Shown: piece by piece, positions 1 through 64,000 of the stretch
How the letters are laid out: each line of letters begins with the position of its first letter
Position numbering within the stretch: position 1 is the stretch's first letter
NCBI GenBank assembly: GCA_016203225.1
Contig: JACQNC010000003.1
Coordinates: 2,537 to 66,536 of the forward strand
Source: Candidatus Woesearchaeota archaeon
GTDB lineage: Archaea > Nanobdellota > Nanobdellia > Woesearchaeales > ARS49
Length of the DNA: 64,000 nt
Direction of reading: 5' to 3'
Notes under the pieces: model-generated
Told to the model about the DNA's origin: nothing
Seen by the model: the letters and a program-made list of their open reading frames with translations, nothing else
Databases searched by the model: none
Position numbers and translations under genes: made by a program

Positions 1-268
1 CGCGTTCCTGATCATAGTCGCCTTGGCCGCGATCGTCATCATCATCGCGTCCCTGCGCAAGATCCTGGAAGAGCACCACACAACGCTGTTCTCTGCGCTG
101 ATCCTCGGCGGCGCCGCAGGGAACCTCATCGACCGCATCGTCTACAAATCAGTTGTCGACTTCTTCGACTTCCACATCTGGCCCGCGTTCAACATCGCTG
201 ACGCGGCATTGACGATCGGCGTGCTGGGATTGATTTGGCTGGCGCTGATCGAGAAGAAGAAGTCTTAA
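1..268 (+). CDS. lspA: Lipoprotein signal peptidase (signal peptidase II), C-terminal part; 5' end outside window
   Basis: The frame of ORF 23..268 stays open to the window edge. Hydrophobic protein with LspA-like motifs [10 protein letters not shown] and [11 protein letters not shown]. Confidence 0.8.
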
Positions 269-705
269 CGGCGCTTCTTGCGCGAAGTCCTCGGCTTGCG
301 CGTCTTCCTTGCGGATCTCGGTGCAGGCTTCGGCACCGGCATGATGTTCTCGAGCTGCATCGGTTCACCATACGGTCGGACGTCGGACACTGCAGAGCGC
401 GTCGCGCAATACAGGAGTCCGAGAGTCATCCAGCCCAAAAGCAAGGCATATTCAAGGAACGCCTCGCGGATGACCCAGTAGACGAGCGTGCTGTCCGCTA
501 TGCTCGCCGCGAAGAAGAGCGTCCCGAGTCCCGCGGTCCAGGAGGCGCCTGAAGCTGTGGCGAATACCATGATCAACCCGATGACGGCGAGCGCGAATAT
601 CACCGCGAGCCCGAGCAGGATGTTGGCATCGAGCAACTGCTCCTGCCACAACAGGCCGAGCAGCGTGACCGCGACAAGAACGACTGCAGCACTGACATTC
701 CTCAT
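265..705 (-). CDS. Hypothetical multi-pass membrane protein with basic C-terminal tail
   Basis: 146-aa ORF with several hydrophobic helices and tail [13 protein letters not shown]. No family recognised. Confidence 0.5.
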
Positions 706-792
706 ATTGATACCCCCTTCTTGACGGCAACGTGGCGCTCTTAAATAGTTTTCTATTCTCGAGTGGCGACAAAAGCAGGTATGCGTCTGTCT

Positions 793-895
793 ACGCGTCC
801 CGGGTTTTCTTACCCAGGCAGGTTTGACGTTCTTTCTTTACCAGAATCGATAGAAACGCGACAATCGTGGCAAAACTCATCACGCAGGGGAATGC
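793..895 (+). repeat. Intergenic palindromic repeat family, copy A (short form)
   Basis: CCCAGGCAGGTTTGACGTT (813-831) is identical to 19282-19300. Central GAATCGATAG, partner arm CGCGACAATCGTGGCA and outer CTCATCACGC are shared with copies C and D. Lies 10 nt beyond the aIF1A stop. Confidence 0.7.
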
Positions 896-905
896 TTACG
901 ATTTT

Positions 906-1256
906 CTAGAATTCGCTGACGTTCTCGAGCGCCTTCAAGAGACCCCTCTTGCGCAGGACTTCAGCCTGGTGAGGGCGGTACTTGAACACGACATCTCCCT
1001 TCGCGTCGCCGCCGAGCTCCCACGGCTCGATCAAAAGGACATCGCCGTCGCGCACCCACAACGAACGCTTCAGCCTGCCCGGGATGCGGCAGATACGCGT
1101 CTTGCCATCCAGGCATCGGACACGCAAGTGGCTGCCGCCCAGGCGCTGCTCGCACACGCCAAGGACCTGGCCCTCGCGCGGCATAGGCGTGCGGCGGACC
1201 TCTTCCTGCATCTGCAGCTGCTTCGCCTCTGCCTGTTCTTTTGGCGTCAAACCCAT
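906..1256 (-). CDS. eif1a: Translation initiation factor aIF-1A (S1/OB fold)
   Basis: 116 aa starting at internal Met of ORF 906..1328. Matches the aIF1A/eIF1A pattern ...VRCLDGKTRICRIPGRLKRSLWVRDGDVLLIEPWE... Confidence 0.9.
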   Translation of the reverse strand: MGLTPKEQAEAKQLQMQEEVRRTPMPREGQVLGVCEQRLGGSHLRVRCLDGKTRICRIPGRLKRSLWVRDGDVLLIEPWELGGDAKGDVVFKYRPHQAEVLRKRGLLKALENVSEF

Positions 1257-1376
1257 ACTCGAGACATTCAAGGGTCGCTTTATAAGGGTTGCGATGGAGT
1301 TGATTCTGGAATAGCTGAAATGCACCATCGCAAAGCATTTATTGCCCTGCCGTTCCCGCCAGATCGGGGTGTTCGT

Positions 1377-2828
1377 ATGGATTATGGAATTCGACTCGCA
1401 GAAATCGCGCTGAAGATCCGCGCAATCAAGTTGAGCCCGGACAAACCGTTCAAGTGGGCGTCGGGATTCTTCATGCCCATCTACAATGACAACCGTCTTC
1501 TGTTGTCCGACGCCGACTATCGGCGACTCGTCTCGGCAGGTTTCTCTGAACTCTTACACAGGAACAAGATCCATGCCGACATCATAGGGGGTACATCGAC
1601 CGCAGGAATCTCGCCAGGCACCACGCTCGCGGACCGGTGCGGACTCCCGTTCATCTACATCCGCGACAAGCCGAAGGACCACGGACTGCGCAACCAGATA
1701 GAGGGAATCGATGCCGAATCCTCGCTTGACGGAAAAGTGGTCATTATCGTGGAAGACCTCATCTCGACGGGCGGCAGTTCGCTCAAGGCCGTGCAAGCGA
1801 CGCGGAACGCCGGCGGCAAAGTCGGCCATATGCTTTCCATCTTCAATTACGGGTTGGATGAGGCAACCAAGCAGTTCGTGGACGCGGAATGCGCCGTCCA
1901 CTCCCTCTTGACCTATGATGTCCTGCTCGGCGTCGCGAAGAAACACGGCTACGCAAGCGCAGCCCAGCTCAAGATGCTGGAAGAATGGCGCAAGGACCCG
2001 TTCGGTTGGGGCGCCAAACACGGGTTCCCGAAAGGCGAACAGAAATCGTTCTCCCAGAAATGGCGCGAGGCCGTCGAGCGCAAGAACTCCATCCTGTGCG
2101 CAGGCCTCGACCCGGCAGAATACGGCCAACGGCCCGACACGTCCCTGCCGCATGGCGCGGACAAGCTCAAATGGTGCCTTGATTTCGTCGACGCGGTCGC
2201 GCCATTCTCGGCGGCGGTCAAGCCTAACAGGAACTACATCAAGGACCTGTCACGCGATGAGACCACCGAACTGGTCAGCAGGATCCACAAGCACGGGATG
2301 GTCGCGATCGACGACAGCAAACTCGCGGACATCGGCGAGACGAACGAGAGCGGATTCTACCACGCAGCGGGCGAAGGGTTCGACGCCGTGACGTTCGCGC
2401 CGTTCGCTGGCAACACCGCCGAGGCGGTCGCGCAGGCGCACGGCAAAGGACTCGGACTCATCCCGTTGGTGCTCATGTCCAACCCCCAGTTCGAGGTCAT
2501 GAAGAACGCCCGTATCCGCGGTCTGCGTGGATTCGAGTACTTCGCGTTCCAAGTTGCGGAATATGGCGCTGATGCCATCGTCATCGGCGCACCAAGCCCC
2601 ACGAACCACGTCAAGGACGAGGAAGTGCGTCGCGTGCGCGAGATCGTGGGCGACTGCACGGTCCTGATGCCCGGCGTCGGCGCGCAAGGCGGCGATGCGA
2701 AGTACATCCTGGATGTATTCGGTGGAAGGAACGTGATCGCGAACGTCGGCAGGGCCATCATGTACGCGCGGAATCCCGCGAAGGAAGCCGCCAAGTATCA
2801 GGGGATGCTGAACGCGTTGCGGAAGTGA
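1377..2828 (+). CDS. pyrEF: Fused orotate phosphoribosyltransferase / OMP decarboxylase (UMP-synthase-like PyrE-PyrF)
   Basis: The N-terminal ~190 aa carry the PRPP-binding loop VVIIVEDLISTGGS. The C-terminal ~280 aa carry OMPdecase motifs ILCAGLDP and DDSKLADIGETN. ATG 1377 is chosen because the upstream part of ORF 867..2828 overlaps aIF1A on the other strand. Confidence 0.85.
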   Translation: MDYGIRLAEIALKIRAIKLSPDKPFKWASGFFMPIYNDNRLLLSDADYRRLVSAGFSELLHRNKIHADIIGGTSTAGISPGTTLADRCGLPFIYIRDKPKDHGLRNQIEGIDAESSLDGKVVIIVEDLISTGGSSLKAVQATRNAGGKVGHMLSIFNYGLDEATKQFVDAECAVHSLLTYDVLLGVAKKHGYASAAQLKMLEEWRKDPFGWGAKHGFPKGEQKSFSQKWREAVERKNSILCAGLDPAEYGQRPDTSLPHGADKLKWCLDFVDAVAPFSAAVKPNRNYIKDLSRDETTELVSRIHKHGMVAIDDSKLADIGETNESGFYHAAGEGFDAVTFAPFAGNTAEAVAQAHGKGLGLIPLVLMSNPQFEVMKNARIRGLRGFEYFAFQVAEYGADAIVIGAPSPTNHVKDEEVRRVREIVGDCTVLMPGVGAQGGDAKYILDVFGGRNVIANVGRAIMYARNPAKEAAKYQGMLNALRK

Positions 2829-2868
2829 ACCACATACCTTTTTATATTCCCTTCTTTTGAAGGAGCGC

Positions 2869-3828
2869 ATGCCGAAAAGAGGTAGTGATGAGCGACCTTC
2901 TGTGCTCAGGACCATCCTGACCATAATCGGTATACTGTCAGGGCTGCTGTCCTTGCTGTTCTTCGGATTCCTTTTCTTCACGATATTCTCCGCGTTCTCG
3001 GAACCCACGACGTTCGCGGAAGGGAATGTCGCCGTGATCCCGATCATGGGCGTGATTTTGCCCGAGGCCGATGGCGGCGCGTTCTCGGAGGGCAGCGTCG
3101 CGAGCAGGGATATCGTGGACTGGATCGAGGAAGCCGAGGCCGACGATTCCATCCAGGCAGTCATATTCGATATCGACAGCCCCGGAGGCACACCCGTCGC
3201 GAGCGAGGAGATAATGATGGCGATCCGAGACATGGATAAACCGTCCGTCGCGTTGATCCGCGAGATCGGCGCGTCCGGCGCGTACTGGGCGGCGTCGGCC
3301 GCAGACAGCATCTTCGCGAGCAGGATCAGCTCCGTGGGCAGCATCGGAGTGCTCGCCAGCTACATCGAGTTCGCCGGCACGCTCGAACGCTACAACGCGA
3401 CGTACCGCTCGCTTACCGCGGGCGAGTTCAAGGACACCGGCACCCCGTTCAAGCGCCTAACCCCCGCGGAAGAGCGCATGTTCCAGGAACAGCTCGACGA
3501 GATCCACGCCTACTTCATCCAATCCGTGGCCGAGAACCGCGGTCTGCCCGAGGAGAAAGTCCGCCAGCTGGCGAACGGCTGGGTCTACACCGGCCAGGAA
3601 GCGTTAGAGTTCGGCCTCATCGACAGGATAGGCAGCGATAGCGACGTCATCGCGCACCTGCAAGAGCGGCTGAACGCCACCGTCGAGCTCGTGGAGTTCC
3701 GGGCGCCGCTCACGTTCTTCGATGAGATCCTCGGCGTGTTCCGCGAGTCGGCGTTCTTCGTCGGCAAAGGCATCGGAACGGCGTTGACGACTCCGCGGCT
3801 CGAGCAACGAGTCCGCATCACCACATGA
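2869..3828 (+). CDS. sppA: Signal peptide peptidase SppA (S49, 36K type)
   Basis: N-terminal TM helix and S49-like core IGASGAYWAASAADSIFASRISSVGSIGV. ATG 2869 is preceded by GGAG; an alternative TTG lies at 2857. Confidence 0.85.
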   Translation: MPKRGSDERPSVLRTILTIIGILSGLLSLLFFGFLFFTIFSAFSEPTTFAEGNVAVIPIMGVILPEADGGAFSEGSVASRDIVDWIEEAEADDSIQAVIFDIDSPGGTPVASEEIMMAIRDMDKPSVALIREIGASGAYWAASAADSIFASRISSVGSIGVLASYIEFAGTLERYNATYRSLTAGEFKDTGTPFKRLTPAEERMFQEQLDEIHAYFIQSVAENRGLPEEKVRQLANGWVYTGQEALEFGLIDRIGSDSDVIAHLQERLNATVELVEFRAPLTFFDEILGVFRESAFFVGKGIGTALTTPRLEQRVRITT

Positions 3829-4253
3829 AACGCATCCTTCTGTTGTTCGGTCTGCTGTTACTGGCGGGCTGCGCGCGCCACGTAGTCACTTTCGAGAACG
3901 CGCAAGGGAGTGCTGAGATCGAGGTCGAGATCGCGGACAGCGACGAGGAATTGCAGCGCGGACTGATGTTCCGCGACACTCTATCGTCCGACGCGGGGAT
4001 GCTGTTCGTTTTCCCGGACCTCAAACAGCGCACGTTCTGGATGAAGAACGTCCGCATCCCGCTGGACATGATCTTCGTCGACTCCAACAACAACGTGAAC
4101 GAGGTCAAGGCGAACCTGCCCCCGTGCAAGCAGGAACCATGCCTGGTCTACCCTAGCGAATACCCTGCGCAGTACGTGGTCGAGGTCAACGCAGGATTCG
4201 CGGCAGCGCACAACATCGGGCGCGGGACGAAGATGGCGTATTCGTTCGGCTGA
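3825..4253 (+). CDS. DUF192 family protein with lipobox signal peptide
   Basis: LLLLAGC lipobox and DUF192-like core DEELQRGLMFR...GMLFVF...FWMKNVRIPLDMIF. ATGA overlap with the sppA stop. Confidence 0.8.
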   Translation: MKRILLLFGLLLLAGCARHVVTFENAQGSAEIEVEIADSDEELQRGLMFRDTLSSDAGMLFVFPDLKQRTFWMKNVRIPLDMIFVDSNNNVNEVKANLPPCKQEPCLVYPSEYPAQYVVEVNAGFAAAHNIGRGTKMAYSFG

Positions 4254-4364
4254 GCGCGAAGCTCAGTTCTTGTGAAGTTCATAAGCCACGCGGGCTCTTC
4301 ACTCAGGAATCCTCTTAATCGCATATGTTAAAATCGATCGTGTTCAAGTTCTAAAAAGAAGCAA

Positions 4365-4685
4365 TCATCTCTTTTTCATCAATGATTTCAAGATGTGGTA
4401 GATGACCATCCCCGAAATTCCGCCGATCAATATACCCACAATAGAAAACAAGATGAACATAACCGGTATGAGCGCAATAATTCCTAAACCCACCTTTCCA
4501 GCATTTGTGGGAAACCATATCTTGAGAAGATAAATGGTGGAAATAATCACGCCCACGATCGCTCCACCAAGTCCCGCCAATAAGTTCTCACCGATCTTTT
4601 TAAGTGCTTGTCCGAACCCCATATTCCATAAGTTTATTGTGGAAATCATATAAACATATCGAGAGCGATACGTCCCATCTAGCAC
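4365..4685 (-). CDS. Small hypothetical membrane protein (AT-richer segment)
   Basis: 106-aa ORF with 2-3 TM helices. About 43% GC on a hand-counted line versus GC-rich neighbours. The start may be the internal MISTINLW. Confidence 0.45.
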   Translation of the reverse strand: MLDGTYRSRYVYMISTINLWNMGFGQALKKIGENLLAGLGGAIVGVIISTIYLLKIWFPTNAGKVGLGIIALIPVMFILFSIVGILIGGISGMVIYHILKSLMKKR

Positions 4686-4728
4686 TGCGCGCAGCGACTT
4701 CGCAGAAGTTCGCGATAGAAAGGCAAAC

Positions 4729-5430
4729 TCAATCAGTCTTCATCCCTTTCTTCGACATCCAGATCGGGATCTCGTAGCCGCCTTCTATCTTCGGGAACTT
4801 GACCACTCCTTCTTCCACAAGATCATTGATGTTGACTACGCCTGCCTTCTCGTCCGCGATCCTCGGGCAGGCCGTGTTGACCCAACAGTCGATGAACGGG
4901 AAGTTCTCCAATTCCGAGAAGTTGAGCGTGTCCGAGACGAAAACGAAATAGTTCTTGTCTTTGGTTTTCTTCAGCTCGATCGCGCGCTTGAAGTTCTTCT
5001 GACCGATCTTCATCGAGACGATGATGCCGACGTTCTTTGCGTTCAGGAATTTCAGGATGCTCCCCTTGCGGCGCTTGAGATACGCTTCGATGGTCTTCTG
5101 GCTCAGAAGCCCGAATTCCTTCGTGGCAGGATTGAAAACATACGTTGGCTTCTTCGTCCGCGTCGCGACCTGTATGGGATGAAACTCTCCCGAGCCCACG
5201 AAGAGGAAGCAATCGATCTTGTGCTGGATGTTCTCGGCGTTGTAGCTGTTGCAGCCAAGCACCTGGCCCGCGACGATGCTATCGGGCAATTGTGCTTGCA
5301 CCTTCTTGATCGCGTGCAGAAGCTGGATCGACGTGACGATGCCGACCTTCTTGCCCTTGAGACCATCGACCGCCTCTTTCGAGAGCGTCGGATCCTCATC
5401 TGATTTGGCATGGATGAAGAGGGTCTGCAT
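4729..5430 (-). CDS. dph2: Dph2-like 2-(3-amino-3-carboxypropyl)histidine synthase, short form (233 aa)
   Basis: Motifs QVLGCN, FVGSGEFHP and CWVNTACPRI match the second and third Dph2 domains. The N-terminal domain seems absent. Confidence 0.7.
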   Translation of the reverse strand: MQTLFIHAKSDEDPTLSKEAVDGLKGKKVGIVTSIQLLHAIKKVQAQLPDSIVAGQVLGCNSYNAENIQHKIDCFLFVGSGEFHPIQVATRTKKPTYVFNPATKEFGLLSQKTIEAYLKRRKGSILKFLNAKNVGIIVSMKIGQKNFKRAIELKKTKDKNYFVFVSDTLNFSELENFPFIDCWVNTACPRIADEKAGVVNINDLVEEGVVKFPKIEGGYEIPIWMSKKGMKTD

Positions 5431-5466
5431 GACGGATTCGCCTAGAATGGGCTTTAAAAAGGTTGC

Positions 5467-5790
5467 TTAGAATTCAATCACGAGTTTCTTGACATCCGGG
5501 TGGATGTATGCGTCACGGCCTTCCTTGATCTTGAGGTGCTCTGCGAGTTCTTTCGGGATCCTCACGGCCAACGAGTTTCCGGTGCGCGTGATCTTCGTCT
5601 TCCTACCAAGTCCCCAGATGCCCTTGGCTTTCGCCGCTGCCTCAATCGCGCTCACCACAGATTCCCCCAGGAAAAGTTCACCGCAATGAGTGCACTTTTC
5701 TCCTGAAAACAAGCCCAAATCAACTCCGAAGTAGACCTGATGCTCGCGCGCGGGCTTCAGTGTTCCTTTATCGCAAACAGGGCATTTCAT
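5467..5790 (-). CDS. Antitoxin-like protein: YgiT/MqsA-type zinc ribbon fused to AbrB/SpoVT domain
   Basis: CPVC...CTHC zinc ribbon, then the SpoVT/AbrB-like segment TRTGNSLAVRIPKELAEHLKIKEG. 4-nt overlap with the upstream DUF4258 gene. Confidence 0.7.
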   Translation of the reverse strand: MKCPVCDKGTLKPAREHQVYFGVDLGLFSGEKCTHCGELFLGESVVSAIEAAAKAKGIWGLGRKTKITRTGNSLAVRIPKELAEHLKIKEGRDAYIHPDVKKLVIEF

Positions 5791-6014
5791 GGGTACGGTT
5801 GGACGGTGATGATGTAATGCTCATTGTCGATTATCCTATAGACGACACTGAAATAAGCGAACACCGCGACATACTTGTCGGGAGCTTGCTTGAATGTGCT
5901 TCCGCGACGGATGGCGCGCTTGACCTCCTCGAGGCAGATGCCCCTCGCGACCATCTGTTCCGCAGCATGCGCGGTGAAGCGGACCTTCACTCTCGCGCCT
6001 CCTTGTAAGTACAT
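5787..6014 (-). CDS. DUF4258-like toxin
   Basis: 75 aa with a VRFTAHAAEQMVARGICLEEVKRAI pattern typical of DUF4258. Operonic with the antitoxin-like gene. Confidence 0.6.
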   Translation of the reverse strand: MYLQGGARVKVRFTAHAAEQMVARGICLEEVKRAIRRGSTFKQAPDKYVAVFAYFSVVYRIIDNEHYIITVQPYP

Positions 6015-6094
6015 GTACTACTTAATAGTTTCCATCGCATACAGGGAATGCACGCGACATTTTTTAAGTGCGTTGCGCAGAAAAAAGCGGAAGG

Positions 6095-6113
6095 CTTCCG
6101 AACATTTCGGAAG
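6095..6113. promoter_or_regulatory. Perfect 8-3-8 palindrome CTTCCGAA-CAT-TTCGGAAG within a TTCCG-rich block (6087-6142)
   Basis: Read directly from the sequence. Lies between the wHTH gene end (6145) and the TA operon start (6014). Related motifs occur at four other intergenic loci. Confidence 0.5.
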
Positions 6114-6144
6114 AATCACGGAAAAAGACGGAAGTATTCCGGGA

Positions 6145-6420
6145 TCAGAGTCCGAACGCTTCGGTCAATTCCTTGACCTTCTTGTATTCCTCTAAGAATT
6201 TCAGGCCTTGATCCGTGATCATGTACATGCTGCGTTCGTCCTCGTTGACCTCTGCCATCATCAACCCCTTCTGCTGGAGGTCCTCGACATAGCCCTTCAT
6301 GCGCTTGTGCGAGAGGTTGGATTTGTACAGAAGATGAGTCGGCTTTATCCTTCCACCCTTGTCCTGGATGGACTTCAGGATGTCGTACACGATCTCCAGA
6401 TGACTGCGTCTATCCGCCAT
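6145..6420 (-). CDS. Small winged-helix DNA-binding protein
   Basis: 91 aa. The pattern ILKSIQDKGGRIKPTHLLYKSNLSHKRMKGYVEDLQQKGLM resembles archaeal wHTH (HTH_45-like) proteins. Confidence 0.65.
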   Translation of the reverse strand: MADRRSHLEIVYDILKSIQDKGGRIKPTHLLYKSNLSHKRMKGYVEDLQQKGLMMAEVNEDERSMYMITDQGLKFLEEYKKVKELTEAFGL

Positions 6421-6423
6421 AAC

Positions 6424-7101
6424 TCACTTCGTGTACACCCTTACTATCATGCTGAGAAGGATCACGTAGGCGACGAGCCTGAACAGGTACGCTCCCACGA
6501 CGAGCGGACGGTACCAGTCCGCCGCGATGAACGCGATGAACTCCAGCACCATGAGCGCGAACGCGATGAACGTGAGCAACGTCGCAGAGCTACGCCGCGC
6601 GAGATAGTTGTCACGATACTGCCATGCGATGAACGAAAGCAGCGCGAGGGACACGAGATAGAACACGAGCGCGGACACACCGAAAGCGGAAGCCGCGAAA
6701 AGTATCATGAAGATGCTCAACAGGAAGACCAGTCTCTTGTTCGTGATGCGCATGCTGAGCGCGAGCAGGATGACGTAGGCGAACAGCACGAAGAGGAAAT
6801 ACACGAACCGTCCCATGCTGAATATGTCCTCGATCGTGTCCTTTGCCTGCGTGATATCTGTCCCTATCGCCACTCCCGAGACCTGCCCGAGCACGACGCC
6901 TGTCGTGATGGCGCGCGCGATGAAAGAGAGCGTGATGAGCAGGAATGCCAGGCTGAAGTAGAAATACTTGGATTCGCGCGTGAGCTTGAACGCCTTGTAG
7001 CCTACGATGGTGATCAGGACAGCGGCGAGTATGCTGAACACTTCCAGGATTATATCGATGCCGTGGAACCACAGCGGACTATAGACAAGTGTGACTGCCA
7101 T
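6424..7101 (-). CDS. Hypothetical polytopic membrane protein
   Basis: 225 aa with ~7 hydrophobic helices, ending 4 nt upstream of the wHTH gene start. CTTATAAAG TATA-like box ~35 nt upstream. Confidence 0.65.
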   Translation of the reverse strand: MAVTLVYSPLWFHGIDIILEVFSILAAVLITIVGYKAFKLTRESKYFYFSLAFLLITLSFIARAITTGVVLGQVSGVAIGTDITQAKDTIEDIFSMGRFVYFLFVLFAYVILLALSMRITNKRLVFLLSIFMILFAASAFGVSALVFYLVSLALLSFIAWQYRDNYLARRSSATLLTFIAFALMVLEFIAFIAADWYRPLVVGAYLFRLVAYVILLSMIVRVYTK

Positions 7102-7154
7102 CCAACCACCTAGTAGTCACCGACCAATGAAGCCCTTTATAAGCTTTGCGAATG

Positions 7155-7445
7155 TCTTGGCTGGATTCCTCCTGCAGAAGGCATTAATAAACGGTCCGGT
7201 ACGGTAGAGACATCAAATCGGAGGTGATATCCAATCGCAAAAGTCCGACGCCAAGACGCAATCGTAGCGAACCAGCATGACCCGGAATGGCGGGAGGTAT
7301 TCGGAGATGCCATCGCGGAAGATGACTGGGTTGTTGGCGGCTGATACTCACGACACACATCTTACCTCAGACATGGAGGTGAGGCACTCCACTCCAGGGC
7401 GGAAACGCCCGGAGTTATGATCACAACTCCTCCTTTGGGCTTTTT
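7155..7445 (+). ncRNA. Candidate structured ncRNA (possibly a reduced RNase P-like RNA); identity unverified
   Basis: ~290-nt gap without a credible ORF. Hairpins at 7163-7232, 7271-7334, 7361-7384 and 7392-7414 (GAAA tetraloop). AAAGUCC (7240-7246) can pair with GGGCUU (7437-7442). Followed by a T-run at 7441-7453. Confidence 0.35.
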
Positions 7446-7497
7446 ATTTTTTTCATTTCCGAAACTTTCTTATTGACTAACCGCAAACAATGAACGC

Positions 7498-8085
7498 ATG
7501 AACTTCCTGGTTCGCTGGATGGCAGGACTGTTGATCCCCGTGATCGTCCTCGGTGCGGCAGGCTACTACTTCATCAAGGATCTCGACCGCGCGAGCCTGG
7601 AACGGTTCGAGCTTGACGGCATCTCCGGGGTCACGACGAACTCGTTCACGTTCTCGGGAAACCTGGTCGTGAAGAACCCCAGCAAAGCGCCCATCCCGAT
7701 ACAGACCATCACGTACGATGTGATCCTCCAGGAGACCGGCGAGACTATCTCCTCAGGGACGTTGCCGTCGTTCTTGCTTTCTCCCGGCTCGAACACGATC
7801 CCGTTCGAGCAGCGTGTGAACTGGGTGCCGACAGCGACCCTTGCGGCGCAGCTCGTGACAGAAGACCACGTCTACGCGGTCGTGCAGGGCAGGATCAGGA
7901 TCGATCTGCCTCAGATCGACCAGTACGAGATCCCATTCAAGAAGACTGTCGACATCAAGCAGTACATCCTCCCGTTCGCGAAAGCGCCCTTACCGCTTGA
8001 GACGCTATCTGACGAAGTCGATACAGTCACGCCTGCATCTGACAAGGGCATCCTGCCCGATGTGCCGTTGGACGTCCTTCCTTAG
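7498..8085 (+). CDS. LEA_2 / LEA14-like (water-stress/hypersensitive response domain) membrane-anchored protein
   Basis: N-terminal TM helix followed by a beta-rich domain resembling LEA type 2. 195 aa. Confidence 0.6.
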   Translation: MNFLVRWMAGLLIPVIVLGAAGYYFIKDLDRASLERFELDGISGVTTNSFTFSGNLVVKNPSKAPIPIQTITYDVILQETGETISSGTLPSFLLSPGSNTIPFEQRVNWVPTATLAAQLVTEDHVYAVVQGRIRIDLPQIDQYEIPFKKTVDIKQYILPFAKAPLPLETLSDEVDTVTPASDKGILPDVPLDVLP

Positions 8086-8810
8086 CGTCCGCGCAACGCT
8101 CTCCAGAGCCTTGAGAAGAATCCCTCTTCCGTCGGCGGCGAAGTCGCGAGTTCTTCGGCGGGCGTGCAGGACGCAGGTGGCGCGATAGAGCACGAATTGA
8201 ACGTGTTGCCGTCGTCGCACGCGAAGATGAGACAGTTCCCATCCTGCGAGCGCCGGCATTCCACGCCCGCGGCCTTCACGCACTTGATAGTCGTGCAGCC
8301 ATCGCCTCCGACGAATGTCTGGGCAGTGAGGCCCTGCTTCTGGCAGAATGAGATGTCGTTCTGGAGGCGAGAATCGTCGCATTGCGCTTCCAGGCAGCGG
8401 ATATACACGCAGTTGCCTTGGTCAGTGAAAGTTTCAGCGGCTCGGCCGAGCTCCTCGCAGCGCACGCGCGCGTTGTCGACCTCCTGCTGCGTCTGACAAC
8501 GCAGGTCGGTGCAGCGCACGTATTCGCAATCGCGGGTGTCGATGTCGTAGATGGCCCGCAGTCCGCGATCGCGGCACGTCTGGACATCCTTATCGAGCTC
8601 CTGGCGCGAGGGACAGATGACCTCCACTTCGACGCAACGAACCGCACGGCAGCCCCGCGAGTCGGGATAATACGTGTAGTCATGTCCTTGCGCCCGGCAC
8701 TCGCGCGCCTGGTCCTCCAGTTCACTGTCCGGAGTGCACTGATATGTAGTCTGGGCAAGAACCGTAGGGAGAACCAGGAGCAAGACCGCGAACAATGAAA
8801 GTTGACGCAT
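8082..8810 (-). CDS. Secreted Cys-rich repeat protein (4 units), paralog of 8917..10017
   Basis: Starts at internal MRQLSLFAVLLLVLPTVLAQ signal peptide. Repeats of ~39 aa with 4 Cys each. C-terminal tail GFFSRLWRALRGR. Confidence 0.75.
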   Translation of the reverse strand: MRQLSLFAVLLLVLPTVLAQTTYQCTPDSELEDQARECRAQGHDYTYYPDSRGCRAVRCVEVEVICPSRQELDKDVQTCRDRGLRAIYDIDTRDCEYVRCTDLRCQTQQEVDNARVRCEELGRAAETFTDQGNCVYIRCLEAQCDDSRLQNDISFCQKQGLTAQTFVGGDGCTTIKCVKAAGVECRRSQDGNCLIFACDDGNTFNSCSIAPPASCTPAEELATSPPTEEGFFSRLWRALRGR

Positions 8811-8916
8811 AACGACACCTCGTTTTGTTCCTACTTGACTTATGAACTTTATAAAGTTTCCTGGAAGAAACCTATTTATACAGGAAGACGCTGGAACTCG
8901 TGAAAGAGGTGTCCGT

Positions 8917-10017
8917 ATGAGAAAGCTCAGCATCCTGTTTGTCGTGTTACTTCTCGTGATTCCTGCAGTACTCAGCCAGAACGATACAACCGCGTGTCCT
9001 TCCCGGGAGGAATTGGACAGCCACACCGAAAAATGCAAGGACGAGGGGCTCGAATCCTATAACTACACTGGTGCGGATAACTGCGCCTATGTCGCGTGCG
9101 ACAACGTCGGCGCGCCTACGGGCTGCCCAAACGAGGAATTCCTGCAAGACCAGGCGGATAAGTGCAAGGCCCGCGGGCTCGACTGGGAATACACGAAGGA
9201 CGAGGACGATTGCCTGCTCGTGCAGTGCAAGTCACCGCGTTGCCCGCCGGCAGAAGAGACAGATTCCGCTGTGAAGGAATGCCAAGAAAAGGGTTGGGTG
9301 CCAGCGACTTACTCTGATGATTTCGGCTGCAAGCGCGTCAAGTGCGAACAGCAATGCCCCGCGGACGACACGCGCGACGCGGCCATCAAGCGCTGCGAAG
9401 CGGAAGGGATGTCCTACCAGACCGGCGTCGACGACCAAGGATGCAAGGTCATCAAGTGCACCGAACGCGAATGCCCTGAGAAGGATTTCGTGGCTGAAGT
9501 CGAGGAATGCAAACGCCTCGGCCAACGGTACGAGACATACGAGGACGATCACGATTGCAAGCGCGTGCGCTGCATCGCGCCCGAAGAGGCCACGTGCAAG
9601 AAAACTGTCACCGACGACTGCGTGCAGGTCTCATGCAGCGACGGATACTACTACGATTCATGCAAGTTCCAGTGCGAGAAGCGCGAGGCCGAGTGCAAGG
9701 TCGAGAAGACCGACGACGGTTGCGTCATAAAGCACTGCGCCGACGGCTCGGAGTCGAAGCACTGCCGCGATGACGAAGGCTGCACCGCGTCGAAGGACGA
9801 CGATGGCTGCGAAGTCATCGAATGCAATGACGGCCGGAAGGCTCGCAACTGCCCTGGCGATGCGAAACTCGATTGCGAGACGAAAACAGAAGGCGACTGC
9901 GAGGTCACGACCTGCGCGGACGGCACCGAAATCACGATCTGTCCTGGTGAGGGAGAGGTGACCCCCGGCTTCTTCGGCGGGCTCGGGAACTTCTTCCGCA
10001 GACTGTTCGGAGGATAG
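8917..10017 (+). CDS. Secreted Cys-rich repeat protein (5 units plus Cys/Asp-rich C-terminal region)
   Basis: Signal peptide MRKLSILFVVLLLVIPAVLSQ. Units follow CP-x(10-12)-C-x(14-15)-C-x4-C. Tail GFFGGLGNFFRRLFGG. Confidence 0.8.
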   Translation: MRKLSILFVVLLLVIPAVLSQNDTTACPSREELDSHTEKCKDEGLESYNYTGADNCAYVACDNVGAPTGCPNEEFLQDQADKCKARGLDWEYTKDEDDCLLVQCKSPRCPPAEETDSAVKECQEKGWVPATYSDDFGCKRVKCEQQCPADDTRDAAIKRCEAEGMSYQTGVDDQGCKVIKCTERECPEKDFVAEVEECKRLGQRYETYEDDHDCKRVRCIAPEEATCKKTVTDDCVQVSCSDGYYYDSCKFQCEKREAECKVEKTDDGCVIKHCADGSESKHCRDDEGCTASKDDDGCEVIECNDGRKARNCPGDAKLDCETKTEGDCEVTTCADGTEITICPGEGEVTPGFFGGLGNFFRRLFGG

Positions 10018-10070
10018 TCACTGGACAATAGCGCGTCATCCTTTTATAGCGGACGCGTTGTGCCGCGAGC

Positions 10071-10856
10071 ATGCTTCGCCAGAGTTTCATCTTCCTACCG
10101 GGAGTGGGAGAACACAGGGAGCGCCAGCTATGGCAACGCGTGGCAGACTGGAACTCGTTCCTTGACGCAAAAAGATTGCCGGGATTCTCTGAACGTATAA
10201 AGCACGGCCATGACCAGACCATCCTCCGCCTCAAGGACGCGATCTACGCGGACGACACGGCAGCACTCGCGAACGCGTTCCCTTCTGTCGAACACTGGAG
10301 GATGTATCCGGATTACCGCGACGAGGCTGCGTTCCTCGACATCGAGACCGGTCCGGCGGGAGACGTGAGCATGGTCGGCGTGTTCGACGGCCGCGAGACG
10401 AAGACGTTCGTGCAAGGAGTCAATCTTGACAGACAGACGCTGCTCGACGAATTGCAGCGATACAAACTACTCGTGACCTTCAACGGCAAAAGTTTCGACG
10501 TGCCTGTGCTGAAGCGATGGTTCAGGCTACCTTTCACGATGCCGCACGTGGATCTGCGGCACGTGTGCGCATCTATCGGGTTGACCGGCGGTTTGAAGAC
10601 CATCGAGAAGACCATGGACATCAAGCGTCCTGAGAGCATCAAGCACGTGACAGGACAAGACGCCGCCGAGCTGTGGCGTTGCTGGAAGGCGACGCGCGAC
10701 AAGGACTTCTTCGACATGCTCGTGACGTACAACGAGGAGGACTGCGTCAATCTGAAGACAATCGCGGACAGGGTTGTGCCGCAGCTTTGGAATTCCGTCC
10801 GAAGAAAGGATGTTGTCGTCGGAAAGTTTCCGGAAAACTCACCACAGCACACATAA
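10071..10856 (+). CDS. RNase H-like 3'-5' exonuclease superfamily protein (YprB/COG3359-like)
   Basis: N-terminal LPGVGEHRERQLW HhH-like segment, FLDIET acidic motif, NGKSFDVPVL and YNEEDC, typical of PolB-exo-like RNase H fold proteins. Confidence 0.7.
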   Translation: MLRQSFIFLPGVGEHRERQLWQRVADWNSFLDAKRLPGFSERIKHGHDQTILRLKDAIYADDTAALANAFPSVEHWRMYPDYRDEAAFLDIETGPAGDVSMVGVFDGRETKTFVQGVNLDRQTLLDELQRYKLLVTFNGKSFDVPVLKRWFRLPFTMPHVDLRHVCASIGLTGGLKTIEKTMDIKRPESIKHVTGQDAAELWRCWKATRDKDFFDMLVTYNEEDCVNLKTIADRVVPQLWNSVRRKDVVVGKFPENSPQHT

Positions 10857-10870
10857 AGAATTCTTACGTC

Positions 10871-11047
10871 ATGAAGGGCATGGCAAAAAAGAAGTCAGCG
10901 GAGAAATGCCCTGTGGACGCGATGATGGAGCACATCTCGAAAGATGCGGTAGTGAAGAAAGTGGAGCTTAAGATGTCTCCTGAAGAATCCAAGGTGTTTT
11001 ATCGCTGGTTCAAGTTCATCGGCACGAAACGGATAACTCATGGATGA
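10871..11047 (+). CDS. Small hypothetical protein (58 aa)
   Basis: ATG-initiated part of ORF 10673..11047 lying in the intergenic space. Lys-rich, no family, AT-richer segment. Confidence 0.3.
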   Translation: MKGMAKKKSAEKCPVDAMMEHISKDAVVKKVELKMSPEESKVFYRWFKFIGTKRITHG

Positions 11048-11228
11048 ACCAACCATTTCATTCGGGCTTTCGTTTCATCTTTCTCCCGGAGAAGACGGAC
11101 TCAAGAAGCGGGTGAAATTCATCAATGAAGGAGTGCCGCGTGAAGTGGTCTTGACGCTCATCCGCAGCTGGCTCAGGCACGAGAACGATGACTATCAGAA
11201 ATCATTCGATGCGTCATTCAACGACTAA
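11040..11228 (+). CDS. Small hypothetical protein (62 aa)
   Basis: ORF overlaps the previous small ORF by 8 nt. No recognisable family. Confidence 0.3.
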   Translation: MDEPTISFGLSFHLSPGEDGLKKRVKFINEGVPREVVLTLIRSWLRHENDDYQKSFDASFND

Positions 11229-11269
11229 TGCAAATATTTTTAATCCCCTCTTTTCTCCCATGATACAAC

Positions 11270-11584
11270 ATGCAGGGCAAGGCTAAGGCAAGGACGCAAC
11301 GCAAGAAGGGTCTTGCGCTCGCAGGATTCCTGTTCGGCATCCTGGGGCTTCTCGGCTTCTGGATACCGATCCTTGGCACCCTGCTTACGCTCTTCGCGGT
11401 CATCCTTTCGAAGATGGCATTGAGCTGCATCAAACAGTGCCCCGGCGTCTACGGCGGCCAAGCGCTCGCGGTCGCGGGATTCTTCCTGGGCCTGATCTTC
11501 CTGATCGCCAGCATACTGATGTTCATAGTGGTCGCAGGCATCTTCATGCTCGGATTCATAACAGGGAAATTATTGGTGTTCTAG
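11270..11584 (+). CDS. DUF4190-like small membrane protein
   Basis: Basic N-terminus then Gly/Leu/Phe-rich TM helices (GFLFGILGLLGFWIPILG). Confidence 0.6.
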   Translation: MQGKAKARTQRKKGLALAGFLFGILGLLGFWIPILGTLLTLFAVILSKMALSCIKQCPGVYGGQALAVAGFFLGLIFLIASILMFIVVAGIFMLGFITGKLLVF

Positions 11585-12283
11585 AGAGAAATACATCCTT
11601 CTGTTATTCTTCCCCTTGTTCTCCAACGAAATGACCTTGATCGTGCCGATCTCGTTCGCGTCCTTGACGTGCGTGCCGCCGTCGGCCTGTTCGTCTATGT
11701 CGCCTATCTTCACGATGCGGAGTTCGGCTATCGAAGGCGGCAAGGCTCCGGCGAGCTTCACGAGGTGAGGGACCGCCATCGCGGCTTCGCGCTTCATCGA
11801 AGATATCGTGACAGGCGCGCCCTTTGCGATGGATGCGTTCGCCTCCGCGACGTAGCGCTCTATGGCAGCCTTGTCGAACTGGTCGAGATTGAAGTCGATC
11901 CGCGACCTCTCGACATCGAGTTGGTTGCCCGTTATCAACGCGCCGGTATGCTTGTTGATTATGGCGCAAAGGATGTGCGCAGCCGTGTGCATGCGCATTA
12001 GTTTGTAGCGTCTTTCCCAGTCGATGCTGCACAGCACCTCGTCGCCGACGGCAAGACCGCCTTGGTCGACCTCATGGACCATCTGACCGTTCTCTTTCTT
12101 GACGAGCGTGACCGCGAATTCCTTGCCGTCGCTCTCGCGCACGAGCGCGCCGGTGTCGGTCGGCTGGCCGCCGCCGCTCGGATAGAATACCGTGTCGGTG
12201 AGCACGACATGGTTCGCGTCGATGACCGCAGCGACGGACGTGCGGAGCTGTTTCGCGTAGCTGTCCAGAAGGTAGGCTTGCAT
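11570..12283 (-). CDS. alaX: Alanyl-tRNA editing protein AlaX (AlaXM type)
   Basis: 237 aa from internal Met. Motifs TVFYPSGGGQPTDTG, MRMHTAAHIL and ADGGTHV match the AlaRS editing domain (HxxxH ... CxxxH-like site). Confidence 0.85.
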   Translation of the reverse strand: MQAYLLDSYAKQLRTSVAAVIDANHVVLTDTVFYPSGGGQPTDTGALVRESDGKEFAVTLVKKENGQMVHEVDQGGLAVGDEVLCSIDWERRYKLMRMHTAAHILCAIINKHTGALITGNQLDVERSRIDFNLDQFDKAAIERYVAEANASIAKGAPVTISSMKREAAMAVPHLVKLAGALPPSIAELRIVKIGDIDEQADGGTHVKDANEIGTIKVISLENKGKNNRRMYFSLEHQ

Positions 12284-12284
12284 C

Positions 12285-12962
12285 TCAGTGCTTGCGCTCG
12301 CGCGTCCCGATCGCGTAGCCGAATATAGCGGACAACGATGCAGCGAAGATGACGCTCCTGTAATTGTCGTGAAACCTTCCTCCATCGATGGGGCCCAGCA
12401 TGAGTCCGAACAGGAGCGCCAGCGCGGCCATCGCGGAGATCCTCACCGAAGAGGGGGGCTGATGGACTGGCTCGACAGGCATGGGCTCGATCTCGTTCCT
12501 GCGCCGCGCCTCCAACGCCCGCAGGAGCTCCGCATGCGTCGCATCGTACGCTTGCCGGGCAGTGCGGAAACCGAGCGCGCCGCCAGGGACGCCATACACG
12601 ACCTCGCTCAAAGTGAGCCCGGTGGACGGCCCCGGAGTGCGCCATTCATCCCACGTCTGCAACACCTCGCGAACGAGATACGTCCGGAGCGAGTGCGAGA
12701 AACGACCGAGTTCACCCGAAGGAAGCCCCGATCTGGCGACGCGAAGATCTATCCAGCGCTCGAGACGGTCACACCTGCGTTCGACAGCATATTCTGGAGC
12801 ATTGCGCTTGATCGCCTCTTCGAGAACGCCCGCTTTCTGGAGCAGCGACTCGTGCGTATCATTCCGTTCGATGCTGTTCATCAACTCACCGAACGGATGT
12901 GGTTTCCCTGATTTATATTCTTTCCGGCATAGAATAGATTTAAATAGCACCGAATCGGCCAA
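12285..12962 (-). CDS. Hypothetical protein with C-terminal TM helices
   Basis: 225-aa ORF (alternative Met at 12881). Its stop abuts the alaX start, so it is probably co-transcribed. No family recognised. Confidence 0.5.
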   Translation of the reverse strand: MADSVLFKSILCRKEYKSGKPHPFGELMNSIERNDTHESLLQKAGVLEEAIKRNAPEYAVERRCDRLERWIDLRVARSGLPSGELGRFSHSLRTYLVREVLQTWDEWRTPGPSTGLTLSEVVYGVPGGALGFRTARQAYDATHAELLRALEARRRNEIEPMPVEPVHQPPSSVRISAMAALALLFGLMLGPIDGGRFHDNYRSVIFAASLSAIFGYAIGTRERKH

Positions 12963-12968
12963 CGCAGT

Positions 12969-13754
12969 ATGAGAAGAGGTGCGTTCAAGGAGTCTACCGT
13001 AGTGCTCTTTTTGGTCGTCCTGTTAATGATCACGCTCGGACTGTTCATCACGAAGCCCGGCGGAGAGAAAGGCATCGTCGCCATCAGCGACATCTCGTAT
13101 GTCGTGTTCGCGGCAATAGCAGCGATCGCGGGCATAATGGCTGCCAGGGTCTACAGGACCAAGAGCCCCCAGGGCAAGCTGTTGCTGTTGCTCACGATGG
13201 TCCCTGTCTTCGGTGCGATCGCGGGATCGATCTGGGCCTGGTACGAGGTGGGTCTCGGCATCCTGAGCCCGTTCCCGTCAGTGGCTGACTGGTTCTGGCT
13301 ATTGTTCTATGTCTTCGGTTTCGTAGCGTTCGGTTACGCGCTGAGCAAGCTCTGGAAATACATCAAGACTTGGCACCTTCTGGTCGCAGGTATCACCGCA
13401 CTCATTTTGACCTGGGGTGCATACCTTTTCGCATTGAAGGATATCTTCACGAACGCGGCAGACTCCAGCTTTGCGGAAGTCTTCTTCGGTGCCATGTATC
13501 CTGTCGGGGATATAATCCTGATCGGGATGGCCGTATTGATGTTCCTGACATTGCGCAAGGGAGTCTTCGGCGAGTCCTGGAGGACTTTCACGGTCGCGCT
13601 CACCATCTACGGCGTCGCGGACCTGGTCTACGGCTACCAGTTGTTCGTCGGCACGTACAAATCAGGCGGCCTGATCGACCTGCTATGGCCTGTGGGCAAC
13701 GCGCTCATAGCATACGCGTTCTACCAACAGATAAAGGCAGTGCAGCCCGCCTAG
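12969..13754 (+). CDS. Hypothetical polytopic membrane protein
   Basis: 261 aa with ~7 TM helices. No family recognised. Confidence 0.6.
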   Translation: MRRGAFKESTVVLFLVVLLMITLGLFITKPGGEKGIVAISDISYVVFAAIAAIAGIMAARVYRTKSPQGKLLLLLTMVPVFGAIAGSIWAWYEVGLGILSPFPSVADWFWLLFYVFGFVAFGYALSKLWKYIKTWHLLVAGITALILTWGAYLFALKDIFTNAADSSFAEVFFGAMYPVGDIILIGMAVLMFLTLRKGVFGESWRTFTVALTIYGVADLVYGYQLFVGTYKSGGLIDLLWPVGNALIAYAFYQQIKAVQPA

Positions 13755-14405
13755 TCACTTCCACTTCTTGACCCCTTTGCGTCCGCAGAACTCGAACACA
13801 GGACACTGCGAGCATTTCGGCGTTCCGGGCGTGCAGATGGTCTTGCCGTGTGCGACGAGCGTGTCGTTTACGACCTGCCAGTGTTTTTTCGGGACGAGCT
13901 TCGTGAGCGCCTCTTCTGTCTTTTCAGGCGTCTTTGTTCTCACCCAGCCAAGCCGGTTGCTTATGCGGTGGACGTGCGTGTCCACGGGTATCGCGTCTTT
14001 GCCGAAACTGTAGACCAAGACGCAGTTCGCGACCTTCCGTCCGACGCCGGGAAGCTCGATGAGCTGCTCCAACGTGTCAGGGACTTTGCCGTTGAACCTT
14101 TCCAACAACATCTTCGAAGCGTTGATGACGTTCTTGCTCTTTGCGTTGTAGAAACCGATACTGCGGATGATCCTGATGACGTCTTTTTGTTTTGCGCGCG
14201 CGAGCGCTTTCGCGTCAGGATAGCGCTCGAACAATCGTCCCGCGAGGACTTCCGTGACCTCGTCCTTCGCGCGGGCGCTCATTATCGTGCTGATGAGCAC
14301 CTTGAACGGCGCGTATTTCTTTCCCATGCGCCCGAGCATGGTGCTCGTGCCTTGCGTCTGGACAAGGATGCGAAGGACCTTGTCGATTTCGCTGTGAGTT
14401 ACCAT
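13755..14405 (-). CDS. nth: Endonuclease III (HhH-GPD, 4Fe-4S)
   Basis: LPGVGRKVANCVL HhH motif, catalytic-region DTHV, and C-terminal cluster CTPGTPKCSQCPVFEFC. Confidence 0.9.
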   Translation of the reverse strand: MVTHSEIDKVLRILVQTQGTSTMLGRMGKKYAPFKVLISTIMSARAKDEVTEVLAGRLFERYPDAKALARAKQKDVIRIIRSIGFYNAKSKNVINASKMLLERFNGKVPDTLEQLIELPGVGRKVANCVLVYSFGKDAIPVDTHVHRISNRLGWVRTKTPEKTEEALTKLVPKKHWQVVNDTLVAHGKTICTPGTPKCSQCPVFEFCGRKGVKKWK

Positions 14406-14767
14406 TCAACCTCGAAGAAGTTCAGCTTGCCTTTCAGGGGCTTGGGCGTGATGCGTTTGACGTCCTTCAGCAGGTAACCGTAACGTTTCTTTGTCCATTC
14501 GCTGAGGGCAAGATGCCTGTCCGCGTCCTCGTCCCAGGCAGTTTTGGTGTCGTAGGTCTTGATATCAGTGATGCTGGCCTCGCCGACGATGCAGCCGTAT
14601 GGAAGATCGGCGAAACCGAATGCCGCCATAGCCGCCTTGTTCGGGGTTTTTGATGCATGAATCAGGAACTTTCCGCGGAAGGACGTCTTCCAGGTGCGGG
14701 TCTCGATGGTCTTCTTGCCTTGCAGGATAAGCTCGGCCCATGGTTGCTTCAGCGAGAGCGCTTTCAC
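14399..14767 (-). CDS. ASCH domain protein
   Basis: GTG start at 14767, preceded by GGAGG and overlapping the ogg stop (GTGA). LSLKQPWAELILQGKKTIETR is a typical ASCH N-terminus. Overlaps the nth start. Confidence 0.75.
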   Translation of the reverse strand: MKALSLKQPWAELILQGKKTIETRTWKTSFRGKFLIHASKTPNKAAMAAFGFADLPYGCIVGEASITDIKTYDTKTAWDEDADRHLALSEWTKKRYGYLLKDVKRITPKPLKGKLNFFEVEW

Positions 14768-15543
14768 AGTGTCCTCCGCCAGTGATACAGGTACTGCTGT
14801 GCGTAGCCCGCAAGCGCGCCCCAACGTTGTTTCGCGAAGTCCCTGACGTCCCGCTCCTTCATGCTTTTGCCTTCGAAATAGAGCTCCTCTATGACCCTCT
14901 TTATCCACACGTCTACGGGAAAAGCCTCGGTCTTGTCCAGACTGAAAAGGCAGATGCAGTCGGCAACCTTCTCGCCGATGCCGGGGAGCTCCATCAGTCT
15001 GGCCTTCGCTTCAGCGTACGGTAACCGTTTCAGCGCATTCAGGGAACGGTCATCGACAAGCTTGTTGGCCTCGAAGATGTACTTGGAGCGGTAACCTGTG
15101 CTGCACGACTTGATCCTTGGATGGTCATCGATATCTCCCGGGCAAGGGAACGCGCCACTCTCTCCGAAACATTCCGTGAGTTTCCTCAGATTGAGCTGTA
15201 TCTTCTTGATGTTGCTGAAGGAACTGCACAGGAACGAGACGGTGCACTCCCAAGGGTCCTGACGGACGATGTGGATGCCGGGGTAGGCTTTGATCGCTGT
15301 CCTGAGCATCGCGTCCTTGGAGAGCTTGCGCTTTATCGCGGCGTAGTCGACGTCGAGCCCGAAGAATGACGTGAGGAACGCCGCTGTTACGCCTGAGAAC
15401 TCTAGAAAGTCACCTTCCTGACTGACGAAGAAGGACTTGTCGCGGTGCGCGATCCTGTATCCGTCGCCTTCCTTGCTCCAGCGGAAAAGCTGTCCCGACT
15501 CTACCGTGCTGGCGAGGTCGAAGTCCTTTGCCCCCAATCGCAT
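14764..15543 (-). CDS. ogg: 8-oxoguanine DNA glycosylase / AP lyase, Ogg1-like
   Basis: SGQLFRW and LPGIGEKVADCICLFSLDKTEAFPVDVWIKR match the Ogg1 HhH-GPD Lys/Asp region. Confidence 0.85.
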   Translation of the reverse strand: MRLGAKDFDLASTVESGQLFRWSKEGDGYRIAHRDKSFFVSQEGDFLEFSGVTAAFLTSFFGLDVDYAAIKRKLSKDAMLRTAIKAYPGIHIVRQDPWECTVSFLCSSFSNIKKIQLNLRKLTECFGESGAFPCPGDIDDHPRIKSCSTGYRSKYIFEANKLVDDRSLNALKRLPYAEAKARLMELPGIGEKVADCICLFSLDKTEAFPVDVWIKRVIEELYFEGKSMKERDVRDFAKQRWGALAGYAQQYLYHWRRTL

Positions 15544-15581
15544 ACCCTCGCCCTGGACAAAGGGTTACTTAAACGTTACGC

Positions 15582-18467
15582 TCAGACACCGTTTCTTGAA
15601 CGGATGACGAAAAATCCCATCATGACGCCAGCCAGCGCGATTAGCAAGGTCCACGTGCTGAACTCGGGAACGCCTATCGCGGTGATCGTGACGGTATCGT
15701 TCGCGGTGAGTGTGTCGAAACCGGCTGCCGCGCAGGTCACGTTCCAGTCCGTGGTGCCTGAACCCCCATAGGTCTTCGTCGTCTTGTACGCGCCGTTGAT
15801 CGCGCTGTACGTCATCGACTGGGCAGTGCTGTCGACCCCGAAGCTCGCGTTGCACGAAGCACCCAGGATGTCAAAACCCGAAGTGCCGTTGTAGTAGTCC
15901 CCGAAGAACTCGATCGTGTCTCCCGGGTACTGGGTCGTGCTATCGGTCTCGTCGTAGATAGTGAGATTGGTGGTCGAGTTGCCCGAAGAGCTGAACCCTG
16001 TGAAGTGGCTCACGTTGAACACCAACGTGCCGCCAACATCGCTGAGCTTGGTGCACACGCTCGCGGGGCAGTCAACGAACGTCCCGTCATCCTCGAAATC
16101 GATAAGCGGCATGTTTGCGGTGGTCGTAAGCCCGATGAATGTGATGTTCGCGGACGTGTTGAGCCCGGCCTGGCTACTCGCATTGACCGAAACCAGCTGC
16201 GTGCCAAGCCGCACGTTCCTGCTGAGGTTCCCAACGACCGCGGTGAACGATGTCCAGGCGACTCGCGCGACAGATCGGTTCTCCAGAGTGATCCGCGACG
16301 CGCTCCCATAGACGCTGCCCGCGTCCTCGAAAGATGCGCTGTAGATGATGTGCAAGCGCGCGCCGACCGCCGCGAGGCTAGTGTTCCTGAACATGAGACG
16401 CGTGGCGTTGAGAGTCACAGAATAGCTGGCGTTGAGGGTGATGTTCCCCTGGACAGTCGCGTTGCCGAAGGTGAGGTTCGTGAACGCCAATGCGAGATTG
16501 GGCGCGTAATGATTGCCTATGACCACGCACTCCTTGTCAGGCGAACCGGTAGTGCAGAGCGAGCCGATGGCGTTGTTGACAGCGATAGTGCCGTCTTCTG
16601 CCTGGTAGGCTGTCGCGAGCCCCGCTCCTATGTTGCCGAGGCTCTGCATTGTTCCTGTGAAGTTGCTGGTGGTGTACGTGATTGAGATGCGGCCGCCACC
16701 TGCGCCTCCGCCGCCGTTGCCTGCCGCGAGACCTGTCCCGCCCGTGCCACCGTTAGCCATGATCAGACCGTTCCCTGCGAGCGTCGATGCCTGGATGAAG
16801 ATCGAACCTCCAGAACCGCCACCGCCTCCGTTGCCAGAACCATCGCTTCCGCCCGTCGAACCGTTCGAAACGATGAGACCGTTCACGGTCAGGACACTCG
16901 ACAGGTTCATATGGATGAACCCGCCACCGGTGCCTCCGAGACCGCTCCCGCCACCGGAACCGCCGCCGCTGCCGAGCACGGCCGGAGCGGTCGCGCTCCC
17001 ATAGCTCAATCCACCGAAAGTTCCCGACCCGCTCTGAGCGCCGGTGCCGCCAAAACCCGCACCGCCCGCTCCTCCGCTTCCTGACTCGGAGGTATTGATG
17101 CCTCGTCCAGGACCGTTCGCGGATGTGAGGCCGCGTCCGGTCGTCGAGAGGTTCGCGAGTGCCGCGATGGTCATGTTAGTCATGATGACCGTGATGTTCT
17201 GCGCAGCCATCGTGCCCGAGAGCGTGAACGTCCCATTACCAGCCGTCGCCCGCCTTACGTTGATCACGGTCGGCACGCTCACGGCGCCTTGGACCGTGCC
17301 GTTGACGATGAGAGCGTCATCGGTGAGGTTCAGGATGGTGCCGCTGCCGAGCGAGGTGTTGCCGGAAAGGATCAACGATGACAGCGAGTACGACGCGATG
17401 CTGATGATGACGTTCGTGCCGACCGAGAGGTGACCTCCTGAACGCTGCTCGAACCTGCTCGCGTTAATCGATATCCTGTACGAGTTGTTGATCGACAGGG
17501 ACGCGCTGTCCGCGGAGGTATTGCCGATGGTGACGTTCGCGAACGTCATGTTCTCGTTCGGCAGCAGGTGCGTGCCGGTGATCGTGCAGGTCTTGTCGGG
17601 GCTTCCTTGCGCGCACGAGATCCCTCCTTTGTTGTTCACTGCGACCGAACCGTCTTCTGCCTGATAGGCCGTCGCGAGCCCTGCTCCTATGTTGCCGAAG
17701 CTCCGAGTGGTGCCGGTGAACGTAGAAGTCGTGTAGATCATGGCGATGCGGCCTCCGCCACCGCCACCGCCACCATTACCTGCCGCAGCGCCTGTTCCGC
17801 CTGTTCCGCCGTTGGTCATGATGAGTCCGTTGCCAGCGAGCGTCGATGCCTGGATGAAGATCGAACCTCCAGAACCGCCACCGCCGCCATTATCAGAACC
17901 GGTGTTGCCTCCAGCAGATCCGTTCGCAGTTACCGTGCCTAGGATCGTCAGCGTGCCGGAGACATTCAACAGGATGGCACCGCCACCTGCCCCGCCGACG
18001 CCGCTTCCGCCGCCGGTGCCGCCGCCGCTGCCGAGCGATGCAGGAGCCGTCGTGTTTCCGTAAGCGATACCGGCAGGCGTCCCTGACGCGCTCTGTGCGC
18101 CTGCGCCCCCGTAGCCTGCGCCGCCGGCTCCTGCGCTTCCTGATTCTGCGGTGTCAATTCCCTGGCCAGGGCCCGTCGACGCGCCGAACCCTTGTCCGTT
18201 CGCGGTGAGCGTTCCGTTGATCGTCATCGTGTTGGCGATGATTTCCACTCCCGGGAAACCGGATGCGCCCGTGTCACCTTGCGCAGTCACGGTAGCGCTG
18301 GCGTTGATGACGAGGATGTCGTACGTGAACGTGCCAGCCGCGAGCGTGCAGCTGTCATTTATCGTCACGTTGCCTGACGTCGGACAGGTCGTTTGACCGA
18401 GAACAGGGACCGAGGACAGGATTCCTATGAGAAGCAAGAGCCCGAAACGCGCATGGAACTTATTCAT
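15582..18467 (-). CDS. Large Gly-rich beta-helix-like surface protein with PEF-CTERM sorting signal
   Basis: 961 aa from Met at 18467, with signal peptide MNKFHARFGLLLLIGILSSVPVLG. Two ~353-aa tandem repeats with GGGGGSGGSIFIQASTLAGNGLI. Many N-x-S/T sequons. C-terminus GVPEFSTWTLLIALAGVMMGFFVIRSRNGV. Confidence 0.85.
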   Translation of the reverse strand: MNKFHARFGLLLLIGILSSVPVLGQTTCPTSGNVTINDSCTLAAGTFTYDILVINASATVTAQGDTGASGFPGVEIIANTMTINGTLTANGQGFGASTGPGQGIDTAESGSAGAGGAGYGGAGAQSASGTPAGIAYGNTTAPASLGSGGGTGGGSGVGGAGGGAILLNVSGTLTILGTVTANGSAGGNTGSDNGGGGGSGGSIFIQASTLAGNGLIMTNGGTGGTGAAAGNGGGGGGGGRIAMIYTTSTFTGTTRSFGNIGAGLATAYQAEDGSVAVNNKGGISCAQGSPDKTCTITGTHLLPNENMTFANVTIGNTSADSASLSINNSYRISINASRFEQRSGGHLSVGTNVIISIASYSLSSLILSGNTSLGSGTILNLTDDALIVNGTVQGAVSVPTVINVRRATAGNGTFTLSGTMAAQNITVIMTNMTIAALANLSTTGRGLTSANGPGRGINTSESGSGGAGGAGFGGTGAQSGSGTFGGLSYGSATAPAVLGSGGGSGGGSGLGGTGGGFIHMNLSSVLTVNGLIVSNGSTGGSDGSGNGGGGGSGGSIFIQASTLAGNGLIMANGGTGGTGLAAGNGGGGAGGGRISITYTTSNFTGTMQSLGNIGAGLATAYQAEDGTIAVNNAIGSLCTTGSPDKECVVIGNHYAPNLALAFTNLTFGNATVQGNITLNASYSVTLNATRLMFRNTSLAAVGARLHIIYSASFEDAGSVYGSASRITLENRSVARVAWTSFTAVVGNLSRNVRLGTQLVSVNASSQAGLNTSANITFIGLTTTANMPLIDFEDDGTFVDCPASVCTKLSDVGGTLVFNVSHFTGFSSSGNSTTNLTIYDETDSTTQYPGDTIEFFGDYYNGTSGFDILGASCNASFGVDSTAQSMTYSAINGAYKTTKTYGGSGTTDWNVTCAAAGFDTLTANDTVTITAIGVPEFSTWTLLIALAGVMMGFFVIRSRNGV

Positions 18468-18502
18468 CACACTCCCCTTTTGGTCCTTACGATGGACCCG
18501 CG

Positions 18503-18537
18503 CTATATAAATGTTCAGGGCAACCATTATATATTTG
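18503..18537. promoter_or_regulatory. Divergent TATA-box pair (CTATATAAAT / TTATATATTT) serving the surface-protein gene and trmB
   Basis: The first TATA element is 36-45 nt from ATG 18467 (minus strand). The second is 20-29 nt from ATG 18556 (plus strand). Confidence 0.5.
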
Positions 18538-18555
18538 CGGGTGGATTGTTCCCAC

Positions 18556-19260
18556 ATGTTCGACAAGCTCATCCCGTTGGGATTGACTTCGACCGAGGCC
18601 AAGATATACGTGACATTGATCGATCTCGGCAAGGCGCAGGCGGGCATCGTGTCGCGCAAGACCGGCATCCACCGAAGGAGCGTGTACGACGCTTTGGAGC
18701 GCCTGATCGAGAAAGGGCTGGTGTCGTACATCAAGGAGAACGACAAGCGCTACTATCTACCAACGGATCCGCAACGCATCGATGAGCTCCTGCACGAGAC
18801 GCAGGCGAGCATCGCGACCATCCTTCCCGCGCTGAAGGCGAAGTACAACGAGGTCAAGCAGAAGCAGGAAACGCTGTTCTACAAGGGCGTGGAAGGCATC
18901 AAGACCGTGTTCGAGGACCAGATCGCGACCGGACAGGACGTTTTCATCTACGGCGCGGCCAAGAACGCCACGGAAGTGCTGAAGTACTACATGCCGCACT
19001 TCACGAACAAGCGCATCGCGAAGAAGATCAAGCTCCACATGATCTACGCGGGCAAGCGCATCGGGAACCCTATCCCTCTGGCCGCGGTGAAGTTCCTGCC
19101 TGTCGAGTTCGACAACCCCGTGGCGACGAACATCTACGGCGACAAAGTGGCGATCATCCTCTGGACTTACGAGCCGATAGTAATCCTGATCAAGAACAAG
19201 GACATCGCGACCGCTTACAAGAGCTACTTTGATCTTCTTTGGAAACTCGCCAAAGATTGA
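18556..19260 (+). CDS. trmB: TrmB-family transcriptional regulator
   Basis: N-terminal wHTH GLTSTEAKIYVTLIDLGKAQAGIVSRKTGIHRRSVYDALERLIEKGLV. 234 aa from internal Met. Confidence 0.8.
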   Translation: MFDKLIPLGLTSTEAKIYVTLIDLGKAQAGIVSRKTGIHRRSVYDALERLIEKGLVSYIKENDKRYYLPTDPQRIDELLHETQASIATILPALKAKYNEVKQKQETLFYKGVEGIKTVFEDQIATGQDVFIYGAAKNATEVLKYYMPHFTNKRIAKKIKLHMIYAGKRIGNPIPLAAVKFLPVEFDNPVATNIYGDKVAIILWTYEPIVILIKNKDIATAYKSYFDLLWKLAKD

Positions 19261-19278
19261 CCATCGCTGCGCTTCACC

Positions 19279-19409
19279 GTTCCCAGGCAGGTTTGACGTT
19301 GTTTTATCGGTATTGATTCGATACGAGCCGAGTCCAGCAGGCTCGGCTGTACCGCAGAACGCTGCGTTCTGCAGGTAGCCAATACCCCCGCACCAATCTG
19401 CTTGGGAAC
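19279..19409 (+). repeat. Intergenic palindromic repeat family, copy B (long form, archetype)
   Basis: Terminal inverted repeats GTTCCCAGGCAGGTTTG (19279-19295) and CAATCTGCTTGGGAAC (19394-19409). Internal hairpins at 19325-19348 and 19353-19371. Starts 19 nt after the trmB stop. Confidence 0.75.
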
Positions 19410-19580
19410 GCGGAGCTTGGCCGCACGTGTCAACGGCATTTCTTTTCTCTACGCAAAAAATCACTACGCAGTGAACTGAAGCGACTGCTGCGGTAATCGC
19501 ATCAAAAACAGTACGATTGCACAACCGCAATGCATATAAATCATTAAAAAGTGATGCATTGTGGTACCAAAAGAGGTGCG

Positions 19581-19598
19581 ACCACAATCTGTTGTGGT
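19581..19598. promoter_or_regulatory. NrdR-box-like palindrome ACCACAA-TCTG-TTGTGGT
   Basis: By hand alignment, 12 of 16 central positions fit the bacterial NrdR-box consensus acaCwAtATaTwGtgt. Lies upstream of nrdR-nrdJ. Confidence 0.5.
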
Positions 19599-19639
19599 TT
19601 TTCCATCGTCGGCATCGTCGGTGGCTCTCGCGGTATCGC

Positions 19640-19655
19640 GCACAATACCTTGTGC
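19640..19655. promoter_or_regulatory. NrdR-box-like palindrome GCACAA-TACC-TTGTGC
   Basis: 12/16 fit to the NrdR-box consensus by hand alignment. Lies 26 nt upstream of the nrdR ATG. Confidence 0.5.
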
Positions 19656-19680
19656 ATCAAAAAAGAGACCATGAAGTGAA

Positions 19681-20136
19681 ATGAAGTGCCCATTTTGCCT
19701 GCATACCGAGACGAAAGTCGTGGACAGCCGCGAGACGACCGATCTCGCGGCGACGCGCAGACGAAGGGAATGCCTCGATTGCGAGAAACGCTTCACCACG
19801 TACGAACAACTGGACACGGTGGACTTGGCAGTGGTCAAGAAGGACGGACGTCGCGAGGCGTTCAACAAGGAGAAACTGACGCGCGGCATGCTCAAGGCAT
19901 GCGAGAAACGACCGATAGGCCGCGAGAAGGTCGAGGCGTCTGTCGCGGCCATCGAAGCGCAGCTGCGCAAAGGCGACCGCGCAGAGGTCAGCTCGCGCAA
20001 AGTGGGCGAGCTCGTCATGGAGCAACTGAAGAAGCTGGACCACGTCGCGTACGTGCGCTTCGCTTCCGTATACCGTTCCTTCCGCGACATTTCACAGTTC
20101 GAGAAGGAGATCAAGATGTTGAAACAGCAGCGATGA
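19681..20136 (+). CDS. nrdR: Transcriptional repressor NrdR (zinc ribbon + ATP-cone)
   Basis: MKCPFCLHTETKVVDSRETTD...RRRRECLDCEKRFTTYE zinc ribbon followed by an ATP-cone. 151 aa. Confidence 0.9.
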   Translation: MKCPFCLHTETKVVDSRETTDLAATRRRRECLDCEKRFTTYEQLDTVDLAVVKKDGRREAFNKEKLTRGMLKACEKRPIGREKVEASVAAIEAQLRKGDRAEVSSRKVGELVMEQLKKLDHVAYVRFASVYRSFRDISQFEKEIKMLKQQR

Positions 20137-20145
20137 GGTGTTGAG

Positions 20146-24297
<4,152 letters not shown>

Positions 24298-24338
24298 GTT
24301 CCGCAACGTTTTTATCCTTCTACCTTGCCGGAGGCATC

Positions 24339-24941
24339 ATGGAACCAAATCCCGTGTATGGAAACATCGCTGACGAAAAGACGCTGAAGAAGACCGCTGC
24401 CGCTCTGGAGAGGAACGGCATGAAGGCGCACGTGGTCAAGAGCGGAGCCGATGCGAAGCAGAAGGTGCTTTCGCTCGTCCCGAAGGGCGCCCAAATCATG
24501 ACCATGACCTCGCAGACTTTCGAAGCGCTCGGGCTGACCGCTACGCTGAACGGCAAGGACTACGATCCTGTGAGGAACCGGTTCGATAAGGTGGATTCGC
24601 GCACGCAGCGCCAACTCGGAGCGGCCCCTGACTGGGCGGTAGGTTCATGCCACGCGGTCACTGAGGACGGCAGCCTGCTTTGGGCCAGCGCGACCGGAAG
24701 CCAGCTTCCCGCGTTCGCATACGGCGCGGCCAACGTCGTGCTCGTCGTCGGCGGACAGAAGATCGTCAAGGACGTCGACGAAGGGATGAAGCGGATAAAA
24801 GAGTACACGTTCCCGCTGGAGGATGCCCGCGCACTGAAGGCGTACGGAGTCCATTCGGGCGTGAACAAGGTTTTGATCATCAACAAGGAAGCCCAGCCAC
24901 GGATCCACGTCATCCTCGTGCAGGAGAAGCTGGGATACTGA
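24339..24941 (+). CDS. LUD-domain (lactate utilisation C-like / DUF162) protein
   Basis: 200 aa. Overall pattern, including SCHAVTEDGSLLWASATGSQL and NVVLVVGGQKIV, resembles LUD_dom proteins. Confidence 0.65.
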   Translation: MEPNPVYGNIADEKTLKKTAAALERNGMKAHVVKSGADAKQKVLSLVPKGAQIMTMTSQTFEALGLTATLNGKDYDPVRNRFDKVDSRTQRQLGAAPDWAVGSCHAVTEDGSLLWASATGSQLPAFAYGAANVVLVVGGQKIVKDVDEGMKRIKEYTFPLEDARALKAYGVHSGVNKVLIINKEAQPRIHVILVQEKLGY

Positions 24942-25282
24942 TGGCACTCGAAGACAGGTTCGCGGAGAACGTACGCGGGTGGCGCGAGCATTGCAACGGA
25001 TTCGGGTTCGGCGTCGATCCCCGGAGGTACACCGATTGCGACGCGTACCGCGCGATCGTGCAGCTCGGCGCGGCAGCGCTGCCATTGATACGCGAAGCGT
25101 ACCTGGATGAGAAGCTCATCGGCACGCACCGTTGGGATTCAGCAGTGAAAGCCATCATGGGCACCGCGTTCGAGATCCCGAAGGAGTTCCTTGATGATCC
25201 CGAGAAGGCCAAGGCGTACACGATCGGCTGGATCGACAGACATCTCAGCGTACGCACCAAGACCGCGCGATTCACGACATGA
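24941..25282 (+). CDS. Hypothetical protein (113 aa)
   Basis: ATG overlaps the previous stop (TGATG), and its own end overlaps the next gene. No family recognised. Confidence 0.5.
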   Translation: MALEDRFAENVRGWREHCNGFGFGVDPRRYTDCDAYRAIVQLGAAALPLIREAYLDEKLIGTHRWDSAVKAIMGTAFEIPKEFLDDPEKAKAYTIGWIDRHLSVRTKTARFTT

Positions 25283-25797
25283 CCCTCTACTACACAAAAG
25301 CCGGCGACAAGGGCGAGACGGGGTTCTTCGGCGGACGGTTGAAGAAGTCGGACCAAAGGTTCTCCGCCATCGGCGATGTCGATGAGACTAACGCCGCGCT
25401 AGGCGTGGCGCTCGCGCACTGCGATGACGGGCAGGTCAGGCAGGCCATATTGAAAGCACAGAACCTGCTCTTCACTGTCGGCGCCGAGTTGGCCGGAACC
25501 GCGAAAGTGCACGTGACAGCGGAGCACGTCACTGAGCTCGAGAAGACTATCGATCGTTTCGCAGAACTCATCAAGCCACAGACGACGTTCCTGCTTCCGA
25601 ACGGCACGAAAGCGGCGAGCTTTCTCCACCTTGCGCGCGCCGTCTGCCGTCGCGCGGAGCGAAGCGCGGTAGTGCTGAACGAGAAAACCCCCCTGAATCC
25701 CGAACTGTTGCGCTATCTGAACAGGATGTCTTCCTTATTGCACGTGCTAGCGAGATACGAGAACAGAAAGATAACTGAAAGCGCTCCGACGTACTGA
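25279..25797 (+). CDS. pduO: ATP:cob(I)alamin adenosyltransferase, PduO type
   Basis: YTKAGDKGETG N-terminal motif and a helical bundle with LARAVCRRAER. 172 aa. Confidence 0.85.
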   Translation: MTLYYTKAGDKGETGFFGGRLKKSDQRFSAIGDVDETNAALGVALAHCDDGQVRQAILKAQNLLFTVGAELAGTAKVHVTAEHVTELEKTIDRFAELIKPQTTFLLPNGTKAASFLHLARAVCRRAERSAVVLNEKTPLNPELLRYLNRMSSLLHVLARYENRKITESAPTY

Positions 25798-26183
25798 TGA
25801 TAGAATACCTAGTCTTCTTCATCGTCTTTTCCTTCGTAGGGTGGGTGATCGATACCGGGTACCGCTCTGCCGTGGATCGCAGATATGCTCCGGGGAGCAT
25901 TTTCCCGTTCTTCGCTCCCATCTACGGTTTTGGCGGCATCATATTGGTCATCCTTTTCAATACATCATTAAACCCCGCAATCCATGTGCTCATAGGAGGG
26001 ATCGCGGCAACTACCGTAGAACTAGTAGGTGGAATGTTCTGCGTTAAATTTCTCAGACGCAGACTCTGGGACTATTCAAAGAATAGATGGCAGTATCGCG
26101 GCCACATAGATGCGTTGCACACAGTCTGCTGGTTCATCGTTACCGCGGCACTGAGAATGTTATTCCCGTACATGCAGGGCTGA
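25797..26183 (+). CDS. Small membrane protein (putative ABC-transporter type IV / DUF1113-like)
   Basis: 128 aa with 4 TM helices and a FSFVGWVIDTGY motif. The start overlaps the pduO stop. Confidence 0.5.
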   Translation: MIEYLVFFIVFSFVGWVIDTGYRSAVDRRYAPGSIFPFFAPIYGFGGIILVILFNTSLNPAIHVLIGGIAATTVELVGGMFCVKFLRRRLWDYSKNRWQYRGHIDALHTVCWFIVTAALRMLFPYMQG

Positions 26184-26187
26184 GGCG

Positions 26188-26739
26188 CTAAGGCCCAAGG
26201 CTCTTCCCGCCCTTGACGACATACGCCTTCTTTATCACGACGTCCTCCAACGGCTTGTCGTTCCTGTCGCGGGCGACGCTGACTATCTCGTCCACGACGT
26301 CCATGCCTTCCACGATCTTGCCGAACACGGGGTGCTTGGTGTCGAGGAAGTTGTTGTCGCCCACGTTGATGAAGAATTGCGAGCCGCCCGTGTTCGGGCC
26401 GGCGTTCGCCATCGCGATGGTGCCGCGATCGTTGCTGTTATGGCCCGTGAACTCGTCCTTGATGTTGTAGCCAGGCCCGCCTGTACCGGTGCCAGTGGGA
26501 TCGCCGCCCTGCGCCATGAAGTTCGGGATGACGCGGTGGAATATGACTCCGTCATAGAATCCTTTCTCTACGAGCTTCTGGAAGTTGCCTGCCGTGACAG
26601 GCATGTCCTGATACAATTCGATCTCGATGTCACCGTGATTCGTCTCCAAAATAACGCGAGTAGTCATGGGTCCTCCGCAGCCGGCGAGCAAAACGAGCAG
26701 GATGATTCCGGGCAATCGTCTCATATTGACGAAGTTCAT
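26188..26739 (-). CDS. ppiB: Cyclophilin-type peptidyl-prolyl cis-trans isomerase, lipobox signal peptide
   Basis: FHRVIPNFMAQGGDPTGTGTGGPGY cyclophilin core. N-terminal LLVLLAGCGG. Confidence 0.9.
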   Translation of the reverse strand: MNFVNMRRLPGIILLVLLAGCGGPMTTRVILETNHGDIEIELYQDMPVTAGNFQKLVEKGFYDGVIFHRVIPNFMAQGGDPTGTGTGGPGYNIKDEFTGHNSNDRGTIAMANAGPNTGGSQFFINVGDNNFLDTKHPVFGKIVEGMDVVDEIVSVARDRNDKPLEDVVIKKAYVVKGGKSLGP

Positions 26740-26749
26740 CGACCTGTAT

Positions 26750-27301
26750 TTAAGTTTTCGCGACGAATTTCGACAGTATCCGTCGCCCTATATCTTCGAT
26801 ATATTCTCCGGCGTCTTCGCTTCCCTTGGAAGTGATGTGGATGAGGTACTCATTTTTGACAATCCAAAGATGGTAATAGTAGACCGTCGATTCGTTGTTG
26901 ACGTAAAACCTGCTCAGATCCCCATAACCATCCTCGCTAATTAGTCCTTGGAAACCGCGCAAGTGCAGGGACTCGTATTGGTACGTGCCGTTGAGGTCTT
27001 CGAAATCAGTGAATTTCTTCAATTCGAGCACCACTTCGGTATCTGTCAAGCTGTTTATGGAATAGTTACAGAAGCTATACTGCGCCAACGGTGAGTGTTC
27101 ATCGGTTTGATATTCCTCGGTTCGGCAAGTTCCAGCAATTCCAATCTGCTGAAGGTCTTGTCCATCAAGCACCAGCTCCGGGGTTCCTGATATGGCATGG
27201 ACTGTAGTTGGACCGCCATCTCGCGCGCATCCTGCGATAAATATTAGGAGAATCGTTAGAATCACATCCGACTTCATAAAGTGACGCAAGCCAACCCCCA
27301 A
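26750..27301 (-). CDS. Hypothetical lipoprotein
   Basis: LLIFIAGCARDG lipobox. 183 aa. No family recognised. Confidence 0.55.
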   Translation of the reverse strand: MGVGLRHFMKSDVILTILLIFIAGCARDGGPTTVHAISGTPELVLDGQDLQQIGIAGTCRTEEYQTDEHSPLAQYSFCNYSINSLTDTEVVLELKKFTDFEDLNGTYQYESLHLRGFQGLISEDGYGDLSRFYVNNESTVYYYHLWIVKNEYLIHITSKGSEDAGEYIEDIGRRILSKFVAKT

Positions 27302-27322
27302 TAAAAAGCTTGTGAAAACTAT

Positions 27323-27772
27323 TTGAACAAGTTAGCGCGTTCTACGCGTATGCGCGACCTCGCCGTCCCTGAATTCCAGGACATGCTGTTTCATTACGCC
27401 AGGAAGATGCCATTCTGGCAGGACACACACAGGATAATCGTCGCGAAGGTAACAGACGGGATGGCCGCGGCGTACCGCACAGACCCGTGGGGCATCGGCT
27501 TCCGGACGACGCATTTCGACATCAATATCGGCAGCCGCGACAGCCCGACCACGTGCTACATCCTCTCGCTCGAGGTCGCGGAACACCAACGCAGACAAGG
27601 CCACGGCAAAGCGATGGTGGCCTGCATCGAGGACTTCTGCAAGGATTACGGATGCGACTCAATCGAGGTCACGGCATCGGGCGACGTCTCGCCGAAGCTC
27701 TACGCAGCGACGGGATTCACGCGCATCAAGGACGGCATCGTTGTGTTCCGCAAACCCATAACGCTTAAATAA
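27323..27772 (+). CDS. GNAT-family N-acetyltransferase
   Basis: The acetyl-CoA motif region VAEHQRRQGHGKAMV is followed by ATGFTRI. TTG start at 27323, or ATG at 27350. Confidence 0.65.
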   Translation: MNKLARSTRMRDLAVPEFQDMLFHYARKMPFWQDTHRIIVAKVTDGMAAAYRTDPWGIGFRTTHFDINIGSRDSPTTCYILSLEVAEHQRRQGHGKAMVACIEDFCKDYGCDSIEVTASGDVSPKLYAATGFTRIKDGIVVFRKPITLK

Positions 27773-27805
27773 GCGTCGCGAGATTTCTCATCCCGAGGTG
27801 GGTTT

Positions 27806-28408
27806 ATGGTCGATGTCAAACCGTTGAAGTACAAGTCATTGCCAGGGCTTTCTGAGAAGCAGCTTTCCGAGCACCACGATGTGCTCTATGCCGGCTATTG
27901 CAAGAAGGTCGACGAGATCAGAGAAAAGCTCGCGAAAGTCGATCTTTCCTCAGCGAACGCGACGTATTCTGATCTGCGCGAATTGAAGGTCGAGGAGACT
28001 TTCGCCCTGAACGGCGTGCGCCTGCACGAGGGCTACTTCGACAATCTCGGCGGCAGCGGCGGAAAGGCCTCCGGACACATCCTCAAGTTGATCGAGCAGG
28101 ATTTCGGCTCGTACGAGAAATGGGAAGCCGAGTTCAAAGCGCTCGGTCTGTGCGCGCGAGGCTGGGTCGTGTTGACGTTCGACTGGAAGGACTCGAAACT
28201 GCACAACTACGTGTCGGACGTCCACAACCAGGGCGGCGTGTGGCACTGCTCACCGTTGCTCATCCTGGACGTGTACGAGCACGCGTACTTCATCGACTAC
28301 GCGACAGGCAGGAAGAAGTACATCGAGGCCTACATGCAGAACATAGACTGGAGTGACTGCAACCAATGGGTCAAGAACCTCGGAATCGACAAACTCAGAA
28401 AGTCATGA
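27806..28408 (+). CDS. sod: Fe/Mn superoxide dismutase
   Basis: LSEHHDVLYAGY N-terminal His region and C-terminal DVYEHAYFIDY metal-ligand motif. Confidence 0.9.
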   Translation: MVDVKPLKYKSLPGLSEKQLSEHHDVLYAGYCKKVDEIREKLAKVDLSSANATYSDLRELKVEETFALNGVRLHEGYFDNLGGSGGKASGHILKLIEQDFGSYEKWEAEFKALGLCARGWVVLTFDWKDSKLHNYVSDVHNQGGVWHCSPLLILDVYEHAYFIDYATGRKKYIEAYMQNIDWSDCNQWVKNLGIDKLRKS

Positions 28409-28672
28409 TGTGACGGCGCTGCTCGTCACTGAGGGACCGGGCCCGCGCTATTTCGTGCATGTCGTCGAATACACCTGAGAGACCTACAAGGACTTCCGGG
28501 AAGGATTTCTCAAGAGCGGACAAAAGATCATATTTGAACGCACCGGCATCAGCGCTTCTCAAGCGACCAAAGCGCACACCGATGCGACGATCTGGCTCAA
28601 CATGCAGAAGCTCCACGCTGTCGCGGACGTCAGCGTGCTTGAAGCGATTGTGGACAGCGCGTTGAGCAGGGT

Positions 28673-29392
28673 CTAAAGAACGACGCCGAGGATGCTGCCG
28701 ATCAGGTAGCCTGCGACGGCAGACACGATGCCGATGAGCATCATCGCCGCGCCTGAACGCCACCAGACTCCCACGGTGATCTTCGCCTTGTACGCGCCAG
28801 TCAAGAATAGAACGACGCTGCAGACGGCGAGCGCGGCGACCATCGCGGTCTTGACCGGCAACCTCATGAAGAACGGGATGATCGGGATCAACGAGCCCAC
28901 AAGCGACGCGAAGAAAACGAGTATCGCGCTGTTCAACGGCGACGCGTGCTCGGGCGAGACCTTCAACTCCTCGGCCATCATGGTCGCGAGCCAACGGCGC
29001 CTGCTCGAAGTTATGGCCGTGACGACCTTAGTGAGCAACGTGCCACGGATGCCTTTCTTTGCGAAGATGCTCCTTATCTCGGCGCGTTCCTCCGCAGGAT
29101 GCTTGTCGATCTCGTGCAGTTCCTGCTTCTCGAGGCTCCGGTAGTACGAGCTTGCCGCTTCCGAGCTCGTGTACGCGACAGCGCCCATAGAGATGGATTC
29201 AGCGAACGTCGAAGCGAGCCCGGCGATGATGACTATCTTGGAATCGTTGGTCGCGGAAGCGACGCCGAGCACGAGACCGAGAACGTTGACTACGCCGTCC
29301 TGACCGCCCAAGATGATGTCGCGCAAGCGTGAAGCGACGCCGTTGTGATGGTTGAGCTGGTCCTCGACGTGACTGTCCCTCTTTTTCGGCAT
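28673..29392 (-). CDS. VIT1/CCC1-family iron/manganese transporter
   Basis: GGQDGVVNVLGLVLGVA motif, central cytoplasmic helical segment, and C-terminal TM helices. Confidence 0.8.
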   Translation of the reverse strand: MPKKRDSHVEDQLNHHNGVASRLRDIILGGQDGVVNVLGLVLGVASATNDSKIVIIAGLASTFAESISMGAVAYTSSEAASSYYRSLEKQELHEIDKHPAEERAEIRSIFAKKGIRGTLLTKVVTAITSSRRRWLATMMAEELKVSPEHASPLNSAILVFFASLVGSLIPIIPFFMRLPVKTAMVAALAVCSVVLFLTGAYKAKITVGVWWRSGAAMMLIGIVSAVAGYLIGSILGVVL

Positions 29393-29424
29393 GGACCCAT
29401 GAAGAGAAAGATGCTATTTAAGGA

Positions 29425-30081
29425 TTATGCCTGCCAGGCGTATGCGGCATCGCGCGCAGAACGGAGCAGGTCGCGTCCGGTCCGGTCGACCAACATGCTG
29501 TGGGATTCATACCTGATATCGCAGCGCGGACGCTCGACGCCGAGCAATGCCGCGATACGCGTCACGTCCCACATGATCTTCTTCAGGATGTTGAGCCCTC
29601 GCAATCCGTCCTCGGTGCGGCCATTGTTCCAATGCTCATGGCGGCCGACCTGCAGTTCACCCTTCTCGATGATATCCGCGAGATACATACGCGACATCTG
29701 ATTCTCACGATGCAGCAAACGCAATGCCCTGATCTCGGGATGCAAACGTCGCACATCCAGCGCCTTCTGCGGCAGGGATGACTCAGAGATATAGCTCTGC
29801 AGGCTCGCGGTCGAATAGAACACCGGCGCGGACTCGGGACTCCAAGAGACGCGCAACGGCTGCACAACGCGAACCAGCGAGAAGTATTCCTTGAGCTGGC
29901 CATTACGGTAATCGATGAACTCGCCATCGCGCACAACCGTCGCGGCGACGTTGAACCCGACAAGCAACTCGAGCTGATTCACTTTCTCGAGGAATTCCTC
30001 CTCGGTCTGCTTCTCCGCGGCTTTAGCCGCGCGGTCAGGAGCGACGTCGAATAGTTCTACCAGCAGTTCCGTGAGCGCCAT
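29425..30081 (-). CDS. Hypothetical protein (218 aa)
   Basis: Long ORF with gene-like composition. No family recognised. Confidence 0.5.
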   Translation of the reverse strand: MALTELLVELFDVAPDRAAKAAEKQTEEEFLEKVNQLELLVGFNVAATVVRDGEFIDYRNGQLKEYFSLVRVVQPLRVSWSPESAPVFYSTASLQSYISESSLPQKALDVRRLHPEIRALRLLHRENQMSRMYLADIIEKGELQVGRHEHWNNGRTEDGLRGLNILKKIMWDVTRIAALLGVERPRCDIRYESHSMLVDRTGRDLLRSARDAAYAWQA

Positions 30082-30183
30082 AGCGCGATGATGACTGGTC
30101 GAGAATATAAATATTTCTTTACTCTATAGTGAGTACACATCATCTTCACAACATTTATAATTCCGCCACAGACGGATAGCACC

Positions 30184-30417
30184 GTGCCACTGACGATCAT
30201 ACACGAACGCTGGAAGTGCATCGGGTGCGGGAGCTGCGTCGCTGTCGATCCTGACAGGTGGGTGATGGCAGACGACAACTTCGCGGACCTGAAGGAGAGC
30301 ACGCACACGAAGGTGCCTGAAGGCACGCGGGAAACGCGCGACGTCGAGGACGTAGGCATGTCGCAGGAAGCTGCGGACATCTGCCCTGTGAACTGCATCC
30401 ACGTCAAGAAGAAGTAA
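30184..30417 (+). CDS. Small ferredoxin (single Fe-S cluster type)
   Basis: CIGCGSCVAV...CPVNCI cysteine pattern. GTG start. TATA-like CATTTATAATT ~30 nt upstream. Confidence 0.7.
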   Translation: MPLTIIHERWKCIGCGSCVAVDPDRWVMADDNFADLKESTHTKVPEGTRETRDVEDVGMSQEAADICPVNCIHVKKK

Positions 30418-30547
30418 ATCTTCTATATAGAAATCATTATGTCTCGACGGGTGATTCTACTCTTCCAGAATATTATTCAATATAAAAAAAAAGGAATGTT
30501 TATTAAGAAGCCGCCCCCACGATCGTAGCGAGGTGTAACGGGTTTTC

Positions 30548-32650
30548 ATGGCCAGACTTTCCCAAGTCCGCAAGCGCGACGGTTCTCTCGAAGACTTCCA
30601 GCCTCAAAAAATCCAGGAAGCCATCCACAAAGCGCTCCAAGCCGTGAAAGGCAAGGACGGCAAGCTCGCGAAAAAGCTCGCGGACCAGGTCGTGCAGAAC
30701 CTCGAGCGCCACTTCTCCAGCAAAATCATCCCCTCTGTCGAGGACGTGCAGGACATCGTCGAAGAGACGATGATTAGGAACAAGTTGTCCGATGTCGCGA
30801 AGGCGTTCATCCTATACCGCCAGCAGCACAAGGACGTGCGCGAGTTCAAGACGTTCCTAGGTGTGCGCGACGAGCTGAAGCTCTCGCCGAACGCGATCAA
30901 GGTTCTCGCGCGGCGCTACCTGTTGCGCAACGAGGAAGGCAGCATCATCGAGACTCCCGCGCGGTTGTTCAGGCGCGTCGCGAAAGCAGTCGCGGCCGTC
31001 GAGCGCACATACGATCCAAAGACGAACGTGCAGAAGGTCGAGGACTCGTTCTACAAGCTCATGAGCGAGCTCGACTTCCTGCCGAACACGCCCACGCTCA
31101 TGAACGCCGGCACGCAGCTCGGGCAGCTATCCGCGTGCTTCGTAATCCCTGTCGGTGATTCGCTCCTCGAGATCTTCGATGCTGTCAAGCACATGGCCAT
31201 CATCCACCAAAGCGGTGGCGGGACCGGCTTCTCGTTCTCGCGCCTGCGGCCGAAAGGCGACCTCGTCAAGAGCACGAAAGGCGTCGCTTCGGGACCGGTG
31301 AGCTTCATGCGCATCTTCGACACGACGACTGACGTCATCAAGCAAGGCGGCAAGCGCAGAGGCGCCAACATGGGCATACTCAGGTGCGACCATCCGGACA
31401 TCCTGGAATTCATCAACGCCAAGACGCACGAGGGCTGGCTGACCAACTTCAATGTCTCTGTCGCGGTCACGGACAAATTCATGCAGGCCGTCGACAAGAA
31501 CCTCGAGTACGACCTGATCAATCCGCGCTCGGGAAGGGTCACGGGCAAGCTCAAGGCGAAGGAGGTGTTCGAGCTCATCTGCGCGAACGCCTGGCGCACC
31601 GCCGATCCGGGTCTGATCTTCATCGACGAGATAAACCGCAAGAACCCCACTTCCGCGATGGGGACTATCGAGAGCACGAACCCTTGCGGAGAAGTGCCAT
31701 TGCACCCGTACGAAGCGTGCAACCTCGGCAGCATCAATGTCGCGAGGTTCGTGCGCAACGGAAAGCCCGAATGGGAGCGCCTGCAGAAGGCGATAAAGAC
31801 TGCGGTGCACTTCCTCGACAACGTCATCGACGCGAACAAGTACCCGCTGCCCGAGATCGAGGCTGTCGTGAAGTCCAACAGACGCATCGGGTTGGGCATC
31901 ATGGGTTTCGCAGAGATGCTGATCAGGCTCAACATCCCGTACGACTCCAACAAGGCGCTCGAGTTCGCCGAGAGACTCATGAAGTTCCTCAACGACGAGG
32001 CGCGCAAGTGTTCGAACGAGCTGGCGAAGCGCGGCAGCTTCCCTAACTTCGACAGGAGCGTCTGGAGCAAGGATAAGAGGACCGCGAAAGGGACGCGCAA
32101 CGCGACCGTGACGACGATCGCGCCGACGGGAACGATCTCCATCATCGCGAACGCGACGTCGGGGATCGAGCCGCTGTTCGCTGTCACTTTCGTACGTGAG
32201 GTCATGGAGGGCACGCACCTGCTCGAGGTCAACCCCGTGTTCGAGGACGTCGCGAAGAAGCGCGGGTTCTACTCAAAGGGGTTGATGATGAAGATCGCGC
32301 GCAGAGGAAGCGTGCAGGGCCTGAAGGAGGTCCCTAAAGACGTGCAACGCGTGTTCGTCACGGCGCTGGATATCGATCCCGAATGGCACGTGAATATCCA
32401 AGCTGCGTTCCAGAAGTCCTGCGACAATGCTGTCTCGAAAACGATCAATCTCGAAGAGAAAGCCACTATCGAGGACGTGCGCAAGGCGTATCTGGCCGCA
32501 TACAAACTGAAATGCAAGGGCATCACGGTCTATCGGTATGGTTCTAAGAAGGAACAGGTGCTCTACATCGGCAAGACTCCTGACGAGGAGCACGTCGCCG
32601 CCACGTCAGAGTTCGCCGGCGGCTGCCCTGGTGTCGAGTGCGTACACTAG
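30548..32650 (+). CDS. nrdJ: Adenosylcobalamin-dependent (class II) ribonucleotide reductase with N-terminal ATP-cone, intein-free paralog
   Basis: ATP-cone VRKRDGSLEDFQPQKI and active site STNPCGEVPLHPYEACNLGSINV. 700 aa. Confidence 0.9.
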   Translation: MARLSQVRKRDGSLEDFQPQKIQEAIHKALQAVKGKDGKLAKKLADQVVQNLERHFSSKIIPSVEDVQDIVEETMIRNKLSDVAKAFILYRQQHKDVREFKTFLGVRDELKLSPNAIKVLARRYLLRNEEGSIIETPARLFRRVAKAVAAVERTYDPKTNVQKVEDSFYKLMSELDFLPNTPTLMNAGTQLGQLSACFVIPVGDSLLEIFDAVKHMAIIHQSGGGTGFSFSRLRPKGDLVKSTKGVASGPVSFMRIFDTTTDVIKQGGKRRGANMGILRCDHPDILEFINAKTHEGWLTNFNVSVAVTDKFMQAVDKNLEYDLINPRSGRVTGKLKAKEVFELICANAWRTADPGLIFIDEINRKNPTSAMGTIESTNPCGEVPLHPYEACNLGSINVARFVRNGKPEWERLQKAIKTAVHFLDNVIDANKYPLPEIEAVVKSNRRIGLGIMGFAEMLIRLNIPYDSNKALEFAERLMKFLNDEARKCSNELAKRGSFPNFDRSVWSKDKRTAKGTRNATVTTIAPTGTISIIANATSGIEPLFAVTFVREVMEGTHLLEVNPVFEDVAKKRGFYSKGLMMKIARRGSVQGLKEVPKDVQRVFVTALDIDPEWHVNIQAAFQKSCDNAVSKTINLEEKATIEDVRKAYLAAYKLKCKGITVYRYGSKKEQVLYIGKTPDEEHVAATSEFAGGCPGVECVH

Positions 32651-32680
32651 CGTCCCCCCTGGCTTTTCTTCAGCACATCG

Positions 32681-32827
32681 CTCCCCAGGCAGGTTCGAGT
32701 CGCTTTTGGCTCTGGATTCGATAGAAGTAAAGCTACGTCAATCGTGCTTGGGCTCCTGCCGAATCCAGCAGGTTCGGCGGAGCAGCAGAATGCTGAGGCG
32801 TTCTGCATGCTCATCACGCTTGGGAAC
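32681..32827 (+). repeat. Intergenic palindromic repeat family, copy C (composite long form)
   Basis: Inner palindrome at 32684-32752 (CCCAGGCAGGTTCGAGTCGC...CGTCAATCGTGCTTGGG). Hairpins follow at 32752-32781 and ~32784-32808. Ends CTCATCACGCTTGGGAAC. Starts 31 nt after the nrdJ2 stop. Confidence 0.75.
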
Positions 32828-32845
32828 GGCGATGATTAAGCAGCC

Positions 32846-32863
32846 TTTTCCGTGATTCTTCCG
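32846..32863. promoter_or_regulatory. 18-mer TTTTCCGTGATTCTTCCG, exact reverse-complement copy of 6108-6125
   Basis: Checked base by base. Lies ~70 nt upstream of the Lrp-like gene. Confidence 0.5.
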
Positions 32864-32930
32864 GTTTTTGTGAAAGAACCACGGAAATTTCTCGGCAAGA
32901 CATAAAAAAAGCAGACACTCCATTCGTGAC

Positions 32931-33368
32931 ATGGACGAACGCGACCAAAACCTGGTGACGGAACTGAGGAAGGACGGCAAAGCGACACTGACAGGCATCA
33001 AAAGGGTCACGAATATCCCTATCTCGACATTGCACGAACATTTCGGCAAGCTCGCATGCATCACCAGATTCGTGACGCTCATCGACTTCGTGAAGGTCGG
33101 ATTCCCTGTGCGGCGCATGTACGCTGCGGACTTGAAGCGCGCGCTGCCTGATGACCTGCTGAACAGTCCGAACATAAACACGCTGAGCCAGCTCTCGCGC
33201 GGCGGCGACGTGTTCATAGACGCGCTGTTCAAGACGGCAGCCGAGGCTGACGCTTTCGAGGAAGCGCTCGAACGCGTCGCGAAGCACGTGCAGGTCATCC
33301 ACGTCCTGACAGAACTGAAGCGCGAAGCGTTCCTGACAGATTCAAAGCACTGGATTTTTCCGGAATAA
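32931..33368 (+). CDS. Lrp/AsnC-like transcriptional regulator
   Basis: N-terminal HTH NLVTELRKDGKATLTGIKRVTNIPISTLHEHF and a C-terminal RAM-like alpha/beta half. 145 aa. Confidence 0.6.
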   Translation: MDERDQNLVTELRKDGKATLTGIKRVTNIPISTLHEHFGKLACITRFVTLIDFVKVGFPVRRMYAADLKRALPDDLLNSPNINTLSQLSRGGDVFIDALFKTAAEADAFEEALERVAKHVQVIHVLTELKREAFLTDSKHWIFPE

Positions 33369-33395
33369 CCGGAAAAACAACGCTTTTTCTCATTT

Positions 33396-33416
33396 TTTTC
33401 GGAAACTTTCCGAAAA
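33396..33416. promoter_or_regulatory. Perfect 10-1-10 palindrome TTTTCGGAAA-C-TTTCCGAAAA in a TTCCG-rich block (33355-33450)
   Basis: Read directly from the sequence. Lies between the Lrp-like gene and the S8 protease gene. A neighbouring imperfect palindrome CCTTTCCGACATTCTCGGAAGG (33425-33446) resembles 6095-6113. Confidence 0.5.
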
Positions 33417-33490
33417 GTTCGTAACCTTTCCGACATTCTCGGAAGGTTTCCGGTATTTTCTCCGCAACCGCGTTCAAAAGCACCATCTCG

Positions 33491-35338
33491 TTGGTTGGCA
33501 TGGAAACACTCATCACCGCCAACCAAGAACGCGCGTACGCCGTCGCGAACACGACAGAACAGGGGATCTACGCGATCAACAATAATCTCGTGATCCCGGC
33601 GAGCGCGGCATACGCGATCAAGCTAAGGACTTTCCCGTCGCTGTTCGGCGAACGCAAAGTCTCTCCGGCAGCGTTCGCGAGGGAACGTGAGTCGGTCAAC
33701 GACTCCGGAACGCTCATCGGCTACGACAATGGCATCAAACTGCACCAAGTCATAGAATGCCACACAACATCCATCAAGACATCGTGCGTCTCGCACAGAA
33801 CGAACGTAAACGTCACGCTCGGAGACCCTCTCGAGCGACTGGTCGAGTTCTACCGCGCGCATCCTCAGGAGGCGCTGCAGTTCGGGTTCGCGACAAAGGA
33901 CGGAGTCAAGACACTGCACGCGCCCGGAACAGTCTACGGAGAGGCGATACCGTGGAACTACAGGGATGGCGGCAACGTCAGCACGTTCAAGAACGCGGTG
34001 AACCAGCCATACCATCCGCGGCTCCTGGAAGCGCTCGGACGGGCGGACCTCAAGCGCGCGCGGAAGACGATAGACGCGTTCCTGGATGAGGACTACTGCA
34101 TCATAGACCGCGCCATGGTGACGATTGGCCGCGTGTTTTCAGGACCGGTCGGAACCCCCACAATCACTGTCCCGCGCCGCACGCCTGAAGAGGAGCGAAA
34201 GCAAGACCTGCTCGCGAGCAACCAGGAACGCGCGCGGATAATGATCAACGTCCGCGAGACAGGGAACGCGCGCCAGAACTATGAATGTCGACAGGAACTC
34301 GCGGACCTGCTCACGAAGGACTACAAGCTGCCATGCACGGCGCTGATGACCGCATCTACGATCGTGATGACAACGGACACGAACGAGGCCGGCCGGTGCA
34401 TGACACACCTGCAGGCGCGGCGGTATCAGGCAGCGGCGGTGTCAAGCACGCGACTGTCAAGGATGCGCCTAGTTGCGCTGCCGAAGCCGAAGACACGCAC
34501 GCAGCGCAGGCAAGGCCAGCTCAGCCACGTCGCGCTGCTGAACGCGTACGCGGCGCACCGCATCACTACAGGCGAGGGCATAGTCGGAGCCGTGATGGAC
34601 ACCGGCGTCGACTACACGCACGAGGCGCTCGCCGCGAACTTCGGGACGGACAAGGGATACGATTTCGTGCGCGACACTACGGACCCGATGGACCTCGAAG
34701 GCCACGGTACGCACGTGGCAGGCATCTGGGCCTCTGTCGCGCCAGGAGTGCGGCTGAAGGCAGTCCGCGTGCTCGACGAGTGGGGCCGGGGAAACGAAGC
34801 TGACATCCTGCTGGGCTATGAATACTGCTATCGGAACCAGATCCCGATCATCAACTGCAGCTTCGGCAGCCCATTCGCGTCAGAGGAGGAACGCCAGGTC
34901 GTGGAAGCGGCGCCATCGTGCGGCTGCATGATCGTCGCCGCCGCCGGCAACGACTCATCAGGCGAGCGAGACGAGGACATCCCTAGCTATCCAGCAGTGT
35001 TCTCGGGCGTGCAGAGCATCGGCAGCGTCAACCCCGACCGCAAGCACTCGTCATTCAGCAACATGGGCTTCGTGTCGTTCTCGGCACAGGGCGAGGACGT
35101 GTTGTCGACACTGCCGGACGACTCGTACGGCACGATGGACGGCACATCGATGGCGTCGCCTTCTGTCGCTGGCGCGTTGACGCTGCAGCTGGCGGCGAAT
35201 CCGCGCTCACTCGAGGACAGGCTCATGATCGCGCACGCGCGATGCTTCACGGAGTTCGGAAAGGCTTATCCTGAAAATGAATGGACGCGCAGGTTCGGGT
35301 ACGGCATCCCCGACTGCCTGCGGCTGGTGGAACGATGA
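33491..35338 (+). CDS. Subtilisin-like (S8) serine protease with ~340-aa N-terminal region of unknown function, no signal peptide
   Basis: Catalytic triad contexts VMDTGVD, HGTHVAG and GTSMASP lie in the C-terminal ~270 aa. The N-terminus is non-hydrophobic. Confidence 0.8.
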   Translation: MVGMETLITANQERAYAVANTTEQGIYAINNNLVIPASAAYAIKLRTFPSLFGERKVSPAAFARERESVNDSGTLIGYDNGIKLHQVIECHTTSIKTSCVSHRTNVNVTLGDPLERLVEFYRAHPQEALQFGFATKDGVKTLHAPGTVYGEAIPWNYRDGGNVSTFKNAVNQPYHPRLLEALGRADLKRARKTIDAFLDEDYCIIDRAMVTIGRVFSGPVGTPTITVPRRTPEEERKQDLLASNQERARIMINVRETGNARQNYECRQELADLLTKDYKLPCTALMTASTIVMTTDTNEAGRCMTHLQARRYQAAAVSSTRLSRMRLVALPKPKTRTQRRQGQLSHVALLNAYAAHRITTGEGIVGAVMDTGVDYTHEALAANFGTDKGYDFVRDTTDPMDLEGHGTHVAGIWASVAPGVRLKAVRVLDEWGRGNEADILLGYEYCYRNQIPIINCSFGSPFASEEERQVVEAAPSCGCMIVAAAGNDSSGERDEDIPSYPAVFSGVQSIGSVNPDRKHSSFSNMGFVSFSAQGEDVLSTLPDDSYGTMDGTSMASPSVAGALTLQLAANPRSLEDRLMIAHARCFTEFGKAYPENEWTRRFGYGIPDCLRLVER

Positions 35339-35634
35339 AGATAAAGATCTGCTATGAACCTTTGGAGACCAAAACACCGGAAGAACAGCAAATACTGCTG
35401 ACCGGGCTCGCAGGATCGCTGGCGCAGACAGGCAGCGCGCCTCAAACCTATGTCACCGCGCTCAAGACCCTGCTGGGCTGTTACGGTGTCATTTTGGACG
35501 CGCGCGAGCGGTTGATCCAGCAACCGGTGATCCACGGAGAGGTCGATGAAGCGCAGTTCGGCAGGCTCGAACAGGAACTGCTGAAGCTGCCTGGCGTGAC
35601 TGTCGCGAAACAGAACGAGTACAAAGGTTTTTAA
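35335..35634 (+). CDS. Hypothetical protein (99 aa) translationally coupled to the S8 protease
   Basis: ATGA start/stop overlap with the S8 gene. Predicted helical. No family recognised. Confidence 0.5.
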   Translation: MKIKICYEPLETKTPEEQQILLTGLAGSLAQTGSAPQTYVTALKTLLGCYGVILDARERLIQQPVIHGEVDEAQFGRLEQELLKLPGVTVAKQNEYKGF

Positions 35635-35692
35635 ACAGCCCACCCTGTAATTCGTCCATCACAGGCGTGGGCCTGCAAAGGAGGCTATCAAT

Positions 35693-36022
35693 ATGGCAAA
35701 GACAGTTTCAGCGGATGAAGGGAAGCTTTGGGCGTTCCTCGCGTACCTGCTCGGCTTGATTGGGTTCGTGCTGGTGATCGCGCTCAAGAAGGACAACAAA
35801 TTCGCGATGTACCACGCCAAGCAGAGCCTGGTGCTGTTCATATTCATGGTGCTCGTGATGGTCGTTGGAACCGTCATCCCGTTCATCGGCTGGTTCATCA
35901 TCATGCCGCTCGGAAGCCTGCTGGTGCTGATCCTGTGGATCCTTGGCATCGTGAATGCGCTCACGGGCAAGGAAGCGCCATTGTGGCTCATCGGCAGGTT
36001 CGGCGACAAGCTGAATTTCTGA
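35693..36022 (+). CDS. DUF4870-like membrane protein
   Basis: LWAFLAYLLGLIGFVL...MYHAKQSLVLF pattern. 109 aa with 3 TM helices. Confidence 0.65.
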   Translation: MAKTVSADEGKLWAFLAYLLGLIGFVLVIALKKDNKFAMYHAKQSLVLFIFMVLVMVVGTVIPFIGWFIIMPLGSLLVLILWILGIVNALTGKEAPLWLIGRFGDKLNF

Positions 36023-36078
36023 ACGTGTTCTTTTATTTCGCTTCATTTTTTGATAAAACCTATTCGGAGGATTGAACT

Positions 36079-36510
36079 ATGGCATCACCATTCGGGATAA
36101 TCGGCGGCCTCGTGTTCGCGGTCGTCGGCATCGTTGTAAGCAGCCTATTGCTATGGGTGACGACGAAACTGTTGGCGAAGACATTCGGGATCAAGGACAC
36201 AGGATTCAAGACGGCGTTCGTCGTCGCCCTGATCCTCGGCATCGTGAACTACGTCATCGGCCTCGTGCTGGGATTCGTGCCCATAATCGGCGCGTTCGTC
36301 GCTGGCGCTGTCGGCTTGATCGTGGGGATCCTGCTCGGATACTACCTGGTCAAGAAGCACTACGCACTGAACACCGGACACGCGATCGTCGTGCTGGTCG
36401 TGTGGTTCGTGCTGAGCTGGATCGCGACGGCCATCCTGGGCGCTATCTTCGCGGCCATCTTCATCGGCACCGCGCTCGCGGCAGGCGGCGCTTCGGCGCT
36501 CTTCGGGTGA
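36079..36510 (+). CDS. Hypothetical membrane protein
   Basis: 143 aa with 4 Gly/Val/Ile-rich TM helices. Confidence 0.55.
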   Translation: MASPFGIIGGLVFAVVGIVVSSLLLWVTTKLLAKTFGIKDTGFKTAFVVALILGIVNYVIGLVLGFVPIIGAFVAGAVGLIVGILLGYYLVKKHYALNTGHAIVVLVVWFVLSWIATAILGAIFAAIFIGTALAAGGASALFG

Positions 36511-36514
36511 ACGT

Positions 36515-37024
36515 ATGAAGGCGATATTTTCTTTTTTCGTTCTAGCTTTGCTGGTCGGATGCACTGCGACGACCACCGAAACGCGGACAACGACCGGCGC
36601 GGGAAGCGACGCCCCGGACGACGGCATCCTCACTGACGTCAAGGCCCTGTTCAAGTCGGGGATGGCCGCGAAGTGTGAGATGACCATGCCTGAGGGCACG
36701 GCCACGATGTACATAAACGGCAAGAACTCGCGCGTCGACGCCATGACGAACAACCAGGAGTCGCACATGATCAACGACGGCACGTACCTGTACGCCTGGA
36801 GCGGCTCCGAAGGGGTCAAGATGAACCTCGAGAAGATCGAGCAAGCATCCGCAAGCACCGGCAAGTCAGCGCAGACGCCTGAGGACTTCGCGACCCAGCC
36901 GGACGTGGACGTCCAATGCAGGCCGACGACCGTCTCGGGAAGCATGTTCATGCCGCCCTCGACCGTGCAGTTCACGGACCTGAGCGCCATGATGGAAAGC
37001 GCCATGGCCGGAGCTGCGCGCTGA
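36515..37024 (+). CDS. Hypothetical lipoprotein
   Basis: Lipobox LALLVGCTAT followed by a Thr-rich linker. 169 aa. Confidence 0.6.
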   Translation: MKAIFSFFVLALLVGCTATTTETRTTTGAGSDAPDDGILTDVKALFKSGMAAKCEMTMPEGTATMYINGKNSRVDAMTNNQESHMINDGTYLYAWSGSEGVKMNLEKIEQASASTGKSAQTPEDFATQPDVDVQCRPTTVSGSMFMPPSTVQFTDLSAMMESAMAGAAR

Positions 37025-38259
37025 TGCGCGCGCACTTCCTCGGAGCAGGGATTATCCTTCTCCTGGTAGTGCTCACCGGCTGTTTTTCCCGAACTGCTCA
37101 GCAACTGACTGCGCCCGCTCAACCGGCCGCACGCGATGAGTTCGGCTGTTTCCCGCCTTCATGCGCAGACGTGCCTGATCTGTACGGCAAGCGCGCGTGC
37201 GAGGAATGGCAAGCTGGAAAGGAGGTCAGCTGGCCTCAGGACTGTGCGTACGCCCAGACAGATGCGTGCATCAAGTTCTGCGAATCGGACAAGAAGCGGT
37301 TGAACAAGACCTCGATGCCGGTTCCTTCGGGCTTCCCCGCGTTCCCGGGTGGATCAGGAAGCGCATTCCCGGACATGTCGAAAATGTCGCCGGAAGACTT
37401 CATGTTCCACACCACGCCGCCGGTATGCGCTGACGACCATTATGCCCAGCTCATCTATGCGCGTCCCTCCGGAACGCCGGACAGGTTCGTTGAGAACGCG
37501 GCGACGTTGAGGACCTGGATCGCGCAGGCCAACGGGATCGTGAACGCGGAAGCGGCGAAGTTCGGAGCGATCGTCAACCTGAAGGTTGCATGCGACGGGG
37601 ACGTTATCTCGGTGCTGGATGTCGCGATGCCACGAGATGAGAGCTATTATAGAGGCGGCTCGCATGGTGACGGGACCCGGGAACGGCTCATGGCTGACCT
37701 CCAAAAGCTCGGATATGACGACGCCACAACCAAATACATCGTGTTCTACGATGGCGATGCGGTCGGCTGCGGCGGCGACCAGGGCTCGTGCACGGCGCAG
37801 TCATCCATGAAGGGCCCAGACGATCGGTTGTCCGAGGACAACACCTACAACAGCGGTCCGGACTACGCGTTCATGTACAGCAAGCAGGTCGCCAGGATCC
37901 CCGAAATCTATCATACGCAGGTCTCGATGCTCGCGCCCATCATGATGCTGCACGAGTACAGCCACACCATCGGCGCGGTCCAGTTGAGCGCGCCACACTC
38001 GGCGAATGACGGGACCGATGAGGGCCACTGCAAGGATGAGCCGCCGCTCGACAAGGGCGGGAGCGACGTGATGTGCAAGAGCGACGCGCTCGACACGGTA
38101 TTCGATAATGAATGCACCGGAGGTTCCTTCATCCAGTACGACTGCAACAACGATGACTACTTCAACCCCAAACCCGCGCCTGGCAGCTATCTCGCGACGC
38201 ACTGGAACCTCGGATCCGAGCTCAACCGCTTCTTCGCGTTCGGCGACCCCAATATTTAA
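37024..38259 (+). CDS. Lipoprotein with HExxH zinc-metallopeptidase-like motif
   Basis: Start ATG 37024 overlaps the previous stop (TGATG). Lipobox LVVLTGCFS and motif MMLHEYSHTIG. Confidence 0.6.
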   Translation: MRAHFLGAGIILLLVVLTGCFSRTAQQLTAPAQPAARDEFGCFPPSCADVPDLYGKRACEEWQAGKEVSWPQDCAYAQTDACIKFCESDKKRLNKTSMPVPSGFPAFPGGSGSAFPDMSKMSPEDFMFHTTPPVCADDHYAQLIYARPSGTPDRFVENAATLRTWIAQANGIVNAEAAKFGAIVNLKVACDGDVISVLDVAMPRDESYYRGGSHGDGTRERLMADLQKLGYDDATTKYIVFYDGDAVGCGGDQGSCTAQSSMKGPDDRLSEDNTYNSGPDYAFMYSKQVARIPEIYHTQVSMLAPIMMLHEYSHTIGAVQLSAPHSANDGTDEGHCKDEPPLDKGGSDVMCKSDALDTVFDNECTGGSFIQYDCNNDDYFNPKPAPGSYLATHWNLGSELNRFFAFGDPNI

Positions 38260-38283
38260 ATACCCTTTAATATTCGCTTCTGG

Positions 38284-39000
38284 ATGGGGGTAACAATGTT
38301 CAAGTATCTGCTTGTGCTGGCAACGCTGTTCCTGGTAGCGTGCAGCACCGAAACGCCGACCGCGACAGTGGTTGGAACGCCAGAACCGAACGCTTCTGCT
38401 ACGCCTGAACCTGCAGCAGAGACTCCTGTAGAACGCATCCCCGAATCCCTCGCAGAGCTGGACATAACTGCCACTACCGGAAGCGTCAGCTTCAAGAGCC
38501 CTGAATTGAAGGAAGGCCAATGGGCACAGTACCGCGTCACGAGCACTGATGGCGCAGACGTCCAGGTCAACACGCGCGCCTATTCCATCTTGACTTTCTA
38601 CTACCGTTCCGACCCGTGCATCGGGATCGAGCGCAACAGCACCATCGAAGGCGAGTTCAGGACGCGGACGATGTGGTGCCAGGACAACAAGTACGTCTAC
38701 GTCTGGAACGAGAAACGCCAAGCGTTCAACGAGCCTCAACTGCTCGACAGCGACGCGCACTGGAGCGACGAGGCCGTGCAAGGCTTCTCGACCACGAAGT
38801 TCGACGGGCTCGAAAAGGTCACGGTCGACGCGGGCACGTTCTGGACAGTCCCGAAGACAGTATACAACGGGCTCGCGACCAAGAACGTCTGGCATTCTCC
38901 TCTGGTGCCCGGTTTCGAGGCAGGATTGGTGAAGAAGGTCGAAATCGTTAACCCGATAACGACGACGACCGAGCTTGTGGCGTACGGCGGGATCGAGTAA
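38284..39000 (+). CDS. Hypothetical lipoprotein
   Basis: Lipobox TLFLVACSTE followed by a Pro/Thr/Glu-rich linker. 238 aa (alternative Met at 38296). Confidence 0.6.
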   Translation: MGVTMFKYLLVLATLFLVACSTETPTATVVGTPEPNASATPEPAAETPVERIPESLAELDITATTGSVSFKSPELKEGQWAQYRVTSTDGADVQVNTRAYSILTFYYRSDPCIGIERNSTIEGEFRTRTMWCQDNKYVYVWNEKRQAFNEPQLLDSDAHWSDEAVQGFSTTKFDGLEKVTVDAGTFWTVPKTVYNGLATKNVWHSPLVPGFEAGLVKKVEIVNPITTTTELVAYGGIE

Positions 39001-39497
39001 TGACAATCAAAATTCATGATTTGGGCGACACGTCAGTATGCCTCGATGAGGATATTGCACAACGCATTGTCCAGACACTGAAGGATACTCAGGCATACGC
39101 ACCAACACATCTCTATCGAGGAATTACCGCAGATCCTGCGATTTTAAAGCGTATCCAGATAGTTGGAACCGATCGTAAAAAAAAGAATCTCGCGGATAGT
39201 ATGATGGTTGCTCATGATCGGCTAAAAGAAGCCACAAGTCATGTCCGCCAACACGAGGCAATCAGGGAAGGCAAAATACGTGCCGACCCGAGGGTACTAT
39301 GGGCCGCTCCAGAATCGGAATTAGTTGAAGTCATCACATCCTACGCACTCCCCGACCCACACCGCCCCGATACGTTCTCACTCGTCTTGGTCTACCGTTC
39401 CAAATTCTTGAGAGAAATTGAAGAAGAAGAGGACCTCTATCGCTTCAAGAAAGGCATCAAGCCGCGTGATGCCCTCGTTGCAGGATTTCGTTTTTGA
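39000..39497 (+). CDS. Hypothetical protein in AT-richer segment
   Basis: 165-aa ORF with TAATG overlap with the previous gene. About 43-48% GC on two hand-counted lines. No family recognised. Confidence 0.45.
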   Translation: MTIKIHDLGDTSVCLDEDIAQRIVQTLKDTQAYAPTHLYRGITADPAILKRIQIVGTDRKKKNLADSMMVAHDRLKEATSHVRQHEAIREGKIRADPRVLWAAPESELVEVITSYALPDPHRPDTFSLVLVYRSKFLREIEEEEDLYRFKKGIKPRDALVAGFRF

Positions 39498-39536
39498 AAA
39501 ATTACGCAGTTCAGACGATTTTTACGCACATACGAA

Positions 39537-40223
39537 TCAAGCGTTATTTGCCGTTTGATCCTCGAACTCTATCTTCCCTTCGACAAGAACTCCTTTGTGC
39601 AGTTTGACCGGGCGCCAGTCGTCCTGCACGAGCGCTGCGCCGAGCCATTCCGCGAGTTCCTCTGGATTGCCTATCGTGGCTGACAGACCCACTATCTGCA
39701 AGTCAGGCAGGAGTTTCTTTAGGATCGTGATGAGGATCTCCAGCGTGGGCCCGCGTTCGACGTCGTTCAACAGGTGGATCTCGTCAACGATGACCGTCTT
39801 GACGACCTTCAGCCACGGAGTGTGGTGGCGGATCAATGAGTCGAACTTCTCTGCAGTGCACACGATGAAGTCGTAATCCGACAGGAACGCGTCTGCTGAG
39901 TCCACGTCGCTGCTTGTTTGGACGACCTTGAACAGTCCCTGATACTTGCGCTGGAACTCCTTGAACTTCTCATTCGCCAACGCGATCAGGGGGACGATGT
40001 ACACGACTTTGCCTCTTCCGGTCATGATGCTCTTCACTCCGGCGAGCTCGGCGATGAGCGTCTTGCCCGATGCTGTCGGCGTGCAGACCAGCACCGATTT
40101 GAAATCCAGGAGCCCTGCGTTGATGGCCTTCTCCTGCGCCGGTCTGAGCTCTTCGATGCCCTCCTTTCGGATGACGCTGAATAGGTCCGCAGGGATGTCT
40201 TTCTTGATGTCTTCGAGACGCAT
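39537..40223 (-). CDS. Ski2/Hel308-like helicase fragment (RecA1 domain only, 228 aa); probably truncated
   Basis: Walker A CTPTASGKT, DEIH box VDEIHLL and SAT motif are present. The ORF stops just after WRPVKLHKGV, where full-length homologs continue for several hundred residues. Confidence 0.7.
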   Translation of the reverse strand: MRLEDIKKDIPADLFSVIRKEGIEELRPAQEKAINAGLLDFKSVLVCTPTASGKTLIAELAGVKSIMTGRGKVVYIVPLIALANEKFKEFQRKYQGLFKVVQTSSDVDSADAFLSDYDFIVCTAEKFDSLIRHHTPWLKVVKTVIVDEIHLLNDVERGPTLEILITILKKLLPDLQIVGLSATIGNPEELAEWLGAALVQDDWRPVKLHKGVLVEGKIEFEDQTANNA

Positions 40224-40302
40224 GACTCTCCTGGCTGTCGTCGGCTATAAAATGGTTTCTGGCACAACAATCATTTTAAACGGACAGAAGGCCGGAAAAG
40301 GC

Positions 40303-41115
40303 ATGGGGCGGTTGTACAACCAGGCATTCTCATTGAAGGAAGGAATAGTGCACTTCCTGGACGCGCCTCTAAGCCAGCCGTTGATCGACGAGACGAGACG
40401 CGTGCTCGCGTCACACCGCGTCCCGGTGATCAACACGCGTTCATGCTACGAGAGCCTCTGGTTCTGCATCGCGAGCCAGTACAGCGTCTACGAACGGCCG
40501 TTGGATTTCACCAGATCGCTGCACGGCGTCCCCCTGGAACGACTGGCTGACGTCGCGTTTTTGCAGGAGCAGGCGTTGCAGGCAGGGCTGATATACCAGG
40601 ACAGGTTCGGGCCCGCTGCGGAGTTCATCGCGAAACATCCCGGAGGCATAATGCGGCTCGCGCGAGAACTGCTTGAAAAACCTGGAGAGACGCGCGACAT
40701 GCTCACCAAAGAGGTCAACTTCATCAACATGAAGACGGCATCGTTCTGGCACCTTTGTCTGGGCGGCACGAAGCTCATGACTCTCGACCGGCACAACTAC
40801 CGCCAGCTCGCAGGGCTCGGGCTCGACATCGCCCTCGAGTATTACGTCGCGCAGCCGCGCAAGAAGGACAGGCGGAAGGTGCTGAACTATCCTGACGCGA
40901 AGGAATACGCGCGCATCGAGGAGGACGCGAAGAGACTGCTGGGCGGCGAGCAGACGTTGCAGAACTGCACCGGCCTCGACTGCGCGCTCGCGACAGGCAT
41001 CTTCTGGGTCGTGGGCGCGCTGTTCGCGCGCGGCACGAACCTGTGGCAGAAGGACATATTCTGCGAGGTCCCGCCGTTGAAGTTCTCCTCGCCTTACTCG
41101 GGCAGACCTGACTGA
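40303..41115 (+). CDS. Ogg2-type (archaeal COG1059-like) 8-oxoguanine DNA glycosylase/lyase
   Basis: LWFCIASQYS and NMKTASFWHLCLGGTKLMTLDRHNYRQL align by eye with the archaeal Ogg catalytic Lys/Asp region. Starts at the internal Met of ORF 39946..41115. Confidence 0.65.
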   Translation: MGRLYNQAFSLKEGIVHFLDAPLSQPLIDETRRVLASHRVPVINTRSCYESLWFCIASQYSVYERPLDFTRSLHGVPLERLADVAFLQEQALQAGLIYQDRFGPAAEFIAKHPGGIMRLARELLEKPGETRDMLTKEVNFINMKTASFWHLCLGGTKLMTLDRHNYRQLAGLGLDIALEYYVAQPRKKDRRKVLNYPDAKEYARIEEDAKRLLGGEQTLQNCTGLDCALATGIFWVVGALFARGTNLWQKDIFCEVPPLKFSSPYSGRPD

Positions 41116-41165
41116 AACCTTTAAATAGCCGCCTTCGTTGACGTTGGTCATAAAGGGGTGAATGG

Positions 41166-42089
41166 TTGGGGGACGTACGCCGCGATTACATCCTAGACCG
41201 CTGGGTCGTTGTTGCTCCTAAACGGGGGGCTCGACCGCAGGAGTTCAAAAAGCCGGTCGAGATCATCGAAGAGAAGTGCTTCTTCTGCAAAGGCAACGAA
41301 TCATTGACGCCGCCCGAGATAGGCCGCATCGGCACGCCGTGGCAGGTGCGGTGGTTCCAGAACAAGTTCGCGGCGTTCGCGCCCGAAGGCATGCCGACGC
41401 CGCGGACAGACAACAGGTTCTACACGTGGGCCGCCAATTACGGCCACCACGAGGTCATCGTGGAGACGCCCGACCACACGAGGCAACTGGCTGAACTCTC
41501 TGAGAAAGAGATCGCGCTCGTGCTGCAGGCGTACAACGACCGCATCGAAGCGCTCTCGAAACGGCCGAACATCGCGTACGTGACCGTGTTCAAGAACTCC
41601 GGACCCGACGCAGGAACGAGCATCGTGCACTCGCATAGCCAAGTGATGGCGTCGGCGTTGCCGAACCGCGACATACTGGAGAAAGTCGCCGCTGTGCGCA
41701 GGTTCGTGCACTGCCCGTACTGCGCCATCATCGAGAGCGAAAAGAAAAGCGACCGTAGGTGCTTCGAGAACGAAGACTTCGTCGCGTTCGCGCCGTACGC
41801 GTCGCGGTTCAACTATGAATGCTGGATCTTTCCGAAGAAACACATCAGGACACTGGCCGAGGCGAATCAGGCAAGTCTTGCAGCGCTCCTAAAACAAGCA
41901 TTGGGCAAGGTACACAAGTTGCAGTGCTCTTACAATCTCGTCGTGCACTACTCACCCACTGGCGAGGACCTGCATTTCCACATCGAGGTCCTGCCGCGCA
42001 TCAGCGTCTGGGGCGGGTTCGAGAACAGCTCGAACGTCATCATCAACACCGTCGCGCCAGAGGACGCGGCAGCCTACTACCGCTCATGA
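41166..42089 (+). CDS. galT: Galactose-1-phosphate uridylyltransferase (HIT superfamily)
   Basis: CFFCKGNE zinc site and HSHSQV His-x-His-x-Gln motif. TTG start. Confidence 0.85.
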   Translation: MGDVRRDYILDRWVVVAPKRGARPQEFKKPVEIIEEKCFFCKGNESLTPPEIGRIGTPWQVRWFQNKFAAFAPEGMPTPRTDNRFYTWAANYGHHEVIVETPDHTRQLAELSEKEIALVLQAYNDRIEALSKRPNIAYVTVFKNSGPDAGTSIVHSHSQVMASALPNRDILEKVAAVRRFVHCPYCAIIESEKKSDRRCFENEDFVAFAPYASRFNYECWIFPKKHIRTLAEANQASLAALLKQALGKVHKLQCSYNLVVHYSPTGEDLHFHIEVLPRISVWGGFENSSNVIINTVAPEDAAAYYRS

Positions 42090-43900
42090 AGATCGTTTTG
42101 CAACCGGACGGGAAAAGAAGCGTCATCGAAGGAGACGCGTCCTTCCTGCTCACCAACAGGCACGGCGGATTCGCGCTGCTCGGAAGCACACCCAAGAGCA
42201 GGTACGAAGGGGTGTTCTTCAGGCACGGCAACGACGTGTTAAAGGTCATCGAGGACATCTCTGTCGGCGGCGCGATCCAGCACCTGCACGTCACGGACAA
42301 GGTCGTGCGCGAGCGCGACGGCCTCACGGAGACGTTCTTCATGCCTCACCATGACGCGTTGCTCTACCAGTTGAGCAAGCGCGCAGAAGTCGAATTGTCC
42401 TTGGACTGCAAGGCGATCTTCGACAATCGCGCCTGGGGACGCGCATACAGGCTCAGCGTTGAGCACAAGTGCATCGTCATCTCGTTCGCGAAACGCAACG
42501 ACCCTCGCGACGGTACTTCAGATTTTTCTGAATATGATATCCATTTGGCCATCTTCGGCGAAGGGCTCGAGTATCTTCCTGTCGAGAAGTGGGAAGAGCA
42601 TCACTACGAGGCGGATCAGCGACGCAATTCGTGGCCGAGCTCGCGCTGGGTCTTCAAGCCGTGCAAACTGCGGTTGCAGGAAGCGGTATTCGCGTTCGCC
42701 GTCGACAAAAACAAGGCAGTCGAGACCGCGATCAACGTGTACGCACAGCGCAAGAAATACATTGATGTAGAGAAGAAACGAGTGGACGCGTTGCTGAAAC
42801 CGGGACTAAAGAACCAGGAACTCGACATCGCATACAAGTCAGCCATCCGCGCGGTCGATGCGTTGTGGGCGGGCGACGGTTACTACGCAGGATTGCCGTG
42901 GTTCTGCCAGGTCTGGACACGCGACGAATTGGTCTCGACGAAGGCGTTGATGCTTACCGGACAATACGAACGCGCAAAAAAAGTGTTGTGGAAATATCTG
43001 ACCTCGGATGATGCCGCTGTGTTGCCGCGCTTTTTTGGAAAGACATTCTCTCATGCCGCGAAACCCGAAGTCCCTGCCGCCGACGGCATGGGCTGGCTGT
43101 TCGTGCGCATCGCAGAGTTTTTGCAAGTGCTCGAGAAGGAACGCAAGCTCAAGACGCACATGTCGAGCAAGGACCTGGAATGGATCGAGCACAAACTCAT
43201 GAACGTTTTGGATCGTTTGTTCAAGGAACGCTTCAAGGACGGCCTTATCGTCAACCGCGCCGAAGAAACCTGGATGGACACGACCTTCGGCGACGACCGC
43301 CGCGACGGAGCGCGGATCGAGATCCAGGCTTTGACGCTGGCGATGCTCACGTTCCTTCACAGACTGACCGGAAAAGAGGACCCCCGCGAAAAAGCGCTGC
43401 GCGACGCGACGCGGAAACACTTCTGGACTGGCACGATGATCAAAGACGGCAAGGAAGAACCAATTCTACGCCCCAACCTCTTCCTTGCCGCTTATGTTTA
43501 CCCCAAACTCCTCTCGAAGAATGAGTGGGTCACCTGCATCGACACCGCACTCGAGGGCCTGTGGCTCGATTGGGGAGGGTTGGCGAGCATCGACAAGAAA
43601 CACCCATTGTTCACTCCGAAATCGACGGGCGAGAACGTGAAATCGTACCACCGCGGAGATTCATGGTTCTGGGTGAACAATGTTGCTGCGATCGTCATGC
43701 ATCGCATGGATGCGAAACGATACAGCAAGCACGTGCGGCAGATACTGAAAGCGAGCCTGCACGACCAGCAAACGAACATCGTAGGTTTCTCGAGCGAACT
43801 GAGCAGCGCGGAACAGCTGCGGTCAGAAGGCTGCGGAGCGCAGCTATGGTCGAGTGCGACGCTGGTCGAGTTGCTGTATGAGTTAGAGAATCACAGGTAA
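42086..43900 (+). CDS. Glycogen debranching enzyme (amylo-alpha-1,6-glucosidase, GDE_C family)
   Basis: ATGA overlap with galT. Motifs YYAGLPWFCQVWTRDE and HRGDSWFWVNN. Confidence 0.85.
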   Translation: MKIVLQPDGKRSVIEGDASFLLTNRHGGFALLGSTPKSRYEGVFFRHGNDVLKVIEDISVGGAIQHLHVTDKVVRERDGLTETFFMPHHDALLYQLSKRAEVELSLDCKAIFDNRAWGRAYRLSVEHKCIVISFAKRNDPRDGTSDFSEYDIHLAIFGEGLEYLPVEKWEEHHYEADQRRNSWPSSRWVFKPCKLRLQEAVFAFAVDKNKAVETAINVYAQRKKYIDVEKKRVDALLKPGLKNQELDIAYKSAIRAVDALWAGDGYYAGLPWFCQVWTRDELVSTKALMLTGQYERAKKVLWKYLTSDDAAVLPRFFGKTFSHAAKPEVPAADGMGWLFVRIAEFLQVLEKERKLKTHMSSKDLEWIEHKLMNVLDRLFKERFKDGLIVNRAEETWMDTTFGDDRRDGARIEIQALTLAMLTFLHRLTGKEDPREKALRDATRKHFWTGTMIKDGKEEPILRPNLFLAAYVYPKLLSKNEWVTCIDTALEGLWLDWGGLASIDKKHPLFTPKSTGENVKSYHRGDSWFWVNNVAAIVMHRMDAKRYSKHVRQILKASLHDQQTNIVGFSSELSSAEQLRSEGCGAQLWSSATLVELLYELENHR

Positions 43901-43939
43901 ACGCCTTCATATTCCGTAACGCTTTAAAATCATGATATC

Positions 43940-44515
43940 TTGTCCTATGCTATGGACGACAAGATCATCCTCGACAGAGAGAGCTTCAAGGCGCTCGCCG
44001 CCGAGAGCAGGATCAGGATCCTGAAATTACTTCATCAGCGGAAGCACATGCAGGCGGAGCTTGCAGGCGCGCTTGACATGAGCCTCCCTGCTGTGAAAGA
44101 GCACCTGGACGCGTTGGAGAAGGCAGGGCTCATATTGCGCAAGGACGAAGGGCGTAAGTGGAAGTATTACGAGTTGACGCAGAAAGGGAAAGCGGTGCTT
44201 GATCCGGAACAGAAACGCATCTGGATCGTTTTGAGCCTGTTCATCATCTCTGTCGCGGGCGGAATAGCTGCGTATGGTAGAGTTCTGCTTTCGGACTACC
44301 TCAATCCTGCAGGGGTAGCGCTTGCCAAGAGCGCAGAACTGGCGGAAAGCACTGCTGGGGACGCGACCATGATGACCATTCCTGCAGCCGCGCAGGATGG
44401 CGTCCCTTGGGCGTTGATAGTGTACGGCGTTTGGCTGGCGCTTCTGCTCATAATGTTTTTATATTCGTATATCCGAAGACGAAGTTACGCAGGCAGATAC
44501 CTTACCAAGTCGTAG
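43940..44515 (+). CDS. ArsR-family wHTH regulator fused to C-terminal TM helices
   Basis: ESRIRILKLLHQRKHMQAELAGALDMSLPAVKEHLDALEKAGLI followed by two hydrophobic helices. Alternative ATG at 43952. Confidence 0.7.
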   Translation: MSYAMDDKIILDRESFKALAAESRIRILKLLHQRKHMQAELAGALDMSLPAVKEHLDALEKAGLILRKDEGRKWKYYELTQKGKAVLDPEQKRIWIVLSLFIISVAGGIAAYGRVLLSDYLNPAGVALAKSAELAESTAGDATMMTIPAAAQDGVPWALIVYGVWLALLLIMFLYSYIRRRSYAGRYLTKS

Positions 44516-44559
44516 GGTATATCTTTATCCGCGTCTTACCAAAAAGCAGGTGATCAACA

Positions 44560-45300
44560 ATGGAGAAAAACAATCTTCCCTGGATCGTCGCCATCGGAGC
44601 GATCCTGCTCGTGGCGTTCGTAATATACCAACAACAGCAGCCCGCAGGAGACGGCGTGCTGCGCGACACCATCACGGTGAACGGCGTCGCCGAGCTGAAG
44701 GTCGAGCCCGACAAGGCAGAGATCTGGATCCTGGTCGAAGGCAAGGGCTCCGACGCGGCGTCTGCACAGGAGGATCTCCAGGAAAAATCGAACAAGGTAC
44801 TGACGTCTGTCAAGGCGCAAGGCGTGCTCGAGAAGGACATCGAAACGACCGGCTTCAGTGTGTATCCTGATTACCAGTACAATCCTGAAACAGGCGAAAG
44901 CACGATAGTCGGCTACCGCGCACAGCACAGCCTCAAAGTGACCGTGCACGAGCTCGAGAAGGCAGGAGTCGTCGCGGACGCCATCGGCACACAGAACGGA
45001 CAGGTGCAGAACATCCAGTTCGGACTTACTGACGAGGCGCAGAAGCGCTATGACGACGAAGCGCTGCAGTTGGCCGCCGCCGACGCGCGCAAGAAGGCAG
45101 AGTCGTTGACGTCGGCCGTCGGAGCACGCTTGGGCAAGGTAGTTGCCATCCAGGAATCGAACGTATATTACCCGCCGTGGCCGATGTACGCGCGCGCAGA
45201 CATGATGATAGCTGAAGGCGGATTCACGAAAGCCACCGAAGTCCTGCCCGGACCAGTCTCCGTCAGCTCGACGGTGAGCGTGACGTACGCGCTGGGTTAG
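44560..45300 (+). CDS. SIMPL/DUF541 domain protein, membrane-anchored
   Basis: N-terminal TM helix. ITVNGVAELKVEPDKA start and GYRAQHSLKVTV are typical of SIMPL. Confidence 0.75.
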   Translation: MEKNNLPWIVAIGAILLVAFVIYQQQQPAGDGVLRDTITVNGVAELKVEPDKAEIWILVEGKGSDAASAQEDLQEKSNKVLTSVKAQGVLEKDIETTGFSVYPDYQYNPETGESTIVGYRAQHSLKVTVHELEKAGVVADAIGTQNGQVQNIQFGLTDEAQKRYDDEALQLAAADARKKAESLTSAVGARLGKVVAIQESNVYYPPWPMYARADMMIAEGGFTKATEVLPGPVSVSSTVSVTYALG

Positions 45301-45396
45301 AATTCTTTTTTATCATTCTTTATCATCGCGATTCGAAATGACTGTCGGACGCTCAGGAAGTGATTATTCTCTACGTTCCGACGGTCAGGCGATAGA

Positions 45397-45846
45397 TTGA
45401 AATACGGTGTGCGCTTCATATTCTTCATGTCTGAAAGCGATTTGGCGGACGTGGTTTCCTCTGGCGTGAGTCGGGTGCGCGAGCTAGTACTGGACTTGTT
45501 CTGTTATGTTCCTCCAGAGCATTCTGATTTTGAGTATGACGAGGGACGAATCAGCTCTTTTTTCTCGGAACGACGAGACAGACACCCCTCGTTGAGAGAC
45601 GTTCGCTTGTTGCGCCGCATGACTGACGAGTGGAGCCCGTTGGTCGCAGATGCGCTCTCACAATTGAGAATAATGGGGATCATCGGCAGAAAGTATTGCG
45701 GCTTAGCCATCTCTCCGTTTACGATTTACCTTTCTCCAAACGCCAGATACGAGAGAAGGAAAGTGTGCGAATCACGACCAGAATCGGTCGCAGAGGGAAT
45801 AAAAGCGTTGGCCGAGGAATTCCAAGAAACGTTTTCAGTGCGATAA
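45397..45846 (+). CDS. Hypothetical protein
   Basis: 149-aa ORF (alternative Met at 45427). AT-richer segment. No family recognised. Confidence 0.4.
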   Translation: MKYGVRFIFFMSESDLADVVSSGVSRVRELVLDLFCYVPPEHSDFEYDEGRISSFFSERRDRHPSLRDVRLLRRMTDEWSPLVADALSQLRIMGIIGRKYCGLAISPFTIYLSPNARYERRKVCESRPESVAEGIKALAEEFQETFSVR

Positions 45847-45864
45847 CCCCTGTCGCACCAGTTC

Positions 45865-46542
45865 TCAAATAAAGAACTTCGCAATAACCAGACCCATCAG
45901 TACGCCAGCCATGAGGCCGAGGATGTATGGCAGCATGTGGCGCTGGATGTCCTTCTGGACGGTCTCTGGCACTGTGACCTCTGGAGCGGATTCGGGTTCT
46001 GTCGGGTCGGGCGTGGTCGGCTCGGGCATCGCGACAGGCTCCACGACCTTGCGGTGTAACAGCGCCTCGAATTCGTCGTCGTTGGGCACAGCCTGTTCGA
46101 AGAGCGGCTTGGTGCCGCGGATGCGCTGCCGGATCTCGTCGTCGGACGGCAGCGGAGGGAGAGGCGCGACCGCAGGCACGGGTTCCTTCGACTGGGGCAG
46201 TTTCGCGATCTCCTTCAGGTTCGTTATGGTCCTCTTGTGCGCGGCCTTGCGCTTCTCGGTCGTGCCGTGCTCGAGCTGCTTGATGCGGCGCTCGACGACA
46301 TTCGCCATGGCTTTCTTGTCCTGCACCTGCGCCAGCTGCATCGCGAGCTCCTCGTCCTTGACGATGTGGTAAATCCAGTTGTAGAAGTCGTTCTTTGCGT
46401 CGTTGACGTGGTGCTTGAACTGGCCGTCGCTCAGCCTGCGCAGTTCGCGTTCTAGATCGTACAGGTTCCTGAGCTTCGGGCCGTCCTTCACCGCGAATGC
46501 GTGATCGGGATGCACGTCCCTCAATGCAGGATGGTGTCTCAT
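45865..46542 (-). CDS. Paralog 1 of a small conserved-domain family, with Pro-rich linker and C-terminal TM anchor
   Basis: N-terminal domain FAVKDGPKLRNLYDLERELRRLSDGQFKHHVNDAKNDFYNWI is shared with 46539..46883 and 49227..49517. C-terminus MLPYILGLMAGVLMGLVIAKFFI. Confidence 0.65.
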   Translation of the reverse strand: MRHHPALRDVHPDHAFAVKDGPKLRNLYDLERELRRLSDGQFKHHVNDAKNDFYNWIYHIVKDEELAMQLAQVQDKKAMANVVERRIKQLEHGTTEKRKAAHKRTITNLKEIAKLPQSKEPVPAVAPLPPLPSDDEIRQRIRGTKPLFEQAVPNDDEFEALLHRKVVEPVAMPEPTTPDPTEPESAPEVTVPETVQKDIQRHMLPYILGLMAGVLMGLVIAKFFI

Positions 46543-46883
46543 TGTGCGAGTCTCTGGAGTTCGCGCACTACATGCTTCAGCACGGCGCGCTGCGTGTCGA
46601 TGCGGTTCTTGATCAGCCTGAGTTCGTTCGCCAAGGGCTCGTCGTTGAACACGCCCTCGATCCAGTTGGCGAAGTCGTTCTTGGAATCGTTTACGTAGTC
46701 CTTGAAGAGCCCGTCGTTCATGGTCTCGAGCTCATCGATGAGTTCGTACAAGGTGCGCAGCTTGCGGCCGTCCTTCAATACGAACGTCTTCTCTTCAGGG
46801 GCCTTGCCGAGCGTCTTGATGGTGATTATGGCTTGCGCTGGCGAGTCCTTCTTCGCGAGCGCTGTATGCTTTTTCGCCTTCAT
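46539..46883 (-). CDS. Paralog 2 of the small conserved-domain family
   Basis: FVLKDGRKLRTLYELIDELETMNDGLFKDYVNDSKNDFANWI. ATGA overlap with paralog 1. Confidence 0.65.
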   Translation of the reverse strand: MKAKKHTALAKKDSPAQAIITIKTLGKAPEEKTFVLKDGRKLRTLYELIDELETMNDGLFKDYVNDSKNDFANWIEGVFNDEPLANELRLIKNRIDTQRAVLKHVVRELQRLAQ

Positions 46884-46958
46884 CCCATCACCCTTTTTCC
46901 TCTGTTTGAGATTGCGTCATTTTTAAATGCTTCGTCATTGACCGATAGACGTTCTGAT

Positions 46959-49055
46959 TCATATCCCTCTCCTCGCCCTGATCACGAAGAACCCGATCAG
47001 CACTCCTGCCAATGCGATAAAGAGCGTCCACGTGCTGAACTCAGGCACACCTATCGCGGCGATCGTGACAGTATCATTCGCCGTGAGCGTGTCGAAACCG
47101 GCTGCCGCGCAGGTCACGTTCCAGTCGGTCGTGCCGGGCGAACCGTAGAGCTTAGTCGTCTTGTAAGAGCCGATAAACGCGCTATAAGTCATGCTCTGCG
47201 TGGTGCTGTCAACACCGAAGCTCGCGTTGCAACTCGCGCCAAGGATGTCATAACCAGACGAACCGTTGAAATAATCCGCGAAGAACTCTACAGTGTCACC
47301 GGTGTACTGCGTCGTGCTGTCGGTCTCGTCGAATATGGTGAGGTTGGTGAGCGTTCCGCTAGTGCTGCCGAAACTGAACCCCGTGAAGTGGCTCACGTTG
47401 AACGTGAAGAGATTGTTGGTGAAGCTCTGTTCCGTGCAGAGCTCCGCGGAGCACGTCACGAAAGTGCCGTTATCGTTGATATCTACGGTAGGGAAGGGAT
47501 CCGTGACGCCCTGGCCTGAGAGGTTCAGCGCGATGGTCGCGCTCACGTTCAGGAACGTCAGGTTAGTCGAGTTCAGGGAGGTACGGTCCGCGGATACGTT
47601 GAGCTTCGCGAGCGTGACGTTCACGAACGCGGGAGCAGTTACGCGCGGCACGATCGTCAAGGTCGCGTTGCTCCGCAAGAACACGGTCATTGTAAAGTTA
47701 TTCAGATTGCTGTTGTTCGTCGCGAGCCAGGACGAGTTCGTAGACAAGGTCGTGTTCGTGAAGCTGTTGTTCTGCGATGATGCCAACAACAGCAACGCCC
47801 CGCTCCTGCCGCTCGAGAAATTGTTGCCGGTGAAGAGGGCATAGCTCACATTACTGAGCTGGATACCTGGACCATTGACCGCTGACACGCGATTGTTTGT
47901 GAACACTGCTCTCCACGATCTCGTCAAGCTCACAGCAGTCCCGTTCTGCGAGCTCACAACGTTGCCGCTGAACGTGTTGTTATACGCATCGCTCAGCGAT
48001 ATCCCTATACCGGTGGAGTTCGCGGTCAAGATATTATTTGATAGGGTGTTATTGTTGCTGGAAACCAACGTAACCGGTCCGGTTGACGTGACTGTGTTAC
48101 CGGTGAGCACGTTAAGATTGCTGTTAACTGTCAGGATGATCAGTTGCACAACATTGTCGATGATCGAGTTGACGCTACTTGACTGGAGGTTGATAAAGCC
48201 TGACGATCCAGTCGCGGTGCTGTTACGCACCGTTGTGTTTGATGTCGTGATAAATATCATCTGTGCATCGTTCGCCCTATTGAATTCGATGACGCTCATG
48301 TTCGCGTCAGTGGCATAGACACCGACGCCCGAGTTAGCGCCTCCTGAACTCACGTTGTTGCCCGTAATGTTCAAACTTAGCGACGTCGCCGTAATGAGCC
48401 CAGAACCTAGCCCGGAAGACCCAGAGCCAGCACCGCCATCACCGCCACCATCACCGCCATTGCCAGACAACACATTATTGATGACTTTGGTCCCGCTCGA
48501 GTTCGTGAGCCTGATGCCTGCGCCTTCGCCGCCGTCCCCTCCAGGGCTTCCTTCGTCGCCAAGAGTGCCCATCGCGCCGTGTCCGTACAGCGTGTTAATG
48601 CTGATAGTGTTATTATTACTGGAAATGATTTGGACGCCATAACCGGAAGCGCCCGAAGCTGAAGCCGCGAAGCCCTCCGCTGTCGCCGTGTTGTTCCGTA
48701 TCGTGCCATTGTTCGCGCCGGTCTGGAATCTCACACCTATCTGCCAGTCCGTGAACCTGCAACCGGTGACCGTGACATTATCAAACCCGGTATTGGTGAC
48801 ACCGTACTCTGAGGAAACATTATTGCCATCGACCACGTGCCCTTGGCAATCGAGCCGGACATTATCCGCACCGATCGTGAAGCATCCAACCGCGATGCTG
48901 GTCAGGTCTGTCGTGAGTTCACTGTTGACCGAAATCGTACCGCACGAACTGATAGAGACAGCGATGGCAAAACCAGCCATACTCGCGCCGATCGCGAGCG
49001 CGACTGCGAGGAACGCCAGAGCTCTAGCTTTCGTCATCGTAACCGCCTTTTTCAT
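46959..49055 (-). CDS. Right-handed beta-helix (NosD/pectate-lyase-like repeats) surface protein with PEF-CTERM sorting signal
   Basis: 698 aa. Repetitive N-x-S/T-rich beta-helix repeats (NNTISINTL, NNVLSGNGG, GNNVSSGG). The C-terminal ~160 aa are homologous to the 15582..18467 product. C-terminus GVPEFSTWTLFIALAGVLIGFFVIRARRGI. Confidence 0.85.
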   Translation of the reverse strand: MKKAVTMTKARALAFLAVALAIGASMAGFAIAVSISSCGTISVNSELTTDLTSIAVGCFTIGADNVRLDCQGHVVDGNNVSSEYGVTNTGFDNVTVTGCRFTDWQIGVRFQTGANNGTIRNNTATAEGFAASASGASGYGVQIISSNNNTISINTLYGHGAMGTLGDEGSPGGDGGEGAGIRLTNSSGTKVINNVLSGNGGDGGGDGGAGSGSSGLGSGLITATSLSLNITGNNVSSGGANSGVGVYATDANMSVIEFNRANDAQMIFITTSNTTVRNSTATGSSGFINLQSSSVNSIIDNVVQLIILTVNSNLNVLTGNTVTSTGPVTLVSSNNNTLSNNILTANSTGIGISLSDAYNNTFSGNVVSSQNGTAVSLTRSWRAVFTNNRVSAVNGPGIQLSNVSYALFTGNNFSSGRSGALLLLASSQNNSFTNTTLSTNSSWLATNNSNLNNFTMTVFLRSNATLTIVPRVTAPAFVNVTLAKLNVSADRTSLNSTNLTFLNVSATIALNLSGQGVTDPFPTVDINDNGTFVTCSAELCTEQSFTNNLFTFNVSHFTGFSFGSTSGTLTNLTIFDETDSTTQYTGDTVEFFADYFNGSSGYDILGASCNASFGVDSTTQSMTYSAFIGSYKTTKLYGSPGTTDWNVTCAAAGFDTLTANDTVTIAAIGVPEFSTWTLFIALAGVLIGFFVIRARRGI

Positions 49056-49102
49056 CTGTTTGATATCGCGTCATTTTTGACTCTTCATCGGGATATCCGC
49101 TG

Positions 49103-49216
49103 CAGTCCCAGGCGTGATGAGTCCCAGGCACGATTGACGTGGCTTCATCGGCGCTGATTCGATAGCTATCAAGCCAGACTCAAACCTGCCGGGGTTTGCA
49201 AATCCGGGGAACGCGT
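49103..49216 (-). repeat. Intergenic palindromic repeat family, copy D (reverse orientation)
   Basis: GCGTGATGAG, CCCAGGCACGATTGACG (49123-49139), GATTCGATAG, CAAACCTGCCGGGG (49181-49194) and GGGGAACGCGT. Collinear with the reverse complement of copy A. Confidence 0.7.
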
Positions 49217-49226
49217 CAATGTCCAT

Positions 49227-49517
49227 TCAGTGCCTCAGTGCCAGGCCCCGCAGCCGTTGCGCGACCTTCTGCGCGGTCTGGATGCGGCCTTGTGCCCTGT
49301 CGAAGTCCCGTGCCAGCTTGTCGTCAGAGAAGACGTGCTGCACCCAGTTCTTGAAATGGTTGCCGTCCTTATTGACGTGGTGGTCGAACGTAGCGTCATC
49401 CATGCGCTTCAGCCCGTCCAGCAGGTCCGCGTAGCCGCGGAACACCTGGCCGTTGGCCGCCTTGAACGCCTTGCTGTCAGGGCACGGACGCAACAGCGGC
49501 GTTGTTTTTCCTTTCAT
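49227..49517 (-). CDS. Paralog 3 of the small conserved-domain family
   Basis: FKAANGQVFRGYADLLDGLKRMDDATFDHHVNKDGNHFKNWV. Lies immediately downstream of GH57. Confidence 0.65.
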   Translation of the reverse strand: MKGKTTPLLRPCPDSKAFKAANGQVFRGYADLLDGLKRMDDATFDHHVNKDGNHFKNWVQHVFSDDKLARDFDRAQGRIQTAQKVAQRLRGLALRH

Positions 49518-49526
49518 TCCATCACC

Positions 49527-50723
49527 TCAGATAGTGATCCATCTCTTCTCGTCGCTCGGCCGAAGCTGGCCCTCGATGTCGTTCAATATGTTCATGAACG
49601 CGATGAAGCAGTCGTACGGGCTGTCGTACGGGTTGAAGTACTTGTGGACGTCGCCGTCGGCGAACCATTTCGTGCACATGTAGTAGAAGTGGTCGCTGGT
49701 CGAGAGCTTGCGCCACGTCTCCAAAAGTTGTTTGTTGCCTGATTCCTTGATGGAGGGCAGCAACGCGTACAATTGGTGCGCTGCCGCATGCTGCATCTTG
49801 TTGCCCAACCACGCGCTCAGGTCGCGCTCGATGTCTGCCCACGAGATCGGGTTGTGGATGTCGAGCACGCCTTTCGGTTGCAGCTTCGCAGCTTCGCTCG
49901 GCAACTGGAACCCGATTTTGCGCTTGAACAGTTCCTCAGGCAGGTGCTTGAGGAACTCGAAGATGCCTGTGTCCTCCCACTGGTGCTCGCCGAACGTCTC
50001 GTAGTCCATGAACAGGTTGACGCTGTCTCCCAGCACTGGCGCGACCCAGTCCGCGAACTTCGCCGCCGTGAGCGGATAGCTTTCCCAGCCCTTGTTCGAG
50101 AACCTGAACGCGATGTCGTCGGACAGCTTGTAGTTCTTGAGCAGCAGCTTGAGCTTCGAGCATCCTTTCGGCTGGTAGATGTAGTTTGGGCTCTGCCAGC
50201 CGAGGATGTGGTCTGCGCCTTCCGCGAGGATCGCTTTGTAGCCGAGCTCCTCGACTAGCTTTGCGAGTTCGTTGTTGTAGACCAGTTCGGTGTTGCGGAA
50301 CACGGTCGGCGTGACTCCTAATAGCCTCTTCATCAAGCGCTTGTGCTGCGCGATCTGTTCCTTGAACTCGGCCTTGTCGTGCAGGAAAGACAGGCTGTGG
50401 TGCGACGTCTCCGAGAGGAATTCGACGTGGCCGGTGTCTGCCAACTGTTTGAACAACAGTATGACGTCCGGCGCGTACAACTGGAACTGTTCCAGCGCGG
50501 TGCCGGTGATGCTGTACGCAACCTTGAACTTGCCCTTGTGCTTCTTGACGAGGTCAAGGATGAGCCTCGTCGCGGGAAGATAGCACTTCCTCGCGACCTT
50601 CTCCATCACGGCATGGTTCTTGTCGTCGTCGAAATAATCATGGCTGTTGCCGATGTCGAACACGCGGTACTGCTTCAGCCTGAACGGCTGGTGGACCTGG
50701 AAATACATGCATACGTTGGTCAT
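49527..50723 (-). CDS. Glycoside hydrolase family 57 (alpha-amylase / branching-enzyme-like)
   Basis: N-terminus MYFQVHQPFRLK typical of GH57. ATG 50723 has GGAGGAG 8 nt upstream. Confidence 0.85.
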   Translation of the reverse strand: MTNVCMYFQVHQPFRLKQYRVFDIGNSHDYFDDDKNHAVMEKVARKCYLPATRLILDLVKKHKGKFKVAYSITGTALEQFQLYAPDVILLFKQLADTGHVEFLSETSHHSLSFLHDKAEFKEQIAQHKRLMKRLLGVTPTVFRNTELVYNNELAKLVEELGYKAILAEGADHILGWQSPNYIYQPKGCSKLKLLLKNYKLSDDIAFRFSNKGWESYPLTAAKFADWVAPVLGDSVNLFMDYETFGEHQWEDTGIFEFLKHLPEELFKRKIGFQLPSEAAKLQPKGVLDIHNPISWADIERDLSAWLGNKMQHAAAHQLYALLPSIKESGNKQLLETWRKLSTSDHFYYMCTKWFADGDVHKYFNPYDSPYDCFIAFMNILNDIEGQLRPSDEKRWITI

Positions 50724-50725
50724 TG

Positions 50726-51934
50726 TCATCTCCTCCGTTTCTTCATGAGCGTCCCGTACAGGTTGAGGACCTCGTGCGCAGGCTTGTCCCACGTGATGTT
50801 CGCGACCTCGTTGCGGCCCTGCAGTCCGAGCTCGTCCTGCAGTTCCTTGTAGTACAGCACCCCGAGGATCTTGTTGGCCATCGCGTGCACGTCCCAGAAG
50901 TCTACCTTCAGGCAGTGCTTGACGACTTCGCTCACCCCGGACTGTTTGCTGATGATGACAGGCGTCCCGTTCCGCATCGCTTCCAAAGGCGTGATTCCGA
51001 ACGGCTCGCTGACGGACGGCATGACATATACATCCGCCATCTTGTACGCGCGGTCGATGTCCTTGCCCGTGAGGAAGCCCGTGAACAGCATCTTGCCCGC
51101 GAGCCCGAGCTCGGCTGCCTTCTCGATGATCTTCGGCTCCATGTCTCCAGAGCCGGCCATGATGAATTTCGCGCGCGGCTCCTTCTCAAGCACCTTCTTC
51201 GCGGCGTACAGGAACCAATCAGGGCCCTTTTGCAGCGTGATGCGTCCGAGGAAGAGCACGACCTTGTCTGTCTTGCCCAGTTTCGGCTGCTCGACAGGCT
51301 CTGTGAATTCGACGGCGTTGTGGACTGCCATGATCTTTTCAGGATCGATGCCATAGTTCGCGACGACCTTCTCTTTCGTGAAGTTGCTCACCGGCACGAC
51401 AGCATCTGCGTTTTCGAAGCCGAGCTTCTCGATGCCGTACACGTGCTGGTTGATGCTGTTGCCGCCGGTCCGGTCGAACTCTGTCGCGTGCACGTGGACG
51501 ACCAACGGCTTTCCTGACACGGCTTTCGCGTTGATGCCTGCCTGGTACGTCATCCAGTCGTGGCTGTGGATGACGTCGTGCGGGATCTTGGCTGCGAGTT
51601 CTTTCGCGGCCTCTGCGTAGCGTTGCACCTCTGCGAAGAGCGTGTTGCCGTACAGCGCGGCCGCCTGCGGGTTGCGCTTCTTCCAGAGCTCGTAGGACTC
51701 GGATGACGCGTACGCCGTGAGCGGTTCTGTCTTGAATTTCAAAAGTTTGTTCTGTCTCCTGTCTGCGGAGATGAGCTTGACGCCAGGTACGGTTATTCCG
51801 TCAGGCACGCGGGGCAGCACGAACGTCACGTCAGCGCCTTGCGCGACCATGGCTTTTACGAGGCCAGCGCATGCGACGCCCAAACCTCCGGAGTAGACCG
51901 GCGCGAACTCCCAGCCGAACATGAGGACCTTCAT
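50726..51934 (-). CDS. Glycosyltransferase (GT4/GT5-like, archaeal/bacterial glycogen-synthase type)
   Basis: N-terminus KVLMFGWEFAPVYSGGLGV and E-x7-E region PSVSEPFGITPLEAMRNGTPVI. Confidence 0.8.
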   Translation of the reverse strand: MKVLMFGWEFAPVYSGGLGVACAGLVKAMVAQGADVTFVLPRVPDGITVPGVKLISADRRQNKLLKFKTEPLTAYASSESYELWKKRNPQAAALYGNTLFAEVQRYAEAAKELAAKIPHDVIHSHDWMTYQAGINAKAVSGKPLVVHVHATEFDRTGGNSINQHVYGIEKLGFENADAVVPVSNFTKEKVVANYGIDPEKIMAVHNAVEFTEPVEQPKLGKTDKVVLFLGRITLQKGPDWFLYAAKKVLEKEPRAKFIMAGSGDMEPKIIEKAAELGLAGKMLFTGFLTGKDIDRAYKMADVYVMPSVSEPFGITPLEAMRNGTPVIISKQSGVSEVVKHCLKVDFWDVHAMANKILGVLYYKELQDELGLQGRNEVANITWDKPAHEVLNLYGTLMKKRRR

Positions 51935-52167
51935 AGACCCTCCTTGAGCGCTGCTCTGCCGCGGTCGGTGATCTCGTAGATCTTGACGAACGGACTGACG
52001 AAGACTTCCTTGAGGTAACCTTTACCTGTCAGGTACACGATGTGGTTGTCGACCGTGCGCCAGTTGACGCCCGTGTCTGTCGCGACCTGGTTGACTGTCT
52101 TCTGGCCGTCTGTGAACGCTTTGAGGATGAGAGGTCGGAGCGCTGCGTACGTCCTCTTTTTGACCAT
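51931..52167 (-). CDS. Small winged-helix protein, first gene of the GT-GH57 operon
   Basis: 78 aa with QKTVNQVATDTGVNWRTVDNHIVYLTGKGYL. ATGA overlap with the glycosyltransferase gene. Confidence 0.6.
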   Translation of the reverse strand: MVKKRTYAALRPLILKAFTDGQKTVNQVATDTGVNWRTVDNHIVYLTGKGYLKEVFVSPFVKIYEITDRGRAALKEGL

Positions 52168-52327
52168 TAATAGAGGTTTTCGTTCGTCTGCTTATAAACA
52201 TTACGTTATTTTAGTTAGAACATACTATCTCTTTAGCTATCATATAAAACTATTTTAATCAATTATTATGGTTAAAATAGTATTAACATACTTACTGAAG
52301 AGTACATATCAAAGAAGATAATCAGAA

Positions 52328-52966
52328 TTATTGCACGTTTATCCAGTCTCTGCGCTCGTTGTTCTCGTCGCGCTCGAGCACGAGGTCGTGCGGGTCGACG
52401 ATGCTGACGATCTGGAAGCGTCCTGGCACGGCGTAGTTCACGCTGTACGTGACTGTCGTGCTCTCGCCAGGCAAGAGCGGCGATTTTGGCGGCTCGATCA
52501 GGAACGCGTAGCCCGGCTCGAAATAGACATCGATATCGACCGGATCCGCCTCGACTTCGCCTGTGTTCTCTATCCTGAACGTGACCTTGAACTCATCGTT
52601 GGTGCGCGGCTGCCTGCTGATCAGCATCTCCGTGACCGCGAGCTCTGCGACGACGCACTTGCCCTGGTTGCATGAACACGGCACTCGCTTGACGGTTACG
52701 CTGCCGCGCGGATCCTTCACCGAGAAGTCGCACGCGAACTCCTGCAGGATCGCTGAACTTTCGCACTTGTCGGCGACGCTCTGCCCAGAACGCCAATCGG
52801 TCGTCAGACCGAACGTGAAAGGGTCGTCGCCCTTGTCTGTCTCCACGCACGAATACGTCTCGGGCCGCTCATCAGGCAACGAAGCGATGACCGCGATGAT
52901 GATCACGACAAGCAAGAACGCCGCGATGAGCGCCTCGACCTGGACGTGCGTGAATCTCCGTTTCAA
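52328..52966 (-). CDS. Membrane-anchored protein with CARDB-like C-terminal domain
   Basis: N-terminal TM helix and a Cys-rich middle. The C-terminal FKVTFRIENTGEVEADPVDIDVYF...PGESTTVTYSV resembles CARDB. Confidence 0.55.
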   Translation of the reverse strand: MKRRFTHVQVEALIAAFLLVVIIIAVIASLPDERPETYSCVETDKGDDPFTFGLTTDWRSGQSVADKCESSAILQEFACDFSVKDPRGSVTVKRVPCSCNQGKCVVAELAVTEMLISRQPRTNDEFKVTFRIENTGEVEADPVDIDVYFEPGYAFLIEPPKSPLLPGESTTVTYSVNYAVPGRFQIVSIVDPHDLVLERDENNERRDWINVQ

Positions 52967-53778
52967 CGGGCGACCTCATACAAAAGATCCTTGGTGGTCA
53001 CGATGCCGACCGGCTCATTGTCGCTGACGAGCACGACCGCAGAGATGCCGTTATCGTGGATCAACCTTATTATCTCGGACGCTGAAGTCTTCGGCGACGC
53101 GGTGACCACGATGCGCTCCATGATGTTGCCGACCGGCAACAGCTCGAAGCTCGGCCGCTCGCCAGGGTCCTGCCCCGACTTGGACGTGCGCCCGTGCTTG
53201 CCGTGCCTGCCGGACAGCGCGCCCCGCGCGCTGATGAGATATTTCGTCAGCAGGTCGACCACCGACACCACGCCGACGAGTTTGCCTGCCTTGTCTACGA
53301 CAGGCGCATGGTCTATCCTCTTATCGCTGAACAGCGAGACTGCCTTGCCGATCGAGTCGTCCTCGGTCAATACGTTGAGCTTCATCGTGCCGACTTCATC
53401 CGCTTTCATCCCCTTCAGCTTGCCGCTGAGCTCATCGAGCACGTCACGAGCGCCGACTATCCCGAGAAGGACCTTCTTGTCCAGCACCGGCAAGACATGG
53501 AAGTCGCTGTTGTGCATCAGCATCGCGGCGCGTTCGAGAGTCATGTCGAGCGCGAGCGCTGCCGGCTTGCCCACGAACTTCCTTACCTTCGTCTCCGCGG
53601 GATCGACGCGCGACCTGATGAGCGCGCGCTTCCAGACCATCCCCGCATAGTAACCCTTGTTGTCCAGCACTACGGCTTCCGTGTGCTTGCCTCTGCCTAG
53701 CTTGCCGAAAACGAAAGAGAGCGTGTCGTCCGGACTGACAGCCAGATAGTTGAGCCTGAGAATGTCCTTGACCTGCAT
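52963..53778 (-). CDS. CBS-domain protein (two CBS pairs)
   Basis: Repeated CBS patterns (HVLPVLDKKVLLGIVGARDVL, HAPVVDKAGKLVGVVSVVDLL, AVVLVSDNEPVGIVTTKDLL). Confidence 0.8.
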   Translation of the reverse strand: MQVKDILRLNYLAVSPDDTLSFVFGKLGRGKHTEAVVLDNKGYYAGMVWKRALIRSRVDPAETKVRKFVGKPAALALDMTLERAAMLMHNSDFHVLPVLDKKVLLGIVGARDVLDELSGKLKGMKADEVGTMKLNVLTEDDSIGKAVSLFSDKRIDHAPVVDKAGKLVGVVSVVDLLTKYLISARGALSGRHGKHGRTSKSGQDPGERPSFELLPVGNIMERIVVTASPKTSASEIIRLIHDNGISAVVLVSDNEPVGIVTTKDLLYEVAR

Positions 53779-53812
53779 CGTATCACCTTTTTGCTGATGA
53801 TTGAAAGACGCG

Positions 53813-53868
53813 GTTATGTATATAAAAGTTGCTCTGCAATCGCGGATGAGCAGTTATGTTTATAAAAG
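53813..53868. promoter_or_regulatory. Duplicated TATA-containing 16-mers GTTATGTATATAAAAG / GTTATGTTTATAAAAG, 40 bp apart
   Basis: Located between divergent CBS (ATG 53778) and ATPase (ATG 53890) genes. Each TATA sits at a promoter-compatible distance from one of the starts. Confidence 0.45.
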
Positions 53869-53889
53869 CGGCAACCGACCTTTCCTGCA

Positions 53890-56478
53890 ATGTCGTTCCA
53901 CGACAAAACCGCGAAAGAGGTGTTCACCGAGCTCCAAACGACCGAGTCAGGGCTCTCCTCGTCAGAGGCAGAGCGGAGGCTCGGGATCTACGGGCCTAAC
54001 ACGCTCGCTGCGCAGACGGCGATCAGCCCGTCGCGCATCTTCCTCTCGCAGTTCGCGAACCCGCTCGTGTGGGTGCTGCTGGCCGCGATGGCCATCTCGT
54101 TCCTTGTCAAGGAATACACGGATTTCTGGGCCATCGCAGCCATCGTCGTCCTGAACGCGGTCCTTGGTTTCGTTCAGGAATACCGCGCAGAGACCGCCAT
54201 CGCGTCATTGCAGAAACTGACCGCATTGAAGGCGAAAGTCCTGCGTGACGGCAAGGAGCGACTGATGGACTCCGCCGTGCTGGTGCCCGGGGACATCGTC
54301 CTTCTCGAGACGGGCGATAAGGTGCCGGCCGACGCGAGGCTTGTCGAGATCGTCAACCTACAGACCCAGGAAGCCGCGCTCACCGGCGAGAGCACGCCCG
54401 TGCACAAGCAGCTCAAACAGGTCGCGTCCATGGCACAGGTGGCTGACAGGAGCGACATGGTTTTCTCAGGGACTATCGTCACCGCCGGACGCGCGAAGGC
54501 GGTCATCACAGGCACCGCGGACAAGACAGAGCTCGGCATGATCGCGACGCTCATCCAGGAAGCCGAACGCGAGAAGACGCCCCTGCAGAAGAAGCTCGGC
54601 CAGCTCAGCGTGTGGCTCACGATACTCGTCGTCGCGATCGCGACGGTCGTGTTCGTCGCAGGCGCCGTCGAGGGCAGACCCCTGTTCGAGTTCCTGCTGG
54701 CGGCGATCGCGCTCGCTGTCGCGGCCATCCCCGAGGGATTGCCGGCCATCGTGACTATAAGCCTCGCGTTCGGCGTGCAGCGCATGGCCTCGCGCAACGC
54801 GCTCATCAGGAAACTGCCCAGCGCAGAGACTCTCGGCTCGTGCACAGTCATCTGCGCGGACAAGACCGGCACGCTGACCGCCAACGAGATGACCGTCCGC
54901 AAGGTCTACGTCGACGGCGAGGTCGTCTCGGTCACGGGCTCCGGATACTCCCCTGACGGAGAGTTCTCAAGCCATCCGAGGGATCTCGGGTTGTTGCTCT
55001 CCATCGGGGCGCTTTGCAACAACAGCAGGCTCAGCCAGGAAGGCGCATCGTGGCGCGTGTTCGGAGACCCGACAGAGGCCGCGTTGCTGGTGTCCGCGGA
55101 GAAAGCCGGACTGTCCGGGAACATGCCGTCCCGCGTCGGCGAGATCGAATTCACCAGCGAGCGCAAGCTCATGACTACTTTCCACCGCCTCGATTCAAAG
55201 GTGGTCGCGTACGTCAAGGGCGCGCCGGACGTGGTCCTGGACCGGTGCTCGCGAACCATCAGGGACGGCAAGCTCCACAAGCTCACCGACGCGGACAGGA
55301 AGCGCATCCTGGACGCCAACGCGCGCTTCGGCAGGGACGCGCTGCGCGTGCTGGGATTCGCGTACCGCGAAACCGCCGAACGCACTGAAAAGGCGGAGAA
55401 GGACCTCATATTCGTGGGATTGCAGGCGATGATCGACCCGCCGCGGCCGGAGGCGCGTGACGCTGTCGCCGAATGCAGGACGGCCGGCATCAAGGTCATA
55501 ATGATCACGGGCGACCATCCCCAGACCGCGCTCGCCGTGGCGAACGAGCTCGGCATCACAGGCGATATCCTCACCGGCGCCCAGCTGGAGACGATGGACC
55601 TCGATCCGTATGTCGAGAAGGTGAGCATCTACGCGCGCGTAAATCCCGAGCACAAGATCAGGATCATCGAGGCGTTGCAGAAGAGGGGACACGTGGTCGC
55701 GATGACCGGCGACGGCGTGAACGACGCGCCGGCGCTGAAGAAGGCCGACATCGGCATCGCGATGGGGCTGGCAGGCACGGATGTCGCGAAGGACGCGAGC
55801 GTCATGGTCCTGGCCGACGACAACTTCGCAGCTATCGTCTCAGCTGTGCGCGAAGGGAGACGCATCTACGACAACATCGGGCAATTCATCGAGTATCTCC
55901 TGAGCTCGAATCTCGGAGAGGTGCTCACCGTGTTCGGTGCTTTAATCGCGGGATGGACCTTGCCCGTGTCCGCGATACAGCTGCTGTGGATCAACCTCGT
56001 GACCGACGGGCTGCCTGCGCTCGCGTTGGGCGTCGAGCCCGCTGCGCCTGACGTGATGAAGCGCGCCCCTCGGAACGCCTCGCAGGGCATCCTGCACGGA
56101 CGCGTCCTGGAACTGTTCCTTGTCGGACTGACCATGATGACCGGGAGCCTGTTCCTGTTCAACATGTACGAGGGCGCGAAGGCGATGACCGTCGTGTTCA
56201 CCGGCCTCGTGATCATGCAGATGTTCAACGTGCTCAACCAGCGCTCCGAGCGATTGAGCGTGTTCCAGATGCGGCCGTTCTCGAACCCCTGGCTCTGGCT
56301 CGCGATCATATCATCTGTGCTGCTGCAGGTCATCGTGGTCCACACGCCTCTGAACGTCTTCTTCGACAGCGTGCCGTTGAGCGGCATCGATTGGCTCTGG
56401 GTGGTCGGGGTGTCGCTGAGCGTGCTAGTGATGGACGAACTGATCAAGCTGAAGCGCAGATTATCCACTCACCGATAG
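53890..56478 (+). CDS. P-type ATPase, Ca2+-transporting (P2 type)
   Basis: DKTGTLT, IPEGLPAIVT, TGDGVNDAPALKKADIGIAMG and 10-TM architecture. 862 aa. Confidence 0.9.
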   Translation: MSFHDKTAKEVFTELQTTESGLSSSEAERRLGIYGPNTLAAQTAISPSRIFLSQFANPLVWVLLAAMAISFLVKEYTDFWAIAAIVVLNAVLGFVQEYRAETAIASLQKLTALKAKVLRDGKERLMDSAVLVPGDIVLLETGDKVPADARLVEIVNLQTQEAALTGESTPVHKQLKQVASMAQVADRSDMVFSGTIVTAGRAKAVITGTADKTELGMIATLIQEAEREKTPLQKKLGQLSVWLTILVVAIATVVFVAGAVEGRPLFEFLLAAIALAVAAIPEGLPAIVTISLAFGVQRMASRNALIRKLPSAETLGSCTVICADKTGTLTANEMTVRKVYVDGEVVSVTGSGYSPDGEFSSHPRDLGLLLSIGALCNNSRLSQEGASWRVFGDPTEAALLVSAEKAGLSGNMPSRVGEIEFTSERKLMTTFHRLDSKVVAYVKGAPDVVLDRCSRTIRDGKLHKLTDADRKRILDANARFGRDALRVLGFAYRETAERTEKAEKDLIFVGLQAMIDPPRPEARDAVAECRTAGIKVIMITGDHPQTALAVANELGITGDILTGAQLETMDLDPYVEKVSIYARVNPEHKIRIIEALQKRGHVVAMTGDGVNDAPALKKADIGIAMGLAGTDVAKDASVMVLADDNFAAIVSAVREGRRIYDNIGQFIEYLLSSNLGEVLTVFGALIAGWTLPVSAIQLLWINLVTDGLPALALGVEPAAPDVMKRAPRNASQGILHGRVLELFLVGLTMMTGSLFLFNMYEGAKAMTVVFTGLVIMQMFNVLNQRSERLSVFQMRPFSNPWLWLAIISSVLLQVIVVHTPLNVFFDSVPLSGIDWLWVVGVSLSVLVMDELIKLKRRLSTHR

Positions 56479-56542
56479 TGTCGAATGTTTTTATATGCTG
56501 TTCTGCACGTTCCGTCCATGAACCCGCGATACTCTTCTGCGT

Positions 56543-56645
56543 CCCCCGGTGCGATGTGCACAAGCAGGTTTGTGTCGCTTCTGGCTTTGGATTCAATAGC
56601 ACTGGAGCGACGTCAATCGTGCCTGGGAAGCATTGCCGGGGACGA
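56543..56645 (+). repeat. Intergenic palindromic repeat family, copy E (short form)
   Basis: AAGCAGGTTTGTGTCGC (56562-56578), GGATTCAATAG and GCGACGTCAATCGTGCCTGGG (to 56627). Lies between the ATPase stop and the GT3 start. Confidence 0.7.
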
Positions 56646-56651
56646 GGCCTG

Positions 56652-58439
56652 ATGGAACCTAAGGCGAAGCTATGCTGCGAGATCTCATGGGAGGTCTGCA
56701 ACAAGGTGGGCGGGATCTACACAGTCGTCTCGTCTAAAGCGCAGCGCATGGTGGAGCACTACAAGGAGAAATACTTCGCCATCGGACCTTACTTCCCGGC
56801 GAAGGCGCTGGGCAACTTCGAGGAGAAGGTGCCGCCGGATTCATGCAAGCAGGTGTTCGAGACTCTCAAGAGCGAAGGAATCGAGTGCCATTACGGGACG
56901 TGGCTAATCAAGGGCAACCCGAACGCCATCCTGATCGACTTCTCAAATTTCGCGAAACACAAGGACGGCATCAAGAGCTTCCTCTGGGACACGTACAAGA
57001 TAGATTCCCTCGGGACAGACTATTACGACTTCGACGAGCCGGTCGTCTGGGCATGGGCCGCAGGCAAGCTTGCCGAGAGACTGGCCGCCGCGTGCGAAGG
57101 GTCCTGCGTCGCGCAATGCCACGAGTGGCTGGCGGGCGGCGCGCTACTATACCTCAAATCGCACAACGTGCGCGTCGCGACCGTGTTCACGACGCACGCG
57201 ACGATGCTCGGACGGACGCTGGCGAGCGAAGGCATCCTATACCGCGTCATCGACACGGTCGATGCCGATGAGGAGGCGGCGAAGCGCGGGCAGGGCCTGA
57301 AGGCCAAGCACCTGCTCGAGAAGGCGTCTGCGCAGCATTGCGAGATATTCACTACCGTCTCGGAGATCACGGGCATGGAGGCCGAGAAGCTCCTCGGCAG
57401 GAAGCCCGACGTGCTGCTGCCGAACGGGCTCGACATGTCGCGCTTCCCCACGTTCGAGGAGTCGAGCATCAAGCACAAGCTCATGAAGAGCAAGATCTTC
57501 GACTTCCTCATCTCGTACTTCTTCCCGTACTATTCCTGGGACCTCGACAACACGCTCGTGTTCTTCCTGGCAGGCAGGTACGAATTCCACGACAAGGGCA
57601 TCGACATCTTCATCAAGGCGCTGGGCAAGCTGAACGACCGGCTGAAGGCCGAGAATAGCGAACACACTGTCGTCGCGTTCTTCTGGGTGCCGGGCGACAT
57701 CAAGGCCATCAAACCGATGCTGCTCGAGAGCAAGACATACTACAAGGACCTGAAGGAGAGCATCGGCGACAACCTAGACGAGATCGAGCACAACATCCTG
57801 CACGGACTGATCGCGAACCTGCCCCTGACCCAGGAGCAATTGTTCAACGAGGACCTCCGCGACGACGTTAAGCGCAAACTGCTGCGGTTCAGGCGCAAAG
57901 GCAAACCGCCGATCGCGACGCACGACTTATACAACGAACCGCAAGACCTGATCACGCAGACGCTGCTGAAGCTCGGATTGGACAACGACGCGGACGACCG
58001 AGTGAAGGCCGTGTACTACCCGATCTACCTGTCAGGCGCGGACAATCTTTTGGACCTCACGTATTACGAAGCCATGCAGGGCTCGCACCTGGGCGTGTTC
58101 CCTTCGTATTACGAGCCGTGGGGATACACCCCCTTGGAGGCCGGCGCGTTGAGCGTTCCTTCGGTCACCACGGACCTTGCCGGTTTCGGAAGGTTCATCT
58201 GCACGGAGTGCGTGCCTGGCCCAAACCCGGGCATCTGGGTGTTGAAGCGCTGGCAGCATTCCGACGAAGACGTCGTCGACCAGCTCGCGGAACAGATGCA
58301 CTACTACGCGACCCTGCCGAAGGAAGATAGGATCGACAACAAGATCGCCGCGCGCGAGATCGCGGCCATGGCCGACTGGAAGAGCTTCATCGAGCGCTAT
58401 ATCGAAGCGCAGAACAAGGCAGTCGAGAAGCTTCCGTAA
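56652..58439 (+). CDS. GT3-family (eukaryote-type) glycogen synthase
   Basis: Starts at the internal Met of ORF 56391..58439. N-terminus CCEISWEVCNKVGGIYTVVSSKA and later YEPWGYTPLEA resemble eukaryotic Gsy-type synthases. Confidence 0.8.
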   Translation: MEPKAKLCCEISWEVCNKVGGIYTVVSSKAQRMVEHYKEKYFAIGPYFPAKALGNFEEKVPPDSCKQVFETLKSEGIECHYGTWLIKGNPNAILIDFSNFAKHKDGIKSFLWDTYKIDSLGTDYYDFDEPVVWAWAAGKLAERLAAACEGSCVAQCHEWLAGGALLYLKSHNVRVATVFTTHATMLGRTLASEGILYRVIDTVDADEEAAKRGQGLKAKHLLEKASAQHCEIFTTVSEITGMEAEKLLGRKPDVLLPNGLDMSRFPTFEESSIKHKLMKSKIFDFLISYFFPYYSWDLDNTLVFFLAGRYEFHDKGIDIFIKALGKLNDRLKAENSEHTVVAFFWVPGDIKAIKPMLLESKTYYKDLKESIGDNLDEIEHNILHGLIANLPLTQEQLFNEDLRDDVKRKLLRFRRKGKPPIATHDLYNEPQDLITQTLLKLGLDNDADDRVKAVYYPIYLSGADNLLDLTYYEAMQGSHLGVFPSYYEPWGYTPLEAGALSVPSVTTDLAGFGRFICTECVPGPNPGIWVLKRWQHSDEDVVDQLAEQMHYYATLPKEDRIDNKIAAREIAAMADWKSFIERYIEAQNKAVEKLP

Positions 58440-58450
58440 ATTCTCCGCGT

Positions 58451-58495
58451 AATTCGGAATATTTCTGAATTCATTTCCGAAAAGTATATAAGGAG
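58451..58495. promoter_or_regulatory. TTCCG-motif block plus TATA box and GGAGG upstream of vapBC
   Basis: AATTCGGAATATTTCTGAATT imperfect palindrome, then CATTTCCGAAAAG (compare 7454-7465), then GTATATAAGGAGG. Confidence 0.45.
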
Positions 58496-58514
58496 GCACG
58501 TCTCACCAGAGTCC

Positions 58515-58748
58515 ATGATGCAGCTCAGGATCGGACAGAAAGGCGAGATCGTCATCCCGAAGAAGATCCGCGAAGCGCTCGGGCTCTCCCGCGACCGACC
58601 GGTGCTGTTGGAGGTCAGAGACAAGACCATCCATCTCAGGACGACCGCAGAGGACATCATCACGCAATGGGAGGCGCAAGCGAAACGCATCAACCTCAAG
58701 CCGAAAGACCTAGTCTACGGTGACCGGCTCTACGAGGACGTGTTCTGA
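58515..58748 (+). CDS. vapB: AbrB/SpoVT-type antitoxin (VapB-like)
   Basis: RIGQKGEIVIPKKIREALGL SpoVT-AbrB motif. 77 aa. Confidence 0.75.
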   Translation: MMQLRIGQKGEIVIPKKIREALGLSRDRPVLLEVRDKTIHLRTTAEDIITQWEAQAKRINLKPKDLVYGDRLYEDVF

Positions 58749-59140
58749 TGTATATCGATGCGAACATCTTCGCATTCGCGGCGATGCTCCCGGGCGCGGA
58801 AGGCGCGAAAGCCCGCAAACTCCTCGAGACTGTCGTGAAGGGCAGGAAAGCGCTCACAAGCGCATTGACGATCGACGAGGTGATGTGGGTCCTCCGCAAG
58901 AGCGATCGCGCCACGGAGACCAGGACCGTCGTCGAAAACATCTATGCGTTACCTAACCTCGAGATCAAGGAAGTCGCCGCCTCATTGCCCTTGCGCGCAC
59001 TGGATTTCATGGAACGCCATAAGCTCAAGCCTCGTGATGCGCTCCACCTCGCGGCGATGGAGCAGTTCAACATCCATGAGATCGCGAGCGATGATGCCGA
59101 TTTCGATAGGATCCCCGGGATAAAGAGGATGAAGCTATGA
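58748..59140 (+). CDS. vapC: PIN-domain ribonuclease toxin (VapC)
   Basis: MYIDANIF (first Asp), IDEVMW, PRDALHLA and SDDADFD acidic residues. The start overlaps the vapB stop. Confidence 0.8.
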   Translation: MYIDANIFAFAAMLPGAEGAKARKLLETVVKGRKALTSALTIDEVMWVLRKSDRATETRTVVENIYALPNLEIKEVAASLPLRALDFMERHKLKPRDALHLAAMEQFNIHEIASDDADFDRIPGIKRMKL

Positions 59141-59182
59141 TGTGTCACAACCGATTTAAAGCATCTTAGGGAGCGTGCATTC

Positions 59183-59509
59183 ATGTCCAACGAAGCGTTC
59201 GATGCGGCATACCGTAGCTATCTGGGGCTTGAGCCCTCGCTCAAATCGGACCCGGAATTGGCGCATCTCGGCGAGACCGTGCGCATCACGCTGTCGCTCC
59301 GCGATCCCGTGCAGGGGTTGACGCTCGTGCGGCTGTGCGACGTCATCACTGAGAAAGGCGTCAACATGGGCAAGGTCCGGGAAGACGTGCTGTCGTACCT
59401 CCAGAATGAAGCGCGCGTCACGTACGATAAGATCGCCGAACTGCTGAAATCGGAACGCATCGCGGCCGAGAACAACAAAATACGCGAGAACGAGCCAGTC
59501 AAACCTTGA
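59183..59509 (+). CDS. Hypothetical protein (108 aa)
   Basis: ORF with gene-like composition. Its 3' end overlaps the convergent phosphatase gene by 11 nt. No family recognised. Confidence 0.45.
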   Translation: MSNEAFDAAYRSYLGLEPSLKSDPELAHLGETVRITLSLRDPVQGLTLVRLCDVITEKGVNMGKVREDVLSYLQNEARVTYDKIAELLKSERIAAENNKIRENEPVKP

Positions 59510-60071
59510 TGCGGTACGCCCAGTAGCGGTCGTGTGCGTTCTCGAGCGAGCGCATCTGCGCGATCGATAGATGCTCGAAGTGCTTCCTCATCGGTCTGAT
59601 GCTGTTTCCGTGCGCGCTGATGGCGACGTTGACCTTGAATGATTTCATCAATTTGATGAGGTCGTGGATGAACGGCTTGACGCGCTCGTTCACGTCCTTG
59701 AAGGATTCCCCTTTCGGCGGGCTCCTGGTGTAAGAGCGGTGATAGATCATATACAGTCTTGGATTCTGTTTTTCGAACGCGTCCTTGCTCTTGCCCGTGA
59801 GCGCGCCGTAATCGCGCTCCCTCAACCGCGCGTCGATGACGACCGGGATGCCCTTGTGGAAACGCAGGACTTCGTCCAGGGTCTGCAGGGCGCGCGTCTG
59901 GTCCGAAGAGAACGCGAGATCGATCCGCTTGTTCCGTAATTTCCGCGCCAATAGCTTGGCGCTTTTGACCCCTTTCGGCGCGAGCTTGGAGTCGCGCCAA
60001 CCCGAGAAGATATGATCGATGTTATCATACGATTCGCCGTGCCGGAACACATAGACCGTACGGTACGCCAT
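59499..60071 (-). CDS. Histidine phosphatase (phosphoglycerate-mutase superfamily)
   Basis: 190 aa from internal Met. VFRHGES catalytic motif and later AHGNSIR. Confidence 0.8.
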   Translation of the reverse strand: MAYRTVYVFRHGESYDNIDHIFSGWRDSKLAPKGVKSAKLLARKLRNKRIDLAFSSDQTRALQTLDEVLRFHKGIPVVIDARLRERDYGALTGKSKDAFEKQNPRLYMIYHRSYTRSPPKGESFKDVNERVKPFIHDLIKLMKSFKVNVAISAHGNSIRPMRKHFEHLSIAQMRSLENAHDRYWAYRIKV

Positions 60072-60940
60072 CAGCGTAGCGTCTCCGCGAACGCCTTCGT
60101 GACGTCGATCCTCGCGACGGGATTGTGGATGGTGTTGGTGGTCTCGACCATCGCGAGCTTTTTCAGGTCCTGCAATGCGTTGCCTGCGAACACGCCGTGC
60201 ACGCCGATGCACGTGATGCTCTTCACGCCGAGCTTCTTGAGTTGCTTGATGGGTTCGATCATCGTGTGACCTGTGCTGATGATGTCATCGACGATGACGA
60301 CGTGCTTGCCTTTGAGCGGGATCTTCGATTTGACGATAATCCTGACTTTCGTGGCAGTGTAGCGCTTCTTCTTGAGCACGATGCTTGGCAGGCCCGCGAG
60401 CTTCGCGACCGAGGCCGCCCACTGCGACGATTCCTCGTCAGGGCCCACTACCATCTTGTCCGAATGGTTGCGCCTCAGGTGGTCGGCGAGCGTTTGGTTG
60501 GCCGTGAGCGTCGTAGTCTTCGTGCTGAAAATGCGATTGAGGCTCTTGATGCGGTGCAGGTGGGGATCCATCGTGACCAGCATGTCGGCCGAGCTCAATA
60601 GGCGTGCGACGATGCTGTTGGAGACCGCCTCGCCTGCGTGGAACTGCTTGTCCTGGCGCATGAACCCGAGATATGGTGCGACGAGCGTGACCTTCTTCGC
60701 GCCTTGCTGCTTCGCTGCGCCGATCGCGATGAGCGCCTCGAGCAGGACTTCGCCAGGATACGGCTGGAAAGAATAGACAAGAACCGCATGCTTGCCTCTT
60801 ACATCCGCGGGCAGCCTCAACAGGAGCTCGCCGTCAGGGAAATAGCTGGTGCGCACGGGAGCATAACTCGCCTTGATCCTTTTGGCGAGCAGTTTCGCGA
60901 ACCTTTCAGAACCGCAACCGCCGAATACTACTGTTTTCAT
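60071..60940 (-). CDS. prs: Ribose-phosphate pyrophosphokinase (PRPP synthetase)
   Basis: 289 aa from ATG 60940 (GAGG upstream). DPHLH and the PRPP loop VVIVDDIISTGHT. The rest of ORF 60071..62176 is antisense to the next gene. Confidence 0.9.
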   Translation of the reverse strand: MKTVVFGGCGSERFAKLLAKRIKASYAPVRTSYFPDGELLLRLPADVRGKHAVLVYSFQPYPGEVLLEALIAIGAAKQQGAKKVTLVAPYLGFMRQDKQFHAGEAVSNSIVARLLSSADMLVTMDPHLHRIKSLNRIFSTKTTTLTANQTLADHLRRNHSDKMVVGPDEESSQWAASVAKLAGLPSIVLKKKRYTATKVRIIVKSKIPLKGKHVVIVDDIISTGHTMIEPIKQLKKLGVKSITCIGVHGVFAGNALQDLKKLAMVETTNTIHNPVARIDVTKAFAETLR

Positions 60941-61010
60941 CACGCCTCTTTTCATTCCTGACAAGTTGACAAACGTTTTTAAATGCATCGCTCTGTTGCT
61001 CTGCTGAAAG

Positions 61011-62273
61011 ATGGTGACGATCAAGAACGCGAAGGCACTGGGGGCTTCTCCCGCGTGCAAGGCAGTCGTGAAGCTCCTGCAGGCAGGGCTTGACGCGCTC
61101 GATCCCGAAAAGGCGCTGAAAAGCGCGGTGACGCTCGGCAGCGACACGCTCACGCTCGGCGCGCAGCAGTTCTCGCTACGCAAGATAGACCGGATCATCG
61201 TGGTCGGCGCGGGGAAAGCTTCAGGCGTGATGGCGTCGGTGCTCGAGATGATCCTGGGCGACAGGATCTCGAAAGGACTTATCATCGACGTGACCTCGCG
61301 TAAGCTGAAGCGCATCAAGGTGCTGGCGGGAGACCATCCTGTCGTGTCGCCGCACAACGCGCGGTTGACCCACGAGATCCTCAAGATGACCGGCAATCTT
61401 TCTGTCAGTGATTTGGTGATATGCCTGTTCTCAGGCGGCGGGTCTGCGTTGTTCTCGGATCCCCGGATCAATTTGAACCAGTACCAGAACCTGATGCGGC
61501 GGATGCTTACGTCCGGCGCGACGATCCAGGAATTCAACACGGTGCGCAAGCACGTCGACTCCGTGAAAGGCGGGCGTTTCGCCGAGCACTGTTTCCCGGC
61601 GAACGTCGTCACATTACTCGTCTCGGATGTGCCCGGGAATGATCCGGCGTTCATAGCGTCGGGTCCGACTGTGCCTGACACGACCACCGCGAAGGACGCG
61701 CAAAGAATCTTGGCGAAACACGGCCTGCCGCAAGTCACGGTGTCGGAGACGCCGAAGGACAGCACGCTTTTCAGGAAAGTCCGCAACATCATCGTCTTGG
61801 ATAATGAGAAGGCGGTCGACGCGATGAAAGCGGAAGCGTCGAGATTGAGACTGAAGCCGGTTGTTCTGTCCACGAATGTCACGGGCGAGGCGCGCGACGT
61901 AGGAAAGCGTTTGCTGGCCAAGCTCGGCAAGAGGACTGCCGTTATCGCCGCAGGCGAGACGACCGTGACCGTGCGAGGCAAAGGGAAAGGCGGCCGGAAC
62001 CAGGAATTGGTGCTGGGAAGCGTTGAGGCGTTGTCCACGATGAAGAACACCTGCCTCGCGTCGATGGGCACCGACGGACGCGACAACTCCGACGCGGCTG
62101 GCGCGATCGCGGACGAGAAGACGCTGAAGAAGGCAGCGCGCTTGAAGCTCGATGTCGGCGCGGCTCTGAAGGACAACGACAGCTATCCTGTCTGGAAGAA
62201 GCTCAAGCAGCATATCGTGACCGGACCGACCGGGACGAATGTGTCGGACATGATGGTCGCCGTACGATCCTGA
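61011..62273 (+). CDS. Glycerate 2-kinase (DUF4147 + MOFRL domains)
   Basis: VVGAGKASG, LFSGGGSALF, PTVPD and GTDGRDN motifs typical of MOFRL-family glycerate kinases / hydroxypyruvate-reductase-like proteins. Confidence 0.8.
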   Translation: MVTIKNAKALGASPACKAVVKLLQAGLDALDPEKALKSAVTLGSDTLTLGAQQFSLRKIDRIIVVGAGKASGVMASVLEMILGDRISKGLIIDVTSRKLKRIKVLAGDHPVVSPHNARLTHEILKMTGNLSVSDLVICLFSGGGSALFSDPRINLNQYQNLMRRMLTSGATIQEFNTVRKHVDSVKGGRFAEHCFPANVVTLLVSDVPGNDPAFIASGPTVPDTTTAKDAQRILAKHGLPQVTVSETPKDSTLFRKVRNIIVLDNEKAVDAMKAEASRLRLKPVVLSTNVTGEARDVGKRLLAKLGKRTAVIAAGETTVTVRGKGKGGRNQELVLGSVEALSTMKNTCLASMGTDGRDNSDAAGAIADEKTLKKAARLKLDVGAALKDNDSYPVWKKLKQHIVTGPTGTNVSDMMVAVRS

Positions 62274-62333
62274 TTATCTCCACGTCAAGATAGGTCAGAA
62301 CGTTCATATAGTTCAACGTCTTATAGGAAATCA

Positions 62334-62408
62334 CGGGACGGTGGTGCCTACACCAAACCGGGGTGATGCGCCTCAGAGACTTCGGCACCATCGAGCCCGT
62401 TTTCTTTT
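62334..62408 (+). ncRNA. Candidate small structured RNA or intrinsic terminator-like hairpin with U-tract
   Basis: CGGG-AC-GGUGGUGCC (62334-62348) pairs with GGCACCAUC-GAG-CCCG (62384-62399). The 35-nt apical region contains GUGAUGC. Followed by TTTTCTTTT. TATA-like TTCATATAG ~25 nt upstream. Confidence 0.3.
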
Positions 62409-62462
62409 GTGGGCGGGATGCCACCACACAAATAATTATAGACTTTCTTCCCTCGACAAACC

Positions 62463-62774
62463 ATGCTGAAGGACGTCCAAGTCCAGGTCGATGCGTGGAC
62501 GCAGCAGTTCAAGATCCCGTACTGGCAGCCGCTTGAGATCCTCGCGCGGTTGACCGAAGAGACGGGCGAATTGGCGCGCGAACTGAACCACCGCTTCGGG
62601 CCGAAGAAGAAAAAGGCCTCCGAGGACGTAAAGGACGTCGGCGACGAGATGGGAGACATCATCTTCACTCTGGCGTGCCTGGCGAACTCGCAGAGGATCG
62701 ATCTCGATGATTGTTGGAAGCGCGTGATGGACAAATGCTACGGACGCGACAAGGATAGGTTCGAGAAGAAATGA
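62463..62774 (+). CDS. mazG: MazG-like nucleotide pyrophosphohydrolase
   Basis: LTEETGELARE and GDEMGDIIFTLACLAN (EExxE...D motifs). AATAATTATAG TATA ~25 nt upstream of the ATG. Confidence 0.8.
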   Translation: MLKDVQVQVDAWTQQFKIPYWQPLEILARLTEETGELARELNHRFGPKKKKASEDVKDVGDEMGDIIFTLACLANSQRIDLDDCWKRVMDKCYGRDKDRFEKK

Positions 62775-62803
62775 TTTTATAGTCAGTTCTACGTTATTGC
62801 CTC

Positions 62804-62959
62804 ATGGTCAAAGAGGCGAAGCACAAAGGCAAACGCGTCTTCGTCTGCGAGCGCTGCGGATTCAGGTTCTTGGAGAAGAAGTGGGCGGGCGCGTGCGAGG
62901 ACTGGGAGAGGACGCACCTGTCGTGCAACCGAGAGGTCGTCAAGCACGCGTTGAAATGA
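62804..62959 (+). CDS. Small Cys-rich protein (51 aa), below the ORF-track length cut-off
   Basis: Own translation: MVKEAKHKGKRVFVCERCGFRFLEKKWAGACEDWERTHLSCNREVVKHALK. CxxC plus further Cys/His suggests a metal-binding ribbon. Confidence 0.4.
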   Translation: MVKEAKHKGKRVFVCERCGFRFLEKKWAGACEDWERTHLSCNREVVKHALK

Positions 62960-62964
62960 GAGTC

Positions 62965-63082
62965 GTTTTACAAGCACATGCAGAACGAAACGTTCTGCTG
63001 TGCAGCCGAGCCTACTGGACTCGGCTTGCATCGCATCTATAGACTTGAAGCATCCACCAACCTGCCTGGGTGCTCCCCTGTT
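62965..63082 (-). repeat. Intergenic palindromic repeat family, copy F1 (long form, reverse orientation)
   Basis: GCAGAACGAAACGTTCTGC and AGCCGAGCCTACTGGACTCGGCT hairpins, then CCAACCTGCCTGGG (63057-63070). Collinear with the reverse complement of copy B. Confidence 0.65.
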
Positions 63083-63104
63083 ATTGCCGTCCCCATTCGT
63101 TTCT

Positions 63105-63179
63105 CCCCCGGCAGTTTTGACGCGGCTTTAGCGCAATCGATTCGAAAGCAGAAATGCAACTACAAATCTGCTTGGGCAC
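63105..63179 (+). repeat. Intergenic palindromic repeat family, copy F2 (short form)
   Basis: CCCCCGGCAGTTTTGACGCG, CGATTCGAAAG and CAAATCTGCTTGGGCAC. Ends 27 nt from the copA stop. Confidence 0.65.
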
Positions 63180-63205
63180 GCAAATCACGGGAGCGCAGAG
63201 AAACG

Positions 63206-64000
63206 TCAGTTCTTGTATCTGAGATGAAGCGAGTTCAGCACGACGCTCACCGAGCTCAGCGCCATGGCGCCGCCAGCGATGATGGGCGAGAGCAGCCACC
63301 CGGTGAACGGGTAGAGCACGCCCGCCGCGATAGGGATGCCGACGCAGTTGTACACCAAAGCCCAGAACATGTTCTGCCTGATCTTCGACATCGTCATCTT
63401 GCTCAACGCTATCGCCCGGGCGATGTCGAGGAGTTCGTTGCGCATCAGCACGATATCACCGGTCTCGAGCGCGACATCGGTGCCGGAGCCCATCGCGATG
63501 CCCACATCGGCCTGCGCGAGCGCCGGAGCGTCGTTCACTCCGTCGCCTATCATGGCGACCTTCCCCTCCTTCTGCAGCGCGACGACGTGGTCCGCCTTGT
63601 CGGCCGGCAGGACCTCCGCGAAGATCTCTGTTATGCCCACTTGCTTGGCGATGGCCTGCGCAGTGCGCCGGTTGTCACCGGTGATCATCGCGACATGGAT
63701 GCCCAAGTCCTGCAGACTCTTGACAGCGGCGGGAGCGTCATCCTTGAGGACGTCGGCGACCGCGATGAGGCAGAGAACCTCCTTCGATGCGAGGATCATG
63801 ACAGTCTTGCCGTCCTCCTCCAACGGACGGATGCGGGATTCCCAATCTCCGACATCGATCGATTCGTCGTTCATCAGCTTGCGATTGCCGAGGAAGTAGT
63901 GTTTCGTCCCGATCTTTGCCGTGACGCCGTGTCCGGGCAACGCCTTGAAGCCAGCGCACTCCTGCAGCTTGACATCCTTCGCCTTTCGCATGACCGCCTG
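63206..64000 (-). CDS. copA: Heavy-metal (Cu+) P1B-type ATPase, C-terminal part; 5' end outside window
   Basis: ITGDNRRTAQAIA, GDGVNDAPALAQADVGIAMGSGTDVA and the two final TM helices. The ORF runs to the window edge. Confidence 0.9.
   Translation of the reverse strand, partial: QAVMRKAKDVKLQECAGFKALPGHGVTAKIGTKHYFLGNRKLMNDESIDVGDWESRIRPLEEDGKTVMILASKEVLCLIAVADVLKDDAPAAVKSLQDLGIHVAMITGDNRRTAQAIAKQVGITEIFAEVLPADKADHVVALQKEGKVAMIGDGVNDAPALAQADVGIAMGSGTDVALETGDIVLMRNELLDIARAIALSKMTMSKIRQNMFWALVYNCVGIPIAAGVLYPFTGWLLSPIIAGGAMALSSVSVVLNSLHLRYKN

What the first reader, a model, noticed from the sequence alone, without database searches (positions are those of the whole stretch)
6087..6142. Recurrent TTCCGAAA/TTTCGGAA palindrome blocks at five intergenic loci, with an identical 18-mer at two of them
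The blocks are 6087-6142, 7451-7477, 32843-32895, 33355-33450 and 58451-58483.
- Perfect palindromes: CTTCCGAA-CAT-TTCGGAAG (6095-6113) and TTTTCGGAAA-C-TTTCCGAAAA (33396-33416).
- A related imperfect palindrome: TTCCGACATTCTCGGAAG (33428-33445).
- TTTTCCGTGATTCTTCCG (32846-32863) is the exact reverse complement of 6108-6125.
- CATTTCCGAAA recurs at 7454-7464 and 58472-58482.

The blocks lie upstream of the DUF4258 TA operon, the LEA-like gene, the Lrp-like gene, the S8 protease and vapBC. This fits a shared operator for a dimeric wHTH or Lrp-type regulator.
Basis: seen in the sequence. Interest (0 to 1): 0.65.

Follow-up and report, generated by a model that had tools for sequence, protein, structure and literature searches.

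The report
Conserved double-box operator upstream of archaeal promoters
The repeated TTCCG/CGGAA blocks are real, conserved regulatory DNA: pairs of 13-bp boxes at a fixed distance upstream of several promoters in a groundwater DPANN archaeon, most likely bound by the neighbouring Lrp-type regulator. This is an ordinary kind of switch in a little-studied lineage.

Summary
The strings exist as described and are far from chance. The repeating unit is better read as a 13-bp box, CGGAA-N3-TTCCG. There are 5 perfect copies against 0.18 expected. Boxes sit 20-21 bp apart.

A distal box (CGTrA-N3-TTCCG) and a proximal box share one layout in eight promoters, followed by a BRE-like CGAAA(G/C) in most of them and a TAAAAA-type TATA. 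The proximal box centre is exactly 54 nt from the start codon in seven of them. These include the S8 protease orthologues of five species whose proteins have diverged to 33-39% identity. That is strong evidence for a position-constrained cis-regulatory operator.

The gene at 32931-33368 is a divergent Lrp/AsnC (FFRP) regulator, flanked by arrays. Its DNA-contact residues (L, P, I, S, T, H) fit the published FFRP code for xGxAA half-sites, so it is the best candidate binder (about 0.5). The adjacent HTH_45 wHTH is not supported: seven loci carrying its orthologues lack the motif. The LEA block is only a half-site or BRE-like element.

Verdict: a new member of a known kind (an Lrp-type operator array and regulon), of moderate interest.

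The parts
6088..6100 (-). Proximal box CGGAAGGCTTCCG of the DUF4258/MazE toxin-antitoxin operon promoter
   Evidence: Perfect box. Its centre is 30 bp upstream of the TATA-like CTTAAAAAA at 6060-6068.
6108..6120 (-). Distal box, CGTGATTCTTCCG on the minus strand. It is part of the 18-mer shared with block 3.
   Evidence: 20 bp from the proximal box. The 18-mer 6108-6125 is the reverse complement of 32846-32863.
6129..6141 (-). Third box, CGGAAGTATTCCG
   Evidence: Perfect box, 21 bp from the distal box.
6060..6068 (-). TATA-like element CTTAAAAAA of the TA operon, preceded by GCGCAACG. The likely start is GTG 5990, with an AAGGAGG upstream.
   Evidence: Sequence. The layout matches the S8 promoters, especially that of L100.
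5467..6014 (-). Target operon: a DUF4258 toxin-like gene (5787-6014) and an antitoxin with a MazE/AbrB domain (5467-5790)
   Evidence: Pfam. The operon is absent from the loci of relatives that carry the wHTH orthologue.
7452..7464 (+). TTCATTTCCGAAA: a single half-site or BRE-like element abutting the TATA-like CTTTCTTATTGA of the LEA_2 gene (7498-8085). A weak member.
   Evidence: The same 13-mer lies at the same offset in the vapBC promoter. There are no boxes at -54 or -74. The LEA orthologue promoter in L085 lacks the element.
10820..10832 (+). Perfect box CGGAAAGTTTCCG upstream of the small-ORF pair 10871/10880-11047 and 11040-11228.
   Evidence: The centre is 30 bp upstream of ACATAAAGAA and 54 nt from the second ATG, at 10880.
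32851..32863 (+). Box CGTGATTCTTCCG, centred at -74 from the Lrp-like gene's ATG
   Evidence: The block is 93% identical to L083, against 69% at third codon positions and 37% in the distal spacer.
32882..32894 (+). Box CGGAAATTTCTCG, centred at -43. It ends 6 nt before the TATA-like CATAAAAAAAGCA (32901-32913), so it overlaps the BRE position.
   Evidence: Conserved in L083 and L084.
32931..33368 (+). Divergent Lrp/AsnC (FFRP) regulator gene: the candidate binder
   Evidence: PDB phmmer hits: 7fby, E 5.5e-7; PH0140 (9w4v), E 7.9e-7; FL11/PH1519, E 1e-5. The alignments cover residues 1-121. Its orthologues hit HTH_AsnC-type.
33358..33374 (+). TTCCGGAATAACCGGAA palindrome over the stop codon of the Lrp-like gene, followed by T5 and T7 runs. 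Terminator-like, or an extra site.
   Evidence: Invariant in the window, L083 and L084. Forms a 9-bp-stem hairpin.
33400..33412 (+). S8 promoter box at -94 (CGGAAACTTTCCG)
33420..33432 (+). S8 promoter distal box at -74 (CGTAACCTTTCCG)
   Evidence: A box occupies the same position in L083, L003, L004 and L100.
33440..33452 (+). S8 promoter proximal box at -54 (CGGAAGGTTTCCG)
   Evidence: Centred exactly 54 nt from the ATG in all five species.
33472..33481 (+). TATA-like GTTCAAAAGC of the S8 promoter (CCTAAAAAGC in relatives)
   Evidence: Invariant AAAAGCA columns in the four-species alignment.
33500..35338 (+). Target gene: S8 subtilase, the first gene of a conserved multi-gene cluster
   Evidence: Pfam. 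The cluster is conserved in L001, L083 and L100.
58435..58447 (+). vapBC promoter distal box at -74 (CGTAAATTCTCCG). It overlaps the glycogen synthase stop codon.
58455..58467 (+). vapBC promoter proximal box at -54 (CGGAATATTTCTG)
   Evidence: One mismatch. The centre is 54 nt from ATG 58515.
58470..58493 (+). TTCATTTCCGAAAAG (half-site plus BRE-like element) followed by the TATA box TATATAAGG
   Evidence: Sequence.
58515..59140 (+). Target operon: vapB (MazE/AbrB type) and vapC (PIN)
   Evidence: Pfam.

Best explanation
The blocks are arrays of a 13-bp palindromic operator box. The consensus is CGGAA-N3-TTCCG, with a recurrent distal variant CGTrA-N3-TTCCG. Boxes are spaced 20-21 bp apart, which is two helical turns.

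The arrays belong to a shared promoter layout:
- a distal box;
- 7 nt;
- a proximal box;
- a T-rich spacer;
- a BRE-like CGAAA(G/C) or GCAAC, in most of the promoters;
- a TAAAAA-type TATA box about 28-31 bp from the proximal box centre;
- the start codon 54 nt from the proximal box centre. Most mRNAs here look leaderless or short-leadered.

The most likely binder is the divergent Lrp/AsnC-family (FFRP) protein encoded at 32931-33368. One dimer would bind each box, and neighbouring dimers would cooperate on the same face of the helix.

- **Targets.** At the S8 protease cluster, vapBC, the DUF4258/MazE operon and the small-ORF operon, the proximal box sits at a fixed position upstream of the BRE and of weak, atypical TATA elements. 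That is the geometry of archaeal Lrp-type activators such as Ptr2, LysM and Ss-LrpB.
- **Its own gene.** At its own promoter one box (-43) overlaps the BRE position. This suggests autorepression or a concentration-dependent switch.

Shown: the boxes exist, they are non-random, and they are conserved in sequence and position. Inferred: which protein binds them, the sign of regulation and the effector.
For: **Non-randomness.**
- 5 perfect boxes against 0.18 expected.
- 4 of them in non-coding DNA against 0.02 expected; 0 of 2000 simulations reach 4.
- The double-box signature is two boxes 19-21 bp apart with at most 3 mismatches in total. In 1.4 Mb of held sequence it occurs only in the window, its own contigs L001 and L002, and the relatives L003, L083 and L100. 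There are no hits in the other loci.

**Position.**
- The proximal box centre is exactly 54 nt from the ATG of the S8 orthologues in the window, L083, L003, L004 and L100.
- The same holds for vapBC, and for the second ATG of the small ORF.
- There is a second box at -74 in the five S8 promoters and in vapBC.
- The S8 N-terminal domain is only 39% (L003) and 33% (L100) identical, yet the box, its spacing and the AAAAGCA element persist.

**Purifying selection.** Block 3 plus its TATA is 93% identical between the window and L083. Third codon positions of the adjacent gene are 69% identical and the distal spacer 37%.

**Candidate regulator.**
- Full-length similarity to the archaeal FFRPs 7fby, PH0140 and FL11 (E 5.5e-7 to 1.5e-5).
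- Its orthologues hit HTH_AsnC-type.
- At FL11 contact positions 24, 34, 35, 36, 37 and 39 it has L, P, I, S, T and H, invariant PISTLH in its three orthologues.
- The published FFRP code reads Thr37 as C/T at position a, Ser36 as G at b, and Leu24/Ile35 as A-A at d-e. The FL11 optimum is CCGAAA[AAT]TTTCGG (PMC2715240). That predicts xGxAA-N3-TTxCx, which the box CGGAA-N3-TTCCG fits at 4 of 5 positions.
- The gene is flanked on both sides by arrays.

**Known Lrp behaviour (review PMC2995911).**
- Centre-to-centre spacing of two or three helical turns.
- For activators, a dimer site just upstream of the BRE at a highly constrained position.
Against: **There is no binding or expression data at all.**

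**Against the Lrp-like protein as the binder.**
- The gene is present only in the closest relatives (window, L083, L084). It is absent from the RNR-S8 spacer in L003 and L100 and from the fetched L004 locus, where the boxes persist.
- A peptide-seeded scan of GTDB representative genomes found no relative. That filter needs exact 8-mers, so it is insensitive.
- The Ser36/Thr37/Leu24 code is shared by several FFRPs, so it is not highly discriminating. Position c (G here, A for FL11 with the same His39) is not predicted.
- Pfam does not call the protein at its curated thresholds.
- The structure model was unusable (pLDDT 42).

**Against a clean box model.**
- The central triplets are not A/T-only (GGC, GGT, GTA), unlike canonical FFRP boxes.
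- Some half-sites are 10-11 bp apart in direct orientation (6108, 6119, 6129; the L100 array). A simple one-dimer-per-box model does not explain that.
- The alternative register, TTCCG-N7-CGGAA, cannot be excluded as the bound unit.
Confidence: 0.6

Rival explanations
1. The boxes are a genuine operator but are bound by a different regulator. Candidates are the membrane-anchored ArsR/HTH_5 protein (43940-44515), the HTH_45 wHTH (6145-6420), the AbrB-type antitoxins, or a factor encoded outside the window.
For: - The boxes persist at the S8 orthologues of L003, L004 and L100, which have no adjacent Lrp-like gene.
- The ArsR-type gene lies 8-10 kb downstream of the S8 gene in the window, L083 and L100.
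- Both TA operons that carry boxes encode AbrB/MazE DNA-binding domains.
- Block 1 abuts the wHTH gene.
Against: - wHTH: seven loci carrying its orthologues have no boxes, and block 1 lies at the gene's 3' end.
- Antitoxins: the S8 promoters of four other species have the boxes but no TA genes nearby.
- ArsR-type protein: no boxes at its own promoter beyond a single TTCCG, and no specificity argument.
- The 5-3-5 box form, the two-turn spacing and the contact-residue fit point to an FFRP.
Confidence: 0.25
2. The blocks are copies of a portable promoter cassette or mobile repeat. On this view, sequence spread by duplication or insertion, for instance together with the TA modules, rather than independently maintained operator sites.
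For: - Similarity extends beyond the boxes. The DUF4258 promoter and the L100 S8 promoter share the box, the T-rich spacer, GCG(C/A)AACGCAC and TAAAAAA.
- There is an identical 18-mer at two loci.
- Both TA operons are lineage-specific insertions.
Against: - No terminal inverted repeats, target duplications or long repeat families surround the blocks.
- The copies differ outside the functional elements.
- The S8 boxes sit at an orthologous, fixed position across five species, which shows maintenance by selection rather than recent spread.
- This reading is compatible with operator function and is not an alternative to it.
Confidence: 0.1
3. The palindromes act at the RNA level, as hairpins that terminate or stabilise the upstream transcripts (the wHTH operon, the Lrp-like gene, the glycogen synthase).
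For: - Blocks 1 and 4 fold better than shuffles (z -2.8 and -3.8).
- 33355-33377 forms a 9-bp hairpin followed by T runs at the end of the Lrp-like gene.
- T5-T7 tracts lie inside blocks 1 and 4.
Against: - Blocks 3 and 5 do not fold unusually (z -1.8 and -0.9).
- In L004 the boxes lie between divergent genes. In L003 and L100 only two boxes exist and there is no long hairpin.
- What is conserved is the half-site sequence and the distance to the TATA and the ATG, not pairing. Substitutions in L083 and L100 hit one half only.
- Archaeal termination needs only oligo-T, by general knowledge.
Confidence: 0.04
4. Chance clustering of an A/T- and CG-containing word in AT-rich spacers.
For: The overall CGGAA/TTCCG count is not above expectation (160 against 177). 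At one mismatch the box is only 8 against 3.1 expected.
Against: - Perfect boxes, clusters and double boxes exceed every simulation.
- There are no double boxes in the unrelated control loci, most of the 1.4 Mb held.
- Conservation across species is positionally exact.
Confidence: 0.01

Closest known systems
FL11 (PH1519, Pyrococcus OT3) and the FFRP box form abcdeWWWedcba (PMC2715240)
   Same: - A 13-15 bp palindrome with a 5(6)-3-5(6) geometry.
- The FL11 optimum, CCGAAA[AAT]TTTCGG, differs from CCGGAA-N3-TTCCGG at one base per half.
- The window protein aligns with FL11 over residues 1-116 and shares Leu24, Ser36, Thr37 and His39.
   Different: - The central triplet is not restricted to A/T.
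- Position c is G rather than A.
- Residues 34 and 35 are Pro and Ile, as in Ss-LrpB, rather than Ala and Glu.
- The protein is too divergent for Pfam thresholds.
- No effector is known.
Ptr2 (Methanocaldococcus jannaschii), an Lrp-family activator
   Same: - Two regularly spaced upstream sites next to the BRE/TATA of target promoters, with a constrained position.
[quoted passage not shown]
   Different: - Different box sequence and different targets: a protease cluster and toxin-antitoxin operons rather than rb2 and fdxA.
- Activation is inferred from geometry only.
- The gap between the proximal box and the BRE-like element is about 10 bp, not a few bp.
Ss-LrpB (Sulfolobus solfataricus)
   Same: [quoted passage not shown]
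- Cooperative dimers and a dual autoregulatory switch.
- Pro34, Ile35, Ser36 and Thr37 are identical to the window protein.
   Different: - Ss-LrpB has Arg39 and the box TTGCAA[AAT]TTGCAA; here His39 and CGGAA.
- Box spacing and regulon differ.
NrpR operator GGAA-N6-TTCC (Methanococcus maripaludis), recalled from memory and not checked here
   Same: A GGAA/TTCC inverted repeat used as an archaeal operator.
   Different: The spacer is 6, not 3, the protein family is different, and no NrpR gene was seen. This is a resemblance only.

Membership tests
Lrp/AsnC (FFRP) regulators: protein 32931-33368 | N-terminal AsnC-type helix-turn-helix | tested here: met
   PDB phmmer aligns residues 1-41 with the HTH of 7fby, PH0140 and FL11 (E 5.5e-7 to 1.5e-5). 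The orthologues P0002 and P0003 hit PF13404 (E 3e-5 and 2e-4), below the curated cut-off.
Lrp/AsnC (FFRP) regulators: protein 32931-33368 | C-terminal RAM (alpha-beta sandwich) effector and oligomerisation domain | tested here: inconclusive
   The PDB alignments continue through residue 115-121 into the RAM domain. There is no Pfam AsnC_trans_reg hit, and the AlphaFold model is unusable (pLDDT 42.5).
Lrp/AsnC (FFRP) regulators: protein 32931-33368 | Forms dimers or higher oligomers and binds DNA | not testable with these tools
   Needs purified protein.
FFRP/Lrp-type operator array | A 13-bp palindromic box of the form abcde-WWW-edcba | tested here: inconclusive
   The 5-3-5 palindrome is met, with 5 perfect copies. 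The central triplet is often not A/T (GGC, GGT, GTA, ACT).
FFRP/Lrp-type operator array | Neighbouring boxes two or three helical turns apart, on one face of the helix | tested here: met
   Spacings are 20, 20, 21, 20 and 31 bp. The criterion is from PMC2995911.
FFRP/Lrp-type operator array | Activator type: a core site just upstream of the BRE at a constrained position | tested here: met
   The proximal box centre is 54 nt from the ATG in 7 of 8 promoters and 28-31 bp from the TATA centre. The functional sign was not tested.
FFRP/Lrp-type operator array | Box sequence matches the contact residues of the proposed binder | tested here: met
   L, P, I, S, T and H at FL11 positions 24 and 34-39 predict (C/T)G?AA. 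The observed half-site is CGGAA. Position c is undetermined.
Mobile repeat (MITE-like element) | Near-identical copies with terminal inverted repeats and target-site duplications | tested here: not met
   No such families or boundaries surround the blocks. Only the short functional elements are shared.
General archaeal core promoter (BRE/TATA) | Present at most promoters, immediately upstream of the TATA box | tested here: not met
   Most of about 40 spacers have no CGGAA/TTCCG word. The usual sequence upstream of the TATA box here is YAAYG. Only the 8-mers of blocks 2 and 5 sit at the BRE position.
Operator of the adjacent HTH_45 wHTH (6145-6420) | Motif associated with the regulator gene or its promoter in relatives | tested here: not met
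   The loci carrying its orthologues, L085-L091 (74-88% identical proteins were listed), have no boxes or clusters in spacers.

The most novel reading that the evidence does not exclude
The double box, BRE-like element and atypical TATA, at a fixed distance from the start codon, form a portable promoter cassette. In this DPANN lineage the cassette has been placed in front of unrelated, newly acquired modules: two toxin-antitoxin operons and a small-ORF pair. That wires them into the same feast/famine (FFRP) regulon as an ancestral S8 protease and membrane-protein cluster. It would be a compact stress or host-interaction programme in a reduced-genome archaeon, and an example of regulon growth by promoter copying.
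Probability: 0.15. Interest if true: 0.6.

Novelty: new member of a known kind. Interest (0 to 1): 0.4.

Why it matters
I found no described cis-regulatory motif or regulon for DPANN or Woesearchaeota-like archaea.

This analysis gives three things:
- a precise, testable operator: CGTrA-N3-TTCCG, 7 nt, CGGAA-N3-TTCCG, at -74 and -54;
- a candidate regulator with a residue-level specificity argument;
- a small candidate regulon that links a conserved subtilase cluster with toxin-antitoxin modules.

The mechanism itself, Lrp-type boxes at helical spacing, is well known in cultivated archaea. The value is as an entry point into regulation in an uncultured, reduced-genome lineage, not as a new principle.

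Tried and rejected
**Searches that gave nothing useful**
- A genome-contig scan with the Lrp-like protein found no relatives.
- A metagenome-contig scan with the S8 protein found only distant catalytic-domain hits, no orthologues.
- A homologue search for the Lrp-like protein found only 3 close sequences, so co-occurrence of the regulator and the motif across genomes could not be tested.
- tRNA and Rfam scans of the window found nothing.
- Only DNA groundwater metagenome runs hold the sequence, so no transcript starts are available.
- I tried to extend beyond the window through Logan contigs. The contigs were shorter than the window, and one protein was not on record.

**Analyses that failed or had to be redone**
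- AlphaFold on the 3-sequence alignment gave pLDDT 42.5. The model was unusable and was not sent to fold search.
- The first two gene models (greedy by length or by GC3) were wrong in several places and were replaced by a codon-usage model. That model is still wrong around 60071-62176.
- The first shuffle script timed out.

**Readings I rejected**
- The wHTH as regulator. I fetched seven loci carrying its orthologues and found no motif.
- TTCCGAAA as a general BRE. The usual sequence upstream of the TATA box here is YAAYG.
- NrpR-type GGAA-N6-TTCC. The spacing does not fit.
- HSE- or STAT-like readings. They are irrelevant in archaea.

**A corrected error**
I first mis-indexed the DUF4258 TATA-like element as 6050-6059, which gave a distance of 39 bp from the box. 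The correct position is 6060-6068, which gives 30 bp.
Full report
**1. Observation**

- Two perfect palindromes: 6095-6113 and 33396-33416.
- One imperfect palindrome: 33428-33445.
- An 18-mer at 32846-32863 that is the exact reverse complement of 6108-6125.
- The shared CATTTCCGAAA, which is really a shared 13-mer, TTCATTTCCGAAA, at 7452-7464 and 58470-58482.

Pfam confirms the flanking genes.
- DUF4258 (5787-6014, minus strand) with a MazE/AbrB antitoxin (5467-5790, minus strand).
- An HTH_45 winged-helix gene (6145-6420, minus strand).
- LEA_2 (7498-8085).
- An S8 subtilase (33500-35338).
- VapB and VapC (58515-59140).

The window looks archaeal. TATA boxes lie about 25-30 nt upstream of start codons, so mRNAs are mostly leaderless. 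The closest relatives of its proteins are labelled Woesearchaeota or Nanoarchaeota. The sequence is held by groundwater metagenome runs.

**2. Is it more than chance?**

| Measure | Observed | Expected | Source |
|---|---|---|---|
| TTCCGAAA/TTTCGGAA, whole window | 6 | 2.35 | |
| Same 8-mer in non-coding DNA (about 10% of the window) | 5 | 0.45 (0 of 2000 simulations reach 5) | |
| CGGAA/TTCCG 5-mer words, whole window | 160 | 177 | |
| Clusters of at least 3 such words | 6 | 0.75 | |
| Largest cluster | 6 words | at most 4 in simulations | |

The 5-mer words are not enriched overall. What is non-random is their arrangement.

**3. Re-reading the unit**

I listed every CGGAA/TTCCG with its orientation. 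The recurrent arrangement is CGGAA-N3-TTCCG, a 13-bp palindrome.
- It has five perfect copies (6088, 6129, 10820, 33400, 33440) against 0.18 expected. The maximum in 300 simulations is 2.
- Four of the five lie in non-coding DNA, against 0.02 expected.
- Degenerate copies fill the gaps, so that box centres are 20-21 bp apart: 33406, 33426 and 33446; 6094, 6114 and 6135; 58441 and 58461.

The identical 18-mer is TTTTC plus the distal-type box CGTGATTCTTCCG.

The alternative register, TTCCG-N7-CGGAA, cannot be excluded as the bound unit. However, isolated N3 palindromes exist at 10820 and at L004 9518.

The sixth locus (10820-10832) was not in the finding. It precedes two small ORFs.

**4. A shared promoter layout**

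I anchored the promoters on the proximal box. The common architecture is:
- a distal box, CGTrA-N3-TTCCG;
- 7 nt;
- a proximal box, CGGAA-N3-TTCCG;
- a T-rich spacer;
- a BRE-like element, CGAAA(G/C) or GCAAC, in most of the promoters;
- a TAAAAA-type TATA element, 28-31 bp from the proximal box centre;
- the start codon.

The proximal box centre is exactly 54 nt from the ATG at:
- the window's S8 gene;
- vapBC;
- the second ATG of the small ORF (10880);
- the S8 orthologues of L083, L003, L004 (minus strand) and L100.

The DUF4258 operon has the same spacing from box to TATA but a longer leader, with an AAGGAGG before GTG 5990.

The Lrp-like gene's own promoter is different. Its boxes lie at -74 and -43, and the -43 box ends 6 nt before the TATA-like element, so it overlaps the BRE position.

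The LEA promoter has only the 13-mer half-site or BRE-like element next to its TATA, and no boxes. A distant LEA orthologue (L085) lacks even that. Block 2 is therefore a weak member.

**5. Conservation**

- The S8 N-terminal domain is only 75% identical in L083, 39% in L003 and 33% in L100. Even so, the -54 and -74 boxes, their spacing and the AAAAGCA element are kept.
- In L004 the S8 gene is divergent from the ferredoxin-RNR genes, yet the box stays with S8. A further box faces the ferredoxin gene.
- Between the window and L083, block 3 plus its TATA is 93% identical. Third codon positions of the adjacent gene are 69% identical, and the distal spacer is 37% identical.
- The double-box signature occurs in 1.4 Mb of fetched sequence only in the window, its own contigs and three relatives. 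There are no hits in the other, mostly unrelated loci.

This rules out chance. It also argues against a recently spread mobile repeat, since no terminal repeats or long repeat families flank the blocks.

**6. Who binds?**

*The HTH_45 wHTH.* This small protein is conserved across Woesearchaeota-like genomes and always follows a DUF7521-like membrane protein. Seven loci carrying its orthologues (L085-L091) have neither boxes nor the TA operon. Block 1 is at its 3' end. I conclude that block 1 belongs to the TA operon promoter and that the wHTH is an unlikely binder.

*The gene at 32931-33368.* It has no Pfam hit above threshold, but it matches archaeal Lrp/AsnC proteins in the PDB from residue 1 to about residue 115-121 (7fby E 5.5e-7; PH0140 E 7.9e-7; FL11/PH1519 E 1e-5). 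Its orthologues hit HTH_AsnC-type.

The published recognition scheme for archaeal FFRPs (PMC2715240) says:
- boxes have the form abcdeWWWedcba;
- FL11 prefers CCGAAA[AAT]TTTCGG;
- residues 24, 34-37 and 39 contact bases a to e;
- Thr37 reads T/C at a, Ser36 reads G/A at b, and Leu24 and residue 35 read A-A at d and e.

Aligned to FL11, the window protein has Leu, Pro, Ile, Ser, Thr and His at these positions. PISTLH is invariant in its three orthologues. This predicts (C/T)G?AA, and the observed half-site is CGGAA. The fit is real but not highly discriminating, because several FFRPs share Ser-Thr.

The review PMC2995911 reports three matching features:
- centre-to-centre spacings of two or three helical turns;
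- for activators, a dimer site just upstream of the BRE at a highly constrained position;
- the Ptr2 gene overlapping its target's control region.

All three match what is seen here. The gene's stop codon lies inside the conserved TTCCGGAATAACCGGAA palindrome, which opens the S8 control region.

Evidence against the assignment:
- the gene is missing from the RNR-S8 spacer of L003 and L100 and from the fetched L004 locus, although the boxes persist there;
- no relative was found in GTDB representative genomes by an insensitive peptide-seeded scan;
- the central triplets of the boxes are not A/T-only;
- the AlphaFold model was unusable.

I put the Lrp-like protein as the binder at about 0.5, and another regulator at about 0.25-0.3. 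An example of the latter is the ArsR-type membrane-anchored protein at 43940-44515, which lies 8-10 kb downstream of the S8 gene in the window, L083 and L100.

**7. Mechanism proposed**

- *Shown:* a conserved, position-constrained double box upstream of weak, atypical TATA elements.
- *Inferred:* dimers bind each box and cooperate over two helical turns. At the -54/-74 promoters the complex most likely helps recruit TBP and TFB, as a Ptr2, LysM or Ss-LrpB type activator does. At its own promoter the -43 box overlapping the BRE would give autorepression or a concentration switch.
- *Unknown:* the effector.
- *Not explained:* direct-repeat half-sites at 10-11 bp (6108, 6119, 6129; the L100 array) may reflect binding by a higher oligomer.

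**8. RNA-level rival**

- Blocks 1 and 4 fold better than shuffles (z -2.8 and -3.8). The hairpin at 33355-33377 followed by T runs looks like a terminator for the Lrp-like gene.
- Blocks 3 and 5 do not fold unusually.
- The long hairpin is absent in L003, L004 and L100.
- What is conserved is the half-site sequence and its distance to the TATA and the ATG.

I treat folding as a by-product of palindromic operators, apart from a possible dual role for 33355-33377.

**9. Novelty and score**

The mechanism class is well known in cultivated archaea. New here are the box sequence, the exact -54/-74 architecture, the lineage and the candidate regulon (an S8 cluster, two TA operons, a small-ORF pair and the regulator itself). 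I found no description of such a motif. This is a new member of a known kind, with interest 0.4.

The most novel reading still open is that the whole cassette of box, BRE and TATA has been copied in front of newly acquired modules. Both TA operons are lineage-specific insertions. On that reading the regulon grew by promoter propagation. I give this a probability of about 0.15.

Noticed in passing
window 19681-20136 and 20146-24297; L004 9885-9975; L100 7960-8055: An NrdR-like repressor gene (Zn ribbon plus ATP-cone) sits directly upstream of a 1383-aa ORF at 20146-24297 that I did not scan; in relatives the NrdR gene adjoins a class II-type ribonucleotide reductase. Relatives carry paired TTTTCTATAT(N)GAAAA palindromes upstream of the second reductase gene, which may be NrdR boxes.
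   Followed up: no
window 6145-7101; L085-L091: A DUF7521-like membrane protein followed by a 91-aa HTH_45 winged-helix protein is a conserved two-gene unit in every relative fetched. More than 250 homologues of the wHTH protein were found, mostly labelled Woesearchaeota or Nanoarchaeota.
   Followed up: partly
window 5467-6014 and 58515-59140: Both toxin-antitoxin operons are missing from the corresponding positions in relatives: after the wHTH gene in L085-L091, and after the glycogen synthase in L086. They are lineage-specific insertions, yet they carry the same layout of box, BRE and TATA as the S8 gene.
   Followed up: partly
window 33355-33400: A 9-bp-stem hairpin (TTTTTCCGG-AATAA-CCGGAAAAA) spans the stop codon of the Lrp-like gene and is followed by T5 and T7 runs. 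It is terminator-like and invariant in L083 and L084.
   Followed up: partly
window 32847-32860 and 32874-32887: A 14-nt inverted repeat (TTTCCGTGATTCTT and AAGAACCACGGAAA) with a 13-nt spacer makes block 3 one large palindrome. The AAGAAYCACGGAA unit recurs in block 1 and in L004.
   Followed up: partly
window about 24298-24338 and about 43900-43939: A single TTCCG lies 5-6 nt upstream of the TATA box (TTCCGCAACG-TTTTTATCC and TTCCGTAACGC-TTTAAAATC). These are the promoters of a LUD-domain gene and of the ArsR-type membrane-anchored regulator. They may be lone half-sites or part of an extended BRE.
   Followed up: no
window 56478-58439 and the genes downstream of the S8 cluster: The window encodes a eukaryote-type glycogen synthase (PF05693). 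In the relatives L083 and L100, GalP_UDP_transf and GDE_C (debranching-type) genes lie downstream of the S8 cluster, and the window appears syntenic. This looks like a glycogen metabolism set in a DPANN-like archaeon.
   Followed up: no
window 7102-7497; L085 9000-9315: The spacer between the membrane-protein operon and the LEA gene holds a small conserved ORF. It is 38-52 aa in relatives and apparently truncated to about 15 codons in the window. A conserved CTTTGGGCTTTTTATTTTT stretch follows it.
   Followed up: no
window 59499-62273: My codon-usage gene model called one 701-aa minus-strand ORF here. Gene calls on the identical Logan contig give His_Phos_1 (minus strand), PRPP synthase (minus strand) and a DUF4147/MOFRL glycerate-kinase-like gene (61011-62273, plus strand). 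The effect on the non-coding statistics is negligible.
   Followed up: yes

What the first reader, a model, noticed from the sequence alone, without database searches (positions are those of the whole stretch)
19279..19409. Dispersed imperfect-palindromic intergenic repeat family, at least 7 copies in 64 kb, always beside gene 3' ends
Copies lie at 793-895, 19279-19409, 32681-32827, 49103-49216, 56543-56645, 62965-63082 and 63105-63179. They share inverted termini (GTTCCCAGGCAGGTTTGACG ... CAATCTGCTTGGGAAC) and a near-palindromic core GATTCGATAG. Long forms add two conserved hairpins (GCAGAACGC..GCGTTCTGC and AGCCGAG..CTCGGCT). A 19-mer is identical between 813-831 and 19282-19300. Every copy starts 0-65 nt from a stop codon, and both orientations occur. 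This resembles bacterial REP/MITE-like elements, or possibly a small-RNA or terminator family. I do not recognise it as a known family.
Basis: seen in the sequence. Interest (0 to 1): 0.8.

Follow-up and report, generated by a model that had tools for sequence, protein, structure and literature searches.

The report
Mosaic MITE-like repeats in a Woesearchaeon
The seven repeats are real and are small non-coding, probably mobile, inverted-repeat DNA elements of a DPANN (Woesearchaeota-type) archaeon, a known kind of selfish DNA; three copies carry a two-hairpin module whose structure is conserved across related genomes.

Summary
A profile built from the copies finds exactly the seven reported sites and nothing else in the window. 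All seven are intergenic.

The host is a Woesearchaeota-like DPANN archaeon, not a bacterium.

Each element is a mosaic with these parts:
- a loop with GATTCGATAG;
- in three copies (c2, c3, c6), a nested double hairpin, H1-H2.

Evidence for mobility:
- A sister genome (80-90% nt identity) has copies where the window has clean empty sites, and the reverse.
- At the focal site the sister has a short form and the window has the long form.
- Short-read contigs break inside copies.
- More distant relatives lack the focal copy but carry diverged family members.

The arms behave like transposon ends: they show no within-copy co-variation and no strand bias. H1-H2 behaves like a selected single-strand structure: 102/102 cells pair and 8/17 pairs have compensatory changes.

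There is no Rfam, tRNA, REP-tag, plasmid or phage match. No transposase is in the window and no clear target-site duplication was found.

Verdict: a new member of a known kind (MITE-like). The "3'-end" rule is not a targeting rule, because one copy lies between a conserved TATA box and its start codon. Interest is moderate.

The parts
797..896 (+). Copy c1, short form: outer-left motif GTCCCGGGTTTTCTTA, inner-left arm CCCAGGCAGGTTTGACG, loop with GAATCGATAG, degenerate inner-right arm CGACAATCGTGGCAAA, outer-right motif ACTCATCACGCAGGGGAA. It lies about 9 nt 3' of the stop of the aIF-1A-like gene (906..1256, minus strand) and upstream of the promoter of gene 265..705 (minus strand).
   Evidence: (E 2.8e-14)
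19279..19409 (+). Copy c2, the focal copy, long form: left arm 19279-19298, core GATTCGATAC 19315-19324, hairpin H1 19326-19348, hairpin H2 19354-19372, right arm 19391-19409. It lies 18 nt after the TrmB stop (19260) and upstream of the conserved nrdR promoter (TATA at about 19527-19550).
   Evidence: (MFE -60.2, z -5.3)
32652..32827 (+). Copy c3, longest form: outer-left 32652-32672, inner-left arm 32683-32699, core 32715-32724, inner-right arm 32736-32752, H1 32757-32779, H2 32785-32806, outer-right TCATCACGCTTGGGAAC 32811-32827. It starts 2 nt after the stop of the class I-type ribonucleotide reductase gene (30548..32650).
   Evidence: (E 1.2e-22)
49103..49218 (-). Copy c4, short form with all four motifs. 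It lies between the stop of the 96-aa gene (49227..49517, minus strand) and the start of the NosD/beta-helix gene (46959..49055, minus strand). The core GATTCGATAG is inverted relative to the arms.
   Evidence: (E 2.7e-18)
56541..56645 (+). Copy c5, short form folding into a ~100-nt hairpin. It lies between the conserved TATA box of glycogen synthase (56484-56498) and the gene's start codon (56652 as called for a 595-aa product; ATG at 56673), so it is probably in the 5' UTR. The same site is occupied in L028 and L033.
   Evidence: E 3.4e-20; z -3.9
62965..63073 (-). Copy c6, long form of the c2 type: left arm 63055-63072, H1 63004-63026, H2 62980-62998, degenerate right end. It lies 5 nt after the stop of a 51-aa zinc-ribbon gene (62804..62959, plus strand) and head-to-head with c7.
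   Evidence: (I1: 79% over 95 nt with c2)
63088..63197 (+). Copy c7, short form, lying 8-26 nt from the stop of the minus-strand P-type ATPase-like gene (63206..). Together with c6 it fills a convergent intergenic region.
   Evidence: (E 5.6e-18)
61003..61004 (.). Empty site. In the sister genome (L028 about 4541-4660) a ~115-nt family copy, ACGTTGCGACCGTCCCCGG...CCTGGGGTGCAACGT, is inserted here, between the glxK TATA box (60974-60986) and its ATG (61011).
51931..51934 (-). Empty site. In the window two genes overlap on ATGA here. In the sister genome (L032 1957-2059) a precise 103-nt insertion carrying H1-H2 separates them, with ATGA on both sides.

Best explanation
The seven copies belong to a family of small (about 100-175 nt), non-coding, non-autonomous mobile elements of the MITE kind. 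The family lives in one clade of Woesearchaeota-like DPANN archaea.

Anatomy. Each element is bounded by nested imperfect inverted repeats built from one ~17-nt motif, CCCAGGCAGGTTTGAS, plus a variant, CCCAGGCGTGATGAG. Inference: this motif is the binding site of a transposase supplied in trans from elsewhere in the genome. Some copies carry a nested 52-nt double hairpin, H1-H2, which also occurs on its own and inserts on its own.

Shown:
- Copies appear and disappear between close relatives.
- Copies change internal modules at a single site.
- In the window they survive only in intergenic DNA, mostly just after stop codons.

Inferred:
- The intergenic distribution reflects tolerance, not targeting.
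- Because copies lie inside transcription units (3' UTRs, and at least one 5' UTR), their hairpins are probably co-transcribed and may alter mRNA stability or translation as a side effect.
- The H1-H2 stems are kept paired on one strand. This points to a role as single-stranded nucleic acid, either RNA or transposition-intermediate DNA.
For: Family is real and intergenic:
- Seven copies found, all in the 12.7% of the window that is intergenic.
- No ORF and no Pfam transposase in 40 window ORFs.

Mobility:
- The focal site is empty in two relatives, L002 and L005, that keep the TrmB-NrdR-RNR synteny and the nrdR promoter.
- The sister genome SRR32573209 (80-90% nt identity) has a copy at the glxK promoter where the window is empty.
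- It has a copy upstream of the CBS gene where the window is empty.
- It has a precise 103-nt H1-H2 insertion at an ATGA gene junction.
- It has a short form where the window has the long c2 form.
- It lacks c6/c7.
- Logan contigs L001 and L032 end inside copies.

Arms behave like transposon ends:
- Each arm resembles the family consensus as much as it resembles its own partner (0.64 against 0.67).
- G.U-type and A.C-type mismatches are 12:12.
- RNAalifold gives 0 compensatory pairs.
- c1, c4 and c7 are no more stable than shuffled sequence.

Taxonomic spread:
- Diverged members occur in relatives at 73-74% amino-acid identity, L033 and L034.
- L029 has H1-H2 enclosed by arms.

Literature:
- A MITE census lists a Woesearchaeal genome at 105 MITEs/Mb, among the densest in archaea (PMC11602168). 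The window has 7 copies in 64 kb, which is 109/Mb.
Against: - No target-site duplication of 5 nt or more flanks any window copy. The two polymorphic insertions show only a possible 2-bp TG and a 4-bp ATGA.
- No autonomous partner with the same ends was found. The rest of the genome could not be searched.
- Copies are 60-82% alike, so most are old, and current activity is not shown.
- Two sites are occupied in genomes that are only about 73% identical in protein (the glycogen synthase 5' region and the region downstream of NrdA). This could mean retention by selection rather than neutrality.
- H1-H2 shows strong structural selection, which a purely selfish TIR element does not need.
Confidence: 0.7

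Rival explanations
1. The elements are mobilised as single-stranded DNA hairpins by a Y1 (IS200/IS605 TnpA or RAYT-type) transposase. On this view they are REP/REPIN- or PATE-like elements rather than TIR/DDE-type MITEs, H1-H2 are the recognition hairpins, and the arms are secondary.
For: - H1-H2 is 100% paired in 6 copies from 4 genomes. 8 of 17 pairs have compensatory changes, and all 6 wobble cells are G.T on the same strand, so the hairpins are strand-specific.
- H1-H2 inserts on its own.
- There is no clear target-site duplication, as expected for this transposase class.
- c6 and c7 form a head-to-head pair.
- A preprint reports K07491 (REP-associated tyrosine transposase) as the only transposase KO with strict hits in 256 Nanobdellota proteomes (10.64898/2026.05.13.725050).
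Against: - H1 and H2 are unrelated in sequence to each other.
- There is no GTAG/CGTC-tagged 20-40-nt unit (PMC3733652).
- The family is defined by 17-nt inverted terminal motifs, which IS200/IS605 elements lack.
- Four of the seven window copies have no H1-H2.
- No Y1 transposase or TnpB was found in the window.
Confidence: 0.2
2. The copies exist because they act at the RNA level in cis: 3'-UTR hairpins that stop exonucleases or help termination, or 5'-UTR regulators. On this view they spread or persist for that reason.
For: - All copies lie inside probable transcription units, 2-64 nt after stop codons.
- c2, c5 and c6 are much more stable than shuffled sequence, with z from -3.5 to -5.3.
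- H1-H2 covaries and its wobbles fit one strand.
- That strand is the sense strand of the upstream gene in c2, c3, L029 and L032.
- The glycogen synthase 5' site is occupied in three diverged genomes.
Against: - Orientation of whole elements relative to the nearest gene is mixed: sense for c2-c5, antisense for c1, c6 and c7.
- c1, c4 and c7 fold no better than shuffled sequence.
- The arms show no covariation or strand bias.
- There is no consistent U-tract after the hairpins.
- The L002 H1-H2 copy is antisense to both neighbouring genes.
- Close relatives do without particular copies.
Confidence: 0.15
3. They are independent small-RNA genes, for example C/D-box-like guides or another structured ncRNA family.
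For: - The reverse strand of the outer-right motif reads GTGATGA (C-box-like) in c1, c3 and c4.
- The H1-H2 structure is conserved.
Against: - There is no conserved D box and no promoter-like TATA box inside the copies.
- GTGATGA is absent from c2, c5, c6 and c7.
- There is no Rfam match even at E<=5.
- ARAGORN finds no tRNA-like gene.
- Module content varies from copy to copy.
Confidence: 0.04
4. The 17-nt motif is the operator of a host DNA-binding protein (a regulon or chromatin site), not a mobile-element end.
For: - The motif is conserved at sequence level on both arms.
- Several neighbouring genes are in nucleotide or glycogen metabolism.
- Three solitary high-scoring motifs lie inside genes.
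Against: - Most copies lie downstream of stop codons and upstream of the next promoter, not at promoters.
- Sites are gained and lost between close relatives.
- Orthologous regulatory DNA next to c2 is about 98% conserved while the element itself is rearranged.
Confidence: 0.04

Closest known systems
Prokaryotic MITEs (miniature inverted-repeat transposable elements), including the archaeal MITEs catalogued by MITE-Tracker in PMC11602168
   Same: - Size of 100-175 nt with no coding capacity.
- Imperfect terminal inverted repeats.
- Many dispersed intergenic copies in both orientations.
- Lineage-restricted distribution.
- Presence/absence polymorphism between related genomes.
- Density of about 109/Mb, which equals the 105/Mb reported for a Woesearchaeal genome.
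   Different: - No clear target-site duplication.
- No cognate IS identified.
- Nested (double) inverted repeats.
- A cargo of two covarying hairpins.
ERIC/IRU (RU-1) and similar ~127-bp imperfect-palindrome repeats of enterobacteria, as described in the abstract of PMC2759123 and in general knowledge
   Same: - Imperfect palindromes of about 100-130 nt in transcribed intergenic regions.
- Either orientation occurs.
- Short and long forms are produced by internal deletions or insertions at fixed internal sites.
   Different: The resemblance is an analogy only. No direct sequence comparison with ERIC was run, and the host domain is different. ERIC copies are highly conserved across genera, whereas these diverge quickly.
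REP/BIME/REPIN elements with RAYT transposases (PMC3733652, PMC2817692, PMC3116915)
   Same: - Extragenic position, mostly downstream of genes.
- Head-to-head pairs (c6/c7).
- Hairpins with compensatory changes (H1, H2).
- CGTC begins the inner-right arm (CGTCAATCG...).
   Different: - No 20-40-nt self-complementary unit with an unpaired GTAG/CGTC tag, 8-9-bp stem, 4-5-nt loop and CCA tail.
- The arms are 35-110 nt apart.
- No RAYT gene was seen.
IS200/IS605-derived non-autonomous elements (PATE-like) and TnpB omega-RNA-bearing ends
   Same: Strand-specific subterminal hairpins, no obvious duplication, and common occurrence in archaea.
   Different: Those elements lack terminal inverted repeats. 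No TnpA or TnpB was found in the window. H1-H2 is only 52 nt.

Membership tests
MITE | Small (<~500 bp) with no coding capacity | tested here: met
   Copies are 100-176 nt. They contain no ORF with coding potential.
MITE | Terminal inverted repeats | tested here: met
   The ~17-nt arms CCCAGGCAGGTTTGAS and their complements are present in every copy, often doubled. They are imperfect: own-pair identity is about 0.64.
MITE | Target-site duplication flanking each copy | tested here: inconclusive
   No direct repeat of 5 nt or more at any window copy. Polymorphic insertions show at most TG (L028) and ATGA (L032). The copies are old and diverged.
MITE | Multiple dispersed copies, with insertion polymorphism between related genomes | tested here: met
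   There are 7 copies in the window and at least 5 in 18 kb of the sister genome. Empty and filled sites are documented.
MITE | A related autonomous IS with the same ends supplying transposase | not testable with these tools
   None was found among 40 window ORFs.
REP / BIME / REPIN | A 20-40-nt palindromic unit with an unpaired GTAG or CGTC tag (for CGTC REPs: 8-9-bp stem, 4-5-nt loop; PMC3733652) | tested here: not met
   The arms are not self-complementary and lie 35-110 nt apart. H1 and H2 have no such tag.
REP / BIME / REPIN | Associated RAYT (Y1 transposase) gene | tested here: inconclusive
   Absent from the window (Pfam). The genome-wide state is unknown. RAYT-type genes are reported in the phylum.
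Curated RNA family (Rfam 15) | Match to a covariance model | tested here: not met
   0 matches at gathering thresholds. At E<=5 there are only two unrelated weak hits elsewhere in the window.
tRNA-derived SINE/MITE | tRNA-like sequence or structure | tested here: not met
   ARAGORN finds no tRNA or tmRNA in the window. Only a loose resemblance of GATTCGA to a T-loop complement was seen.
Intrinsic-terminator-like element | GC-rich hairpin followed directly by a T/U run, oriented with the upstream gene | tested here: not met
   By reading the sequences, T-runs are absent or 8-75 nt away. Orientation is mixed: 4 sense and 3 antisense.
Archaeal C/D-box sRNA | Conserved C (RUGAUGA) and D (CUGA) boxes with 12-nt guides | tested here: not met
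   GTGATGA is found only in c1, c3 and c4 (reverse strand). CTGA at a D-box position is found only in c4. The only C/D-box-type hit in Rfam (sR1) is a weak one elsewhere in the window.

The most novel reading that the evidence does not exclude
The H1-H2 double hairpin, alone or closed by the arms into a three-way junction as in c2 and L029, is a previously undescribed functional single-stranded nucleic-acid motif of Woesearchaeales. It could be a cis-acting RNA that host genes have co-opted, for example the structured leader kept between the TATA box and start codon of glycogen synthase in three diverged genomes, or 3'-end protection. Alternatively it could be the recognition structure of a new archaeal hairpin-dependent transposition system that hitch-hikes inside TIR elements.
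Probability: 0.2. Interest if true: 0.6.

Novelty: new member of a known kind. Interest (0 to 1): 0.36.

Why it matters
DPANN archaea have very small, gene-dense genomes, so a repeat family occupying about 1.3% of this window (109 copies/Mb) is a notable load.

It matters in three practical ways:
- It is a source of rapid promoter and UTR change. Copies sit between TATA boxes and start codons of glycogen synthase here and of glycerate kinase in the sister genome.
- It breaks short-read assemblies of these uncultured organisms. Two Logan contigs end inside copies.
- It gives a strain-level marker.

The covarying H1-H2 module is the one part that could be more than selfish DNA.

None of this overturns current understanding. 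MITE-rich Woesearchaeal genomes have already been counted in a census (PMC11602168), although I found no paper that describes this family's anatomy.

Tried and rejected
- **Public DNA scans.** The strict two-arm pattern GCAGGTTYG N{28,58} CAATCGTGCYTGG returned only single chance hits in unrelated bacteria: 8 in GTDB genomes, 12 in JGI metagenomes and 1 in IMG/VR. The pattern later proved too narrow, because diverged members exist in L033 and L034.
- **Rfam.** No match to any copy at gathering thresholds or at E<=5.
- **tRNA origin.** ARAGORN found nothing.
- **C/D-box idea.** GTGATGA plus a 12-nt spacer appears in c4, but the boxes are not conserved across copies.
- **Archaeal origin-recognition-box idea.** The H1 loop reads TCCAGTGG in L002, but the loop varies between copies.
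- **CGTC-tagged REP idea.** Rejected after reading PMC3733652, because the geometry is wrong.
- **Target-site duplication search.** Nothing of 5 nt or more.
- **RNAalifold on five short forms.** A weak consensus of -5.2 kcal/mol with no compensatory pairs.
- **BLAST of c2 against plasmids and phages.** No match.
- **Viral scans.** Scans for H1 and for generalised arms gave nothing or unrelated perfect palindromes.
- **Covariance model R1 of H1-H2.** It found no copies beyond its six training sequences in about 229 kb of Woesearchaeal DNA.
- **Supplement of the MITE census.** It is not held, so I could not check whether these exact sequences are already listed.

Full report

Yes. Reading the seven stated regions shows a shared left arm, CCCAGGCAGGTTTGACG, and a complementary right arm. 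The right arm reads CGTCAATCGTGCCTGGG or CAATCTGCTTGGGAAC. A loop with GATTCGATAG, or a close variant, lies between them.

- The 20-mer terminus with up to 3 mismatches occurs 3 times against 0.01 expected.
- An nhmmer profile built from five copies recovers exactly the seven sites (E 1e-22 to 4e-4) and nothing else below E=0.05.
- Pairwise identities are 60-82%.
- The identical 19-mer at 813-831 and 19282-19300 is present.
- The hairpins H1 (GCCGAGtccagcaGGCTCGGC) and H2 (GCAGAACGnnnCGTTCTGC) occur in c2, c3 and c6 only.

**2. Host and gene context**

TrmB homologues name the host as a Woesearchaeota/Nanoarchaeota-type DPANN archaeon. The window is 57.6% GC.

I built a codon-usage gene map. 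It was checked with Pfam and with the gene calls of syntenic contigs. On this map 12.7% of the window is intergenic, and all seven copies lie in that fraction.

- Five copies are in co-directional intergenic regions.
- Two (c6 and c7, head-to-head) are in one convergent region.
- None is in the seven divergent regions of 100 nt or more. That absence is not significant on its own (0.78^7 is about 0.17).
- Every copy lies 2-64 nt from a stop codon. For c1 the relevant gene is a minus-strand aIF-1A gene (906..1256).

Relative to the nearest upstream gene, c2-c5 are sense and c1, c6 and c7 are antisense. There is therefore no orientation rule.

c5 lies downstream of a TATA box (AATGTTTTTATATGC, 56484-56498). 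That box is conserved upstream of glycogen synthase in five genomes. Where the element is absent, the box sits about 24 nt from the ATG (L030). c5 is therefore most likely inside a 5' leader. This last step is an inference.

**3. Anatomy**

The elements are mosaics. The outer pair is a variant, CCCAGGCGTGATGAG or its complement TCATCACGCYTGGGAC.

- The short forms are c1, c4, c5 and c7.
- c3 adds H1-H2 between the inner-right and outer-right motifs.
- c2 and c6 have H1-H2 in place of the inner-right arm.
- A position-weight scan finds the motif at all copies, plus three solitary sites inside genes.

**4. Relatives and mobility**

*Distant relatives at the focal site.* Two relatives with about 75% TrmB identity (L002 = GCA_964550175.1, and L005) keep the TrmB-NrdR-RNR order and the nrdR promoter. 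They have no element after TrmB.

*The sister genome.* This is Logan SRR32573209, loci L028, L031 and L032. It is 80-90% identical to the window in genes and is the most informative comparison.

- It has copies at the c2, c4 and c5 sites. At the c2 site it carries a short form where the window has the long form, while the adjacent nrdR regulatory DNA is about 98% identical.
- It has a ~115-nt copy between the TATA box and ATG of glxK, where the window has an 80-nt intergenic region with no element.
- Its contig L032 begins inside a copy upstream of the CBS gene, where the window's intergenic region is empty.
- It lacks c6 and c7.
- It has a precise 103-nt insertion carrying H1-H2 at a point where the window's two genes overlap on ATGA. 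ATGA is present on both sides of the insert.

*Assembly breaks.* The same-strain Logan contig L001 stops 27 nt into c2.

*Wider spread.*

- Diverged arm-type copies (CCCCGGCAGTTTTGTCG) occur in intergenic regions of L033 (JGI 3300006865) and L034 (GCA_041488275.1). These include the glycogen synthase 5' site and the region downstream of NrdA.
- H1-H2 occurs in L029, closed by arms CCCAGTAG/CTACTGGG, and in L002/L030.

The family is therefore older and wider than the window's species, and it turns over between close relatives.

**5. DNA ends or RNA helix?**

*The arms* give no sign of selection for pairing.

- RNAalifold on five short forms gives 11 pairs, -5.2 kcal/mol and 0 compensatory pairs.
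- c1, c4 and c7 fold no better than shuffled sequence.
- Across 13 copies, an arm is no more similar to its own partner (0.64) than to partners of other copies (0.67).
- G.U-type and A.C-type mismatches are equal, 12:12.

This is what independently decaying transposon ends look like.

*H1-H2* is the opposite. In six copies from four genomes:

- all 102 cells pair;
- 8 of 17 pairs show changes on both sides;
- no shuffle of 500 reaches the observed values;
- slid controls pair at 23-43%;
- the six wobble cells are all G.U on the same strand.

Caveat: I chose and aligned these six sequences with the structure in view, and they are few.

The strand on which H1-H2 pairs is the sense strand of the upstream gene in c2, c3, L029 and L032. 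It is ambiguous for c6 and antisense in L002.

**6. Comparison with known kinds**

- There is no Rfam match, no tRNA-like gene, and no plasmid or phage similarity.
- The geometry of GTAG/CGTC REPs (PMC3733652) is not met.
- The best fit is a MITE. Size, lack of coding, inverted ends, copy number, intergenic position and insertion polymorphism are all met.
- Target-site duplication is unclear, and a cognate transposase could not be sought beyond the window.
- The long/short mosaic structure recalls ERIC-type repeats. This comparison rests on my own knowledge and the abstract of PMC2759123.
- A census of prokaryotic MITEs already reports a Woesearchaeal genome at 105 MITEs/Mb (PMC11602168). The window's density is 109/Mb. 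I could not check whether it is the same genome, because the supplements are not held.
- A 2026 preprint reports the REP-associated tyrosine transposase KO as the only transposase KO with strict hits in Nanobdellota proteomes. This keeps the hairpin-driven rival alive.

**7. Verdict**

This is a real family of MITE-like mosaic repeats in a DPANN archaeon: a new member of a known kind. The sub-claims about 3' ends, a small RNA or a terminator are not supported for the element as a whole. The nested H1-H2 hairpin pair is the part that deserves follow-up.

Noticed in passing
window 21310-22398 (within gene 20146..24297): The class II (B12-dependent) ribonucleotide reductase carries an intein with a LAGLIDADG domain (1383 aa, against 1015-1023 aa in relatives). 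The 1,089-nt segment is precisely absent from the sister genome L031 (alignment jumps from window 21309 to 22399), so the intein is polymorphic between close relatives.
   Followed up: partly
window 19431-19680; L031 1666-1923; L002 10706-10939; L005 10790-10967: The region upstream of the archaeal NrdR-like gene is about 98% identical to the sister genome and is recognisable in relatives at 75% identity. It holds a TATA-like box (GCAATGCATATAAATCATTAAAAA) and a palindrome, ACCACAATCTGTTGTGGT, that looks like an NrdR box. It is a candidate autoregulatory operator in a DPANN archaeon.
   Followed up: no
window 56484-56498 and orthologous positions in L028, L029, L030, L033: The TATA box (A/C)AATGTTTTTATA of glycogen synthase, placed just after the stop of the upstream P-type ATPase gene, is conserved in five genomes. 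The distance to the start codon is about 24 nt without the element and about 170 nt with it.
   Followed up: partly
window 14533-14549 (+), 42421-42437 (-), 44299-44315 (-): Three solitary, high-scoring (about 17.5 bits) copies of the 17-nt arm motif lie inside coding regions, for example GTCCCAGGCAGTTTTGGTG and CGACAATCGCGCCTGGGGACG. Roughly 0.5 would be expected by chance. They may be remnants or coincidence.
   Followed up: partly
window 46880-46924 and 49034-49078: A 45-nt direct repeat (82% identity) spans the start codons and the DNA immediately upstream of two neighbouring minus-strand genes (46539..46883 and the NosD/beta-helix gene 46959..49055). This suggests a duplicated promoter or leader.
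   Followed up: no
window 15582-15881 vs 46959-47258; 16572-16867 vs 17631-17926: The two large surface-type proteins (about 1050 aa and 698 aa) share a 300-nt stretch at 77% identity at their 3' ends. The larger one has an internal 1,059-nt tandem duplication rich in Gly-coding GCC/ACC repeats.
   Followed up: no
window 55695-55766 vs 63489-63560: A 72-nt inverted repeat (83% complementary) lies within two P-type ATPase-like genes on opposite strands. It is most simply explained as similarity between paralogous coding sequences rather than as a structural element.
   Followed up: no
window 3825-3828; L030 6353-6404: In the window the S49 peptidase and DUF192 genes overlap on ATGA. In GCA_964550175.1 an H1-H2 module lies between these two genes, about 140 nt of sequence before the likely true DUF192 start, and the gene caller extended DUF192 by 46 codons through it. 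This could mislead annotation.
   Followed up: partly
window 1377-2828: A fused orotate phosphoribosyltransferase and OMP decarboxylase (pyrE-pyrF) ORF. The longest mechanical ORF (867..2828) overlaps the real minus-strand aIF-1A gene.
   Followed up: no
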